DNA of 64,000 bases from Mytilus trossulus (Eukaryota), in NCBI RefSeq assembly GCF_036588685.1, contig NC_086377.1, positions 64,356,001 through 64,420,000 on the forward strand. Reading direction: 5' to 3'. Within the stretch, counting starts at the first letter, position 1; every line of letters begins with the position of its first letter. The position numbers and the translations under genes were made by a program. This document shows, one piece after another, positions 1-64,000 of this stretch. Below the pieces are notes generated by a model, which was given only the letters and a program-made list of their open reading frames with translations, did no database searches and was not told the origin of the DNA.

Positions 1-147
1 GTCACTGAATACAGTATCAATTTACCTTGGAAAACACGAAGTGTACCTCTTGCTGAACAGGAAATTCTGTTTCAGTGCTACGCATGTCGGTTAATTTTAA
101 GTATGTATAGAGTTCTGTGTGGTCTTCATGAACTGTTTGCGACATAG

Positions 148-1143
148 TTTTTGTCGAGCCTACGACATAGGGATAGTGATCCGGTGGCGTTAGCTTACTT
201 CTTAAAAGCTTACTATTTTAGAAGGATTGAAGACCTGGATGCTTCATACTTTGTATACAGATACCTAATGTTAAGAATTCTGTCTGTCACATGTCCATTG
301 TCCTTGACCTCAATTTCATGGTTCAGTGACTTTTTCTTATTATGAATAATAGGATAACTATATTTGGTATGTGCGTACCTTTCCAGGTCATCATGCCTAT
401 TAGACAGTGTTACTCGACCTCGACCTCATTTCACGGATCAGTGAACAAAGTTAAGTTTTGTTGGTTATGTCTTATATCTCAGATACTATCAACAATAGGT
501 CCAGTATAATCAGTGTATGGAATGATTGTAATGTGTACATGCCCAACTATTCATGGTTCAGTGGTTATAGTTAAGTTTTTTTGTTTCGGTCTGTTTTCCT
601 TATACTTTATGCAATAGGTCTACTATATTTGGTTTATGGAATGATTGAAAGGTGTACGTATCTAACACTAGCTGGCAAGTGTAATCTGATCTTGACCTCA
701 TTCTCATGGTTCAGTGGTCAAAGTTCAGTTTTTGAGATTTGATCTTTTTTTGTAATACTAGTATATACAATAGGTCAACTATATTTGGTGTATGAAAATA
801 TTTTATGATCTATATGTTAGTCGTGCAGGTTTTATTTGACCTTGACCTCATTTTCACAGTGTATTGCTCAGTGTATAGTTTTTGTGTGTTGGTCTCTTTT
901 TCTTTAACTATGAGCAATAGGTCAACTAAATTTGTTGTATGGAAGAATTGTTAGCTTTACATGCTTGCCTGGCATGGTTCATCTGACCTTGATCTCATTT
1001 TCATGGTTCATCAGCCAATGTTTAGTTTTCTTGGTTAATAGTAAGTTTATGTGATAAGTATTAAAGCTTTATATTGAGGACTATCAACATAATATCAATG
1101 CTAAGTAAAGGAGGCGAGACATTTCAGCGTGTGCACTCTTGTT
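148..1143. mobile_element. Non-autonomous Helentron/HINE-like element with internal ~120-155-bp tandem core repeats
   Basis: Recurring cores gaccttgacctcatttt(c)atggttcagt and aataggtcaactatatttggt (about 5 copies). T-rich termini ttttgtcgagcc... and ...gtgtgcactcttgtt. Family assignment is by resemblance only. Confidence 0.6.
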
Positions 1144-1144
1144 A

Positions 1145-4100
1145 TTAGGAAATTGTGAGTTTCCAAGATTTTGATTGATCATCACCAAATTCGTTTTTAG
1201 CCAAACAGTAATAACTTCCGCTATCACTTGGAACGGTATTTCTTATTGTAAGGTGATCGCCATTGACGAAATAACGACTCGTGGTATTTACAAGATGACC
1301 GTCATGATAGAAAGACATTTTGGGTTTTGGTGTGCCACCAGCTGAACATGTAAGTTCGAATGTTAAACCCGGTACAAGATTGGAGTCGGTAGGAGTAATC
1401 ACCATTTTAGGTGGCTCTGAAAAAGAAATAACAGCGAAATTAGTTTTAAAGTAAATAAGTATAAAAACTGCTCTGAGAATACTTCTTTCAGATTTACTTA
1501 TAAAAGTTGTACGTATGCTATATTATATGCCACATGAGGCGTACGATCTGCTTATCTTCCAAAAAATTTTAAATCCTAAACTTTGCTTATTTTTAAGCTC
1601 ATGTTGCTTGGTCGTTCATATTCTATGGTATGTTTTGTACACAATTGTTTGTCTTTAATTATTATTTGTTTTCGCTCTGACGTTACCATATCATTTTTGA
1701 TTTATTAGTTTGAATCATATCCTTTAGGTATCGTCGTCGCTTTTATGCAGTGATTGTTATAGTATCCAATATGGTCTTGTTTTGATTTTATAGGTTTATT
1801 CATGTACAGAAATGATCCAATTTTGAAACATTTGTCCCGATTTAAACATTACAATGATTGTATTTGCGCTATTCTTTTATCTTGCGTAAGCCATGACACT
1901 TAAATCATTGGCGAAAATTAGTTTGTTAAAATTAACGACATTTCAATGACATCATTCATTCTGTTTATAAGCTATTTACAATGGCTTAGATGGGATTAAC
2001 CTATTTGAGAATAATGGACGAAGGTTAGAGAAAATGATGTCTTCAAAGAAAAAAAAAGAGAGAAAAAGGTTTAGACCCTCGTAATACAGGTACTTATGTC
2101 CATGTAGGTTCAGATTCTCGTAATACAGGTACTTACGTTCATGTAGGTTCAGACCCTCGTAATACATGTACTTGTGTCCATGTAGGTTCAGACCCTCGTA
2201 ATACATGTACTTCTGTCCATGTAGGTTCAGACCCTCGTAACACATGTACTTACGTCTTTGTAGGTTCAGACCCTCGTAATACAGGTACTAACGTCTATGT
2301 AGGTTCAGACCCTCGTAATACAGGTACTTGTGTCCATGTAGGTTCTGACCCTCGTAATACATGTACTTGTGTCCATGTAGGTCCAGAACCTCGTAATACA
2401 GGTACTAACGTCTATGTAGGTTCAGACCCTCGTAATACAGGTACTTGTGTCCATGTAGGTTCTGACCCTCGTAATACATGTACTTGTGTCCATGTAGGTC
2501 CAGAACCTCGTAATACATGTACTTACGTCCATGTAGGTTCAGACCCTCGTAATACATGTACTTGTGTCCATGTAGGTCCAGAACCTCGTAATACAGGTAC
2601 TAACGTCTATGTAGGTTCTGACCCTCGTAATACAGGTACTTACGTCTATGTTGGTTCAGATCCTCGTAATACAGGTACTTGTGTCCATGTAGGTTCTGAC
2701 CCTCGTAATACATGTTCTTGTGTCCATGTAGGTCCAGAACCTCGTAATACAGGTACTAACGTCTATGTAGGTTCAGACCCTCGTAATACAGGTACTTGTG
2801 TCCATGTAGGTTCTGACCCTCGTAATACATGTACTTGTGTCCATGTAGGTTCAGACCTTCGTACTCCAGGTACTTTCGTCTATGTAGGTTCAAACCCTCG
2901 TTATACAGGTACTTACGTCCAATTTCAACGTTGACATAGTATTCTGCTGATCCGACAGAGTTTGTAGCTTCACATCTGTAGCGAGTACCAGTAGACTGGG
3001 AACCATCATTAGGAACCTTGGTAACAGTGAATGTTGGTTTGGGGTTTCCCGTAAAATAACATGGAATTGCATTCTGTGAACCATATATGTATGCATGGTG
3101 TGCAGAATTATTCGTAAATTTTGGCGGTTCTACAAAAATCAATTAAAATTCAAAAAGTGAACGTAGTACGAGAAACAATCAAATTACGTGAATAGTATGT
3201 ATTATTATTATATTTATTTATATCTATGATAAACTGTGACATTAAAAAATGACTAGCATCGTTTTTTATCCAATTTTTAAACTGGGTTTCTCGACTTAAA
3301 AATTGTCTACTGGTATATTAGTTGGACTATTACCAATTTGATGAGCTACGTGATGTATCCCTGAACTCTTTCAAATTCAATGAATCAAAACGATAATGAA
3401 TTCCTCAAAGACAGAATGGACAGTACAAATTAATGTAATTATCTTATCTCATAACTTAATAACTAAATCTAGATACTATGCTTAAGGTATTGAAGACGAG
3501 AAATACTAAAACAAGGTTATTTGTGGAATTAACCAAATTGAATGTTCGACCATATCCGATAGTTCGACATATAAGTTACTTCAATCTGCGCGAATGTCCT
3601 TTTTAAATGTTGTTGTATCTAATTTCATCAACCTTTTTGAACCTCAAAATTAACACTTTGTCGACATACATAGATTTACATCGTCCACTACATTATCAAA
3701 CCGTTTGCTGACAATGTATTGTCCTTAAAATTATTTGGTCATTAAATATATGTAAGTGTAGCTTTTACTCCATCTTTTCTAAATATAAAAAAGAAGATAT
3801 GGTATGATTGCCAATGAGACAACTATCCATAAAAAACCAAAACGACACAAACATTACAGGGATGATTCCAGGTGTTTTCAAATGGGTCCCTTGACTATCA
3901 AAATTGGGAATTTTCATGCAATTGGGATTTTTTTTCCGGCATAAAATCTATGATGAATTAACACTTTTTTCCTATAAAAACGGAAAATCAAGTTTTACCT
4001 TTATTTATATATACAATGACTGCTGTAAGAAGTTGTAACATTTTGAATAATCCTGATGAGCTACTCAGCGGATTATCAAATAATAGTATATAAATATATC

Positions 4101-7100
4101 ATGATTACCAGATCGCTTGACATTCTGACATTCGATTGGGACGAGTAAAACTAAAGTTGTTACATGTACATGAAGTTTATTGTACTTCTTTTAGTAGTTT
4201 ACATCTTAGCTATGGTAACCTTTTTACATATAGCAAATAAAAATATCCCTTGAGTAATTTTAAACAGCTAGTCATCTTTATAAATTGACATTGCTTGAAA
4301 TTAATTTCAAATTGGACTAGCACATAAGTTCTGTTGAATTCACGAAAGCATTTACAATGGTTTAAGTCTTATTTTGGTAAGATATTTTTGGCAATTTTGT
4401 TGCTGATAAAATTATATGGGAGGTTGTCATAGTTTTACCCTAGGTGTAACCCTAAGGAACAATAAAATTTAAACATTGAACCATAATAATTTGTTTTCAA
4501 ATTTTAATTGTTTGGATAATTTCCACTATTCATATCATTTTCATCTAGACTACAAAAAAGAGTAAATTCTGTATTTATTTAATATTTATTAAGTTTAATT
4601 CTCCATGAAGAAACAATAATTTTTTTCTGTGCCCAATAGCATTGTATCTTCTTAAAATACTAACCGAACCTCAACCCCAAAAAGTTTTTTTTTCTATCCT
4701 TCATTGATTTGTTTATGTCGTCCTTTATTCTAAAATGCCTAGACAGCCGGACTTTTGACAGAAATACTTATTTATATTTTTCATAAATATATTTGATAAC
4801 GAGTTCTGTTAATCGATCTGCTTTGACAATAGTCCGAGATTACTCTGACGTCCAACGGCTGTTTAGCCAGACAAGCTGGTCACACGACCCAGCTTGTCTG
4901 GCTAAACAACCGTTGGGCGTCAGAATAATATCGGACTACCTTTACGAGATCGGCGCACATTAAATTCATCAAAGGTATTGTCAAAATTAATAAGTTTTGC
5001 TCCCTGCCAAGGTCTGCTTTTACGAGACCCATGTTGGCAAAAAACATCTGTAATAGACCTGCTGGGCGATCTGCTTTTACGAGATCGAATACTCCCATGT
5101 AACATTTTTTGGTCAAATTTATGATATTCTTACTATAAGGCCTCACTCTGCTTTAAAATTACGAGACCAAATGTATTGAAAAAATTCTCTTAAACTTTTG
5201 AAAGAAAACTTACAACAATATGCTCATTTACCTTATCTTAACAATCTTCCGTTGACATTATTCTTATTCGGCTTTTAACACGCTTTGATGAGAACTGCTG
5301 GAAAATTGTAATTGCCTAAGTCAAAAACGGAAAAAATTCCGGAAATATTAATTTTTTTTTTCAATTTGGAATTTATTTTTACCCATTTTTTTCGGGGCCG
5401 CTGTAGGAATTGAGGGCCGCTAAGCGGCCCTAAACTATATAGTAGAATCATCCCTGAATTCATTAACAACTATAGGTCACCGTACGGCCTTCAACAATGA
5501 GCAAAGCCCATACCGCATAGTCAGCTATAAAAGGCCCCGATAAGACAATGTAAAACAATTCAAACGAGAAAACTAACGGCCTCATTTATGTAAAAAATGA
5601 ACGAAAAACAAATATGTAACACATAAACAAACGACAACCACTGAATTACAGGCTCCTGACTTGGGACAGGCATATACATAAATAATGTGGCGGGGTTAAA
5701 CATGTTAGCGGGATCCCAAACCTCCCCCTAACCTGGGACAGTGGTATAACAGTACAACATAAGAACGAATTATAAAAATCAGTTGAAAAAGGCTTAACTC
5801 ATCAGATAGACAAAAAGTGGAAGTGACAGGGTACTTATACATCCCGACACAAAAAGACACAATGAACAGATCTGAGAGTACTAATGCCTGCTTTCAAAAA
5901 ATTTTCACACTTCTATGCTACTGCGGTTGTGGCTTATCATGAAGATTGAAATTATGCGCCAATACTCACTGAGACATTCACAGCCATCCTGTAACATCTT
6001 AGAGTCTTTCCCTGGTGGACCCTCTGGACCAGCTTCTCCTTTAGAACCAGGAAGACCTTTAGGTCCCGTCAATCCCCTGTCTCCTTCTATTCCTGCTTCA
6101 CCAATTAATCCAAGATCTCCTTTTAATCCAGGCAAACCAGTCTCGCCCTTTTGTCCCTAGAACGAAATTTACAAGAGATGCCGGGAACATATTAAAATAT
6201 TTGAAAATAATAGTATTAATAAAATACTACTACCACTACTACTGATAATAATAATAAAATGGTGAAAGTATTAAAACAATTTTAAAGGCAGCTACATGTA
6301 CCTTTTTTTTTAAATGTAATTATATGTTTTTGTTATTGAAGGGAGACATTCAGTACAAACAGTGGTGGTTCCATCATGATGTACACACATTCATATCAAG
6401 TTTGCGTAATTAGATATAATCATGTCACTCGGCTTATTTTCTACTGTAATATGTATATAATACGAGTTTGAATATCTACCATGTTTAAAAAAGTATACAT
6501 GTCGAGTGTGACTATTCTACAAGTCTTGATGTTTCAATGGTTTTGTTTATACTTAGTTCTGCTTATAAACATATTTGGTTCTCTTTCTCAAAACCTAACA
6601 TAGAAGATTACGAAATGAACAAAGTATCTAATAATAAACCAAAAATAAAAACGCACAGTTAAAGAAACACAAAAACAGTTATCATTTACTTGTAATCCTG
6701 GAAGACCTGTTTGACCTTTGATCCCTCTTGGTCCTGGATCTCCTTTCATTCCTCTTGGTCCCTGTGGACCTGTATCTCCAATATCTCCCGTAATACCTTT
6801 ATCTCCTTGTGCCCCAAATGCACCCATTTCTCCCTTTTGTCCTTCAAGTCCAATAGGTCCTTGGTCGCCCGTTCTTCCTATTGGTCCTGGTTGTCCTTTC
6901 TCGCCTGTTTCAAGGTAATATGAGAATAAAGTGAAAACACACGTGATACTAGTTTCCATGTGAACAACTGTAACACGTGCCTCCAAAATAAGCTTCGTCA
7001 AGGACAAAAAGATTACATAATATGTTAAATGCATTGTTTTATACAGATTTTTCGAAATGAATGAACTATGAGAAAATGACACCAATGATAACATTCAAAT

Positions 7101-10100
7101 TAATTTCATAGAACCATATTGCATTTCCTATATAACTATCGACTAAATTTTGTAGTAAATATCTATTTCGATAATTTGCGAACTCAAATGGCGGTTCAAT
7201 TTTTATACTTCTTGTTTTTAGTTACATAAAGGCACCCTTTCTATTTAATAATCTCTATAAGATTTTTTGGAATAAACATTTCAAGAAATATTTTCATGAT
7301 TGTTGTTAATAACATTACACAACGAACAAACTGCAACAAGCATAATATAAATCATGTCATGAGACTAGATTAGTATTTTTTTCACGTCCGATTTTTTTTT
7401 TTCGTTCCTTGTATGAACCTTAATAAGAAAAACATACCTATTTCTCCTTGTTTGCCTTTGTCCCCTAGGTCTCCTGAAAGTGTAACGAATTATTGATTAA
7501 TTTGTAAAAAATCAAAAACATTGATCCATTACAACTAATATGTTTGATTGTATCCCTAGAAAGTGTGTGCTCTAGTTTTGTGTACGTTGAATTATTGGAT
7601 AGCAGAGAGGGAGTGAACTTGCCAGCTCTGTTTTAATATACATGTTTTTATGTTTTTTTATATATATTTTTTTTTTTACTTATCATTGCGTGCTACAGAT
7701 TTTTTTTAAAAAGTTTAACCGTTACAAAACGATTACTTTCCATTGAGTTTAAATCAATGAAGGTTTTTTTTTTAGTTTACCTGGTTGACATGGATGGTCT
7801 TTATGAACACAATGCTGAGCAAGAATCTTTTCCTGAAAAAATAGATAATCAGATACGTAAAATTACATTCTATAGTTTACAACTAAATCAAATTGAGTTA
7901 CTATAAAATTATGAAAAATAAAAACGAAAATATGTTGGGGCTTGGATTCTTAATTGATACAATAATTCGTGCAAAGTGGCGCCTTTTTTTAAGCAGTAGA
8001 TTTTTTTTTTTTAATTCGCTGTGTACATATACAATGTATCATGCACTATAAAATACGTCAAATGATAAGAAAATGTTGCAACATTTGTTTTACTCTGTGA
8101 CTTGAGGTCCCCCCCAAAAAAAAAATAAGACCTTTTACTATCTAATTTATTGCCTTACCTGTTGTAGTAAAAGATCAGTCAAAATACCATCTAGAAATCT
8201 CTTATCATGAGTGTCCCTTTTATATCTCTCCTATAAGAAAATATAAATTTCAAACTATGGCAAAATATAAGGTGACTTCTGTCCAACATCTGTTATCAAT
8301 AAAAATGTTTATACTATTATAAAACAAAAGTGTTTCAATCATGAGGTAGGAATTGTTCTGTTTGGTTTACGTTTAGGATGTTCGCTACTCTGTTTCCAAA
8401 ATAATAAGCCTTTCTCTATAGACTTTTTATACATTTAACACTGACACTTTTTTTCTTTCAAAAACAATGAAAAAAAAATTAACATGGAATTTATAAGATT
8501 TTCAAACATGGGTTTTAAAACTATATGTAATACAATTATGAAAAGAAAAGTAGGGGTAATAAATGGCAACATTTTAAATGGTACTACATAGATAAAACCA
8601 GAGGATTCCGTTTACTTGGCAAAAAAAAAAGAGTAGCAAACTTCCTTTACATATTGCGAAACATTGCAAACACGACTGGATAATTTATAGTATTATACAA
8701 ATCTTAGCAACAATTTTTAAAGGTACGCCTATTTAGATCAAAGCAAAACACTTTTTGTTGTAGTTGACAACTTTTCTGAGTTGATCATTTTCAAAACCCG
8801 CATTTCACAAGTAATCAATCTGCGATAAAAGACAATCATGGTTTTCTGTTTTGAATTGTTTATCATATTGTCATTTTGTTGTCTCTTTGATACATTCCTC
8901 ATTACCATTCTCAATTTCTTGAATTGAAAACTTTATCAATACCTTTGTATGTACACTAGTCTTTTAAATTAGCGGAATTATTTTTATCACCCGGCGAAAA
9001 TATAACCTGCCATAGTCATACGGTAAGTCACGACGGGACTCAAAATGGCTTAACGAAATAGACGGACACATATACAAAAGGAAAATATAGTGTCAAGAAT
9101 ATCAATAATCAAAAATGACTAGAGGCTCTTAAGAGCCTGTGTCGCTCACCTAAGTATATGTGAGTATTTAAAAGAAAGGAAGCAGATGGAAATTGTGTTT
9201 TGGTGATGGTGATGTGTTTGTACATCTTACTTTACTGAACATTCTTGCAATTTACAATTATCTCTATCTATAATGAGCTTGGCCCAGTAGTTTTAGTGGA
9301 AAATGTTAGTAAAAATTAACAAATTTTATGAAAATTGTAAAAAATTGACTATAAAGGACACTGATAACTCCTTTGGGGGTCATGTTGACCATTTCGGTCA
9401 TGTTGATCATTTCGGATATGTTGACCGATTTGTAAATCTTACTTTGCTGATTACAGTTTATCACTATCTATAATAATATTCAAGATAATAACCAAAAACA
9501 GCAAAAATTCCTTAAAATTACCAATTCAGGGGAAGCAACCCAGCAACAGGTTGTCCGATTCATCTGAAAATTTGAGAGCAGATAGATCCTGACCTGATAA
9601 ACAATTTTACCCCCATGTCAGATTTGCTCTAAATGTTTTGGTTTTTGAATTATAAGCCAAAAACTGCATTTTACCCCTTTGTTCTATTTTTAAGCGTGGC
9701 GGCCATCTTGGTTGGTTGGCGGGGTCACCGGACACATTTTTTTAAACTAGATACCCTATTGATGATTGTGGCCAAGTTTGGTTTAATTTGGCCCAGTAGT
9801 TTCAGAGGAGAAGATTTTTGTAAAAGCTGACGACGGACGACGACGACGACGGACGCAAATTGATGAGAACAGCTCACTTGGCCTTTTGGGCCAGGTGAGC
9901 TAAAAAGGGACGTTTGACATATCTAAGAAACGATCTTTATATACTAGGGCGATAAACAATCATAAGTTTGCAAATAAATCTGACTTGAACCTAGGTCTCA
10001 ATTTCAGAACGTTTTGAAGTAGGAAAAATCTGTAGCTCTCTGATCCGTAATGATTAATATGATGATTGTCAAAAAATATCAAAGACCATCGTTCCTAATT

Positions 10101-10481
10101 CAAGTCGAGATACATTTATAAATTTCGCCCTTTTAACATTTGGTTATTCGAGCGTAACTGATGAGTCTTTTGTAGACGAAACACACATCTGCCGCAAATA
10201 CAAAATTTTATTCCTTGTATCTATGATGAGTTTATTTATGCAAGAATGAGATCAGTATAAAACTACGTTAAATAATTAGAGTACATATGTAAAACGGAGT
10301 GATACAATACCTGCGATAAATGCCATGATTTGATTCTGCTTTCCAAACCAATGTCGATGTCCTCTATATCACTCAAAGCACAAAATTGAAGGACAGTAAC
10401 TGATACGAAAGCAGAGGCTTGGATCACAGTAAATATCAGTAAAGATGACAGCCATGGTGACGTACCTTCCTCGGCAGACAT
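1145..10481 (-). CDS. Type II transmembrane collagen with two Ig-like domains (colmedin-like architecture without olfactomedin domain), ~405 aa, 8 coding exons
   Basis: Exons, all GT-AG and phase-consistent: 10481-10311 (MSAEEG..., hydrophobic [26 protein letters not shown]), 8230-8159 (ERYKRDT..., furin-type RYKR), 7832-7781 ([12 protein letters not shown]), 7473-7438, 6904-6690 and 6156-5970 (45 uninterrupted Gly-X-Y triplets, then GCECL), 3129-2917 (short Ig-like, [10 protein letters not shown]...[10 protein letters not shown]), 1416-1145 (I-set Ig, [11 protein letters not shown]...[14 protein letters not shown], stop TAA). Total 1218 nt. Confidence 0.88.
2067..2916. repeat. 39-bp minisatellite, ~22 copies, starting at the splice donor of collagen-Ig exon 7
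   Basis: Plus-strand unit catgtaggttcagaccctcgtaatacaggtacttacgtc. The minus strand translates as repeated [13 protein letters not shown]. Confidence 0.95.
3857..5456. mobile_element. Non-autonomous hAT-like DNA element nested in the repeat above
   Basis: 12-bp TIR cagggatgattc / gaatcatccctg. Imperfect ~8-bp TSD (aaacatta / aattcatta). No transposase ORF. Confidence 0.7.
4830..4938. repeat. ~108-bp near-perfect hairpin (mini fold-back element) inside the hAT-like element
   Basis: Arms agtccgagattactctgacgtccaacggctgtttagccagacaagctgg and ccagcttgtctggctaaacaaccgttgggcgtcagaataatatcggact, separated by a 9-nt loop. Confidence 0.85.
8363..8649. mobile_element. MITE-like element; related copies at ~40916-41265 and ~52728-53023
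   Basis: Imperfect TIRs (ggatgttcgctactc / gagtagcaaacttcc). All three copies share internal sequence (…gataaaaccagaggattccg…, in opposite orientation context). Confidence 0.45.
9119..9905 (+). mobile_element. Helentron/HINE-like non-autonomous element
   Basis: 5' small hairpin (aggctcttaagagcct) followed by gctcacct, duplicated internal cores, a (GAC)n microsatellite at ~9830-9855, and 3' palindrome agctcacttggccttttgggccaggtgagct. Confidence 0.7.
10152..10195 (+). ncRNA. Degenerate type I hammerhead ribozyme motif within a short repeat
   Basis: CTGATGA-gtct-tttgt-agac-GAAA-cacaca-TC. The core and stem II are intact, but stems I and III are mismatched. Confidence 0.55.
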
Positions 10482-11602
10482 GATTATAGAGTTAAGATAA
10501 GATCAACCACTGGCCTTTGACATATATATGAACATGTACATGTATGATAATAATTTACTTTACCGGAGTAAACTAGAACATGTATAGAGATAATTCGACA
10601 TATGTACAAATACAACTTCTTGTACTATTCAGTACTATTGTTTGTATATTTGTCTTTTTCTTTTTAATCATGGCGTTGTCAGTTTCTTTTCGATCTATGA
10701 GTTTGACTGCTCCTCTTTTGTTCTGTATGATGTACGAACTATTAAAAAAATGTTCGATCAACGTTAACCTTCGTTTCAAATAAAGATTTTGAAATACATC
10801 GCCTAGATAAAGTAATGTCATTCGAAATGATTTCTTTATTTGTTAATCAGCTGTTGGGATGTTATATTGCTTATTGAAAATACTTACATTGCAAAACAAA
10901 CAAAAAACCCAAAACATCTCAGTAGAATTATGTAATAGTGCATAATGTATAGTTGATGACTTTTCCAGAGACAAAACTATTTTCTGGGTTGATTATTTTT
11001 TCAACCCAACAGATCAAGTGGGTTCCCGGTTCAATCTGATAAACACTTACATGAATTATAAAATATAGGAGATGTGGTATGAATTTCAATAAAACTATCC
11101 ACCAAAGCTCAAATGAAGTGGATGTAAGGATGTATAGGCAATCGTATAAACTTCACCAACGTGAAAAAACTCATAGCATATATTTCGATTTGATGATTTC
11201 AAACGTTTTTATGCAATTTGTTCCTCGAACTATCGATCTCCTGTTTGCTCGACGCATGCCTTTTTAGAATTAATAGACACATACTAATTGTCATGCAATC
11301 GCTTTAGATTAAAGCACTTGTACTATTTTCCTAAAGAAAGTCAATTGCACTAACAGAAATGTACTAATAACTTTCGTCATTGTTGGCATATTACATCAGT
11401 GTTCTTAATCTTGTATCTTTCACTAATCAAAAGAAATGAATGTCACACAAAAACATACATGTATATATGTTAATGTCAAGGTCATGAACCCGCAAAAAGT
11501 AATATCGGAGAGAGTATTTTAGTTTTCACTACGACTGCAAGTTGTTTTATTATCCATATGAATTGATGTTACACATAAGAAACATTATATGTCGTAAGGA
11601 TC
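10482..11602. promoter_or_regulatory. Candidate bidirectional promoter region between the divergent collagen-Ig and APN genes
   Basis: The two start codons point apart and are 1.12 kb from each other. A TATATA element at ~10523-10528 lies ~45 nt upstream of the collagen ATG. Non-coding first exons cannot be excluded. Confidence 0.45.
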
Positions 11603-14600
11603 ATGGCAAATATCAGTGATCTGAGAAAGAGAGGTTGTTTCGTCACTAACCTTATAGGACTTCTGTTGGTAATACTGGTTATATGTCTGCTAGTGGTAGT
11701 GGCAGTCTTGGTTTATTTTACAACGTTGGATATTAAATGTTCTTCGTCGAATGGTAAGTAAATATAAACAGTTAATGAAAATGAAGAGAGAGGGTATAAA
11801 GATTGTTTGATAGCTTGCTATTTTACGACACTTTCAACATTGCTTTGTGGGAGTTAGTGTGTCCTGGTGGAGGAACCGGAGTGTCCTGTGATAACGATCG
11901 ACTTTTGATAGGAACACTGAAACAATCACTAGCTAGTCAATTAAGAAGGGTGTCGAGCGCAACTGCTACGAACTCACAATGTCAGTGTCGACAGGCTAGT
12001 GATACAGTTGTTGGACTACTCAGACCACTCGCCACCATGGACAACAATATACGAATCACGGAATGACAAGAATCAAAAGTCAAGACAGAAAATCAAAAAG
12101 GCTATCGTTCAAGACCTCAATATGTATATAAACATCTATGATGTGTTGGGTTGATGACTCAATGACGTATTGTAAACATCTTATTTTCAAAGTCAATGAC
12201 TAAATGATTTCATTGGTGTACAAATGCAGTACAATGTATTTGTTTAACTGCAGGGCCGATTTTTTTTATTCTATACTCTATAATTCTTTTATGGCCACTA
12301 AGCAAGACTATGTAGCAACACACCTCCAACATCAATGTAAACAATAATGACCTTGAATAAAATCTTAATTTTTAATAAAATATATATTAAGAGTATATTC
12401 AGGTTTATGTATAGACTCTATATATATTTACGAAAATCTATTTTGATTTTAATTTATAGTTTTAACTTGAATTTTGATCAGTTTAAATGATTAATTAATT
12501 CATATTTTCCCAGCGAAATTACAACAAAACCGATTTATATGTGAAAGTACATGTAACATATATAACTAATGACTCTGATGCTGTTTTTGTAATCTGTAAA
12601 CTAAACTAGTCTGCAATGTAAGTGTCGTACAACAAGTACAATTATCATTCCATTGTAAATGCTTGTTATGTAATTGTTACACACAATAATAATAAATGTC
12701 AAACGAAGTGATAAATGAAGAATGAATTCATTCTTTTTTGTAAAGCAGTTGTTACACATTGTAAGAAAACAAACATATTCACTTTGTGACATTTATTAAT
12801 CAGCAGAACACAGCATTCTAAGACAGTACAATAGACAATCTAACAGATCTAATCTACCAAACAGATTTACAATAATTTCACAATTTTCCAGCTAATGATG
12901 TATATTTTGTTTGATTAATTTGTCATATACAGTCAAAGCACAAAAGTGAGTTCTCACTCAAAAAATTTCCTATCATTTCAACTAAAATCGATATTTTTCA
13001 AAAAAATATTACCAAGTTAATCTATGAGCGATTTTTATAAAATAGATACCATAAGATGCAGACATGTCTGAAGTTTTTTTTGTTTATTTGGCCATAATGA
13101 TGGCGAGGTTCGGTTACATTATCTAATGGGTTAAACACAAATGCAAATTGTTACGATTTTAATTTGGTTAGAATAAATAGCAAACTTTTTACATGGCTAC
13201 AAACAATTGTTTTTGGTAAAAACCTTACACAGCTAAACACAGGACACACTTACGTATAAAAGATAAACAAGGGTCTGTATGGTGGTCCTTCAATTCTGTT
13301 TTCTTTATTTTTCAAAGTCGGTGTTTTTAAAATGTTGTCCATAATCCTAATGATCCATTATCTTCAAAGATAGTAACATTCGCGATACTATTAGTTACAT
13401 AGTGTGCTAGCGACCTTATACGGTATATATTGGGTCAGTAAATTCCATATGAGGTGAGAGAGAAGCACACTATGTAACGAATTTATCTTACCGACTATCT
13501 TAACGTGTAAAATTTAGACTTGTGATCTATCAGAATGAGCAATCCAGCCTTCAATACTGTTATCATTAAGTAACTACTTCTATTGATCCTACAAGAATAG
13601 CCAACGATAACAACTTGTTAGGTTTAAATGTGTTTAATGAATTAATTTCAATCTTAATCATCAATTTCTTCGTCTGTTGAAATCTTTTTAAAAAAAAGAT
13701 TTTTTTCTGCTCCGTTTTGGTTTTATAAAGGGACGTAACATAACTACTAACCGTGCATGAAATAAGCTCCGCCTCTTCACTACCAAATATTGAATATAAA
13801 GGGACGTACATTTTAACTCCACTACTAACCGTGTATGAAATAAGCCCCGCCTCCCTACTAACCTAATATTAAATATACACGGTCTTCACGCGGACGCTTT
13901 TAACCAATCACATTCCTAGAAATGTATAGGAGGTAAGATAACTATATATTATCGAGTTTTCTACACATTCACTGGTATTAAAGAGATAATCGTAACTGCA
14001 ATTACGATTATCCCAATATGGCGACGGCAGATATAGGTAAAATCTTTACAGTCATTTTTCTCAAATGTACATGTTTTTGTCACTAGTTACTCAGCTGCAA
14101 GGTTTTTCTATACCATTACATCATATCTGAATCGTAACTGTGCACTGGAATTGTCTAACCGCTTTGAAAATTCCCGTTGAAAAATTCGGGATGATAATCG
14201 TAACTCGGAAAAAAGATAATCGTAATTATGGTATTAAAAAATGAGAAGATAATCGTAACTGAATAGTGCTTAAATTTATTGATATTGACACTAAAAACGT
14301 ATATCTGATAGAACATGATGAAAGTATGGTGACGAATTAATCACGTTTCAACATCTTATGACGTATCTTTTTGTGCATATATAAATAATGGTTCTAATGA
14401 AAACAGCTACATACTATTATATCATCAAATTGGAAGGGCGAACAAGCTTCAAGAAATTGTGATATGGTAAAAAACACGAACTATGTTAAAATACAGAAAA
14501 CTTCCAAGAACTAGGAATGTCACAAAATATTGGAATGAGCGAAGAGGCAATTTTAAAGGAAGTTATGATATATGGCAATACTTGTCAGGGGAAACGCATG

Positions 14601-17600
14601 TGTCACCCTACATCAGATTTGTGATTAATAAAATGGAGAATGGAAATGGGGAATGTATCAAAGAGACAACAACCCGACTATAGAAATAACAACAGCATAA
14701 GGTCACCAACAGGTCCTCTATGTCGCGAAAAAATCCCGCACCGGAGGCGTCCTTCAGCTGGCCCTAAGACTGTTGAAGAACATAGATTTTTCCTGAATAA
14801 AAACATAGTAAATATAGTAAATATACCCTTTATGCCATAATGAAGAAGGAAAGACGTTAAGTATTCGCCAGAGACAGTTTGACGAGAAATTAAGAACAAC
14901 AGTTTTGCACTTTTGGGATGTGGGATATTGCTAATCCCCCTCCATTTTCTCCCCAAAAAAACACCTTAAACGCGCACATAATATTGAAACGTTGAAAACA
15001 ATTAGAATATCTACTTACCACAATACCTGACCCGACAGCTGCTTCATTGTCAATATCTTGAACAGGTACGTGTATAATATATTAAAAGGTTATGCATATT
15101 GTTGTCTGTTATACGGGCATTTTTCAATACACGTGTGAATTTCAGACCTAAAAAAAATGCAAATTCAACTTGTCGAAATTTTTATTTCTAGGGTTATTCT
15201 GAATACCTCTATTATAGACCTGTTTTTAAATAAAAAGTGCATATATAATTTGATTGATATTAGTGTAACGCTTAATCTGACACTTAAAACCCATTTACAA
15301 TCATGCGATGCTTTTTAGATGAATCAGATGGGAAGGTACTGCATAAATCGCCGTCTGTTGAGAGGAATTTTCGACTACCACCCAACTTGTACCCGACTGT
15401 TTATACCGTTGAGATTCAGCCATTTATCTATGGGGACAACTTGAAAGACTTTTTCTTCTCTGGTCACGTTGGAATAGAAGTAGAATGCAGGTCATCAACA
15501 AACGAAATTATTCTTCACAGTAAAATGTTAAATATTACAGAAAATTCTATCGAAATTCGTGCGAGCGGAAGACAGAACGACACAATAAATTCTACTTTAG
15601 AATATGATACAAACAATGAGTTCATAATACTGAAACTGAGTAGATTGATGGTAGCAGGAAACAGATATACTGTAGAGATGGGATTCGATGGACATTTCTC
15701 GGAAGATTTAGTTGGATTGTATCTTAGTTCGTATGTTCGTGACAACTCTACGGTGTAAGTATGAATAATTCGCCGTTTCAGAATCTAATGCATCCTGGAT
15801 AATATTTTCAAAAGCGTACACCAAAGCGTTTTGATTGGTTTAAAACATAATAAACAATGCAAATTCAACCAATGACGTAACGTTATTTTCACTTTGGGGT
15901 ACGAACAATGAAATTACCCATGATGCTTTAGATTCTGAAGAGGCCAATTGTTAAATGATTTGCATATTGGGGAATACGTTGATATGATTGTTAGAGAGGA
16001 CTTCTGGTATTTGATCTTTTCGATGTACGTATGAATAATTTTTCATTGACGCAATTGAAGTTATTCGCCGTTGCCGCCATGTTGCAATTAAAAATTTAAC
16101 ATATAAATGATGTTAAAATATTTTATTTATAGAAGATTAATGGGAAACAAGTTTTGCATCTTATATTAATCCCTTTCCACTTTGCGAGTGCTGCATTAGA
16201 CTGCTCTTTTTCTAAATCTACAATGATATCTTTAACGTGCAAGAGATATGTCTCTTTCTTAACACGGGTCAGCCATTTGTCGCCCCCTTCCGACGGACTA
16301 TCATCGTTTCCGCAAGACCATACTCGCAAATGATGTCAAGAAAGAGCAGAAATTCAATCCCTATAATTTTTATCCTAGAAGGGGAATCGAACCAGGAACC
16401 TTTGTGTTAATAGTCCAACGCACTAACCACTTCACCACAGCTCTCATAAACAAATGAACTCATCATAGACGCTAGAATCCAAAAAAGTTTAAAAGGCCAA
16501 ACAGAGTACAAAGTCGCATAACTTTGAGAACCCCAAATCCCTAAAAGTTTTTATATAAGACTCCTTTCAATGAGGAATCTGCAATGTTCATTTTAGTGAG
16601 TTACAATCTGATGCCAATTTTTCTTTGCGATAAACTACTAAATATGTCAAAAAATACAACGAGCATATGGATCAGGATATAATTCATTTCAATTAAGGTG
16701 GTACCCATCACCTTGACTAAAACTATTTTGGCTCGTTTAATTTTTATAAAATTTTGACAAAGTATTTACTTTGACCCTTTGACAAAAATACAAAAGTTTC
16801 AAAAAATTTGAACCAACCATTTTATCAGAAAAATTACACTGGTTACATAGCAGTTCAACAAAGACTAGTTTTCATCATTGAAAAGCTTAATATTCCCTTA
16901 ACAACACAACGTGATTAAAACGTTTAGCTGATATTACAGAGTTATCTCCCTGTAGTGTTAGGTACCACCTTAAATAAACATTAAAAACACTATTTCTGTA
17001 TATTTGTGTTTACTGCTTCCCCCTGCTTGTCGATTTTAATGGGCGTATGACATTTGCGCCGATGTTGAAAATTTTCATTCTTTCATTTGCGCCGATTTCA
17101 TTTTTTCATTTGCGCCGATTTTATATTTTTCTTTATTGGATTTACAGGTAAGTTACAGGTGGGTTCATACTTTTACATTGGCTGAGCACAGAGTATAAAG
17201 ACAAATCAAGTGACATTGTAATTGGTAAATGACTATTCCAATGTTTCGGGTAACAGTCACAGTTTACATTGTCTGACGCTCCTTCTGATGACAAATGACA
17301 TACATTCTTAGACAACGTACAATGCCCAAGTACAGATTCCATAACGGTCAACCAATTCGTGATGGCGTCCATAAATTTAAGAAGGGATGACTTCAACTTC
17401 ACCATTTGTAACTCTTGGTTTAATAGCTTCCTTGTGAGAAAATGAGAACTCTCGAAATGCCCCTACCAGTGCGTATGCCAGACAAAGAAAAGATGGCCTT
17501 CGTTTTCGACAATTTTGCCAAATATAAAAGAGACGAAATCATAAGAAAGGAATATATTAGATGTGTTGTCTATACATACTCGGCAAGAACAGATTTATGA

Positions 17601-20600
17601 TTTGAATGTATTGAGTTTTTATGGATTTGAATGCTGCTACATATATTTTTAATTCGTCACAAAGTGCTTTTATCTTAGGTTTTTTACTTCTTGATTTTAA
17701 GCAGGAGACAACAGTTATATACATGTTATGATTGACAATTCATAACACATGTACAACTGGCTAACAGAAGAGGTCTTTTATGATAAATGAAAATAACATT
17801 ACTGGGATGGAGAGGTGTCTCATTGGCACGCATACCACATCTTCTTATATCATTTCACCTGTGATTTACCTGTTATTTACCTGTAAATAAATCGGCGCAA
17901 ATGAAACAAAAATCGGCGCAAATGAAATGCAGATCGGCGCAAATGCAAAACGCCGATTTTAATTGCACCAAATGTTGCCTTAGGCCCTCCTCCGATATGA
18001 GTATATAATGTATCTAGTATAGAGATTTGTTGTTATAAAGATTCACGAAGAGACAAAATGTGAAACAATTTAGAAGAAAAATCTAATGATAAATATATGT
18101 ATAAATGTACTAGCACTACAACAATGAAAGAATGAAAATTAGACATAGTATCCATATATAAGCAACGGGTGACTTGTTGATGACTTCAGACAAAGGGGTT
18201 GGGAGATTGGTGGTTAAATGTTTTATTGCAGTTTTTGATTGGACGATAGTTTTGTTGATATTTGATAATATTTCCTATTTCAGATTTCTTGCTACAACGC
18301 AATTTGAAGCTACTGATGCCAGAAGAGCATTTCCATGTTTCGACGAGCCCGCAATTAAAGCAAAATTTAATATAACTCTCGTCAGGAAAAACCATATGAC
18401 GTCCTTGTCAAATACTCGTATTAATTATCAAGAAAATAGGTGAGTACACGTAAATTAAAAAAAAAGTCACAATAATCCGGCGTTTTGCATTTGCGCCGAT
18501 CTGCATTTCATTTGCGCCGATTTTTTCTTTCATTTGCGCCGATTCTTTTACAGGTAAATAACAGGTAAATTACAGGTGAAATGATATAAGAAGATGTGGT
18601 ATGAGTGCCAATGAGACAACTCTCCATCCCAGTAATGTTATTTTCATTTATCATTAAAGACCTCTTTCGTCAGCCAGTTGTACATATGTTATGAATTGTC
18701 AATCATAACATGTATATAACTGTTGTCTCCTGTTTTAAATCAAAAAGTAAAAACCTTTTAAGATAAAAGCACTTTGTTTATACTAAAATGACGAATTAAA
18801 AATATATATACAGCATTCAAATCCATAAAAACGGAATACATTCAAATCATAAATCCGAGTATGTATAGTAGGCAACACATCTAACATATTCCTTTCTTAT
18901 GATTTCGTCTCTTCTACATTTGGTGTAATTGTCAATAAAGAAGGCCATCTTTTCTTTGTCTGGCATACGTACTGGTTGTGGCATTTCTAGAGTTCGCATT
19001 TTCTCACAAGGGAGCTATTAAACCAAGAGTTCCAAATGGTGAAGTTGAAATCATCCCTTCGTTAATTTTATGGACGCCATCACGAATTGATTGACCGTTA
19101 TGGAATGTGTACTTGTACGTTGTTTACGAATGTATGAAATTTGTCATCAGAAGGAGCGGAGCGTCAGACAATGTCTAACGTGAAGAAGTCATCGATTTCA
19201 TTTAGGGAAAGGAATGGTAACCCGAAACATTGGGATAGCCATTTACCAATTGCAATGTCACTTGATTTGTCTTTATACTATGTCCTAGGCCAATTAAAAG
19301 TATGAAATTACCTGTAAATTCAATTAGGAAAAAATATAAAATCGGCGCAAATGAAAAAATGAAATCGGCGCAAATGAAAGAATGAAAATTTACAAAATCG
19401 GCGCAAATGTCATACGCCCCAATAATCAGGCCAGATGGATTAATACGTTACCTTTTTTTTTTTTTTTTTTTTTAAAGTTTAACAAAAAATTGCAAGTGTT
19501 GTGTGTACCAAATTTCCAGAGATTACACTAGATTAACTCCTTGACACTTTACATACACACGACTGTATTGTAAGTTTACGTACCGAAGGAGGATGGTTCT
19601 CTCCGAGCACACTGACTCCATCTACTAATAAAACAAACTGACTGCCACGAAATAAGACAAACGTAATTATCATGAAAGTGACGTAAAACACAATTCGTGC
19701 AAATAACCAATTAATGTTTATATAGTCACTTGCCATAAGTTTATATAGTCACTTGTTATAAGTTTGCCTCTTGACCATTTACTTGCCATTTTCCAGAACG
19801 GATGATTGGGTTGCTGACCATTATGAAGAAACCCCTTTGATGTCAACTTATCTCTTGGCCTTTATTGTTTGTGACTTTCAATACACCAGTGACGTCACCA
19901 AGAACAATGTACTAGTAAGTCAATAGTAATGCATTTGTATCTATAGATTTATGAATGAATAATAATTATTAATTGAAACGCACAGTATTAAATTAAAACT
20001 CAAAATAGGGCTAGTTCAAACACATCTTGTGTCATAAAGTCATAGGAGTGAAATACACTTTTCAATATGAAGCTAACAGCTCTAGGTGTTAAACATGTTA
20101 CATGTATTAACCTTATATATATATGTGTGTATATATTTTGAACACATTTAGGTTCAAGGTATGACCAAATTGTGCAAGGATATCGAACGAAAATAACAAA
20201 AAAATATGCCAAGTTGTAGTATTATTCTAATGTAGCTACATTTAAATTCTCCCTGATAAATTCGTCCGAATTTAAAACATTTCTAATCTATCTACATGGC
20301 GAAATAAGAGGCAAGTCAAAATGTAGATTTGGTTTGCTCGCAGTAACTTTTTTTCTGTGCGATACAACATTTAATTATGATAATATGTCATTACAAATAT
20401 ATTCCAGCAAATACACATCTAGCTGTTCTAAACTAAATCATTATAAATATATAAAAATAATATACTATGCAGAACGTGTTGTTACTTTAAAGTTACTGTG
20501 AGAACCTCGATTCAAATAATTCAAGTATCTGACTTGTATATACCCCACCCGTATTCACGCCTATGAAATGCTCGAGCAGTACTCACTAAAGACTTGTATA

Positions 20601-23600
20601 TAGATACTATCCAACCAGTTATTTAAACTTGTTTTGCAAACTTGTTCTACTTGTTCTACAAACTTCAGTTACTAAAGATAGAAATAGATAAGGGGAAAAC
20701 CCAAATATAACGGAATAGTAATAAACTGTACACTTTCTATACATCTTAAATCCTGAATTAATGATGTTGGATACTGTTTTTGTTTGTTTTGTGTCAGATA
20801 TTCGGAGTGCTCCCAGTTTATCCATGTAAATTACAAGTAAACATTATTGCCGCTACACAAAAGTCTTCTTTTCATAATTTTATTACATATACACGAAGTT
20901 TAAAGCATTATCGAAAATACTCATACATGGGGGGGAAAATCCTTAGTTTTTTCGATTTTTTTTAGAAGTTTTATAAACAGGAAATGTTTAAAAATTACGA
21001 TATAATTGGTATTCATGTCAACACCGACTGACTCAGTGCTGACTACTGGGCTGGTGATCAAAGGCCAATAAGTATTAGGCCAATGGATTGCCATTAGTAA
21101 AATGAAAAATATTTCTCTCCCTAAATATTTACATTTCATCTTTTAGTTTAGGTCATGGGCAAGGAATGAAGTAGTGGACCAAACGCCTTATTCATTGAAA
21201 GTTGGAATGAGCATCTTAACATATTTTGAGAACTTTTTCAATATCAGTTTTCCTCTAGCCAAGACAGGTTAGGTTAATATTATTAATGGGCTCATATGGA
21301 TAGTAAGCTCTGACATGTCTGCGAACAAGAACATCTGACACACAAACAACCTTATAAAATATACGATTTCAAACTCTTTTAAATATTGCATTGTGATTGA
21401 AATAGAGACAGAAGAAACACAAGCGACATTCAAAGTTCGAAATCGAGAAGAAAGTGTTCGCGCCATTACAAATACTCGACAAAATGCATAAAGACAAGAA
21501 AATCACCAAAAAAACCGAAAACAACTAGAAAACAACTAGAACTTGTAAAATTGAATACTTAGCAACACGAACTCCATAACCAGCTGCTCCGGAAGGGTAA
21601 GAAAAAAACATTTGCCATTTAAAAATAACCAAGAGAGAAATGAAAAAAAATATCGAAGAAATGTTGAGTGCTTAGACATATCTTTATAAGTTTTGACTTA
21701 AGTTTAGCTTTTACAGTGTTAGATCTGCAAATTAACGTTAGCTAATTTGTGTTCTTCTCTCAGCTGGATATAATCCTCTGCATCTGAGACATCATGTCAA
21801 CACCGCCTCCACTGTGTCAAGCGCCCTAGACCTCTCGAATAACTACGCTTTACAACAACATAGTTTTATCTGGGATTGTCGCACAGTACACGATGTATAG
21901 GTGAAAGTAGATGTTTATTCTGACAGGTCGTAAAGGATGATAATTTTACTCATAATGCCGTCACAATAAATTTGATCATATATAAAATTTAGGAGCCATT
22001 TACAGCAGAACTTGATGTATCTGTTTGGTTGATCATGCCACAAAGTGTGACTCATTCAAAGTCAAACTATTCCTTGTTTATGTTCTCTGTTAAAACTGTG
22101 TTATAGTATAAACAAACTCTAGGATTTTTTTCAGATATGATAGCTGTTCCAGATTTTCAAGCAGGTGCAATGGAGAATTGGGGTCTTATTACATACCGTG
22201 AAACATCTATGTTATATCATCATCTGGAAGACTCGGAGTCCAGGAAAGAAATAGTTACAAGTATAGTATCTCATGAACTGGCACATATGGTAAGGAAATA
22301 AACGTATAGTTACAAGTATAGTATCTCATGAACTGGCACATATGGTAAGGAAATAAACGTATAGTTACAAGTATAGTATCTCATGAACTGGCACATATGG
22401 TAAGGAAATAAACGTATAGTTACAAGTATAGTATCTCATGAACTGGCACATATGGTAAGGAAATAAACGTATAGTTACAAGTATAGTATCTCAGGAACTG
22501 GCACATATGGTAAGAAAATAAACGTATGGTTACAAGTATAGTATCTCATGAACTGGCACATATGGTAAGGAAATAAACGTATAGTTACAAGTATAGTATC
22601 TCATGAACTGCCACATATGGTAAGGAAATAAACGTATAGTTACAAGTATAGTATCTCATGAACTGGCACATATGGTAAGGAAATAAACGTATAGTAACAA
22701 GTATAGTATCTCATGAACTGGCACACATGGTAAGGAAATAAACGTATAGTTACAAGTATAGTATCTCATGAACTGGCACATATGGTAAGGAAATAAACGT
22801 ATAGTTACAAGTATAGTATCTCATGAACTGGCACATATGGTAAGGAAATAAACGTATAGTTACAAGTATAGTATCTCAGGAACTGGCACATATGGTAAGA
22901 AAATAAACGTATGGTTACAAGTATAGTATCTCATGAACTGGCACATATGGTAAGGAAATAAACGTATAGTTACAAGTATAGTATCTCATGAACTGCCACA
23001 TATGGTAAGGAAATAAACGTATAGTTACAAGTATAGTATCTCATGAACTGGCACATATGGTAAGGAAATAAACGTATAGTAACAAGTATAGTATCTCATG
23101 AACTGGCACACATGGTAAGGAAATAAACGTATAGTTACAAGTATAGTATCTCATGAACTGGCACATATGGTAAGAAAATAAACGTATGGTTACAAGTATA
23201 GTATCTCATGAACTGGCACATATGGTAAGGAAAAAAACGTATAGTTACAAGTATAGTATCTCATGAACTGGCACATATGGTAAGGAAATAAACGTATAGT
23301 TACTAGTATAGTATCTCATGAACTGGCACATATGGAAAGGAAATAAACGTATAGTTACAAGTATAGTAACTCATGAACTGGCACATATGGTAAGAAAATA
23401 AACGTATGGTTACAAGTATAGTATATCATGAACTGGCACATATGGTAAGGAAATAAACGTATAGTTAAAAGTATAGTATCTCATGAACTGCCACATATGG
23501 TAAGGAAATAAACGTATAGTTACAAGTATAGTATCTCATGAACTGGCACATATGGTAAGGAAATAAACGTATAGTAACAAGTATAGTATCTCATGTACTG

Positions 23601-26600
23601 GCACATATGGTAAGGAAATAAACGTATAGTTACAAGTATAGTATCTCATGAACTGGCACATATGGTAAGAAAATAAACGTATAGTTACAAGTATAGTATC
23701 TCATGAACTGGCACATATGGTAAGGAAATAAACGTATAGTTACAAGTATAGTATCTCATGAACTGGCACATATGGTAAGAAAATAAATGTATGGTTCAAG
23801 TATAGTATCTCATGAACTGGCACATATGGTAAGGAAATAAACGTATGGTTACAAGTATAGTATCTCATGAACTGCCACATATGGTAAGAAAATAAATGTA
23901 TGGTTACAAGTATAGTATCTCATGAACTGGCACATATGGTAAGGAAATAAACGTATGGTTACAAGTATAGTATCTCATGAACTGCCACATATGGTAAGAA
24001 AATAAATGTATGGTTACAAGTATAGTATCTCATGAACTGGCACATAAGGTAAGTAAATAAATGTATGGTTCAAGTTCTTACAAACTTAAATGGTCTAAAT
24101 AGGTCAAATAAAGAGGGTGGGTGCATTCCTTATTTATTTAATTTGGGCCATTATTTTGTTTATTTAGCACCTTTTTTGTTATTCTTTACCTTTTTGTCTC
24201 ATTATCTCGCACACACTTCTCTAATATATTAACTGCATTCAGAATTTCATATATGAAGCTGGAAAATATTCAAGATAACTCGAAAATTCAAATGAGTTTA
24301 AGGAGATGTTGGGTGATTTTTCATTGGGACAGCATCTGACAGACCGACACGTAAAGAAGACATCTAGATAATAAAATAAAAAGATGTGCTATTATTGACC
24401 ATGAGACCATTCTCAACTTAAGACCACATAACAAAGAAGATAACGTCTTTATGTTATCGTATGATCTCAAACAATAAGCAAAACCCATACCACATAGTAT
24501 ACTAGAATTGAAAAATATTGATCAACTCAAACGAGAAAACTAACGAAATGAACGGAAAATAATTATGATTCACAGCAATAAGTGAAAGCCACTAAAGTAC
24601 AGGCACCTCGCTTGAGACAGTCATGTACACAATGTGAAGGGTTAAACGTGTGTGTCTGACACAAAACCAAGCATTCCTCATACCTTTTATAACAGACAAG
24701 AAATGATATCTGACACAAAACCAAGCATTCCTCATACGTTTTATAACAGAAAAGAAATGATATCTGACACTAAACCAAGCATTCATCATACGTTTTACAA
24801 CACACAAGAGATGATATCTAGTTCATAATGATCATGATGATTGAAGTAAAGACTTAATAGATAAACGAAATAACATTGCTATCAAATTCTATAAAGAATA
24901 AAGTTCATACAGATGTAACTTTAAACAAACTGACAAACCTATTTAAAAAATGAAAATTGACAAACAACCGCACACAACATACAACATAGAAAATTAAAGA
25001 CCGAGTACCACGAAACCAACTTACATTTTATTATATAAAATGTATATAAGTTGATTATGTCAATAAAAACCTCAATATCTTTATTATAAAGTTCAAAAAT
25101 AAAATAATGAGGATTTTTTTTTGTGTGTGTCATATATTAATTATGTACATTATAATATCGAACTATCCAGATTATTAGACAAATATTTGACAAACTATTT
25201 CACGTTTATATGAACGTAACAATTATTAAAATTTATTTTAAAGTCATAGGAAACGAGTAACCGGTGAACAATAATGCTTCATCCATGCATGTATATATCA
25301 TAAACTTAGTCTTCTGTGCACGATTTTATAATTTTTTACGCAACCATATCGTATTATCGTCATTTCCCCCTCTCTGTCTGTTATGATGTGAAAGTATGAC
25401 AGCTACTTTTAATGTCGTGTTTATAAGCCGAAGTGTACCGATTGACACGTTATAGTAAACAATCAACCATTAAACGTAGATATTGAGCTCGTGTTGAACA
25501 TGTACAGTCAGATAATAATTTATTTCAAGGACATATCAATGCGTATTGCGATCACCGGATTTTTACGAGAGGATCACGCTGAGGTCACTTTGCATACGGA
25601 AAATGTATCGGTGAATTGCTTCCTTGAAGCAAACAATTCAAGTTAGGTAAACTTCTTCAAAATATAAACAAATTGGAGAATTTTCTTCAGAAAAAAGTAT
25701 TTGAACATCAGTTTTATGATGCAAACTATCAATTTAGTTATAAAGAACATATGCATTACTTTTTTTGAGGTTTCATATGATCGATTACAAAAAAGAAAAT
25801 AATTATAATTTACATGAACACATATTCTAGTAATCATATAACTCAGTAAATTGTATGTTTAAATTATTTAGATAGAATTGATAATTATGATATTTTTCAG
25901 TGGTTTGGTAACTTAGTAACCCCATCATGGTGGGGAGATATCTGGCTGAATGAAGGATTTGCTAGTTATTTTCAACACCTTGGTGTAGATCATGTTCACC
26001 CAGACTGGAACATAGTACGTACACAATTAACTGTTTTTAACAAATTTCATCAGGGATAAGATATTTATAATTTGTAGCTTTTTGAGTACATTGATGTTAA
26101 TCTTGTCCACCTTGACATGAATATAGTACATACATATACAATATATTATATATAAAAAAGAAGATGTGGTATGATTGCCAATGAGACACTATCCACAAAA
26201 GACAAAACATTAACAACTTTAGGTCCCCGTACGGCCTTCAACAATGAGCAAAGCCCATACCGCATAGTCAGCTATAAAAGGCCCCGATAAGACAATGTAA
26301 AACAATTCAAACGAGAAAACTAACGGCCTTATTTATGTAAAAAATATACATTGTCAAAAAGAATCAAAATTTTTGTTTGAGATTTGGATCCGGGACGAAA
26401 GGCGTTACTCACAGCTCGTTTCCGATGCAGTACATATATGTTGTTTTTATCCTGTAATTTAAACCCAGCACATAAAAGGTTTAGTTATTTAAAATCAAAC
26501 AGTAACTGTTGTATCTGATTGTTCAAAGAAATTGATATTGTTATTTTCATTTCGTCAACCCCATCCCGAGCCTCTCCTATAATATATACTTTTTTAATTC

Positions 26601-29600
26601 ATTTTCAGCTAGAGTTTTTCACTTCTACTATTCACCGAGCTATGACCATGGATAGTCTGGTGTCCATACATCCTGTCTTTGTAAATGTGTCGGACAATAA
26701 ACGGATCGAGAATATGTTTGATACTATTACCTATAGCAAGGTTTTTATATAATATTTGACTGAAGGTATCAGAACTATATAGACTATTTTCATTGAACCA
26801 ACTTTTGGCGCAAGATTACTAAAAAATATATAATTTTTCGACAGGTTACCTACTCTGCGGTTGGACATCCTGGTAATCGGTCAGGTAGGAGCAACCAAAA
26901 GAAGTAAAATTGAACATATAATCGGTGCAATTTTTGGGGAAAGCTTACTGTTTTCCAATGACTTGATCGTGTATAGAAAACAAAAACCGAAAAAAGGTAC
27001 CGATTGTAAATTAATTTTACATCTTTAAGTTTCTCATACTTGACCAAGTACCAGGATGTCATATCAAAGAGTATGTTACCTGTCTTAAAGATATAAAGTC
27101 CGGAATCAGAGTTCGCTTTTACGAACAAAAAAGTTTATTGCTTCTAACCGTAAACCTAATGAAAGCTAATCATTATCATATCATTATTACCTGATAAAGA
27201 GGTATGTCACATGCCAGATTTAAATTACTGTGAATTCATTATTCTTCGTTGGATACCAATTTTCGTGGATTTCGTTGGTACAGGTGAACCACGAAATCTA
27301 ATGGTCAACGAAATGTATATTTTAATAGGTTTTGTATACAGAGAAGGTCAAAACCATGAAATTAAATATCCACGAATATGCAAGTTTCCAACTATCCACG
27401 AAAATTGATACCCACGAAAATAAATGAATCCACAGTAGGTAGTTGATGTATCTTTTAACTCGAAGTAAGTGTAACTAAGTAATTGTACCATCAAAGACCC
27501 TTCCTGATACCTTACAATATCTTTCAATGCAAATAGGCAGAAGGTACCATGTGTCGACAATCATGAGTTAAGAAAAACAACCAACAACCAAATACAAAAC
27601 TAATACATAACACTACTACGTGAAACATATTCTAGCAAAACAACCCGAAAAAAGCCTGACATGAATTCAGAATAATATGATTCTGCTCCACATTTGACAA
27701 AACAACCCACTTTATATTGATCCATTTATATCAAAATGCTATTTTATGTAATGTGTATGTATACCATTAATTAATTTAGTTGAATTAAGATAATAGATCT
27801 ACAGTACTTCCGAAACTTCAAAACACATCACATATTTAGTATTTCTTGTATTGTTTGATCAATGATTTGACAATTTTCTCAGACATATTTTACCTTCCTT
27901 CAGGGTGCGTCTATAGTTCGTATGATGAGGTTCTTTCTAGGAAAACAAACATTTAAACGAGGACTACAGGTACGTACAGAATTTATCATAGCATTTTCAT
28001 ACACTGAGGTAAAACCGTAAACGTTAAAAAATGAGGAAACTATATGAACTCCAGGAAAGGCAATTATATCAAGACAATGGCAATCTTCAAAACATCTTTT
28101 AGAGTTTTGATAGATAATTTATTATTGAGTTAAACAACATATACGGTACCAATTTCTTTTGCAGCAGGAGCACAGTTCTACAACCACTGGCTGTTTAGTA
28201 ATACTACAGGTCAAACTATTTGAAAGTTTAAGCTTACGAGAAAAGAAAGAGCGCATAAACTAAAATGACAAATGATCAAGCCAAACCCAGGCATGGAACC
28301 ATAGCTTTGTATGGAATCTGGAAATACAGCTTAGATAACATATTTATTATGAGAACTTTTCCTTTAAAATAACTATTTTTATGCCCAATTTATGAACATT
28401 ATGTTTCCTGGTCTGTAAAAGATTTTGGTCGAGGTAGTTTTTGATGAAGTTGAAGTCCAATCAACTTGAAACTTAGTGCACATGTTCCCTTTGATATGAC
28501 CTTTCAAATTTTAATGCTAAACAAATGATTTCCCCCTTTTAACGGTCCACTGAACATAGAAAGTGATAGTGTGGATGGGGCATCCGTGTACTGGGGATAC
28601 ATTCTTGTTTTTAACTACAGTAACACAGAAGGAAACGAATCTGAAACCACAGCAACCCTATGTCATATGAAAATGATAACTGACAGACTGATACACAGAT
28701 GCTACTAAGTGAAATTTGACATCCTAGATATTATCGAAAAATGTTTAACCTTTAACATGTTTAAGAATATGAAATAAGATGGCATAAATACTATCATTAA
28801 AATATTCACATATATTTCTTTTATTCTAAATGTTATTAGGTTCTATACACAATTAAGAACATTTAAAGAAGTATGCTTTTAGAAAATTAGCTATACGTTT
28901 TAATCACATACTTTAAACTAAAATAAAAGCAGCTTCTCAATTATCCAAATGAGTGTTTGTCTAACTGCTATATATCAATTGAAAACATTCATGAAAATTG
29001 TTTGAACCATTTTCTAAAACACTTTCCGTTTTTAATTTCACCTGGCGTTCGGCATTTTTGTTATTTTACTTTTGACAGTATAATATATCGTTGTAAACTT
29101 ACAAAAAGTAACAACTTGCAATAGTGAAAAGAAATGTCTGTTTGATAAAATGACACATACCTACCTGGAAATATTTAAACTGATATATTGTTTAAATGAC
29201 AAACATTTTCACCACTTTATTTTATTATCAATTTCAGTTTCAGTAATGTTTAAGTCACCTCCTTACCTTACACTTCATCTCTATGCTGTGACATCAGTAT
29301 CGGTGTTCTCATGGTAGGTTTTTGCCTCGAGGGCGGGAACTAGAATCACGGCCGGATCAATCCAAGGACTTTATAATTGTCCTTTGCTGCTTCTTCGTTC
29401 AACATGCAGCATTAATTGTTGTTAATGAGGTACAGCTTGAAGTCATAATGCTATGTCTAGAAAAGGTATTGTAGTATGACTTCCTTCGGACGGTTACAGT
29501 TTGAGCTAGCGATTAAAAATCAGCGGTTAAGCGTGACCAGTGCAAAGCAGGGTTCATATTTATAACGATTCAACATGTTCTCGTCATGTATACGCAGTTA

Positions 29601-32600
29601 ATGTGCTATTGGATGTTAGAAGCCATCCATCCATCCATCCAGTAGTGAGCAGTTAATTTTATAAATAGATTGATTATTGTTCCAGTATTTGTTTTCTCTT
29701 TAGCGTTACCTGAAGAACCATCTATATGGCGTTACTACACACGATGATCTGTGGTATTCATTGGGCAACGTAAGTTCATTTCTTGCATTCAGGTCTGTGT
29801 GCTTGTTGGTTTGTTAAGTCGTTATCGCATTTAATAACGAAGATTAATGGTTTTTATATCCCGTAGTGGTTATGTGTTACTATAAAATTCGTGAACAATG
29901 TATGTCTTATAAAACACATTACTTTACCTTATCTAACTCATCAGACACGCACTGCTTTTAAAGTCATATATTTACCAAATTCAACGACAGCTTTTGAACT
30001 TCCCTAACCTATTATGACACAGCTCTTAAGAAATCTGACAAGTGCAAAGGATACCAACTTTGAAGGGGTTAACACAAGAGGCAAACTATTCGATATTCTT
30101 TTTAAAAGTGAAATATTAATTCATAGAATTTCTTCAATCCTTCGAAGAACAAAATTAACTTTTAATACGTTTGATGGTAAACGATAGTTAATATTGAGAA
30201 TGGAAAAGAAAATTGCGTCAAAGAGACAACAACCCCACTGAAGAATAGGAAACAGCGAAGGCCATCAACGTGTCTCCAACACAGCGAGAAAATATCGCAG
30301 CCGGAGTCGGGCTCCAGCTCCCAAACAAAAATGTGTTTTATTTACCTCTTTGTTAATCAGTGTATGGCATCATAAATATACATAACCAGTCATTGAATAA
30401 TACTTCTCAACAAGAAATGTACATGCTATTTTTTTTTTTTTACAGCAAAGTAAAATTGACAGAAATCCTAAATTCATTCAAAACATAAAACACATAATGG
30501 ATACATGGGTAATGCAAATGAACTACCCAACTGTGTTCATCAAACGGGATAGCGATGACCTTGTCCTCACGCAATCACGATACCTTTTGGACACAGAAGC
30601 CATTGATCCCAGCACATATAAATCCACATTTGGGTATGTATTATTCACCGGTATAGGATGGTCTGCATAGGGTTTACAAAATGGAGATTAGAATTGCTAA
30701 ATAGAATACAATAATAATAAAAATAACAATAAAGAATAGTTAATTAAAGAAAACCATAAAAATAGAAAATAGAGAATAAAGAGGTGCTGAAATATATAAA
30801 ATAAAGAATAATGGGAAAAAAGAGCAGAATAATCAATACAAATATAAAGAAAAGAGAAAAAAAAACAGAGACAGAAAATAGAAAATAGAAAATTATGATG
30901 CGCTGAAGTATATATAAATTATTAAGGTAGCACAATACAAAGATTTTTCATCCCCAATCAGTCATCTTTAAACTGATGTAATTCCACTCCTCCTTCTTTA
31001 AATTTTATAAATGAGGTACCAAAAAGAAAGAAGAATGATTAATCTTTCAAATTGTGATAATTTCATTATGACATAATTATTACACATTGAATTGTTACGT
31101 TATAAGTTGCTATATTGTGATGTCCATACTTCAATGAATTTTGCTTCCTTGTTATTCATAGCATCCCAAAATATTTTATAGATTCTTCGACAACACAGCT
31201 TGACCTCAAAAAGTGTGTCTCAGATTCTCCTATTGTATTTTATTCTCTCATAAACCTCTAATGAAGTTTGCAACATCAATTCATAAGAGACCACTATATT
31301 GAATTGGGTATACAATTTATTTGTTCTATTGATGTTTTTGGAAATTTGAGACACAGTTGTGGAGGTCAAGCTGTATTGTACAAGAATCTATAAAATATTT
31401 TGGGATGCTATGAAGAACAAAGACGCTAAATTCAATCAAGTGTGGACATCACAATACAGAAACCAATTACATAACAATTGATTATGTAATAGTTATGTCA
31501 TAATGAAATTATCACAATTTGAAAGATTAATCTTTCTTCTTTCTTTTGGTACCTCATTTATAAAATATAAGGAGGATGGAATGAATTACATCATTTTAAA
31601 GTTATCAAATTGGGAGTGAAAAAAATCTTTGTTTTGTGCTACCTTATATGGCCCAAATGAATAAGCAATATAGAAAAATTGAATAAAAGTTAAAGAAACA
31701 AGAAATGTAGAAAACCTCATCTGGAATCTTATATAAATAAACTTACCCTATGCACCAAAGTTAGCATTTTTTTTTATCCATACACAAACGTTAAAATCCT
31801 ATGAATTGTGTCATTTATTCAGCATGGCTGATACAGCAACACAAATTGTAATTAGCTATCATAACTTCAGAAATGGAGGTAAAATGTCCCTTAACCCATG
31901 TCTACAACATTGTAAAAAGGTAAGTTCCACTGAAATTACAGAATGTGCTCAACAAATCATGTGTACATGAACAATGTTGGAACACATGTTCGTTCCCTAC
32001 TTTGTTGGTTCTTCTTCTTTTGGTTGTGTTGCTGATAAGACATTCGATAAGAGCATATAGTGTTTTCAAGTAAGCTATAAAAGAATTCTCGGAAAAGAAA
32101 TCAAATGTCTACACACAGATAAAGCTGCAGATTTAGTATATTATCATAAATTTGAATACAAACAAAGCAAAATATGAAGGAATCACGTAAGTTAAATAAA
32201 ACAATGCCAGGCCAAGTGCATTGGCAGGATAGTTAGGAAATAAGGCTAAATGAAGTAACTTTCTATTTCAATTTGCATTATTGACTTTGTGTGATAAAGA
32301 GAAACAAACGATACAAATAGAACATTCAATCTCATAAATCGAAAATAAACTAAGAACGTCAAGACAAAACACCCAAAAAGACCTATTCGCAAACCGTAGT
32401 CTACAAAAAATGTGACAGACAAAGCCATTCAAGGGTACTGTATTTTGATCATATATGTTGACAATAACTGTAATTTTTTTTATAGATATAAGTGGGTTAT
32501 ACCTGTGACGTTTACTACAAGTCTTAATTTACGTTTTATTCAATCAGCTACGGACATAACTTGGATGGATATACATCATTCAGATGGTAAATATTTTTTT

Positions 32601-35600
32601 TTATCATTCATACGTAACAAAGAAGGAAAGAAATACCATCAGTTTGTGGTTTCAATATTTACACAACATCAGGACAACTGATTAATGCTTCTTACCAAAA
32701 GGATAAAGGTTAATAACCATAAAGTTATAGTACAGAGAAACAAAAGCAGATACAATTGTAAATTTTTACTTAGCATGACATCACTGTGACTTTTAGATAA
32801 ATAACAGAAATAAAACACTGTTTCTTTGCTTTTGGTGTGTTTTTTTGTTTGTTTTTGTAATAAAGATTTGTATAAATATGACTTTGCATATTCATACATA
32901 CAGTATTTCATGTACCTGTTGTACTGTGTCAATCTAAATGTCAAATTATATAAGACTCTGTTTTGTCTGATTGCAACTATGACAATTTAATTTTATAATA
33001 CTGAATATGATATAAAATGTATCTTTTATGTGTGGCGATCCTGACTTTGCATATAAGCTTGGCTCGGACAAATTTCAGAAAAGCGCTTTACACGTTCGAA
33101 ATCTAAAACGCATGATTCTTTTATAAGCATGTTAATAAATGATGGTTCAGATTTTGTTCCCAAACATATAGTTTTTAAGCAATTTTCAAATGAGAAGTAA
33201 GAAAAGGCAATATGCTAGTATTCTGTTATAGTTGTATTATTGGAAACTTTTTTTCAGTAACCATCTCCAGTGCAATGAGTGGGTCATCGTCCAATGATTG
33301 GTACATAGGAAATGTAATGCAGAACGGCTACTACAGGGTGAATTATCCGGAGGAGAACTGGATCAAACTTATCCAGCAACTCAAAACAGACCATACGGTA
33401 ATGGTATAGGTCAACCGATACCTACACTAGTTACATATTTTTTTAGTCTTTCGTTTGGTTTTCAGACTTGTTCACTACTGTGCGTTCAAAACTCTTCAAT
33501 CACTTTCAGCAAATTAAGATCTGTTTTGTCTTTGTTCAATCAGTTCCATAGACGTTATATATTGACCTGTATATTTTATTATCATACATAACTGTTTGCA
33601 ATGCTACTGAGTAGTATTAAGTTGACTACGCATTCTTCTGAACGTTACGGATCTGACATCAGTGAATACTCTGAAGATAGATCAAAAGACGGACCGTGAA
33701 TGAATGATTTATTGTTCATCCTGTCCAGACCATGTTGAAATCAATTTGATCGTTTCAAACTAAAATATAGTTAAGAAGGGATAAATCAAATTGAGTACAT
33801 ATAGATTCCATCACTGTCTCTAAAGCTAACGACATATTATCACTGCTGCAAGTTCGATTTCATAACGTTGCTGCTTATTTTTACTGAAAACGTAACTGTC
33901 AGCATTAAGAAGTATTGATTGTGCGATTTCTCAATGCTTTTAGACGATGTGACGTACACAAAGATTGCATCGTTCAATGTCATTTCATCGGGTGTGGTAT
34001 ATCTTTTTCGTGAAGTCATAAAAACAAACAAAGAGAAAACAACCACATTTGACACTAGTAGTAAACGATGATCAATTAATTACTAAGATCAAACGAGCAA
34101 CATTTATATTATCGAACAAATAATTAATCGGTTCGGAAAAACATTAAACCGGTTCATAATTAGCGAAATTCAATAATAGTTGGATGGTGAAAAAACGTTC
34201 AGACATCGGATATTTTTGTTTTTTGTTTTTTTAAGAACAATATTGTTTTATTTAAGTCAAATACATGTACCCTGTATATACTTTTAGATTATTCCTCCTA
34301 TTAATAGGGCACAGATAATAAACGATGCATGGAATCTTGCTAAGTGAGTATACAATGTCAATCGTCATCCAACTTATTCTGCCGATGTGTTTAACAATAT
34401 CTTAAATTTAATTTACTTGATATAAAATAAATATATTTGAGTCAATTATGAATTGTATCTTTGAGTTGAATCAGTCAATAACAAGAATGTGTCCACCATA
34501 CACGGATGCCCACCTCGCACTATCATTTTCTATGTTTACTGGACCGTGAAATTGGAATATATTCTCTAATTTGGCATTAAATTAAAAATGCTCTCATCTA
34601 AGGGAACATGTATACTAAGTTTCAAGTTGATTGGATTTCAACTTCATCAAAAACTACCTTGACCAAAAACTTTAACCTGAAGTGTAACAGACGGACGAAC
34701 GAACAGACGGACGGATGGACGAACGGACGCACAGACCAGAAAACATAATGCCCCTCTACTATCGTAGGTGGGGAATAAATAATTGCGAAAAGAAATGCAA
34801 ACATCACATCTATATTGCATTGAATAAGTAATTGTTGTATATGATATACAGCAATGTTTACCTAGACACTAGTCTGCTGGGTAATTTGATGCCAACAAGC
34901 AAATTTGTTGCATAAACATTGTTACCGTTACTTTGTTTATTACCCTTCTCGTTTATATTTTTTTTTTCGATTAATAGATACTTGTGTAGTATATGAAGTT
35001 GATGTAGGTTCATTAATTTGTATCTGCATATCGGCAATTGACAACTATATAAGAACGCAAGTCGATCTTACAAGCAATACCGTACGTAGGTTCTTCGGTA
35101 GTCCATGATGAATTAGGTAATGTATCACATTGAAAATTAAAATGTAGATTTATTGGATATGGGAAGAAGCCTTACAACAGGTCAAGGCCGGATCCCACAA
35201 AGAGTTGCAGCATGTTTTTTTAATGCCTTAAGAGCGTAGGTATCATCGAACACGTGGGTGATGTTAAAGCTTTTTAGCTCTGCTATAATTTTGAACAAAT
35301 GTACGATTTAGTTTATTTTTGATATTGTGTTTTGTCTTTTACAGATCAGGAGATGTGAATACTTATATTGCATTGCAAACCTTAGACTATCTGGCAAAAG
35401 AGGATAACTATGTACCATTAAGAGCTGCTTGGACGGAAATATTGTATCTACGTGAAGCTGTCATTGAAACAGATCTTAACAGTACATTTTTGGTAAGTAT
35501 ATAGGTATGTCTTCGATTTGGATGCTGAGCAAATGGCAGTTATGTTGTCATTTTAATACAAAAACAAAGCAGCTACCTTCTCAAATACAAGGCTCTTTAC

Positions 35601-38600
35601 TTCAAGAAGCAACTATAATGTTTCTTGTAAGGTTCTTAAGAAAGATAATATGTGTTTAATGACCTTTGAAAGATCCCAAATTAAAAAAATGGAAAGCTAT
35701 TTAGAGAAAATAAGCGACCTCACTTAATCTTATTCATATAAACCATTTCATGCTCCCTTAACACTATTTGACAATGCATGCAAAACATATCATCAAGTTT
35801 TTTTTTTTATCTTTATCGAGTTATTAAAAATTATACAATATGCTTTATTTCAAAAACACTCTGTCACATTGACATGTGAAACAAGAGGTAAATTGCAAAA
35901 TTCAATCACATACAATTAAAGAAATAAATAAAAGAACTTAGAAATGAAAGAGCCACGTTTTTAATGATATGCGTCCAAATCGTCAAACGATGCCGTATAT
36001 ACCATGGGAACTGATGTGAAATGCTTTGTTTGTGATTATTTTGAAGTTATGTTTAATTTTTTTTTTTGAATTTCTGTTCTATTCTGGTTTTATTTATTTT
36101 CAGAAAGGAAACTATATAGGATTAATAACCAATTGTTCAGAGAACAATTGAAGGTCTTTCCATCAAAACAATGTATTTTAATATGAAAGGTGTAAAATTA
36201 AGTTTAAAATGTCATTTCAATCGTCAAATGATAGCTTATTGTACGCTGATTCCAAAAATATATGATATCTAAACAATATTTTTTTAGATAAGGGAGATTA
36301 TATCTTACTTCCGGTTTGACAAAGACTATTTCCGATAATATTTGACTATTTACTTGACACCGATTCCAAAAAATCTTGTTCTATATACTTTTATATTAAT
36401 ACAGTACAATAAATAGCTACTTCCGGTTAACACAAGGTCACTTCCGGTTGTTTTTTCAAGGTTAAATGGTTTGATACCGTTTGCCAAAAGTCTCATGGCT
36501 TTATCATGTATACACATGAGGTAAAAGCAAAGGTCAAAACCTAGAACGTCAAGTTAAGCTATGACCTTGAGATCAATTTCAAGGTCATTAACCAAGAACC
36601 TCAAATCAAAAGACCATAGGTCTTAATTATGTTTAGTTAATGAGTTCTATCACCATATGCGTATTTTTAAATACCGAAGGGGAGAAAACTCCCTTTAACA
36701 TTTAACGTACCCTTGAAATTAAAATTTACGTGTTACGACATGTCGCAACAAACAATTTAGAAAAAATAATTTGTCGATATCTTTTACGGTTTCTGGAAAT
36801 GAGTGGAAATGAGCCAAATTCAAAAATTAGAATATGACTTTGACCTTTGACCTTGACATAATTTTCATTTTTTTGGACCAAGGATTCAATCAAAAGATCC
36901 TAGGTCTCTTGCAATTATGGTTTACAAGATAGAAATGCATATCACTTATATCAAATGCATAAGGGGAAATAACTCTCATATGGAGCGTTCATATCGCTTC
37001 GGTCAAAATAGGACAAATCATGCGAAGGATATAATAAGCAATTATGTAAAATAGATTTGTGATAATCTTTTAAGGTTGCAAAGGAGTTGTGCACACAAAG
37101 AAAACAGTATTTGGGGAGATAACTCCTACAAAGAAAAGTATTCGGTTACGCAGGGTAAATTTCAAAAGCGCATAAACTGTTTGATATCATATACCAAATA
37201 TCTAAGCGACATGAAGCGAAACAAATATTTATCGCAAGAACAAAATTAGGCGGAAGAAAAAAAAAATAAAATTAAAAAACCAATTGTTCAGAGAACAATT
37301 GAAGGTCTTTCAATCAAAACAATGTATTTTATTGATATGCAAGTTGTGAAACTAAGTTTAAAATGTCATTTTAATCGTCATATGATAGCTTCTAGTACGC
37401 TGATTCTAAAAATATATGGTTTCCATACATTTTTTTTTTAAATAAAAGAGATAATTTGTTACTTCCGGTTGAAAAATGTTACTTCCGATTATATTTGAAT
37501 ATTCAATTGACACTGATTCCAAAAACATCTGGTTGGTTCTATATACTTTTATATTAATAAAGCAAAAAAAATACATACTTCCGGTTTACAAAAGGTCACT
37601 TCCGGTTGTCTTTTTTTAGGGGTTAAACTGATTGATACCTTTTTCCAAAAGTTTCATAGCTTAATCATGTATACATATAAAATAAAAGCAAAGGTCAAAA
37701 TCTAGAACGTCAGATTAAGCTATGACCTTGAGATCAATTTCAAGGTCATGAACTAAGGACCTCAAATCAAAAGACCATAGGTCTTAATTATATTTGGTTA
37801 ATGAGTTATATCACCAAACGCGTATTTTTAGATGCAAGAGTGGAGAAAACTCCCTTTTACGTTCAACGTATCCGTGTAATAAAAATTTATGTGTTACGAC
37901 ATGTTGAAATTAACAATTTAGTAAACATAATTTGTTGATATTTTATACGGTCTTTGGATATAAGTGAAAATAAGCCAAATTCAAATATTAGAATATGATC
38001 TTGACCTTTGACCTTGACCTAATTTTCATTCTTTTGCACCAAGGACCTCAAATCAAAAGATACTAGGCTTCTATCACTTATGGTTTATAAGATAGAAATG
38101 CATATCACTTATATGCATAAGGGGAAATAACTCTCATATGGTGCTGTCATATTGCTTCGGTCAAAATAGGACAAATCATGCGAAGGATATAACAAGCAAT
38201 TTTGTAAAATAAATTTGTTGTTATCTTTTACGGTTGCGAAGGAGTTGTGAACACAAGAAAAATAGTGTTTGGGTAGATAACTCCTACAAAAAAAAGTATT
38301 CGGCTACGCTGGGTAAATTTGAAAAGCGCATAAACTGTTCGATATCATATACCAAATATCAAAGCAACATATTGCGAAACAAATGTTTATCGCAAGAAAA
38401 AAATTAGGCGGAAGAAAAAAAAAAGCAATCAGAAGAAAAACAATAGGTCTTTCCACAGAAAAGTGGAAAGACCTAATAATCAGAAGAAAAACAATAGGTC
38501 TTTCCACAGAAAAGTGGAAAGACCTAATAATCAGAAGAAAAACAATAGGTCTTTCCACAGAAAAGTGGAAAGACCTAATAAGCATACATATCATCAGGGT

Positions 38601-41600
38601 TATTATTATTATTTAATAGATGATATTCAAAAGGAACGTTTTCAAGTCTTGCAATGAACTACAATTCAAAACTAAACGGGGACAACTTTTGGATATCGGT
38701 ACAAGTGGTGCACGTAGGACATACCTAAAGTCAAATTTTTGATAGATATAAGAAAATATGGTACGAGATAACTAGCTATACAAGTCGCAATTTACAAAAG
38801 TGAACCATTACAGGTCAAAGTATGGTCTTCAACACGGAGCCGTGGATCATAGATCATCTTAGCCGTATTTGGTAAAACTTTTAGGAATATTTTGGTCCTC
38901 AATGCTCTTCAACTTCGTACTTTGTTAGGCATTTTAAACTTTTTTTTATTAGAGCGTCACTGATGAGTCTTTTGCAGACGAAACCGCGCGTCTGACGTAA
39001 GTGTAATATTTTAGTCCTGGTATCTATGATGAGTTTATTTACACCGAACAGCAAGAAACAACGGGCCCCAGAAATTACTAGTCTAAAACCATTCCAAAAC
39101 AAGAACTATCTTAAAATAAGATATCCGACGTATTTAAAAAATGTTTAAAACTATCATTTCGATAACCTTCAGAAGCACAATGACTTAATGATGCACCATT
39201 TAAATAACGTTTTCTCTGTTTGTGTTGAGTATTCTCGGTCCTCGTATCTTTCTGTTTACATTCACCAAATCCCCGCGGAAAACTCACATGCGTAGGTGCG
39301 TTCTTAAAGTCGGTGTACGTTCGTACAACAAAGTTTACATAAACTATTTACATTAAAAATTATATGATTATCCCGAATAACCAGCTGTCATGGATGCAAA
39401 AAGCTATTGGAGAAACAATTATTTAAATAAAAATATAAATCCTAGTCAGATCTAGTTCAAATATTTATAGTTTTTCACTTGCTTTCCATCACGATATTAT
39501 TAACAAGACGTTTTTTCAAACACAACCAAATCACCCACCATGACAGCATTTTGTCTAATCACAGAAAGGATTCTCGAGCATGCGTATTCTGTTGCCATAG
39601 TTAAGCGTCCTTCAGTTCAAAGGGCACAAACCGAAACTATACCGACTACGTCGGGAAAAAAAACCCAACGGTATAATCTATATAAAAAAGTACGAAAAAC
39701 GATAAACACTTATGAACCACATCAACAAACTATACCACTGAAAATCAGGTTCCTATTGAGTAAGTACGTTCCTTTGGTGTCACTTGTTTCTCTTGTATTC
39801 CCAAAGAGTATAAAGGAGCCAAGTCTTAGATTGAATAACCCGAAATTTGAAGACAAATACAATCCAAAGATAACGTCAGCAATGATTTTCAATAGGTTAA
39901 GTTAAAAATGTTTAATTACTGTATATTAATATAAAACATGTATCCAGTATATAAACTTGAAAGAGAATATTATAGTTGCAATATGACCTAGTTATAATTC
40001 ATAGTTTTGTTGTAGAAAGTTGTAAAGAGAATATTTTCGAAGCAATTCAATATGATTGGAATGGATAATACAGGTGCTGGGCATACAGAAACGTAAATAT
40101 ATAATTAGAAAAATAATAGAAAAAATCAATATAAAAAAGGAAATATTGATTACATATAATGAAGCCCTCCGAAGGTTTCCTTTGTGGGTATTGCAAATCG
40201 TTAATCATTATTTATCAAGAATTATTTGTGTCCATTAATGTCAAAACTATCTGATGACTTCTTGAAGGAGTTATTTTCCTTAAATGTCAAATTTTATAAT
40301 TTTGTTTCATATGTGCCAATTATTTGGAAAATTATCAAAGATAGAGAGATAAATGATCAACAAGAAAAGATCTATGAATTAGTATGCATGGCTGAATTCG
40401 TTAGAAGAAAGAAATTCCAAATAGCAAAAGTAAACAAAAAACAAAAAAATCATGACTGCCATCTTTAATCGAATTGATATCGGAGATGTTGCCCTTTAAC
40501 GTAGATTTTTTTACCATGTTTGTTCAAGATGTTGCTTTATATCTTTAAAAGAAAAATAGATATAAATGTAAATGCATCTGAAAAACTTAAAATGAAAAAT
40601 TGATCATCAGGCTTACATCTGTAAATTTGTAAACATGACTGAAATTGGCATTCACTCTTTTAGTTGCTACCCTTTCGTGATTTAAAAAAGGGTTATTGTA
40701 AAGATGTAAGCCAGGCTCTTGATAGCCTCTTTTTCTATTTTTTCTTTTATACATATATCATTTGTCTGGATGAAATGTATTCATAGTTTATTTGGATTGA
40801 TGAATATATCTGTCTTTATCTATTGGGCCTATATTTTTCGTTTCTTTATTATTTTGCCCTCAATTCCCCATTTTGCCAATGATGAATGAAGCGACTTGAC
40901 AAGAAATGTTGTCGTTTAAGGTTCGCTTCTCAATGACAAGTTAATTAACTTTTCAAACCACTAGTATACATTGAAAGGCGATTATTAAAGTACTCAAAAG
41001 AGCAAAACAAAATTATAGGTCAATGTGCTCGTTTTTGAGATATTAGCCATTTAAATTTTGGCTGGAAAATATTCTCTCTTGACTTTTCGTAGCTTTACCA
41101 TTGACAAGTTTAAGTTCTCAAAAACTTTTAAAAAAGAATTGAAATTTTATGAGACCTTAACAGATAGCTTATCATTATACATGTAAAAGAATTAAAATAA
41201 TGGGGGCCAATGGGCAAATTTTTTAAAGGCATTCATATGAATAAAACCATAGGATTCCGAAAATCTTGCATATTTTTTTTAATAAAAGGGACATGTGTAG
41301 CACGACTGCTTACAGCAATCTTTTTTTTATTTATTTTCTAGAATGACACGACGTGCGATTGTTCGTTTTGCATGTTTCTATGAGAGCGAGGAATGTATTC
41401 GAAACTGTACAGATATCTTTAAAAAGTATATGGACAATCCAGACGAAAATCCGTAAGTTCTTAGCACAATAACCATATATATTTAACTCGGTCTATTGAG
41501 TGTTCATGTATTGTTATTCCAAACAAAGCCTCGGAGGTCAAAGGAAATATTTAGAATAAATATATCTCATGTTACATTCCTAAACAATTTAAGATTTATT

Positions 41601-44600
41601 TTAACAGTACGGAGTTGTAAAGTGTTAGTGGTGATGAGAAAAAAGTAAAATCACAATAATACTGAACTCCGAGGAAAGTTGAAAACGGAAAGTCCGAAAT
41701 CAAATGGCATAATCAAATGATAAAACACATCAAACGAATGGACAACAACTGTCATATTGATGACTTGATAGTTTCTTAGGCAAAGTTGGTCTTAGATGAA
41801 TTTGGCAATTTATTTTAGGTATTTTTTTATATATATAGCTCTTCAACGGTTTCGGTACTTATACATCTTCGGATTTCAAATGTTTGGCTTTGAGCGTTCC
41901 TGATGAAGGTAAATCCAGAAAAGCGCTTCGGACGCAAGAAATTAATATCGTGTTGTTTTCAATATTCTAAATTATATCTTGCCATACACATGACTGTTGG
42001 TGTTGTATACTTGTTCCATATTCTATTGTGCCATACACATGACTGTTGGTGTTGTATACTTGTTCCATATTCTATTGTGCCATACACATCACTGTTGGTG
42101 TTGTATACTTGTTCCATATTCTATTGTGCCATACACATGACTGTTGGTGTTGTATACTTGTTCCATATTCTATTGTGCCATACACATGACTGTTGGTGTT
42201 GTATACTTGTTCCATATTCTATTGTGCCATACACATGACTGTTGGTGTTGTATACTTGTTCCATATTCTATTGTGCCATACACATGACTGTTGGTGTTGT
42301 TTACTTGTTCCATATTCTATTGTGCCATACACATCACTGTTGGTGTTGTTTACTTGTTCCATATTCTATTGTGCCATACAAATGAATTTTGCAGGAATTT
42401 TGTCATACCAATGACGTTTCCAAGAGTTTCAATTTCTATGTTGCAATAAAAACGACTGTTAAAGGAGTTTACACATTCTTTTTTACAGACAAATGACTGT
42501 TGGTGGAGTATACATATTATACTACCTTACATACGAATTACTTTTGCAGGTGTTTCCATATTCTAATTTGCCATTCAAATGAATTGTGTAGGAGTTTTGT
42601 CATACCAATGACGTTTACAAGAGTTTCAATTTCTATGTTGCAATTAAAACGACTGTTAAAGGAGTTTACACATTCTATTTTACAGACAAATGACTGTTGG
42701 TAGAGTATACATATACTACCTTACATACGAATAAAAGGAGTAGGTTCGGTAAGGACCGATTTTGGGTCCTCTGACGAAAGATTTTGACCCCCTTTTAAAC
42801 ACTTAATTGGCAATTTTCATCTGATTCAATTAGTTTTACTTTATGTGAAAGATTTTAACTGATTTAGACATTAAAAACGATCCGAATTAAGCTCAATTAA
42901 TTTTTTTTTCAAAAATGACCGTGGCCGCATCCGTGTTCATCCTCAACCTTTATATATGTTATGTATTATCATCAAATACAACTTACATTTCATTATGTAA
43001 GACAAAGGATGAACACGAATGCGGCCACTTTCGTTTTACACGAAAACCGTCTGAAAATGAACTAAAATGCTATAATTGTGAAGATTTTAGTAATTTAGCA
43101 TGAGTAATTGCGAACCCAATTGAACCTTTCCATTGATTCATCTGATAGTTACCTGTCCATTTAAACTTTTAGCAGTTCTATTGTCCCATCTAACAAATAC
43201 AACAGGTATTGTTCTCTGAATAGTTTATTCACCAGGACCTTTCTTCTGAGAGAAATCTATCACTCATTGATTAATCTACCAGAGTAAAAAGTTTATCTGC
43301 TAAATTGATGGAAATTACATGTTTCACATAAAAAAAAATGCCTGTGATTTTGATTTTATAAAAATATATTGAATATTGTTTTCAATCTGTTCAAAATAAA
43401 TAATAATTTAATCATAAAAAGTTTGTTTTAAAGAAAAAAACTATTGTTCGTATGAAAATTTGCATCTTTTAGTTTTTGTTAAGTCATAAAATACTTTTAA
43501 GAAGGCCTTTATGTATAAACATCAACATTTTTAGGTTTTTTTATCAATTTTTTTTTCGAAATAAGAACAATGTTTATTTTTTATTAGAAATCAACTTTTA
43601 TTAATGTTTGAATAAGTGTTTATATTCAACAGATTGAAAATATAATACATTCAAACTCATATACAGTTTTTTTTATGAATAGTAAACATGCTATTTCCAT
43701 CTAATTTAGCAGATAAACATTTTACTCTGGTAGATTAATCAAGGAGTGATAGATTTCTCTTAGAAGAAATTTAAAGGTCTGAGTGAATAAACTATACAGA
43801 GAACAATACCTGTTGTATTTGTTAGATGGGACAATAGAACTGCCAAAAGTTTAAATGAACAGGTAATTATCAGGTGAATCTATGAAAAGGTTCAATTGGG
43901 TTCGCCATTATGGTGCTAGTATCCTACATATGTGCATTGCATTGTCAAAACCAACCCACATTTATGTAGCAGAAGCATTTTACTGTCCAATGAATAACCA
44001 AACGATTACATTTTATTTTTTTTGTAAAACTGCTATATTTTGGGGCCCAAAAGGGGTCTTACTCAACCTTCTCCTTTGGTCTTACTGGACCTTCTCCTTT
44101 GCAGGAGTTTCCATATTCTATTTTGCCATACACACGACTGTTGGAGCAGTTGACTTTTTCTATTTTATATACAAATACTGTTGACGGAGTTAACATATTC
44201 TATTTTACAGACAAATGACTGCTGTACGAGTATAACTTTATAACTTATTTTACAGAATCGACGTCAATCTACGTTGGACTGTTCTTTGTACAGCTGTTCG
44301 AAATGGTGGTCTTAAGGAATATGAACTTCTAGAAAGAAAGTATAAAGCATCGGATATTTCATCAGAGAAGTCTACACTTCGTTACGCCTTGTCGTGCAGT
44401 AAAGATGTAAACATTATACGAAGGTAATTCATGCATAATCTAAATTAGGTTTTCCTTTGAATTTTGAAGTGCGTTAATTATTTTGATAATATTAATAGAT
44501 ATATGTGGTATGAGTGCTAATGAGACATCTCTCCATCCAAATAACAATTTAAAAAAAAAGTAAACCGTCATAGGTCAATGTACGCCCTTCAACACGGAGC

Positions 44601-47600
44601 TTTGGCTTAAGTATGTTACAAATATTAAATCTTCATTTTGAATTTTCTTTTAATAACTCAAACAGAGATTATTTTTTTTCATCAAAAGATAAAACTGACA
44701 AAACCAACAGCTAAATTCCCATTTGATATAATCGCAAAGTGTTACTTACAAAATAATTTACGTGCCAATTTTAATAAAGAAGATCAATGGAAAATCCTTC
44801 AATAGTTAAATATGAGAAGAATTTAGAATAATTGTTTAAAATGAGCAAATATTAGTTAACCGATGAAAAAGAGCATACATCGATTGAGAAATATAGATTC
44901 TTACACTGCAACAAGTGTATTACGATATTTCTCCACTCGAGACAGTTAAATTTTATTATTTTAAGCGCGAGGCTTGCCGAGCCCTTTAAATAATAAAATT
45001 TTATCTGACGAGAGTGGAGAAAAATCGTAGTACACGAGTTATAGTGTCGGAATCTGTTTCTCTAATGGTTTTTATCGTTCTTTTTCAAAGATTTTCAGAA
45101 AATTGTGCTCTTTATAAGCGACATCATCAGGCAATGTCGCCTTTTTTCATGACGTCACAATAGGAAAATTGAGAAGAAAACAAAACATTTTGACGTCATC
45201 ATCAAATTTCGACTTATCATTTGCCGAAAACAGATTTTTCACTAGTGAGGAGAAATATTTTTCTCACACCGGTCAGAAAATGTGAAAATAGCACAAAAAT
45301 TAGAGAAGTTATTATTCAATATTGTTCAAGGCCAAAAAAAAAGAACAAATCTTATCATCAAACGAAATCTGAAAAAGCTGTAACCTCTCCACTGCGGTAA
45401 ATTGAGTACTTTTAAGACATTTCGTTGCAGTCTATAAAGATAGGTTCAGTCTAAATTCAGACTGTTCAGTTGTTGTTATTAACCTAATAATTTACCTAAT
45501 TGTTTTTATGTAACAAATAAAAATATATTAAAAATGCTATCAAGCAGTACTGAATAGTACCGAATTTACAGTATGAATGTATCAGACAAATCATTGAATC
45601 TTTTCAAAAAGCATACCATGCAGACTTTTTACATTTTGATTAGATCAAAAGGACCGTTAAAGATTAAAATTCTTTGACAAGTGAGAAATATTTAAATAAT
45701 AAAAATACCAAACTCCACGAAAAATTCTATACTGAAAGTTCCAAAGCAAATAGCGAAATCAAAAGCCCTTACACATCAAACGAATGGATAACGACTGCCA
45801 TATTCCTGATTTGGTACATGCTTTTTCTTACGCAGAAGAATGGTGGATTGAACCTGATTTTATAGCTAGCTAAAACTACCACTTGAAACTCGAATAATAG
45901 GATTTATTTATTTTTTTTTCAGAAAAAAAAACATTCGAAAATTATTATCTTTACGTATGAGAAAAATCAAATGGATCCATACTCGAAGTTTCACGAGAGA
46001 ACATTACATTAAATTATTATTTTATACACAGCTACGTCATCTTGCATTTTACTGTAGGTATTTGAAAAACATTTTGCATACTGAGGACGTTCCAAAGGAA
46101 GATGCCGTAAAAGCTGTTCTACATATTTCTACAACAGAAATCGGTCGTCTGCAAGCGTTAGAATTTATCAAGGGAAATTGGGATGTTATTTTTAATAGGT
46201 ATGTACACTTAAGAAAGTAATCAGTGTTTTAGTAGCATGACTTTTAAAAGATACCATTTTTTTTTACACAGGCACAAGACCATTGTTTCTTCTACTTGGT
46301 AAACTTTTCAGGAGTTATTTTCTTTCTTGTATTACAAATCTCATAACTTGTTTTTAAGTAGAATCGAAGTGCATTTCAAAATATTCAACATTGAATAACT
46401 TGTATTCAGTAACTTTATACCGGTTAGTTATGTATTTTTTCAGTATAATATGAAAAATATTTGCTACAGTATGAATGTTTTAATTAGACAATATGTAGAC
46501 ATATGTAGACACCTGTCGGTGCTTACTGAGCAAATACTTTCCTGATGAAATCTTCAGTTTCCCTTGCAATTTGGAAATACTTAGTTTTACACACTTAACT
46601 TATAGAGTCTTAACAAAACGTCTTCCAAGTGCTCCACAAAACCTCTTTCTAAATTATTAACATCCATTTTATCAGCAATCAAAGACGGACTTCAAAGTTA
46701 TTGTGAAACTGCCTATTCTAGAGGTGGCGTGAATCAGATGTGGATACTTAAAAATTCCGAAGATCTTTTAGAGTACATACAATCTAACACTCTTTCATCT
46801 TGTAACAGTATTAAAACATTTGACTTCTCTACTCTTTACACAACTATTCCACATTCCAAACTTAAAGACAAATTAAAAGAGTTGGTATTACTTTGCTTCA
46901 TAAAAAAAGAATGGCCAACGTAGATACAAGTATCTTGTCTTAGGGAGGGATAAATCCTACTTTGTAAAGAATCACTCTGATTCAAACAAAAAATTCTCTG
47001 AAACCGATATTATCAAGATGCTTGATTTCTTGATTGACAACATATTTGTTACGTTCGGAGGACGTGTTTTTCAACAGACTGTCGGCATCCCAATGGGAAA
47101 AAACTGTGCCCCTCTACTTGCTGACTTGTTTCTTTATCATTATGAGGCTGACTTCATGCAGGAACTTCTTAGGAAGAAAGATAAGAAGTTAGCAATATCC
47201 TTTAACTCTACTTTCCGCTATATAGATGACGTTCTTTCACTAAACAATTCAAAATTTGGTGACTATGTGGAACGCATCTATCCCATTGAATTGGAGATAA
47301 AGGATACTACAGATACAGTTAAGTCAGCTTCATATCTTGACTTACATCTAGAAATTGACAATGAGGGTCGGTTGAAGACAAAACTTTACGACAAAAGAGA
47401 TGATTTCAGCTTTCCAATTGTGAACTTTCTAAGTAGCAACATTCCAGCAGCACCTGCATACGGGGTATATATCTCTCAATTGATACGATATTCCCGTGCT
47501 TGCATTTCCTATCATGATTTTCTTGATAGAGGGTTACTGCTCACAAGGAAGCTATTAAATCAAGAGTTCCAAATGGTGAAGTTGAAATCATCCCTACGTA

Positions 47601-49869
47601 AATTTTACGGACGCCATCACGAGTTGGTTGACCGTTATGGAATAACCATTTCACAAATGATATCGGATATGTTCCTTACGTCGTAACTACAATCCCCTTC
47701 CCTTTCATGAATTTGAACTACCGATTTAGACTATTTACCCGATTTGTAATCACATAAGCAACACGACGGGTGCCGCATGTGGAGCAGGATCTGCTTACCC
47801 TTCCGGAGCACCTGAGATCACCCCTAGTTTTTGGTGGGGTTCGTGTTGTTTATTCTTTAGTTTTCTATGTTGTGTCATGTGTACTATTGTTTTTCTGTTT
47901 GTCTTTTTCATTTTTAGCCATGGCGTTGTCAGTTTGTTTTAGATTTATGAGTTTGACTGTCCCTTTGGTATCTTTCGTCCCTCTTTTATAATCTTGCTTT
48001 ATCTTATCCATTCAATTAATACCTTCAAATATACCAAATAATCCGAGCATACACCTTATGATTATGATTTCATTGTAACCATTTGATAGGATAACATTAA
48101 TTGGAAAGAATAGGCTGACTTTACGACACTGGTTAACTTCTACTTCATTTGGTAACCAGTGGATAACTGTCGAATTAGCAGTTAAATAACATATCTAAAT
48201 CTTTGTTTTATAAAAGTATCCTTGCTTCTATTTCAGACTGGTTAAAAGCGCAAAAGAGCAAGAAAAATTATTGTCCGGTATTTACGATATGACGAGGACA
48301 GCCGAGGAAATAAAGAAGGTAACCTTGAATATCATTTATTTTACAATACTTTAAGTTTGTATATAGTTTAGTCATAAACACAATTGTGATGGTTTAATTT
48401 TTTTTCTAATTATTCTTAATCTTTTAATAAATAACTAAAAAGAATGGTGGTACAATTGCGAATAAGACAACTCTTCACAAGAAACCAAGTGACACAGATA
48501 TTATCAACAATACGTAACCAAAATAGTTATATTAAGTTACACATAAGACCTTCAAAAGAACCAAACACTTAACCAATACTTCAACATCATATAAAGCCTT
48601 TTGATAGGGAATACATTCTCAATGGAGAATCAACGAATACAAATGTTTAACGTCTGTTGTTTGAATTGGCATGCGTTCCGACTGCGACCCCTCGCACTCA
48701 CGGCAACACGCTACTATGTCTTGACGCGATATACATGACAAAGTTCGGTTTATTATTTATACATAAACACATATCGACTTTTTTAAAAGTAATGTTCAAT
48801 TAATCATAGATACCACCTTATTTATTGTATATTGTCTGGACATATCGATTTAATGAAAATTCATAAAAAGAATAACAAAAAAGGGTACTGTTTGAATAGA
48901 TTGTTTTTTAGTGATTTTATAGTGTTGTACGGGTTATACTGTTGCATAACTTTAAAATTTGTTCAATGCTATGTAATAACCTATTTTGCAAAATGGTAAG
49001 AACTCTATCATGGATACCAATAACCTCCTTTCAAGTTTAATCTACTAGTGTGTTTACCAACATAATTGTTTTAATGTGTGCCTGGCCTCATTAAAAAAGT
49101 AAAATCACAAAAAAAAAACTGAACTTCATGGAAAATTCAAAAAAGGAAATTCCCTTTTTAATACAAATAGCAAAATCGAAAGCTCAAACACATCAAACAA
49201 ATAGACAACAACTGTCATATTACTGACGTGGTACAGGCATTTTCTTATGTAGAAAATGGTGGATGAACCTGATTTTATAACCAGCAAAACCTCTCACCCG
49301 AATAACAGCCGCTTCAAATTATTATTGAAAATCGTCAGAAAACAATTATTGATTACATTCTATATAATTATGAGGGTCTTGATTCGGGGATGGGGTCCTT
49401 CATTTATGTTTTGTTTTTTACTAATTTAAAAAATACTAAACTTTTTATTATTAAATCATATTCTTTATATGTGAGTTCCTAATGACTCTACTCACTTTTC
49501 TCTCTTTCTTTCAAGTTTTGCCCATTTTTTTAATTCTATAATTCCTATCTTTACTCTGAATTAAAATTCGTAAACGATAAGAATATCAAATTTAGTGTTT
49601 TTGTTGTTCTGTTGAGATGTTTGTTTTCTGTTTTGACATTTTAGGCCTACAATAATTTTGTTCCATACCCATTGGATATATTTTATTCCGGTTACAGGGA
49701 TTGTTTTTTATTCACCTTTATTTTTCAGTTTGCGTACTTGATTAAAGATTCCCCGACGATGATGAAACTAAATCATAAGCCAGGGGTAGAACAATCGAAC
49801 AGCAGATACAAATGGAGCAAAAGGAATTATCATAATATCAAAAAGTGGTTGCTGGACCAAAACATTTGA
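11603..49869 (+). CDS. M1-family zinc metallo-aminopeptidase, aminopeptidase N-like, type II membrane anchor, ~955 aa, 21 coding exons
   Basis: Exons, all GT-AG and phase-consistent: 11603-11753 (signal anchor [23 protein letters not shown]), 15319-15754, 18284-18439 ([18 protein letters not shown]), 19797-19914 ([11 protein letters not shown]), 21147-21267, 22135-22289 (GAMENWG...HELAHM), 25901-26014 (WFGNLVT...WLNEGFA, completing HEXXH-X18-E), 26609-26740 (FDTITYSK, catalytic Tyr), 27904-27969, 29704-29769, 30446-30633, 32486-32586, 33258-33397, 34288-34343, 35345-35492, 40016-40092, 41342-41452, 44256-44423, 46058-46198, 48237-48318, 49729-49869 (stop TGA). Total 2868 nt. Orthology within the M1 family was not determined. 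Confidence 0.95.
11810..12040 (-). mobile_element. Degenerate tRNA-derived SINE (V-SINE-like)
   Basis: Minus strand starts ggtggcgagtggtctgagtagt (A-box-like), has gagttcgta (B-box-like), and later ...acactccggttcctccacc. Related fragments at ~19560-19635 and ~21730-21850. Confidence 0.5.
13482..13941. mobile_element. MITE-like element with internal tandem duplication
   Basis: Terminal ttatcttacc / ggtaagataa. Two internal copies of aagggacgta...actactaaccgtg(c/t)atgaaataagc(t/c)ccgcctc. Confidence 0.55.
15767..15949. mobile_element. Short fold-back MITE immediately after APN exon 2
   Basis: aattcgccgtttcagaatctaatgcatc... is inverted relative to ...gatgctttagattctgaagaggccaatt. Confidence 0.6.
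16130..16445 (-). mobile_element. tRNA-derived SINE with Deu/Nin-like central domain
   Basis: Minus strand has tggtgaagtggttagtgcgttggact (A box), ggttcgattccc (B box), then gtccgtcggaagggggcgacaaa...gcacgttaaagat...gaaaaagagcag, resembling the Deu/Nin domain. Confidence 0.65.
16697..16969. mobile_element. MITE flanked by TTAA (Kolobok/piggyBac-type target)
   Basis: ttaa|ggtggtacc ... ggtaccacc|ttaa. Confidence 0.75.
17041..17955 (-). mobile_element. ~915-bp non-autonomous TIR DNA element, copy 1
   Basis: Termini gggcgtatgacatttgcgccgat / atcggcgcaaatgcaaaacgccg, three subterminal catttgcgccgat repeats per end, 8-bp TSD attttaat on both sides. Confidence 0.9.
18478..19419 (+). mobile_element. 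~940-bp non-autonomous TIR DNA element, copy 2 (inverted relative to copy 1)
   Basis: Same termini and subterminal repeats, 8-bp TSD caataatc on both sides, and collinear with the reverse complement of 17041-17955. Confidence 0.9.
22251..24073 (+). repeat. 55-bp minisatellite, 33 copies plus a partial one; unit is the last 39 nt of APN exon 6 plus 16 nt of intron 6
   Basis: Unit atagttacaagtatagtatctcatgaactggcacatatg|gtaaggaaataaacgt. Copy 1 is the real coding sequence ([13 protein letters not shown]). Confidence 0.97.
24655..24818. repeat. 54-bp tandem repeat, 3 copies
   Basis: tctgacacaaaaccaagcattcctcatacgttttataacagaaaagaaatgata starts at 24655, 24709 and 24763. Confidence 0.85.
27228..27435. 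mobile_element. Tc1/mariner-type MITE
   Basis: ta|ctgtgaattcatt...ttggataccaattttcgtggat ... atccacgaaaattgatacccacgaaaataaatgaatccacag|ta. Confidence 0.75.
28376..28610 (-). mobile_element. Short Helentron/HINE-like element (same family as 34480-34780; partial copy at ~54711-54860)
   Basis: Reverse complement of 34480-34780: tttttatgccc ... ggtagtttttgatgaagttgaagtccaatcaacttgaaacttagt ... acattcttgtt. Confidence 0.65.
29298..29640 (+). mobile_element. Degenerate tRNA-derived SINE (Meta-like core) with (CCAT)n tail
   Basis: Degenerate tRNA-like head, core ccaaggactttataattgtcctttgctgcttcttc...catgcagcattaa, and tail ccatccatccatccatcc. Confidence 0.55.
30926..31643. mobile_element. Fold-back MITE with ~310-bp inverted arms
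   Basis: ttaa|ggtagcacaatacaaagatttt ... aaaatctttgttttgtgctacc|ttat. The arms align over ~310 bp, e.g. ataaatgaggtaccaaaa / ttttggtacctcatttat. Confidence 0.85.
34480..34780 (+). mobile_element. Short Helentron/HINE-like element
   Basis: aacaagaatgtgtcc head, (GACG/GGAC)n microsatellite, 3' hairpin atgcccctctac...gtaggtgggga. Confidence 0.7.
36128..38579 (+). mobile_element. Head-to-tail dimer of a ~1.15-kb Helentron-like non-autonomous element with a triplicated 3' hairpin
   Basis: Copy 1 spans ~36128-37270 and copy 2 ~37278-38426; both start ccaattgttcagagaacaattgaaggtcttt. Three exact 51-bp units follow (38427, 38478, 38529), each containing the hairpin taggtctttccac-agaaaa-gtggaaagaccta. 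Confidence 0.8.
38954..38998 (+). ncRNA. Type I hammerhead ribozyme, apparently intact, in a ~185-bp repeat (38856-39041)
   Basis: Stem I gcgtca/tgacgt, core CTGATGA, stem II gtct/agac with loop tttgc, GAAA, minimal stem III with palindromic cgcgcg, and a GTC cleavage triplet (cut after 38992). Confidence 0.8.
41894..41935 (+). ncRNA. Type I hammerhead ribozyme-like motif, second repeat family
   Basis: Stem I gcgttc/ggacgc, CTGATGA, weak stem II (aggtaaatcca), GAAA, palindromic aagcgctt stem III, and a TTC triplet (cut after 41929). Confidence 0.6.
41981..42385. repeat. 49-bp minisatellite, 8 copies plus a partial one, with diverged units continuing to ~42730 and at ~44098-44255
   Basis: Unit gccatacacatgactgttggtgttgtatacttgttccatattctattgt at 49-bp spacing (41981, 42030, 42079, ...). 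Confidence 0.9.
42737..44097. mobile_element. Non-autonomous TIR element inserted in the diverged minisatellite, with a duplicated right TIR
   Basis: Left end ggagtaggttcggtaaggacc. The right end occurs twice: ggtcttactcaaccttctcc and ggtcttactggaccttctcc. Host repeat sequence resumes after the element. Confidence 0.65.
43107..43908. mobile_element. Fold-back element with long inverted arms and TA TSD, nested in the element above
   Basis: ta|attgcgaacccaattgaaccttt ... aaaggttcaattgggttcgccat|ta. The arms match for >200 bp. Confidence 0.85.
44895..45307. repeat. Interspersed repeat with a ~160-bp hairpin at its left end
   Basis: agattcttacactgcaacaagtgtattacgatatttctccactc...aaattttattatttt is inverted against tttaaataataaaatttt...gagtggagaaaaatcgtagtacacgagttatagtgtcggaatct. 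Confidence 0.6.
46620..47987 (+). mobile_element. 5'-truncated, frameshifted Penelope-like retroelement (RT C-terminal half plus 3' UTR)
   Basis: RT motifs [31 protein letters not shown] and FRYIDDVL, followed by [16 protein letters not shown]...[11 protein letters not shown]. Frameshift in the A-run near 46905. The 3' UTR (47690-47987) recurs at ~59490-59810 and as fragments at ~1540-1745, ~10620-10720 and ~21390-21600 (minus). Assignment to Penelope-like elements is by motif resemblance. Confidence 0.85.
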
Positions 49870-51179
49870 GAGTCCATATCTCTACCGTGTTTCATCAGCC
49901 CTTGAACTAACCTGTTGCGATGATCTGACTTTTAAGTAACAAATAAGTTGTCTGCAGATAAAGTTGGTGCTTTTCTATTAGACAATTGATAAATTGTAAT
50001 ATAATAGTACTGTATTATTTATATATTGAATGAAGATATGTGAAAAGTAGGTTAACAGATGTATTGATATTCATTTGCATTATGTTGATTGGCACAGCTC
50101 ATTTGTAATTGGTGTGACCTGTTTGTGTATTAAAACCCATGATATTAATTATAAATCATAAAAACACTACAGATTTTTTTATTCATTACAACTTTGGCAA
50201 AACTTTTAGGATTTTGGGGTTCTCAATGCTCTTCAAATTGATACTTTCTCTAGCTTTTTATCATTTATTTTATTCGAACGTAACTTATTAGTCTTTAGCG
50301 TTCGATTTTGGCACGTCTATTGACCTCCCTCTTTTCTTTAAAGGACTTTGAAGTTCGGTATTTGTTAATAATTTTTGTACAAACATGAAATAAACGAGTG
50401 AAATCCAATCAGATGTAGCTGGGTATTTTTGCTATTTTAACAAACAAAGCTGTAAGAGTCAACTTGAAGTCAATTATCCTTTGAATTGAAAAATTTTGAT
50501 AGTATTTATCTGGATATAAAGCACACAGCTTCTATAGTAAATTATATATTCGAGGTTTGCGGTTTTTTTATGCCACGAGTATCATACTACTGTACAATTC
50601 TGACTTATTTAGGAAGCCTTACACTAAACCGGAAGTATAAAATTAGCGTAAGAAACGCATGTCTTGTAAACTACATTTTGATTACTTGTACTCATTGTCA
50701 TCAAACCATCTACAATTAGGGCTAACTGTCGGCTTTCAGTGTTATCAACGCAATTGTGCATCTAATTTTATTCAAAAATATTTATTCTACAAATATCCAA
50801 GAATAGATTGCTCTTTTACGCTGTAAGGCGCCTTTTTATGCAAACTCGACTGGTGGATAGTTATCATTGATTGTATCTTAAATAGTCTGTAGTATAAAAA
50901 TATGAATTTGGAAATGATAAAGTTCTCAGAGGGTGATAATTGGCAACGATTATAATAGAGACTTAAGAAACTATCGACACATGCACAATGTCATTATTAT
51001 TGTGTGACAAAAAGCACTGATTAACTGTTAACAGGAGTGTCGTCAGGAATGCTATTGTTTGGCGTTCTTATTTCAGATTTATATACAGTTTACACATGTT
51101 CTCTTATCTGGCTCTATACTATAATATTACTTTGGTTTGGTAGTCAAATTTCTTTATTTCTCTATTTTGTTTTATTGAG

Positions 51180-52495
51180 CTACATAACGCGACACAATTT
51201 CCCTTTTTTGGTCAATTTTTTTTCCATCGCCTTCGACTTTTTTCTCAATTTCTCTAAGTACATACGATGATCATAGAATACTTTATCCATTTTTGAATGC
51301 AATTCATTTTCCTCTCTCTGTAGTTCTTGTTGGAGGGTCATATTTTGACGATTTCCTTGGTCTCTCATTTCTTTCGAAATTTCTTGGAGTCTTTCGTCTA
51401 TTGCTTTCATTTCCTCAACTGCTGTGTTCATTTGATCATAAAAATCAGTGTTTTTCAATGCTAACATTCGCTGATTGTGTTTTGATTTTGTTTCTTTTAC
51501 CAACTCTTGTAAATCTCCCTTCACTGTATCATACGCATCTTCTGCCTCTCTTTTCTCTCTTTCCTTCTCTTTTAGCAGGTTATTGGCTTTAAAAATTTCG
51601 TTATACAGATCTTCAATTTCTTCTGAATTAGGTCCAACTGTGTTTCCAGGAGTACTGCTTTCATCATCGCCTTTTGTTGACATTATGGAATACTTAATTC
51701 TTTTCTTCTGTTCTTCAAGCTTGATTTTTCGCTCTTCTTGTTGATGAAATTCTTCCTGTTTTTGTTTTTTTATTTCTCTATTTATGTCGACTTGTTTTCC
51801 GTACATGTTTTCAATTTGCTCAATTTCCTTTAGTTTTTCCATTTCTATTTGTATCCGTGATTGTCGAGCATTGTCTTTAGCATCTTTAAACAAATTATTT
51901 GAAAAGCACATGTTCTGATTTTGTTTGACGATAGTGTCGATTAAATCCAATAGATTTTTGATCATTTCCGCTCTATTTTCCGCTGCAGCTGTGTTGTCCA
52001 TAGCGAAATAACGTCCATGACATTTTTCTATGTACGTTGTTAATGGTGTACCTGATTCTTTTATATAATCTTCAATAGTATCATTTTGATTCTTCAATTC
52101 GTCCATTCTGGTAAATAAGATAATCGAAAAAGCTTCCATTTCCTGTCCAAATATGGCAAATAACTGGTCTAGGGATTCAATTTCTTCTGGAGTAAATCTT
52201 CCAATCTGCAACACAAGTAAAAATACATGTGGACCTGGAAATGACATATGAACACAACGAATGATACTTTCTTCAATTTCTATTGGAGATAGTTTGGTAT
52301 CAAACAATCCAGGAGTATCAACTACTATAATTTGGCGATCATCAATTTTGATATCACCGCGTTGACACTCTTTGGTAACAGACAGGCCTGCCATCTTCGA
52401 TTTGAAGTTTTTATGTCCAAGGATAGCATTCCCAGTGGCACTCTTACCCGATCCAGTTTTTCCAACCATTACGATTCTAAGTTGTTTGAAGGTGT
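51180..52495 (-). CDS. GIMAP/AIG1-family GTPase terminal exon with coiled coil and polybasic CaaX C-terminus
   Basis: G1 GKTGSGKS, G2 SVTKEC, G3 DTPG, conserved box GPHVFLLVLQIGRFTPEE, G4 TRMD, then a long E/K/Q-rich coiled coil ending ...KKLTKKGKLCRVM-stop. Acceptor ttctacttgtag| lies just before 52495. Confidence 0.95.
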
Positions 52496-55400
52496 CTACA
52501 AGTAGAAACTAGATGTTAATAACAAGGCACATTAGTCATGTTTACTTTTATAATACACATTGTTGCCGCATTTCCAGGCACCTGGCCCATATGCCAAGGG
52601 AACTTTTCTAAAAACTTGGCGTCCTGCGTCAATCGTCTGTTGTCCGGTTACATGGTTGTTTTTATGAGATGAAAAATATAATGTGAAGGAGGCGTCGACA
52701 TTATTTGGGTCAAAAAATCTGCAAGCTTAAGGAGGTTAGCTACTAGGTGTCAAAATAACAAGCTTTTTGATAGTGTATTAATAAAGGAGCCTAAAAGGCA
52801 AAAAGTAAAATATAGGTCAATGAGTTTGTTTTCTAGAAAGCAGCCATTGCAATTTTGGCGGAAAAATGTCCTCTCTTGCTTTTTCATAGCTTTATCATTG
52901 ACAAATGTAAGTTCTTAAAAACTATTGAAAAATAATTTTAATGTTAAGAATTATAATGGATAAAACCATAGAAAAAACGAAAATCTGACAAAAATCCCAG
53001 AACATGACAATAGAACATTCTTAAACATGTCATAAGCACAGACGGTAACCAGCAATAGACAAGTGTTTATATGTTATCTTTTTTGGGCCTATATTTATCA
53101 TCATGACCAAAGAAGTAGTGAATACATTTAATAGAGAATATATAACATTGTGATCAACATCTACTAATAATTCCCTAAAAATTTAAAAAAACAAAATTGT
53201 CATATCATGAGGTTTCAGATGCTGCAGTGTTCAATATATATTTATAACTTCATTAATAACACCTTAACTTTTGAAGTTCAAGTTTTAGAAAATAGTTTTA
53301 GTTCGTGTTATCATTAGTTTATATTGATATGAACCGATATGACATTAACATATTTAGCTTATTTAGATACGGTTTTTTTATTGAGTAAACTTGAGATTTA
53401 TAAAACCGGCTTCTAAATTATTTAGACATAGTACAATAAATGGAAGACAATTGAATTATAATCTGCAAATAAGTATTCTATCATGTATTGCTTGTTCGTT
53501 GTTTCAACTTCGAATGTGGCAATTTCATCGAATAAGAAAAAAGAATATCTGCATACAGCATAATTACTATGAAACATTTAATATATTCATTATTGATTTC
53601 ACAATGGTTGTTGCAGTATGAGGCTTATTACACTGACTACTAGTACTAGTACCATATACAAGAGTTTTTAAAAATTATTTTGTGAACGATGTTTACATGT
53701 CTTACATAATAATGATAGCAATATAAGTTTAAAATAACCTCAACTGTATGAACCCTATGTCAGGTCAACATTACATTGATCACATCTATAAACACAGTCA
53801 TGCCTTTTATATCACTCTCGTTTTATCATGTTTATCGCGCTGTAGTAATGTATATATATGTTGAACCCTAATCCAATAGTCACTAAAAAATGCTGTTTTC
53901 ACTGGTCACGACGATCAATGTTCTACACAGATTTGATTCATCTTCATTATTCCTAAATTTGACCATACAAAGTAAACCTCAACATAACTACTTATAACAA
54001 AAAGTATTGTCCCACCTATATCTTCGTAAATAGGTTCTTCGTAGGTAGTTTTCTGAGACAAATAGTTTGGAACATTCTCATAGTCTGAAATAAAATAATA
54101 ATTTAAAGTATTGTGCCTGAATTACTGCAGTACATGTATGACACATGATGACACAGTATAATGTTAAACAAGCAGATATTATGTTATGTCTAATGTATAT
54201 GTTAACCTCTTAACCATTCACGGTATCAACATTACAAACAGAAGTAAATTATAAGAAGCGATTGTAAATATTGGAATAAAGAACGTTTGTAACATAGTAA
54301 GGTACATGTAATTAAGAGTTAAAATAATATAATAAGTATTGCGTATGTTTAGTTAGATTTGTATTACGGCTATGTTCAGGGATGTACTTTAAAATATACT
54401 ATAATGTTACCGTTACTTATCCCTGGTCTATAATGTGGGTAATCATAATCGTCATAATCGTCATCTGAGTTGTCCCTTTGCTGTATTTCATACGTCCTTG
54501 TCAGCTCTGAAAAACAATATAATCATTTCGTAGATTTATGAAAGATTAAAGAGATAAAAGTATAAAAACATACTCAAAATAACAAGAGTCATCAACGAGT
54601 CTGTTTCACTCGCATAGGTGTATCTGCATTTTAACAATGAACACCCTCAATTATGGACCAAATCCATTTTTGTATGATCTTGTTCTTCTGACCGATATTG
54701 CTATTCGCATTTTTATGCCCCACATACGATACTGCTATAAGGTAAGGGAGGCATAAGGTTATGTTTGGTCTGTGCGTCCGTCTGTTCATCCGTGGGTTTG
54801 TCCGTCTGTCCTGCTTCAGGTTGAGGTTTTGGTCATGGTAGTTTTTGATGAATTTGAAATCCCATCAGTCAATGGCTTTTTTTTAGAATATTATTGCTAC
54901 AACTGTAAAATATAATAAGCTTCTATCTAACTATCTATCTAGTATCACGATTATAGTTTTTCAGATATAATGCAAAAACTCTTAAATGGAAAAAAAATGT
55001 GTTTTTACGTGTAATTACTTCAATAGCCGAAAAAAAAAAGCTGTTTAAACGAGTTTAGTTATATTTTCCAGTATTAAAGACAAGAGGCAAAATTTTGAAA
55101 CTTGTCATTTTAGTAAAATAAATACTATAAGTATTTTTTTGAAATTAAAAAACTTAAGTAAATCTTAAGAGTCTAAACATTATTTTCCCTACCAGATTTC
55201 TCTATAAGTTGATAAAAAAAAAATTGCATTTAACCCTTTTGTTAATTTTTAGCCATGTTTACACCTCGTTATTATTGCGATGTGTGTAAGCTTTGATTGA
55301 TTGTGGTGTTTTCACTACTTTTAATGTACATAGCTATAATATGAAAGGAATAGGAGAAAACCACAGCCCAACAAATATAACCTTGTTCAATAAAGATCGA

Positions 55401-58400
55401 ATTCGAACTCGTTTTGCAAAACCGCTTGCGTATATTTAGTGTTAAGTTGTTGTATACACATCTTATCGTAAACTTTTCATCGGTGCTACATATACCTCAA
55501 TAGACTTCTGGTGGATTTTGTATAATTTAATTAGCATTCTGTGCAACCTAGAATAACAAATCTATCTGGAAAATAAAAAAACCCTCTTTTTTACTGCAGG
55601 TGTCATGTTCCATCTACTAATGTTAAAATCTTATCGAGTACTGATATTTAATGTTGTTAAAGTATCATGAATACGACATACGATCTCTCTTTACCTGCAT
55701 TTGTTTGTTTCTATGTGGATAAAGTTTAAAGTTGAAACAAAATAATAACGTCATGCTCAAATGTTTGATGATATTTCACTTAATGAATTACTTTGTTTTT
55801 GTATTTTATATATAAGCTGTAATCATACCTTCTTCATAAATATGCTCGTGTAGAGATGTGTTCTCTGATTGTTTATCTTCGGAACTATCCGTTTCTTCAA
55901 AAGAATCATAATAATTATAACTTACGGCAAATGAAAGCCAATGGAAGCTATAACCATACTTGATAAAAACTACATTCATGACAAAACGCGTTACAAGCAT
56001 TTGACGACCACTCTCAACCCTCCTATCTGACTTAAAAAATCAAACGCATTTACTCGACGACAGGATAAAAAATGTAATGTCTAAAATGTTATTAACAAAC
56101 GAGGTCTTTTGATTGAAAGATTAATTTTATATCAGCACATTGGCTTGAAACATGAAGGATTGAACTTTTAATAAATTTCAAGAGGCAAGGTTTGTCGATA
56201 ATTTCAAAGACACCGTGATGCATATGATTTGGTTGCCCTTTATTGAATGTTTGATCTGGAAATGAATGTTTCACAATACACGATTTCTACACATTTTGAA
56301 AAATATTACCTTAGACGTATTAGGCAAAACTTTAAGAAATATTTTGTCTTCAATGCTCTTTAACTTCGTACTTCAATTGGCCTTTTCGACATTTTTTAAT
56401 TCGAGCGTTACTGATGAGTCATTATAGAAAAAACGTGCGTCTGAATAAGAATAAAATTCAATCCTGGTATCTTTGATGAGTTCATTTGTAATTACCAAAT
56501 GTGACTTATCTTATAAGTTAAATGTAATATGGCATTACAATCTCATGAGATATGTCCCTATTGCTACAGAAGCTTCTTTCTGTTTACTGTTATGAGTTCT
56601 GAAGTCCATAAGGTATATTATGTCGGTCTGTTACTGCAACTGAGATTACTTGCGGGTGTTTTTGTTTGCACTTTTCCGCTTCATGCATTGTTTCTTTCAC
56701 AAAATTGTTTGGTAGTAATCTGTGCTGACTTCTATGTTATTGTTTTTCTCTTTTCCATCAAATCATGGTATGAAAACAAACAACCAACGCTAGTTAAGAT
56801 GATAATCTATTGCAAATGACAGACTCGGGGATTGTATTCACTACCTCAGTGTTGACTGACAAGTTATCAATTGGAGTGCATTGCAGCATCAATGAGTTTT
56901 GATTGAGATGTTGACGTATTACTAAGATGAGCGTCTTGTTTAACAACAAAAAAAAAAGGAACTGAATGCGTTAGTGTTTTAGCTTTGTATATGCACACCG
57001 TATTTTTACACATCATTGGACATCGGTGATACATACATGTTTCAATCGTATTAAAGTATTAATTAAGGGCATACAATACAGTTTTGAACTCATAATAAAA
57101 TTGTGATGAGAATTTGCATATGGGCTATAAATCAAATATGTAATAAATATATATCTTTATGTGCCACTACTTTTAGTAAGATGAAGTCACTATTTCAGAC
57201 ATATTCTCAAAATTCGGATCATATGGAATGATAAAAATCTGTCGAAAAATTAAACTTTCCCGATATATCACAGTTTGACGTCGCAAAAAGTCTTTAGCTG
57301 GTTTGTAAACAGTGTATATAGATGATTTATAATGATTTTTTTTGAAATTACAGTTTTTTAGTGTGAACTATTTTTTTAGGAGTATATAGTTTACTTTGTT
57401 CGTTCCTTCGTGTTTAAGATTTAAAACACACAAGTAGTGATGTTGACGTTCTTCATTCCGAGTGATGTGATTTTTCTTATTCGTTCTTTTTCAGTGTCGT
57501 TTACACAATCAATATTTATACCTTTTTCAAATTCGTCATATATATCCTCGTCATCGTCGTCTGATGTATTTCCTGACTTATTTGCATGTGAACTACTCAG
57601 TTCTGATAAAAAAAAATACCATTTATATATAACGTTAGTAAGATGATACAAGATTTTACCACTTTACATAAACGCATGGAAGAAAAACCAACGACACGAT
57701 TTTAATTGCCTAAGGTATATTATAAACGCCTGTAGCTTTGCCTCGCTACAAGCTTCCTTCACACTTTTTAGAATTGTTGAAAAAGATAAGTTACAGATAC
57801 GAATTTCATCTTTCACATGTAGCAAAATGTATAATGAAATCAGTCTATTGATGTCTTTGCAATAATTTATATGTTTTGGTTGTCCATTATTGAATATCTG
57901 TTCCGTAGATGAACAAGGATATATTCCAGAGTCAATGTGTCCATGATCTTGTCATTACTGAAAACGACTTGCATATGAATATTGAATTACAATTATAATG
58001 AGTTCATGTAAAGGAAAGAACTATTACACTCATCTTACCTTTCAAAGAATATGTTTTACCCCCAACCCCTACTTTGGTTTCATTCTATCAAACTACGTAT
58101 ATAATTTTATGTTTTTGTAAGCGTACACAAGCAATCTTATTTTAAGAATTGTTTCAATCAATTAAGAACCACGAAATGATTGAAGTCGAATGCATAAAAC
58201 CACATCGGGGTTCAAACTTAAAACAGTAGTGTTGACTGGCTAGTTATCACTATGGATACTGTTTAGATCATTCATACACAGAGACCATTTGAGATGATTC
58301 ATATGTTGACATATTATAAAAAAAAAACGAAAATAGAATATGCAAATTGAAGAACTGAAACCAATTGATTAACTCAAAATAGATCATACTATTTCTAACA

Positions 58401-61400
58401 TACCTTTAGCTTTCGTATATTTTCTGTAGTTTCGTTGCGGAACTGGTGGTGTTAGATCACCTAAAACAAGATTATGAGGTTGAACGCATGAGAAAAACAA
58501 TACATATAAATTGATAAACACAATATGATATTGACATGCATTGAATGTGAGGAAAATGAGTGTTTAAAAGTGTGCATTTAACATACACTTGTCTTGTCTC
58601 TGCATATTTTACCAGAAGTTAAATGAAATGCGCAACATAAATATTTACCATTTTGTCTATTGAATAATTTTGGGTGGAAAGTATTGAATTTCTGTAGTAT
58701 ATTTAAAAGAGAGTGTTCTTCCTCGGTTGATTAAATTTCGAAAATAAAAAAATATACCTATTTTGAATATGTTTTGTGACAATTTTCATGCTTGTATTTT
58801 AAATTGCAAGAAACAAAATCTAAGGTTCGTGCAGTCATATTCTTTTAAATGGCTGAAAAATTTACGAATTTCAGATTTCCAAGAAAAACGCATATTTGAA
58901 TTCTTCTGAGTTAGCATACACATTTTTAAAAACGCTTTTGATATACACGGATGAATTGGTTTTTTTTCTCTAAAGGCGAACGGAACGGAACGTTTAAATA
59001 TGACTCATCAGTGGCTACAAACAAACCACGAAAAAACGTTATTATCAAAAAGATGAAGTACATTTACTATTACCATTTTTAAATAGAACAAATTTCCGTA
59101 TTTTGCATTGCGTTTTGTGAGAACTAGACATTACCGATAAAACCATTTGTTAATCTAGCGTTATTTCAGAAACATGTGCCAATGCACAATGATATATAAT
59201 CATAATACTGTCAGACATGTGTGATAGATGAAGAAGTCAGTTATTTATGTTTGAGTCGTAATATCCGAAGTTCTTGAACAATTCAAATAATTCAGAATAC
59301 GTTTTTTATAATAAAAAAAAAACACCAATAGAAGTGGAACTCAATTCTTCATAATAATGAACTAACTATGTATTGTTGATCGACCCAGTTTTGATATAAT
59401 ATAACAAGATTCTTGTTCGTAAAAAAATGTGAAGATTGTTTAAAATATAGATTAAAGATCAACCATCAAATCATCATTGTTACAATCACTGACAACTCGT
59501 TACGTTATATACAGTCCCCTTCCCTTTCATGAATTTGACCTCCCGAATAGGACTATTTACCGGATTTATTATCACATAAACAACACGACGGGCGCCACAT
59601 GTGAAGCAGGATCTACTTACCCTTCAGGAGCACCTGATATCGCTCCTAGGTTTTGGTGGAGTTCGTGTTGCATATTCTTTAGTTTTCTAAGTTGCGTCAT
59701 GTGTACTATTGTTTTTCTGTCTGTCTTTTTCATTTTTAGCCATGGCGTTGTCAGTTTATCTTCGATTTATGAGTTTTACTGTCTCTCTGGTATCTTTCGT
59801 CCCATTTTAAATGTCAGGTAGTTAAAGTGGTATTTGTTCAATATGAAATTCGTTCAAAATAACAATATATTCATATCTCATACGTTTGTCATAGATGTGA
59901 TCATCTATGAAGACTAAAGAATCCGAAAATAATTGAAGACGTTAGTGGAGGATCGTCATAGTCTTAATAGTTTTTAATATTATGTTATTTTCTTAAATAA
60001 AATCTGTCCTTGAACGTGTAAATATATAAAACTGTGTTCGGATGATTGATTATGAAAACAGGAGAATGCTATTAATAGCTGAATATCATTGTATATCTTT
60101 AGATACTTGCAATTTCTTTTCAACGGGAAAATATAATATTAAATTTGATCAATTTTATTTGCTATGAATTACGGCAACAAAAGTGGTTAAAATATAATAA
60201 CTCGATTCTGACCAAACTAATCAAGGTAAGACATATTAACTGAAGTAAAGACAATGAATTTAAATAGTTGTAGAATCGGATGCTTTTACAATATATGTTT
60301 CTTTTATTACAAGTCAATTTGTCACAACCTGGAGAATAATATAAATAACCTGAGTAAAACATAATTTGTAAAATCAATCATGTTTCTCGTGTCTCGTTTT
60401 TTTATAGAGATTATACCGTTGATTTTCCTGTTTGAATGGTTTTACATTTAGTAATTTGTGGGACCCTTTATAGCTTGTTGTTCAATGTGGTCCTATGATC
60501 CGTGTTGAAGAATGTACATTGACCTATCATGGTTTACTTTTATAAATTATGACTTGGATGGAGAGTTGTCTAATTAGCACCCATATCACATGTTTCTATA
60601 TCTATCTAAAGATAAGAATAAGACAATGTTATTCAATTATAAAAAATTATAAATCAACGTTTAAGAAGAGTTTAGATATGACATGTAGGATAAGATAGAT
60701 CATATGCATATACAGAAAATCTCTTTTATAGCTAACATTTATATATATATATATATATATATTTTAATAAGAGTTCATAAATTTCAAATTACCTTCGTTT
60801 GTTTTCTGTTCAATGTTAACGTCTTTACCATCAAATCTGGTTTGGGATGTTTCAATATGTGCTTGAGCTGCATTTTTATAAAACAAAATAAAGTAGCATG
60901 CGACATCATGGTAAAGCTTCAGAATGTATTAATTAAATCATTTTTATTAGCAGACTTGAGACTGTTGTGTTCAAATGGTCCATTCTTTAAATGCACGAAG
61001 ATCAAACTTAATTAATGTTCATATTTAGAAAAAAAAGAAATGTACTTTTAAAAAACTTACTCGCAGTATGACCACAAAGTGTTCATCTTACGTTGAATAT
61101 GATAGAATAGCTGATATAATGAGCAATGTGGGAGTACATATTATGTTGGATTGACAGGAATTTATATATTTCTTCAAGGCTTCAAACTCTTGCGTTATAA
61201 CGTTTATTCATATTTTTTGTTGGTTTACTTGGTAGAATCAAGTAACTCATGATTAAATACTTAAAAATAAACCAACAAAAACCAATATATTGTACCTTAT
61301 CTAAAAGTATAATTCAAAGACATGTTGTTGAAAAAAGTAAAATCACAAAAATATTGAACTCCGAGGAAAATTCAAAACGAAAGTCCCAAATAAAATGGCA

Positions 61401-63901
61401 AAAGGAAATAATAAAAAACACCAAACGAGTGGACAACAACTGTCATATTTCTGCGTGGTACTAGCATTTTCAAAAGTAGAAAATGGTGAAATGAACCTGG
61501 TTATATAGCGCTAAACCTCTCATTTGTACTAAAAAATACACTAGTGTTAGAGATTGTTTTAATAAAATTTTCTGAAATGTTTACAATTCGTTCAAGTTTT
61601 TAAATTGAAAATTGACGTGGATTCATAATCCTGTTTTTTAGGTCTCTTAGTTTACTCTAGTTTATTTCAAATTTATTGTCTGTCTGTTTGTTTTAATCTT
61701 CTAAACTCGAGATATGTAGTACTTGAAAAACTAGTGATCTTCTAACCTATTACATGTATTATGAGGCAAATAACTAGTGATTTGAGCAATTATGTTTAAA
61801 TATGTTAATGTTAATGTTTGTCAAATTTTTTCATTTGTTTATACCTGCAATACTTTCCTGATCTGTTTGCTCAACGTAGTAGTCTGGGATCCATCCTTCT
61901 GTATTACCATGTAAAACCCATATCCAATGCCCATCACTCGTTACATACTCATGTTCCACAACATCACCTTTCCTCACATTCAGGTTATCCGTGTCGTATT
62001 CGGATTTGCTTTTGAAGGATTGTTTAACCTTGTAAACTTTTCCTTTAATAAACATGTCCTAATTATAGTTTGCATTTTCATTTAATACTTTTAAGAATGT
62101 TCAATTGATTTCCATTTTGTTATTTATGTAAGTCTTCAACTATCAAAGCAAATTAAAAAAAAAATGGACCAGCAATATATTCAAAATGAGTGCATTTGAT
62201 AAATTGTACAACAATATTAGGTTTAATTAAGAAGAGTGCATGTCTACACGCACGGTTGAACTTTTTTAAAAGTTTAATAACAAAGATACCGAACGCCCAG
62301 TGAAATTCGGAGTCCCTTATAAAATCGCAAATTCAAAGGCTTACTCACATCTTACTTTGGGGCCTTCTAGAGCTGACTATGCGGTACGCGCTTTGCTAAT
62401 TTTTGAAGGCCGTAAAGTTAATAGCCATAGTTGTTAATTTCTGTGTCAATTGGAATAAAAAAAATGTGTTTGTCTCGAGTTTAGAAGATTAAAACAAATG
62501 ACATACAAAGAGTATGTCTTCATCACATGAACATCTTTTGTAGAGTTGTTTCATTGTCAATTATACCAAGCCTTCTTTTTATATCAAGAATATAAACGAA
62601 AATTAAAAAAACATACAAGACAAACACAGGTCTGATTTGGGACAGGCGCAAACATGCAGCGAGATATCAAACATCCCCTTTACCTTTAGCCAACGTAAAA
62701 TAAAGAAACATAAAGCAATACGCACATTAAAACTCAGCTTAAGAGAAGTCCGACAACGATGTCATAAAAGGGTAACAAAAGAAACTAACAATAATACATA
62801 AATGAACAAAGGACTACTGGCAGTTATTGGCATGCTAGCTCTACACCTTAATTAAACTGGTTGAAATATTATGTCTTCATCACATGAACATCTAGTATAA
62901 TCCCTCCCGTTATTGGTTTAGTATCAAATCATCATAAACTATATGAGAAGAACACAACTGGTATCAGGCCAAAAACTGGTTTTAAGAAATGTGTTTATTT
63001 CCGATGCCAAGATCCTACGAGTGAATCAATATTATTAAAATACGAAATATGAAAAATTACATGATAACTGCATAAATTTTAGATATCAACGTCCATAAAA
63101 TGAACTGATGAGTAATAAGTCATTTGAATCAACTACAAATAATATTGATGAAAAAGACAATATTTTGTTTGTGTGTCAGCAGGATTTGTATGTAACAATA
63201 TATCAAAAAGAACATATAATAAATTTTAAAACTTCAATACTAATATCAGTTGAGTCGTAAATCAATTTAGTTGTACAATACTTAAAATGTATACGTACCA
63301 TTCAATTACACATGAATTTGGGTAATGTACAAAGACAATGTGTTATTAATAAATGTACGACAACCTAAATGTACGACAACCGCGCAATGTGCAAAAAAAA
63401 TTGATTAGTATGTGCAGTTAAATAAAAAGCCGACAAATTGCTTTCATACCGTACATCTTTAATTTCTTTGGGGAAAAAAAAAAGTTAAAATCAAAACAGT
63501 TTTAATTTCATGGAACGTCTCGTAAATAGGTTGTAAACATCAGTAAACATCATTAAATCTCAGTACACGAAGTCTGAACTGAGTATAGTCGCAATTCATA
63601 AGTAAGAGTTTGTATACAATAAACTTAGAACAATTTTCGACAATAAATATGTCAATGATATTTTGTCTTTTGAAATTGTGATATTATTAACAATATTGTA
63701 TTACATTACTTTTCAGCGGAACAAAATCTGTTGGTTGAACAATTTTATCCTGGATCCATCCCTCAGTATCGCCATGTTCTACCCAGTGCCAACCTTCTCG
63801 GCTGTCTATAAGTTTGACAACATCTCCTTTTTTAACATTCAAATTATCTGTGTCGTAATCAGATTTACTTATAAAATCACACAAAACATTTAACAATGTT
63901 C
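51180..63901 (-). CDS. SH3-SH3-(Tyr/Pro-motif linker)-AIG1/GIMAP GTPase-coiled coil-CaaX protein; 5' end lies outside the window; >=~730 aa within the window
   Basis: Proposed exons: 63901-63705 (SH3 #1), 62058-61845 (SH3 #2), 60867-60793, 59913-59884, 58460-58404, 57602-57522, 55894-55829, 54506-54411, 54084-54016, 52495-51180 (AIG1 domain and tail). All are GT-AG and open in a common spliced frame; the linker exons are all phase 1-1. Joining them into one transcript is inferred from phase compatibility and from the GTPase exon having an acceptor upstream of its first Met. Confidence 0.78.
56310..56487 (+). repeat. Hammerhead-bearing repeat copy with a decayed ribozyme core
   Basis: Same family as 38856-39041. 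CTGATGA is present, but GAAA is mutated to AAAA and stems I and II are broken. Other decayed copies lie at ~50190-50297 and ~16450-16550 (minus). Confidence 0.7.
59490..59810 (+). mobile_element. 3' end fragment of the same retroelement family as 46620-47987
   Basis: Collinear with 47680-47987 (cccttccctttcatgaattt...acacgacggg...catttttagccatggcgttgtcagttt...ggtatctttcgtcc). Confidence 0.85.
61845..62058 (-). CDS. SH3 domain exon #2
   Basis: YKVKQSF...DNLNVRKGDVV...GHWIWV...EGWIPDYYVEQ matches the SH3 pattern (ALYDY-like strand, ELSFxKGD, WW, GxxPxxY). Flanked by tag| and |gtataa. Confidence 0.85.
63705..63901 (-). CDS. SH3 domain exon #1 (paralogous to SH3 #2)
   Basis: LNVLCDF...DNLNVKKGDVV...GWHWV...EGWIQDKIVQ. 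Acceptor atcttgcag| is phase 1. The donor is either after 63705 (phase 0, fits the next exon) or after 63710. Confidence 0.82.
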
Positions 63902-64000
63902 CTGCAAGATATGCAATTGTTGATTATATTATTTTAAAATCATACTTTATCTTCGATGTTATCTTTTCGTATACATTCAAATCGTTTTAAATGAAATCTA

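What the first reader, a model, noticed from the sequence alone, without database searches (positions are those of the whole stretch)
51180..63901. GIMAP/AIG1 GTPase fused to a tandem-SH3, phosphotyrosine-adaptor N-terminus and a prenylation tail
Seen in sequence: upstream of the large GIMAP exon, nine GT-AG exons splice in frame to give SH3, SH3, linker, VFIDDHIYDK, RDLTPPVPQRNY, SDDDDEDIYDEFEK, HEHIYEE, TYEIQQRDNSDDDYDDYDYPHY, DYENVPNY...TYEEPIYEDI, then DTFKQLRIVMVGKTGSGKS. The seven short linker exons are mostly absent from, or unrecognisable in, the ORF track. Established knowledge: characterised GIMAPs are AIG1 domains with coiled coils and sometimes a TM anchor, whereas SH3 plus clustered acidic Tyr motifs is the layout of tyrosine-kinase scaffolds such as the Cas family. 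Inference: this is an immune GTPase wired directly into Src/SH2/SH3 signalling at a membrane, or one carrying an integrated decoy of host kinase substrates. I know of no described protein with this architecture, but I cannot search for one.
Basis: partly seen in the sequence, partly recalled or inferred. Interest (0 to 1): 0.9.

Follow-up and report, generated by a model that had tools for sequence, protein, structure and literature searches.

The report
Mussel GIMAP GTPase with SH3-phosphotyrosine adaptor arm
A mussel immune-type GTPase gene really does carry, in one spliced transcript, SH3 domains, a disordered arm of conserved proline and tyrosine docking motifs and a lipid-anchor tail, a layout that is machine-annotated in five Mytilus species but that I found described in no paper.

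Summary
The window is from Mytilus trossulus. On the minus strand lies one gene, already modelled in RefSeq (XP_063438057.1, 830 aa; XP_063438058.1, 768 aa) under a misleading name.

Twelve GT-AG coding exons reproduce the 830-aa protein exactly, and every internal exon is phase 1-1. The order is:
- a RanBP2-like zinc finger
- three SH3 domains
- a disordered linker of about 150 aa (8.5% Tyr, 26% Asp+Glu)
- an AIG1/GIMAP GTPase
- long helices
- a polybasic CaaX tail (CRVM)

Spliced contigs from four public runs (three studies) join four linker exons to the AIG1 exon.

- Three 5' exons lie beyond the window.
- The SH3a/SH3b junction is 63710|62042.
- The VFIDDHIYDK exon is unsupported.

The layout is conserved in five Mytilus species, in at least two old paralog lineages. 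I did not find it outside the genus or in any paper. Neither the CaaX tail nor an upstream zinc finger is unique to this gene: other mussel GIMAP paralogs have them too.

The function is inferred. I read it as a membrane-tethered, GTP-gated scaffold for Src/SH2/SH3 signalling (about 0.4). An Atg8-binding (LIR) reading of the same motifs is the main rival. I rate it a new variant of a known kind, of moderate interest.

The parts
51180..52495 (-). Exon 12 (last coding exon, stop codon included): residues 393-830 of the 830-aa isoform. It encodes the AIG1 GTPase, long helices and the polybasic CaaX tail.
   Evidence: Single ORF. Exact match to P0234. RNA joint 54016|52495 in 4 runs.
51858..52481 (-). 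AIG1/GIMAP G domain. It has P-loop GKTGSGKS, DTPG, the conserved box with GRFT, and TRMD.
   Evidence: Pfam AIG1 at 2e-60 to 4e-62. Human GIMAP4 at 2.8e-49 and GIMAP7 at 2.1e-47 in the PDB.
51210..51899 (-). Two long predicted helices (residues 592-666 and 683-821), a likely coiled coil.
   Evidence: AF2 secondary structure, pLDDT up to 84 in this part.
51183..51257 (-). Polybasic stretch (11 Lys/Arg in the last 25 residues) ending in the CaaX box CRVM.
   Evidence: Sequence. The tail is identical or near-identical in every full-length homologue.
54016..54084 (-). Exon 11, phase 1-1. It carries the DYENV motif and the invariant EEPIYEDI motif, which sits directly before the G domain.
   Evidence: RNA joints on both sides. 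Exact match to P0234. Invariant columns.
54411..54506 (-). Exon 10, phase 1-1. Acidic DYDDYDY cluster.
   Evidence: RNA joints on both sides..
55829..55894 (-). Exon 9, phase 1-1. HEHIYEE motif. A paralogue of exon 8.
   Evidence: RNA joints on both sides..
57522..57602 (-). Exon 8, phase 1-1. DEDIYDEF motif.
   Evidence: RNA joint 57522|55894, and the contigs continue upstream..
58404..58460 (-). Exon 7, phase 1-1. PPVPQRNY, a class-II-type PxxPxR SH3 ligand motif.
   Evidence: Exact match to P0234. D, PP and R are invariant in the homologues. The unit is present in 1-3 copies in the paralogs.
59884..59913 (-). Unsupported: probably a truncated duplicate of the 3' end of exon 9, or at most a rare cassette.
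   Evidence: AG/GT flanks and phase 1-1. Absent from RefSeq isoforms and all homologues. Aligns to the exon 9 end plus donor. The X1 contig length leaves no room for it.
60793..60867 (-). Exon 6, phase 1-1. Spacer beginning AQAHIETSQ.
   Evidence: Exact match to P0234. Conserved in most homologues.
61845..62042 (-). Exon 5, phase 1-1. SH3b, the most conserved SH3, with the GWIPDYYV signature.
   Evidence: Pfam SH3_2. Weak PDB matches to Grb2, p47phox and PIX SH3 domains. Near-invariant columns.
63710..63901 (-). Exon 4, phase 1-1. SH3a. In this species the usual Pro of the 3-10 helix is replaced by Gln.
   Evidence: Pfam SH3_2 at 3e-8. Exact match to P0234.

Best explanation
This is one expressed Mytilus trossulus gene. 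It encodes a multidomain GIMAP in this order: RanBP2-like zinc finger, three SH3 domains (the first is skipped in isoform X2), a disordered linker of about 150 residues, an AIG1 GTPase, long coiled-coil helices, and a polybasic CaaX tail (CRVM). The linker is built from phase 1-1 mini-exons.

Shown here: the gene structure, the splicing of the linker exons to the GTPase exon, the domain identities, and the conservation of the layout across Mytilus.

Inferred mechanism:
- Farnesylation plus the Lys-rich stretch holds the C-terminus on the cytosolic face of a membrane, in the manner of K-Ras4B or GBP1.
- The G domain and coiled coil give GTP-dependent dimers or oligomers, as in human GIMAP2 and GIMAP7.
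- The flexible N-terminal arm acts as an adaptor.
- Its PxxPxR site and acidic tyrosines (DEDIYDEF, DYDY, DYxNV, EEPIYEDI) recruit a Src-family kinase and are phosphorylated by it. They then bind SH2 proteins of the Src, Grb2 and Csk/SHP2 kinds.
- Its own SH3 domains bring in further proline-rich partners, or fold back on the internal PxxPxR site.

The invariant tyrosine lies about ten residues before strand beta-1 of the G domain. Docking there could couple tyrosine-kinase signalling to the GTPase cycle.
For: Gene and transcript:
- Twelve GT-AG exons reproduce XP_063438057.1 exactly.
- Spliced contigs in 4 runs from 3 studies join exons 8-9-10-11-12.
- The 1949-nt X1 contig continues 588 nt upstream of exon 8. 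Exons 3-7 sum to 585 nt. The last 3 nt (AAG) are shared by exons 1 and 2, which is where a graph contig would stop if both isoforms are present.

Domains:
- AIG1 at 4e-62, with human GIMAP4/7/5/2/1 as the best solved relatives.
- All three SH3 domains score above Pfam gathering scores.
- The linker has pLDDT of about 25 and no secondary structure. The C-terminus forms two long helices.

Conservation:
- The same layout occurs in 5 Mytilus species and in at least 2 paralog lineages that predate their split.
- In the linker, Pro (0.74) and Tyr (0.63) are the best-conserved residue classes, against 0.42 for non-Tyr residues.
- EEPIYEDI, the Tyr of E-[DE]-I-Y and the PP..R core are invariant.
- The CaaX cysteine and the basic tail are conserved in all full-length homologues.

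Readers: SH2 domains are present in this genome, with 44 exon matches.

From established knowledge, recalled rather than tested:
- pYEEI is the Src SH2 optimum, and EEIYGEF the Src substrate optimum.
- pYVNV is the Grb2 site of Shc.
- PPVPPR is the Sos class II SH3 ligand.
- CVIM plus a polylysine stretch anchors K-Ras4B.
- hGBP1 is a farnesylated immune GTPase (PMC2903825).
Against: - No phosphorylation, binding, lipidation, localisation or immune-induction data exist for this protein.
- The motif matches are short, and acidic Tyr-rich sequence also fits other motif classes (LIR, YxxPhi).
- SH3a lacks the usual ligand-contacting Pro in this species. SH3b has Gln and Phe where the ALYDY motif usually has aromatic residues.
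- The SH3-to-PxxPxR docking test gave no answer.
Their link to the GTPase exon rests on RefSeq models, orthologues and contig-length arithmetic.
- The zinc finger is below the Pfam threshold.
Confidence: 0.45

Rival explanations
1. The architecture is the same, but the acidic tyrosine motifs are not phosphotyrosine docking sites. They act as Atg8/LC3/GABARAP-interacting (LIR) motifs or as YxxPhi sorting signals. The protein would then be a membrane-anchored GIMAP that links cargo or pathogen vacuoles to autophagy or vesicle traffic.
For: YEDI and YENV/YVNV fit the LIR core [W/F/Y]xx[L/I/V], with the acidic residues upstream that LIRs favour (sequence). The best one is invariant. From established knowledge, not tested here: mammalian GIMAP6 binds GABARAPL2, and GBP/IRG GTPases work with the Atg8 system. 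The linker is disordered, as LIR carriers usually are.
Against: Several conserved tyrosines (DIYDEF, HIYEE, DYDY) do not fit the LIR core. The co-occurrence of three SH3 domains with a conserved PxxPxR site points to kinase/adaptor wiring. The two readings are not exclusive, since Tyr phosphorylation can gate a LIR.
Confidence: 0.2
2. The N-terminal arm has no specific signalling role. It would be a recent, lineage-specific product of exon shuffling and duplication that mainly acts as a flexible acidic spacer or self-association (condensate) region for an otherwise ordinary prenylated GIMAP.
For: The layout is restricted to Mytilus in all searches. Motif-exon copy number varies freely between paralogs, with 1-3 PxxPxR units. 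All exons are phase 1-1, which favours neutral gain and loss. The M. trossulus assembly lacks a whole paralog lineage.
Against: Tyr and Pro are conserved selectively while neighbouring residues drift. SH3b is nearly invariant across paralogs. The layout has been kept in at least two lineages since before the species split.
Confidence: 0.15
3. Integrated decoy: the arm mimics host kinase substrates or adaptors so that pathogen effectors acting on them trigger the GTPase.
For: Only analogy with plant NLR integrated decoys, plus the expansion of GIMAPs in molluscs: at least 96 AIG1 exons in this genome and accessory domains in snail AIGs (PMC7053062).
Against: No known effector. No sign here of the diversifying pattern expected of a bait, since the key motifs are invariant. 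No precedent for this in GIMAPs.
Confidence: 0.05
4. Gene-model artefact: an SH3 adaptor gene and a separate GIMAP gene lie side by side and are only fused by prediction. The GTPase would be made from its own start, as in the 429-aa M. californianus model.
For: XP_052085226.1 (P0001) starts at the internal Met. Some contigs read from exon 12 into intron 11, and a Logan protein (P0241) starts in intron-derived sequence.
Against: Spliced contigs in 4 runs join the linker exons to exon 12. Exon 12 begins in phase 1, with no in-frame start before the P-loop. The internal Met lies inside strand beta-1 next to the P-loop, so a protein starting there would lack part of the G domain. The M. coruscus cluster-mate of P0001 is a full 831-aa protein.
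Confidence: 0.03

Closest known systems
Vertebrate GIMAPs (human GIMAP4, 7, 5, 2, 1)
   Same: AIG1 G domain with G1-G4 motifs and the conserved box, followed by helical or coiled-coil segments. About 45% identity to GIMAP4 over the G domain, E 2.8e-49.
   Different: Vertebrate GIMAPs are soluble or anchored by a C-terminal transmembrane helix. They have no SH3 domain, zinc finger, Tyr/Pro motif arm or CaaX box. The GIMAP review PMC8201404 contains none of the words SH3, prenyl, CaaX or tyrosine.
Mollusc AIG/GIMAP genes with accessory domains (Biomphalaria glabrata, PMC7053062)
   Same: A lineage-specific expansion in tandem arrays, with AIG1 plus coiled coil joined to extra N-terminal signalling domains and alternative splicing of those domains.
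   Different: The accessory domains reported there are death domains, a protein kinase, an ARM fold, Hint and transmembrane helices. SH3 and zinc finger are not mentioned in that paper.
Cas-family and related tyrosine-kinase scaffolds (p130Cas, Sin/Efs); lipid- or membrane-anchored adaptors LAT and PAG/Cbp
   Same: SH3 domain(s) plus a disordered region with clustered acidic tyrosines and a proline SH3-docking site for Src-family kinases. Membrane tethering of a multi-tyrosine adaptor.
   Different: No YxxP repeats, no Cas C-terminal domain and no sequence homology beyond SH3. The anchor is a C-terminal prenyl group rather than a transmembrane helix or palmitate. A GTPase is built in.
CIN85/CD2AP and p47phox
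   Same: Three SH3 domains, a proline-rich region and a C-terminal coiled coil (CIN85/CD2AP). Closely spaced tandem SH3 domains that can be auto-inhibited (p47phox). p47phox and Grb2 are the best, though weak, solved matches of these SH3 domains.
   Different: Per-domain E-values are marginal, so this is SH3-superfamily similarity rather than orthology. None of these proteins contains a GTPase or a CaaX box.
Prenylated GTPases: GBP1/2/5 and K-Ras4B
   Same: A C-terminal CaaX box. K-Ras4B also has a polybasic stretch. hGBP1 is a farnesylated immune GTPase that assembles on membranes (PMC2903825).
   Different: Different GTPase families (dynamin-like and Ras, versus the AIG1/septin-like class), and no adaptor arm.

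Membership tests
AIG1/GIMAP GTPase | AIG1 domain above the Pfam gathering score | tested here: met
   PF04548 at 204-210 bits against a cut-off of 27.
AIG1/GIMAP GTPase | G1 P-loop, G3 DxxG, G4 (T/N)(K/R)xD and the GIMAP conserved box | tested here: met
   GKTGSGKS, DTPG, TRMD and LLVLQIGRFT..EE were read in the exon 12 translation. They are invariant in 10 homologues and aligned to GIMAP4.
AIG1/GIMAP GTPase | Coiled-coil or helical extension after the G domain (the GIMAP definition of Lu et al. 2020) | tested here: met
   AF2 helices at 592-666 and 683-821. Definition from PMC7053062.
AIG1/GIMAP GTPase | GTP binding, hydrolysis and nucleotide-dependent dimerisation | not testable with these tools
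   Needs biochemistry. The Arg of the GRFT box is invariant. I recall that this Arg is the arginine finger of human GIMAP7, but I did not check that here.
SH3 domain (eukaryotic peptide-binding type) | Pfam SH3 model above the gathering score for each domain | tested here: met
   SH3_0: SH3_1 at 27.7 bits and SH3_2 at 25.1. SH3a: SH3_2 at 33.6. SH3b: SH3_2 at 25.4. Cut-offs are 21.8-22.9.
SH3 domain (eukaryotic peptide-binding type) | Ligand-contacting residues: ALYDY aromatics, the first Trp of WW, and the Pro and Tyr of the 3-10 helix | tested here: inconclusive
   SH3b keeps the Trp, Pro and Tyr (GWIPDYYV), but only one ALYDY-position aromatic (Phe), with Gln at the other. SH3a has Gln for the Pro in this species, whereas M. 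coruscus has Pro. SH3_0 keeps WW and Pro and has His for the Tyr.
CaaX-prenylated protein | Cys at position -4 with an aliphatic a2, where X decides farnesyl (M, S, Q, A) or geranylgeranyl (L, F) | tested here: met
   CRVM, conserved as CRVM or CLVM in the full-length homologues and as CHVL in one paralog.
CaaX-prenylated protein | Actual lipid modification and membrane association | not testable with these tools
   Needs an FTase assay or a C827S localisation experiment.
RanBP2-type (NZF-like) zinc finger | The W-x-C-x2-C-x3-N-x6-C-x2-C pattern and a match to the Pfam model | tested here: inconclusive
   The pattern is present in exon 1. There is no Pfam hit for this species, and 18.6 bits against a cut-off of 27 for M. 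coruscus. Nup153 zinc fingers are the best PDB match, at E 0.0036. The T-F pair of ubiquitin-binding NZFs is replaced by Y-C.
Cas family scaffold | Substrate domain of many YxxP motifs and the Cas C-terminal homology domain | tested here: not met
   No YxxP repeats appear in the linker (tyrosine contexts). Pfam finds no Cas-family domain. This is an analogy only.

The most novel reading that the evidence does not exclude
In mussels, a GIMAP GTPase is wired directly into tyrosine-kinase signalling. On this reading it is a farnesyl-anchored, GTP-gated scaffold. Its exon-modular arm is phosphorylated by Src-family kinases and read by SH2 and SH3 adaptors, and the phosphosite next to strand beta-1 feeds back on GTPase assembly. 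That would give the poorly understood GIMAP family its first explicit upstream input and downstream output.
Probability: 0.3. Interest if true: 0.75.

Novelty: new variant of a known kind. Interest (0 to 1): 0.5.

Why it matters
GIMAPs are abundant immune-associated GTPases whose inputs, effectors and biochemical logic are still unclear, even in mammals. A natural fusion that places an AIG1 GTPase in one polypeptide with SH3 domains, SH3 and SH2 docking motifs and a Ras-like lipid anchor is a guilt-by-fusion clue. It suggests where, and with what, at least some GIMAPs work: at a membrane, next to tyrosine-kinase or Atg8 machinery.

The clue is directly testable with a few recombinant fragments.

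The gene is also a clean example of one short linear motif per symmetric exon. That is a ready substrate for exon duplication, loss and skipping, and so for rewiring a signalling scaffold in a rapidly expanding invertebrate immune gene family.

Tried and rejected
Attempts that gave nothing usable:
- Complex prediction of SH3a+SH3b against the PxxPxR segment returned 'no answer' (score 0.00). It counts neither for nor against binding.
- The full-length AF2 model on a 10-sequence alignment had mean pLDDT 50.6. I used it only for disorder and helix boundaries and ran no fold search on it.
I therefore could not compare introns with M. galloprovincialis or M. coruscus to test conservation of the VFIDD candidate exon.
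- An ESM Atlas search with the N-terminal arm gave no usable hit.

Searches for the layout elsewhere:
- Word-based protein searches with the N-terminal regions found only Mytilus proteins.
- HMMER over 1.84 billion representatives with SH3b found only the Mytilus cluster. Below it came generic multi-SH3 proteins, none of the ten checked having AIG1.
- The alternative non-GTPase C-terminus of the M. edulis model P0122 has no counterpart in this locus.

Readings rejected:
- Cas-family membership, because there are no YxxP repeats and no Cas C-terminal domain.
- A bacterial-type SH3 origin. The marginal SH3_3 and SH3_4 scores are below cut-off, and the best solved matches are eukaryotic.

Procedure: I built and submitted no joined exon model. 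Exons were searched by reference, and whole-protein steps used public proteins returned by the searches.


Full report
**Identity of the locus.** The window is G000:C5:64356001-64420000 of a 1.3-Gb assembly. The best protein matches are all from Mytilus. One of them, P0125, sits on a contig of exactly the length of C5 (88,129,055 bp). It is XP_063438058.1 of Mytilus trossulus, and its cluster-mate P0234 is XP_063438057.1. RefSeq has therefore already modelled the gene, as isoforms X1 (830 aa) and X2 (768 aa). The name it carries is uninformative: 'putative leucine-rich repeat-containing protein DDB_G0290503'.

**Gene structure.** I checked the exons one by one against P0234. I built no joined model of my own and sent none to any tool. 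Whole-protein steps used the public proteins returned by the searches. Twelve coding exons, all with AG/GT flanks, translate exactly to P0234. Coordinates are on the window scale, minus strand:

| Exon | Coordinates | Content |
|---|---|---|
| E1 | 69353..69260 | zinc finger |
| E2 | 69020..68835 | SH3_0, skipped in isoform X2 |
| E3 | 68043..67981 | spacer |
| E4 | 63901..63710 | SH3a |
| E5 | 62042..61845 | SH3b |
| E6 | 60867..60793 | spacer |
| E7 | 58460..58404 | PxxPxR motif |
| E8 | 57602..57522 | DEDIYDEF motif |
| E9 | 55894..55829 | HEHIYEE motif |
| E10 | 54506..54411 | DYDDYDY cluster |
| E11 | 54084..54016 | DYENV and EEPIYEDI motifs |
| E12 | 52495..51180 | AIG1, helices, CaaX tail, stop |

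E1-E3 lie beyond the window end (L004). E1 ends in phase 1, E12 begins in phase 1, and every exon between them is phase 1-1. Any subset can therefore be skipped, duplicated or lost without breaking the frame.

- The SH3a/SH3b junction is 63710|62042, not 62058.
- E10 ends at 54411.
- The VFIDDHIYDK exon (59913..59884) is not in either RefSeq isoform, nor in any of 17 homologues.

The 3' end and donor site of that candidate exon align with those of E9. It is best read as a truncated duplicate of the HIY-motif exon, or at most a rare cassette.

- All the records laid were Logan contigs. The runs are guessed to be RNA or are of unrecorded type.
- Spliced contigs show the joints 57522|55894, 55829|54506, 54411|54084 and 54016|52495. 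The last two appear in all four runs and the first two in three. Each has CT..AC ends on the plus strand, which is GT..AG on the minus strand.
- The skipped introns have zero depth apart from repeat pile-ups.

This directly shows that the tyrosine-motif exons and the GTPase exon share a transcript. The X1 contig (1949 nt) extends 588 nt upstream of the true start of E8. E3 to E7 sum to 585 nt. The remaining 3 nt equal the suffix AAG shared by E1 and E2. That is where a de Bruijn contig must stop if both isoforms are present. The fit leaves no room for the 30-nt VFIDD exon. This is an inference, not an observation.

Some contigs also run from E12 into intron 11 and then diverge. A Logan-derived protein, P0241, begins in intron-derived sequence. 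Whether these reflect unspliced RNA, DNA or an intronic start remains open. The 429-aa M. californianus model starts at the Met inside strand beta-1, next to the P-loop. It is probably a truncated annotation, because its M. coruscus cluster-mate has 831 aa.

**Domains.**
- **AIG1.** Pfam gives 4e-62. The best solved relatives are human GIMAP4 (2.8e-49), GIMAP7, GIMAP5, GIMAP2 and GIMAP1. The P-loop, DTPG, TRMD and the conserved box are invariant in 10 homologues.
- **SH3.** Three domains score above Pfam gathering scores. Their best solved matches are weak and lie in p47phox, Grb2 and PIX. SH3b is nearly invariant. SH3a has lost the 3-10-helix Pro in this species.
- **Zinc finger.** E1 fits the RanBP2-type cysteine pattern but scores below Pfam thresholds.
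- **Predicted structure.** The AF2 model is poor overall (mean pLDDT 50.6). Even so, it shows beta-rich SH3a/b, a structureless stretch at 240-398 and two long C-terminal helices.
- **Tail.** The last 25 residues hold 11 Lys/Arg and end in CRVM.

**The linker.** It has 153 residues, with 13 Tyr (8.5%), 40 Asp+Glu (26%) and 7 Pro. Across six non-redundant homologues, Pro (0.74) and Tyr (0.63) are the best-conserved residue classes. The figure for non-Tyr residues is 0.42, and for Thr 0.25. The following are invariant in all ten aligned homologues:
- the D..PP...R core of the PxxPxR unit
- the Tyr of E-[DE]-I-Y
- the N-V of D-Y-x-N-V
- E-E-x-I-Y-E-D-I-D, directly before strand beta-1

The Tyr of D-Y-x-N-V is nearly invariant: one M. 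coruscus paralog (P0002) has Phe there. The PxxPxR unit occurs 1-3 times in the paralogs. E8 and E9 are duplicates of each other.

By recalled textbook knowledge, not tested here, these motifs resemble known ligands:
- the Sos-type class II SH3 ligand
- the Src optimal substrate (EEIYGEF)
- the Grb2 SH2 site of Shc (YVNV, which is the literal sequence in the M. galloprovincialis and M. coruscus orthologues)
- Src SH2 ligands (YEEI, and YAEI of FAK)

SH2 domains are plentiful in this genome. The same acidic Y-x-x-[ILV] motifs also fit the LIR core, which is the main rival reading.

**Distribution and origin.**
- In this genome, this SH3 type occurs only in this gene.
- AIG1 exons number at least 96. 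The nearest is only about 50% identical.
- Full-layout proteins exist in M. galloprovincialis, M. californianus and M. coruscus. M. edulis has partial models only.
- A tree of the G domain plus C-terminus puts them all in one clade (96/98 support) on a long stem. Group A holds the window gene and its orthologues. Group B has two subgroups, each containing M. californianus and M. coruscus, so the duplications predate the species splits.
- The M. trossulus assembly has no group B gene.
- Outside Mytilus nothing comparable turned up. This holds for the word-based searches, HMMER over 1.84 billion representatives and the Atlas.
- The Atlas places the whole protein nearest a mollusc AIG1 cluster in which 14% of members carry a RanBP zinc finger.
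- Two other GIMAP paralogs here have a RanBP-type finger exon just upstream of their AIG1 exon, on the same strand.
- Five of the ten nearest paralog ORFs end in CaaX.

The likely history is an older ZnF-AIG1-coiled-coil-CaaX gene into which SH3 and motif exons, all phase 1-1, were inserted in the Mytilus lineage. This is inference.

**Literature.** Eight full-text searches found no description of an SH3-AIG1 or a prenylated GIMAP protein. The terms combined GIMAP or AIG1 with SH3, Mytilus, bivalve, mollusc, oyster domain architecture, phosphotyrosine, and farnesyl/CaaX. I also read four candidate papers. The snail AIG survey lists death, kinase, ARM, Hint and transmembrane partners only (PMC7053062). 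The GIMAP review mentions neither SH3 nor prenylation (PMC8201404).

**Verdict.**
- The architecture is real, expressed, conserved within a genus and machine-annotated, but unstudied.
- The mechanism is a reasoned inference at about 0.4-0.45: a prenyl-anchored, GTP-gated scaffold for Src/SH2/SH3 signalling.
- A LIR/trafficking reading stands at about 0.2, and a largely neutral spacer reading at about 0.15.
- I class it as a new variant of a known kind, namely mollusc GIMAPs with accessory signalling domains, and rate its interest as moderate.

Noticed in passing
window 62900-63035: A dispersed repeat with more than 40 copies at 80-87% identity across the genome. It lies in the intron between the SH3a and SH3b exons.
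   Followed up: no
window 52697-53096, 54697-54896, 56297-56496, 57097-57296: Contigs from the runs pile up at high depth inside introns, up to about 3000 at 54697-54896. Many have loose ends. They look like transcribed repeats rather than exons of this gene.
   Followed up: no
window 52497-52533: Contigs in runs X3 and X23 continue from exon 12 into intron 11 and then diverge from the assembly. The Logan protein P0241 also starts in intron-derived sequence. The source could be unspliced RNA, DNA, an allele with a different intron, or an intronic start.
   Followed up: partly
window 47018-47686 (+): A 222-aa ORF with a reverse-transcriptase-like YIDD motif, probably a retroelement fragment just downstream of the gene.
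   Followed up: no
window 6588-7094 (-): An ORF with a long collagen-like Gly-X-Y run.
   Followed up: no
G000:C10:56844826-56846596 (-) and G000:C9:45741262-45744869 (+): Two other GIMAP paralogs have a RanBP2-type zinc-finger exon 1-3 kb upstream of their AIG1 exon, on the same strand. ZnF-AIG1 may be the older frame of this subfamily.
   Followed up: partly
L006, L007, L008, L015, L016 (nearest AIG1 paralogs in the same genome): Five of the ten nearest GIMAP paralog ORFs end in CaaX boxes (CLIS, CLIM twice, CRQS, CSII). Prenyl anchoring seems to be a common solution in mussel GIMAPs, unlike the transmembrane anchors of mammals.
   Followed up: partly
whole genome G000: The M. trossulus assembly holds only one SH3-GIMAP gene (group A). 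M. galloprovincialis, M. californianus and M. coruscus also have group B paralogs. This is either a loss, presence/absence variation, or an assembly gap.
   Followed up: partly
P0126 (M. coruscus, 965 aa) and P0122 (M. edulis, 526 aa): One M. coruscus model inserts a DZIP3-like HEPN domain between SH3_0 and SH3b. One M. edulis model joins the same N-terminal arm, at the exon 11 boundary, to a different non-GTPase C-terminus that is absent from this locus. Either could be real module swapping or a prediction artefact.
   Followed up: partly

Follow-up and report, generated by a model that had tools for sequence, protein, structure and literature searches.

A Mytilus GIMAP-type GTPase gene with SH3 domains and a tyrosine-rich linker from six symmetric mini-exons: a predicted docking region

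The window analyzed here covers 64,000 nucleotides of Mytilus trossulus contig NC_086377.1 (positions 64,356,001 to 64,420,000), and all positions below are counted from its first letter. The mini-exons in question belong to a gene on the minus strand, whose RefSeq model is XP_063438057.1 (P0148, 830 aa). The label "leucine-rich repeat" carried by this entry is misleading. The protein opens with the product of a Cys-rich exon, ahead of three SH3 domains. A 154-aa linker leads on to an AIG1/GIMAP GTPase, behind which lie a long coiled coil and a polybasic tail of CaaX type. The gene thus encodes a mussel immune-type GTPase equipped with SH3 domains and a flexible, Tyr-rich linker, for which a docking role is predicted.

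All exons described in the following lie on the minus strand, and coding exons 4 to 11 are each of phase 1-1. Coding exon 4 (63710-63901, 192 nt) is an exact match to aa 116-178 and encodes the second SH3 domain of the protein (Pfam SH3_2, E=4e-8), and coding exon 5 (61845-62042, 198 nt; aa 180-244) encodes the third (SH3_2, E=1.2e-5); these two had been counted as the first and second SH3 in the earlier sequence-only reading. The whole linker is then encoded by six mini-exons. Exon 6 (60793-60867, 75 nt; aa 246-269) provides a hinge without a named motif (unit H). Exon 7 (58404-58460, 57 nt; aa 271-288) features PPVPQR, which fits PxxPx[RK] and precedes RNY (unit P). Two units in which an acidic run closes with I-Y-[D/E] come next, exon 8 with EDIYDEF at its end (57522-57602, 81 nt; aa 290-315; unit T1) and exon 9 with a final HIYEE (55829-55894, 66 nt; aa 317-337; unit T2). 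Exon 10 (54411-54506, 96 nt; aa 339-369) contributes DYDDYDYP with its DY repeats (unit D), and exon 11 (54016-54084, 69 nt; aa 371-392) combines DYENV, a YxNV site, with EPIYEDI in the form EEPIYEDI (unit E). This last unit is located directly N-terminal to the G domain. The coding part of exon 12 (51180-52495, 1316 nt including the stop; aa 394-830; Pfam AIG1, E=2e-60) supplies the GTPase, the long coiled coil, the polybasic stretch and the terminal CRVM. The six mini-exons have exact AG/GT borders, and exon borders, phases and peptides agree exactly with the RefSeq-derived protein.

The sequence-only reading had proposed a cassette of seven phase 1-1 mini-exons, six of them bearing a signaling motif. 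All seven motif strings are present on the minus strand where it had placed them, and six of the exons (75, 57, 81, 66, 96 and 69 nt) match P0148 exactly. The seventh, a 30-nt HIYDK candidate within intron 6 (59884-59913), was rejected as a chance open AG..GT stretch: it has a joint in 0/4 sequencing runs, is missing from P0148 and P0125, and nothing corresponding to it occurs in the linkers of eight further gene models. Its last letter is C, against a final G or A in 11/11 real donor exons. In the 6.9-kb region, 148 candidate stretches of 21-99 nt are open, of phase 1-1 and flanked by AG and GT, HIYDK among them. A modest splice-site filter is passed by 25 of these, of which just five are true exons, and the same filter rejects the genuine 75-nt exon. 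Named motifs are thus carried by five real exons instead of six. Since all units are symmetric, i.e., of phase 1-1 and multiples of three, every subset of the six real exons stays in frame, and skipping any of them would preserve the frame by the arithmetic of lengths and phases. Nevertheless, this symmetry is not special to the cassette, as 10/10 internal coding exons of the gene share phase 1-1, folded domains included.

Splicing was followed in contigs of four public runs from three studies, presumed to be of RNA nature, which were compared with positions 53950-59949. Exons 11 and 10 are joined (54084>54411) in 3/4 runs, and exons 10 and 9 (54506>55829), 9 and 8 (55894>57522) as well as 8 and 7 (57602>58404) in 4/4. 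Each joint is represented by one contig per run, and such contigs drop rare forms and cannot reveal minor isoforms. The four joints all read CT..AC on the plus strand, i.e., GT..AG on the minus strand, and link five exons. Between the spliced contigs of the four runs and each listed exon piece, 0-3 mismatches occur, and intron depth in these contigs is nil outside repeats. The 75-nt exon appears as a loose end of merely 10 letters behind 58462 in run X4. As these letters equal the 3' end of the exon, it joins the 57-nt exon directly.

The AIG1 domain lies within the C-terminal 437 residues, ahead of the coiled coil, and matches its profile almost completely (PF04548, E=4.8e-62; 209.5 bits where the cut-off is 27; positions 1-208 covered out of 212). 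A 24-row family alignment shows hardly any variation in its P-loop GKTGSGKS and in DTPG. According to a study on Biomphalaria, a coiled coil behind the G domain belongs to the definition of GIMAPs (PMC7053062). Such a coiled coil is predicted here by AlphaFold2, with helices at residues 593-665, 683-740, 743-773 and 778-821 (overall 593-821) and a pLDDT of up to 87. The terminal CRVM is a CaaX-type end, in which C827, V829 and M830 are nearly invariant in the same alignment. Together with the polybasic stretch, this conserved end suggests a membrane-facing location. The protein thus shares a full AIG1 domain and a long coiled coil with the GIMAP/IAN/AIG1 GTPases (vertebrate GIMAP1-8, molluscan AIG families), and at least 53 AIG1 exons of this kind were found in the genome, in agreement with the expansion of AIG families described for Biomphalaria (PMC7053062). 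Unlike these relatives, the protein starts with a Cys-rich exon and also contains three SH3 domains and the Tyr/PxxP linker, and it features a CaaX-type membrane tail instead of a transmembrane helix. SH3 domains occur in 2 of the best 120 GIMAP matches, both from Mytilus. A review of GIMAPs mentions neither SH3 nor tyrosine, prenyl or farnesyl (PMC8201404), and SH3 is likewise not mentioned in the available part of the Biomphalaria paper (PMC7053062).

The linker is acidic and contains 8.7% Tyr, compared with 2.5% in the rest of the protein. This excess is 3-4-fold in 8/9 Mytilus gene models forming the comparison set and about twofold in the ninth. AlphaFold2 assigned a pLDDT of 23-28 to residues 243-398, with one short helix as the sole secondary structure. 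The predicted disorder of the linker is a weak statement, because the model is poor (mean pLDDT of 52 from a 24-row alignment). PxxPx[RK] and E[PS]IYEDI are present in 9/9 gene models and YxNV in 8/9, the exception being a 746-aa model of M. coruscus in which Tyr is replaced by Phe. Accordingly, the earlier assignment of PPVPQR to the class II SH3 ligands holds at the level of the pattern, which is conserved and located in exon 7 in a region with a pLDDT below 30. Every gene model has PxxPx[RK] with N-[Y/F] behind it, in up to three copies, and N373, V374, E385, E386, I388 and Y389 of unit E are nearly invariant in the 24-row alignment. Two other proposals did not survive this comparison, as YDYP, the supposed Crk/Nck-type YDxP site of DYDDYDYP, is kept in just 2/9 models, and the Src-type EDIYDEF is not preserved behind its Tyr, with four residues already absent from the orthologue. 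Exon 11 does not constitute an ITAM either: the consensus comprises two Yxx[L/I] sites spaced 6-12 residues, and YENV and YEDI are 14 residues apart with a Val-ended first site. Orthologue identity amounts to 72% in the linker and 93% in the GTPase and coiled-coil part. Of the 13 linker tyrosines, 12 are kept in the orthologue against 71% of the other linker residues, and 7-8 in the paralogues against 31-40%, so that the extra conservation of Tyr appears modest.

The order of units is H-P-T-T-D-E in this gene and its M. galloprovincialis orthologue. Other Mytilus genes display H-P-T-P-T-T-D-E, H-T-P-T-D-E, P-P-P-T-D-T-D-E or H-P-P-T-P-D-E, with unit E always in the final position adjoining the GTPase. 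T1 and T2 (exons 8 and 9) are duplicates at the DNA level (z=6.3), and the differing number and order of units are consistent with exon duplication and shuffling. The general principle is already described for human genes, in which symmetric exons encode disordered modules; many of these exons stem from internal tandem duplication, and motifs that bind SH3 domains are over-represented in them (Schad, Kalmar and Tompa 2013, PMC3632108). The pattern given there, with phase-symmetric and alternatively spliced exons, predicted disorder, tandem duplication within the gene and an SH3-binding motif as one module, is fully matched. It is, however, a statistical rule for human genes, and the Mytilus gene, with all its internal coding exons of phase 1-1, represents a single concrete, Mytilus-specific instance.

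With regard to architecture, a parallel is offered by the Cas family (p130Cas/BCAR1, NEDD9), in which the SH3 domain precedes a "substrate domain" that lacks fixed structure and contains many tyrosines; Src-family kinases phosphorylate it so that SH2 adaptors are recruited, and a YDYV-type site is present as well (PMC8266394). The Mytilus protein resembles this arrangement in that its SH3 module precedes a Tyr-rich linker, predicted to be disordered, with PxxP, YDYP and Yxx[IV] sites. Still, no sequence homology to Cas proteins was found, the Cas SH3 scores E=0.067, and Pfam reports no Cas domain. Membership in the family, which calls for many repeated YxxP sites and a C-terminal domain of Cas type, was rejected: the linker holds two unconserved YxxP sites, the C-terminal helical domain is absent, and the effector end is a GTPase. 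The resemblance of EPIYEDI to the EPIYA effectors CagA and Tarp, noticed in the first inspection, stands as a shared short E-P-I-Y-x pattern which would suit Src-type kinases. Homology is not indicated by this likeness of four letters, and membership in the effector repeats was rejected, as a single EPIYE, in the context EPIYEDI and not EPIYA, occurs per protein in an intron-containing animal host gene without repeat segments.

In our preferred reading, to which we assign a probability of roughly 0.6, the linker is a docking scaffold of six exons, each representing one short-motif module, and ties tyrosine-kinase signaling to the GIMAP GTPase. The modules would stem from, and be rearranged by, events in which Mytilus genes duplicated, lost or reordered their symmetric exons. 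Src-family kinases favor Ile at position -1 and acidic flanks, and kinases of this type would phosphorylate the linker tyrosines with Ile at -1 and acidic neighbors. The phosphorylated sites would bind SH2 proteins; pYxN is recognized by Grb2-type and pYEEI-like sites by Src-type SH2 domains. The genome contains at least 44 SH2-matching exon stretches, so that readers of phosphotyrosine exist in this mussel. In addition, the PxxPxR unit would bind an SH3 domain, either of a partner or of the protein itself. As an outcome, tyrosine-kinase signaling would be coupled to a membrane-tethered, self-associating GTPase. Nevertheless, short motifs arise easily in a compositionally biased segment, which counts against the scaffold.

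In an unlikely alternative account, the linker would be a passive spacer, i.e., a flexible acidic tether between SH3 module and GTPase, with the motifs as by-products of an Asp/Glu/Tyr-rich composition and exon duplication. The low paralogue identity of the linker (33-42%, with many insertions and deletions), the freely varying unit number, the poor retention of YDYP and of the end of EDIYDEF, and an AlphaFold2 model without structure or docking in the linker would all suit a tether. Disordered spacers are usually low in Tyr, however, and the 2- to 4-fold enrichment in 9/9 models, the nearly invariant NV and EE.IY of the final unit in 24 rows and the PxxPx[RK]-N-[Y/F] arrangement of every gene argue against a mere tether.

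The combinatorial splicing favored in the sequence-only reading would turn the units into cassette exons, whose regulated inclusion, e.g., upon infection, alters the docking partners. Beside the symmetry that keeps all subsets in frame, it draws on RefSeq isoforms of a paralogue from two sister species, each of which misses just a single unit (H, P or T): LOC143076040 of M. galloprovincialis lacks 20 aa (the H unit) in isoform X2 and 23 aa (the T unit) in X3, and its M. edulis counterpart lacks 16 aa (the PxxP unit) in X2 and 23 aa in X3. Moreover, M. californianus isoforms carry one or two copies of an upstream symmetric spacer exon. These RefSeq isoforms are, however, computed models, and the annotated skips concern single units, not combinations. 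The two RefSeq isoforms of the present gene differ solely in the first SH3 exon, so that linker variation is 0/2; it is likewise 0/9 among the distinct isoform proteins of M. californianus LOC127711645, and the M. galloprovincialis orthologue, represented by one RefSeq protein, has no linker variant. As the contigs of the four runs also contain no skipping joint among the linker exons, full inclusion is the form found for this gene, and a splicing code is considered improbable here, with skipping of single units in paralogue models as the part of the idea that persists.

Rather doubtful is an autoinhibitory clamp, in which the PxxPxR unit holds an SH3 domain of the same protein closed until phosphorylation or a competing ligand releases it. 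The comparison rests on p47phox, which is autoinhibited through its tandem SH3 domains and likewise carries two adjacent SH3 domains upstream of a proline motif. Pfam finds SH3_2 in three stretches of the whole protein (58.9 bits) and SH3_1 at residues 48-83 (35.1 bits), and single exons yield 25.4 and 33.3 bits, with three domains above the threshold. For two of the three domains, the best-scoring solved chains are those of p47phox (NCF1); for the third, p47phox comes directly after three Grb2 chains. The similarity is weak, however (E=1.2e-7, 2.6e-4 and 5.5e-6, i.e., 1e-7 to 3e-4). The third SH3, closest to Grb2 and p47phox, retains the Trp plus the Pro and Tyr of the G-x-I-P-x-x-Y stretch when aligned to Grb2, which are presumably ligand-contacting, and the PxxPx[RK] unit, present in 9/9 models, lies 26 residues past the last SH3. 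Still, Gln and Ile replace the conserved Pro and Tyr in the second SH3, a PX domain is absent, and up to three PxxP units in some paralogues would fit multivalent partner binding equally. AlphaFold2 gave the clamp no support: pLDDT stays at 23-25 across residues 261-300, so the model, which is poor and came without contact output, gives no sign of docking at PPVPQR.

Very little weight is given to sorting or autophagy, by which unphosphorylated YENV and YEDI would act as Yxx-hydrophobic adaptor-complex signals, or E-E-x-I-Y-E-D-I as an Atg8/LC3 motif, for endolysosomal or autophagic membrane placement, since two Yxx[ILV] sites beside the GTPase in 8/9 models, the conserved CaaX end and polybasic stretch, and the binding of mammalian GIMAP6 to GABARAPL2 and presence of GIMAP5 on lysosomes are offset by an Ile at Tyr -1 that is atypical of the stricter LIR pattern and by PxxP and repeated I-Y-[D/E] units left unexplained.

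The docking scaffold also allows a far bolder and quite improbable extension, in which the fusion serves as a "Rosetta stone" for GIMAPs in tyrosine-kinase signaling. Farnesyl-anchored molecules, associating with one another via the coiled coil and the G domain in its GTP-bound state, would cluster the invariant acidic EEPIYEDI/YxNV unit and the I-Y-[D/E] units into a receptor-less, hemITAM-like platform for Src/Syk-type kinases and Grb2-type adaptors, with the number of P and T units as its valency. If true, valency would change from gene to gene as exons are duplicated, and in some paralogues also as units are skipped, and phosphotyrosine docking would read out the nucleotide state.

All seven motif strings reported in the sequence-only reading lie on the minus strand of a region with a G+C content of about 31%, with two SH3-like open frames upstream, at 63.9 kb and 62.0 kb, and a 429-aa open frame downstream (51180-52469), which features a full AIG1/GIMAP GTPase domain. 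A protein search with this 429-aa frame led to Mytilus proteins, some of them with SH3 as well as AIG1 domains, and the linkers of the latter contain units clearly homologous to the exons described before. A second protein search combined with a cluster look-up yielded P0148 (XP_063438057.1, Mytilus trossulus, 830 aa), the peptides of which agree with the window exon by exon. The gene is thus already in RefSeq, named 'putative leucine-rich repeat-containing protein DDB_G0290503 isoform X1'. This name is misleading and unjustified by the domains of the protein: Pfam detected three SH3 stretches and AIG1 in P0148 and no leucine-rich repeat. The low-complexity coiled coil is probably the source of the name. 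Exons of the window were tested singly, while P0148 stood in for all whole-protein work; the 81- and 66-nt exons, unreported by tblastn of P0148 against the window with an 85% identity filter, were confirmed by exact peptide match.

The gene is put together wholly from phase-1 modules. Coding exon 1 (94 nt, Cys-rich) is located at 5260-5353 (minus strand) of the adjacent locus L005, to which exon coordinates above 64000 belong. It is followed by the first SH3 (exon 2, 186 nt), a Ser-rich spacer (exon 3, 63 nt), the second and third SH3 (exons 4 and 5, 192 and 198 nt) and six linker units, namely the hinge unit H (exon 6, 75 nt), the PPVPQR unit P (exon 7, 57 nt), the two acidic I-Y-[D/E] units T1 and T2 (exons 8 and 9, 81 and 66 nt), the DYDDYDYP unit D (exon 10, 96 nt) and unit E with DYENV and EPIYEDI (exon 11, 69 nt). 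Exon 12 (1316 nt) encodes the GTPase, the coiled coil and a CRVM end of CaaX type, in which C827, V829 and M830 are nearly invariant in a 24-row family alignment. All 11 coding introns are of phase 1, and each of the ten internal coding exons is symmetric with a length divisible by three; the symmetry formerly ascribed to a mini-exon cassette is thus real but a property of the whole gene. In keeping with this, RefSeq isoform X2 (P0125) differs by the loss of exactly the 186-nt exon of the first SH3. The first 31 residues encoded by exon 1 comprise two C-x2-C pairs following a Trp, which resemble the pattern of a RanBP2-type zinc finger; no Pfam match was obtained for this exon, even at E<=10.

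Of the words sampled from 51180-60867, five sequencing runs contained 6-13%, which is about the expectation from exons alone. From four runs of three studies, contigs were used to read exon joints over 53950-59949, a segment outside of which the 75-nt exon is situated. Within it, the contigs are confined to exons and intronic repeats, and the runs are taken as RNA, admittedly a guess, because these contigs are intron-less. The joints 54506>55829, 55894>57522 and 57602>58404 were found in all four runs and 54084>54411 in three, each with GT..AG on the minus strand and one contig per run, the exon pieces listed showing 0-3 mismatches. In one run (X4), the ten letters of the contig past 58462 correspond to the end of the 75-nt exon. 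The claim of seven mini-exons, picked by eye, was largely right: six of them encode peptides that match P0148 exactly, and five of these are linked by joints in contigs of three or four of the four runs, but the seventh, a 30-nt HIYDK exon at 59884-59913, has neither a joint nor an isoform. No joint at this position occurs in the contigs of the four runs, and the candidate was rejected, being absent from the contigs, from both RefSeq isoforms and from the linkers of eight other gene models. A candidate of this kind is expected by chance, because the region holds 148 open AG..GT phase 1-1 candidates of 21-99 nt, 25 of which passed a modest splice-site filter, 19 of these 25 with a Tyr codon.

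The same contigs feature two further peculiarities. At 57568, three of the four runs have C instead of the A of the window, which on the coding strand alters an Asn codon of exon 8 at its third base to one for Lys; the M. galloprovincialis orthologue has Lys at the aligned place, and the variant is probably an allele. Intronic repeats at 59350-59949 and 54750-54949 reached a summed contig depth of hundreds to thousands with many loose ends in all four runs and probably represent an abundant transcribed transposon family, with a similar open frame also at 47770-47991.

The architecture is common to nine gene models of five Mytilus species, in which unit borders were inferred from homology to the exon borders of this gene and from isoform gaps. 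At least five distinct unit orders occur: H-P-T-T-D-E in this gene and its M. galloprovincialis orthologue LOC143051797, H-P-T-P-T-T-D-E in M. galloprovincialis LOC143076040 and its M. edulis counterpart, H-T-P-T-D-E and P-P-P-T-D-T-D-E in M. californianus LOC127711645 and LOC127711647, respectively, and H-P-P-T-P-D-E in a 746-aa model of M. coruscus. Unit E is always the last. The DNA of T1 and T2 of this gene can be aligned with z=6.3 against shuffles, and the linker of LOC143051797 is 72% identical to that of this gene compared to 93% for the GTPase part. In human genes, symmetric exons are known as a general pattern to coincide with disorder, SH3-binding motifs and internal tandem duplication (PMC3632108), and the Mytilus linker matches this pattern.

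Regarding the proposal of one signaling motif per exon, the modularity is real and three motif classes are conserved. PxxPx[RK] (up to three copies) and E[PS]IYEDI occur in all nine models, YxNV in eight, with Tyr replaced by Phe in one M. coruscus model, and at least two copies of [DE]x[ILVFT]Y[DEKL] likewise in eight. YDYP is restricted to two of the nine models, and the orthologue lacks the four residues next to the Tyr in EDIYDEF on its C-terminal side. Nearly invariant linker positions in the 24-row alignment are N373, V374, E385, E386, I388 and Y389 only. Tyr was conserved in the linker at a higher rate than the remaining residues, at 12 of 13 positions versus 71% in the orthologue and at 7-8 of 13 versus 31-40% in five paralogue comparisons, which is a small sample. 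In two M. coruscus models (P0156 and P0126), about 500 aa with a precomputed match to PF18738 are inserted between the first SH3 and the spacer, representing either one more shuffled module or the result of a fused gene model. The M. edulis protein P0122 (526 aa) shares the Cys-rich exon, the SH3 domains (the second duplicated) and the Tyr linker, but it lacks AIG1 and its C-terminus is formed by another helical tail, which points either to a mis-joined model or to attachment of the SH3-linker module to a different C-terminus.

Combinatorial splicing of the units, as suggested earlier, is reflected by single-unit isoform models of the paralogue type but not by this gene. RefSeq isoforms, which are computed models, differ by exactly one linker unit in the paralogue type only, i.e., LOC143076040 (X2 without the 20 aa of H, X3 without 23 aa of T) and its M. 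edulis counterpart (X2 without the 16 aa of P, X3 without 23 aa of T), with the junction residue changed as predicted for a split phase-1 codon. No linker variation exists between the two RefSeq isoforms of this gene, and no exon-skipping joint is among those listed for the four runs over 53950-59949, with contigs losing rare variants. The orthologue LOC143051797 has one RefSeq protein and an older model without 19 aa within unit D. For LOC127711645, nine distinct isoform proteins show no linker variation and vary in N-terminal exons only, including one versus two copies of the spacer exon. Regulatory splicing and partner-specific docking are hypothetical for this gene.

The linker comprises residues 245-398 of P0148 (154 residues) with 13 Tyr, 40 Asp and Glu and 16 Lys and Arg. 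Its Tyr share amounts to 8.7% versus 2.5% elsewhere in the protein, and a two- to fourfold Tyr excess is common to the linkers of all nine gene models. The linker is predicted to be disordered: AlphaFold2, run with the 24-row alignment, gave a pLDDT of 23-28 over residues 243-398 with a short helix (244-252) as the sole secondary structure, compared to 60-78 in the SH3 domains, 50-74 in the G domain and up to 87 in the coiled coil, at a mean of only 52 for P0148.

In the most likely mode of action, the protein would be tethered to the membrane and self-associate, and the tyrosines of its linker, preceded by Ile at -1 and flanked by acidic residues, would be substrates of Src-type kinases and, once phosphorylated, bind SH2 proteins (YxN those of Grb2 type and YEDI those of Src type), while the PxxPxR unit would engage an SH3 domain. 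The nearest functional analogue is the Cas family, in which Src-family kinases phosphorylate an unstructured substrate domain with multiple Tyr that lies behind an SH3 (PMC8266394); this protein itself falls outside that family. It was also proposed that the PxxPxR unit binds to an SH3 of the protein itself as an autoinhibitory clamp, for which p47phox is a structural precedent. This is unlikely. SH3 chains of p47phox are the top-ranking solved chains for two of the three SH3 domains and come directly behind Grb2 for the third; the AlphaFold2 model, uninformative on this point at a mean pLDDT of 52, gave no indication of docking. With regard to the preferred role as phosphotyrosine scaffold, the genome features at least 44 SH2 exons. 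On its contig C4 (57229827-57231158, plus strand), two strong SH2 matches within 1.3 kb suggest a gene with SH2 domains in tandem (Syk, SHP or p85 type), whose product might read phosphotyrosine pairs.

The family is represented in this genome by one close member, among at least 53 GIMAP exons, and no close paralogues were found. The third-SH3 exon matched only the two SH3 exons of the gene itself and a 43%-identical inverted pair at 7.32 Mb of contig C5, and identity to the nearest other GIMAP exon amounts to 37-39%. The inverted SH3-like exons, at 7.316 and 7.320 Mb (L003 1453-1680, minus strand, and L004), are flanked by two GIMAP-coiled-coil genes at 7.29 and 7.42 Mb (L007 and L008), and together these may form a second, distant SH3-GIMAP group; the large exon of both distant genes is devoid of such a linker. 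Beyond Mytilus, no SH3-AIG1 fusion of this kind was found by word-based, phmmer and GIMAP searches. Eight matches, all from Mytilus, came from the word-based search, for which the N-terminal 296 residues of the protein P0002 served as query. An exhaustive run of phmmer with the protein P0149 gave 225 matches at E<=0.001, and the ten Pfam-scanned among the best 150 are generic multi-SH3 proteins without AIG1. Among the best 120 GIMAP matches, SH3 occurs in two only, both from Mytilus. Likewise, the searchable literature contains nothing on GIMAP, SH3 and Mytilus together, and the sixteen papers that mention GIMAP and Mytilus, judged by title, nothing on this architecture; a co-mention of AIG1, 'SH3 domain' and mollusc exists in one paper, with each term used once. 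A GIMAP review (PMC8201404) nowhere mentions SH3, nor does a Biomphalaria AIG paper (PMC7053062), the supplementary domain-architecture tables of which could list combinations. The fusion of an SH3 and tyrosine/PxxP scaffold to a GIMAP GTPase hence appears to be undescribed and confined to Mytilus; the exon-level principle of symmetric disordered modules is known already.

Large GIMAP/AIG1 expansions in molluscs are known chiefly through expression data. The title of a review (PMC8201404) describes the family as "an incomplete puzzle". In a GIMAP detected in Mytilus only, physical fusion to three SH3 domains and to a conserved PxxP/acidic-Tyr linker offers a concrete and testable link of this family to SH2/SH3 adaptor signaling. 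Moreover, this GIMAP neatly illustrates how a disordered scaffold is assembled and remodeled out of symmetric mini-exons inside one genus and, because nine gene models display at least five unit orders, is a useful case for studying the evolution of short-motif valency.

Besides, the plus strand of the window harbors open frames of 64 and 222 aa at 46729-47686, the longer of which contains a Y-I-D-D stretch and looks, by eye, like the reverse-transcriptase fragment of a retroelement. Two tandem arrays at 41903-42449 and 38304-38657 are evident from repeated 47-aa open frames that hardly differ from each other and from a peptide that occurs three times.
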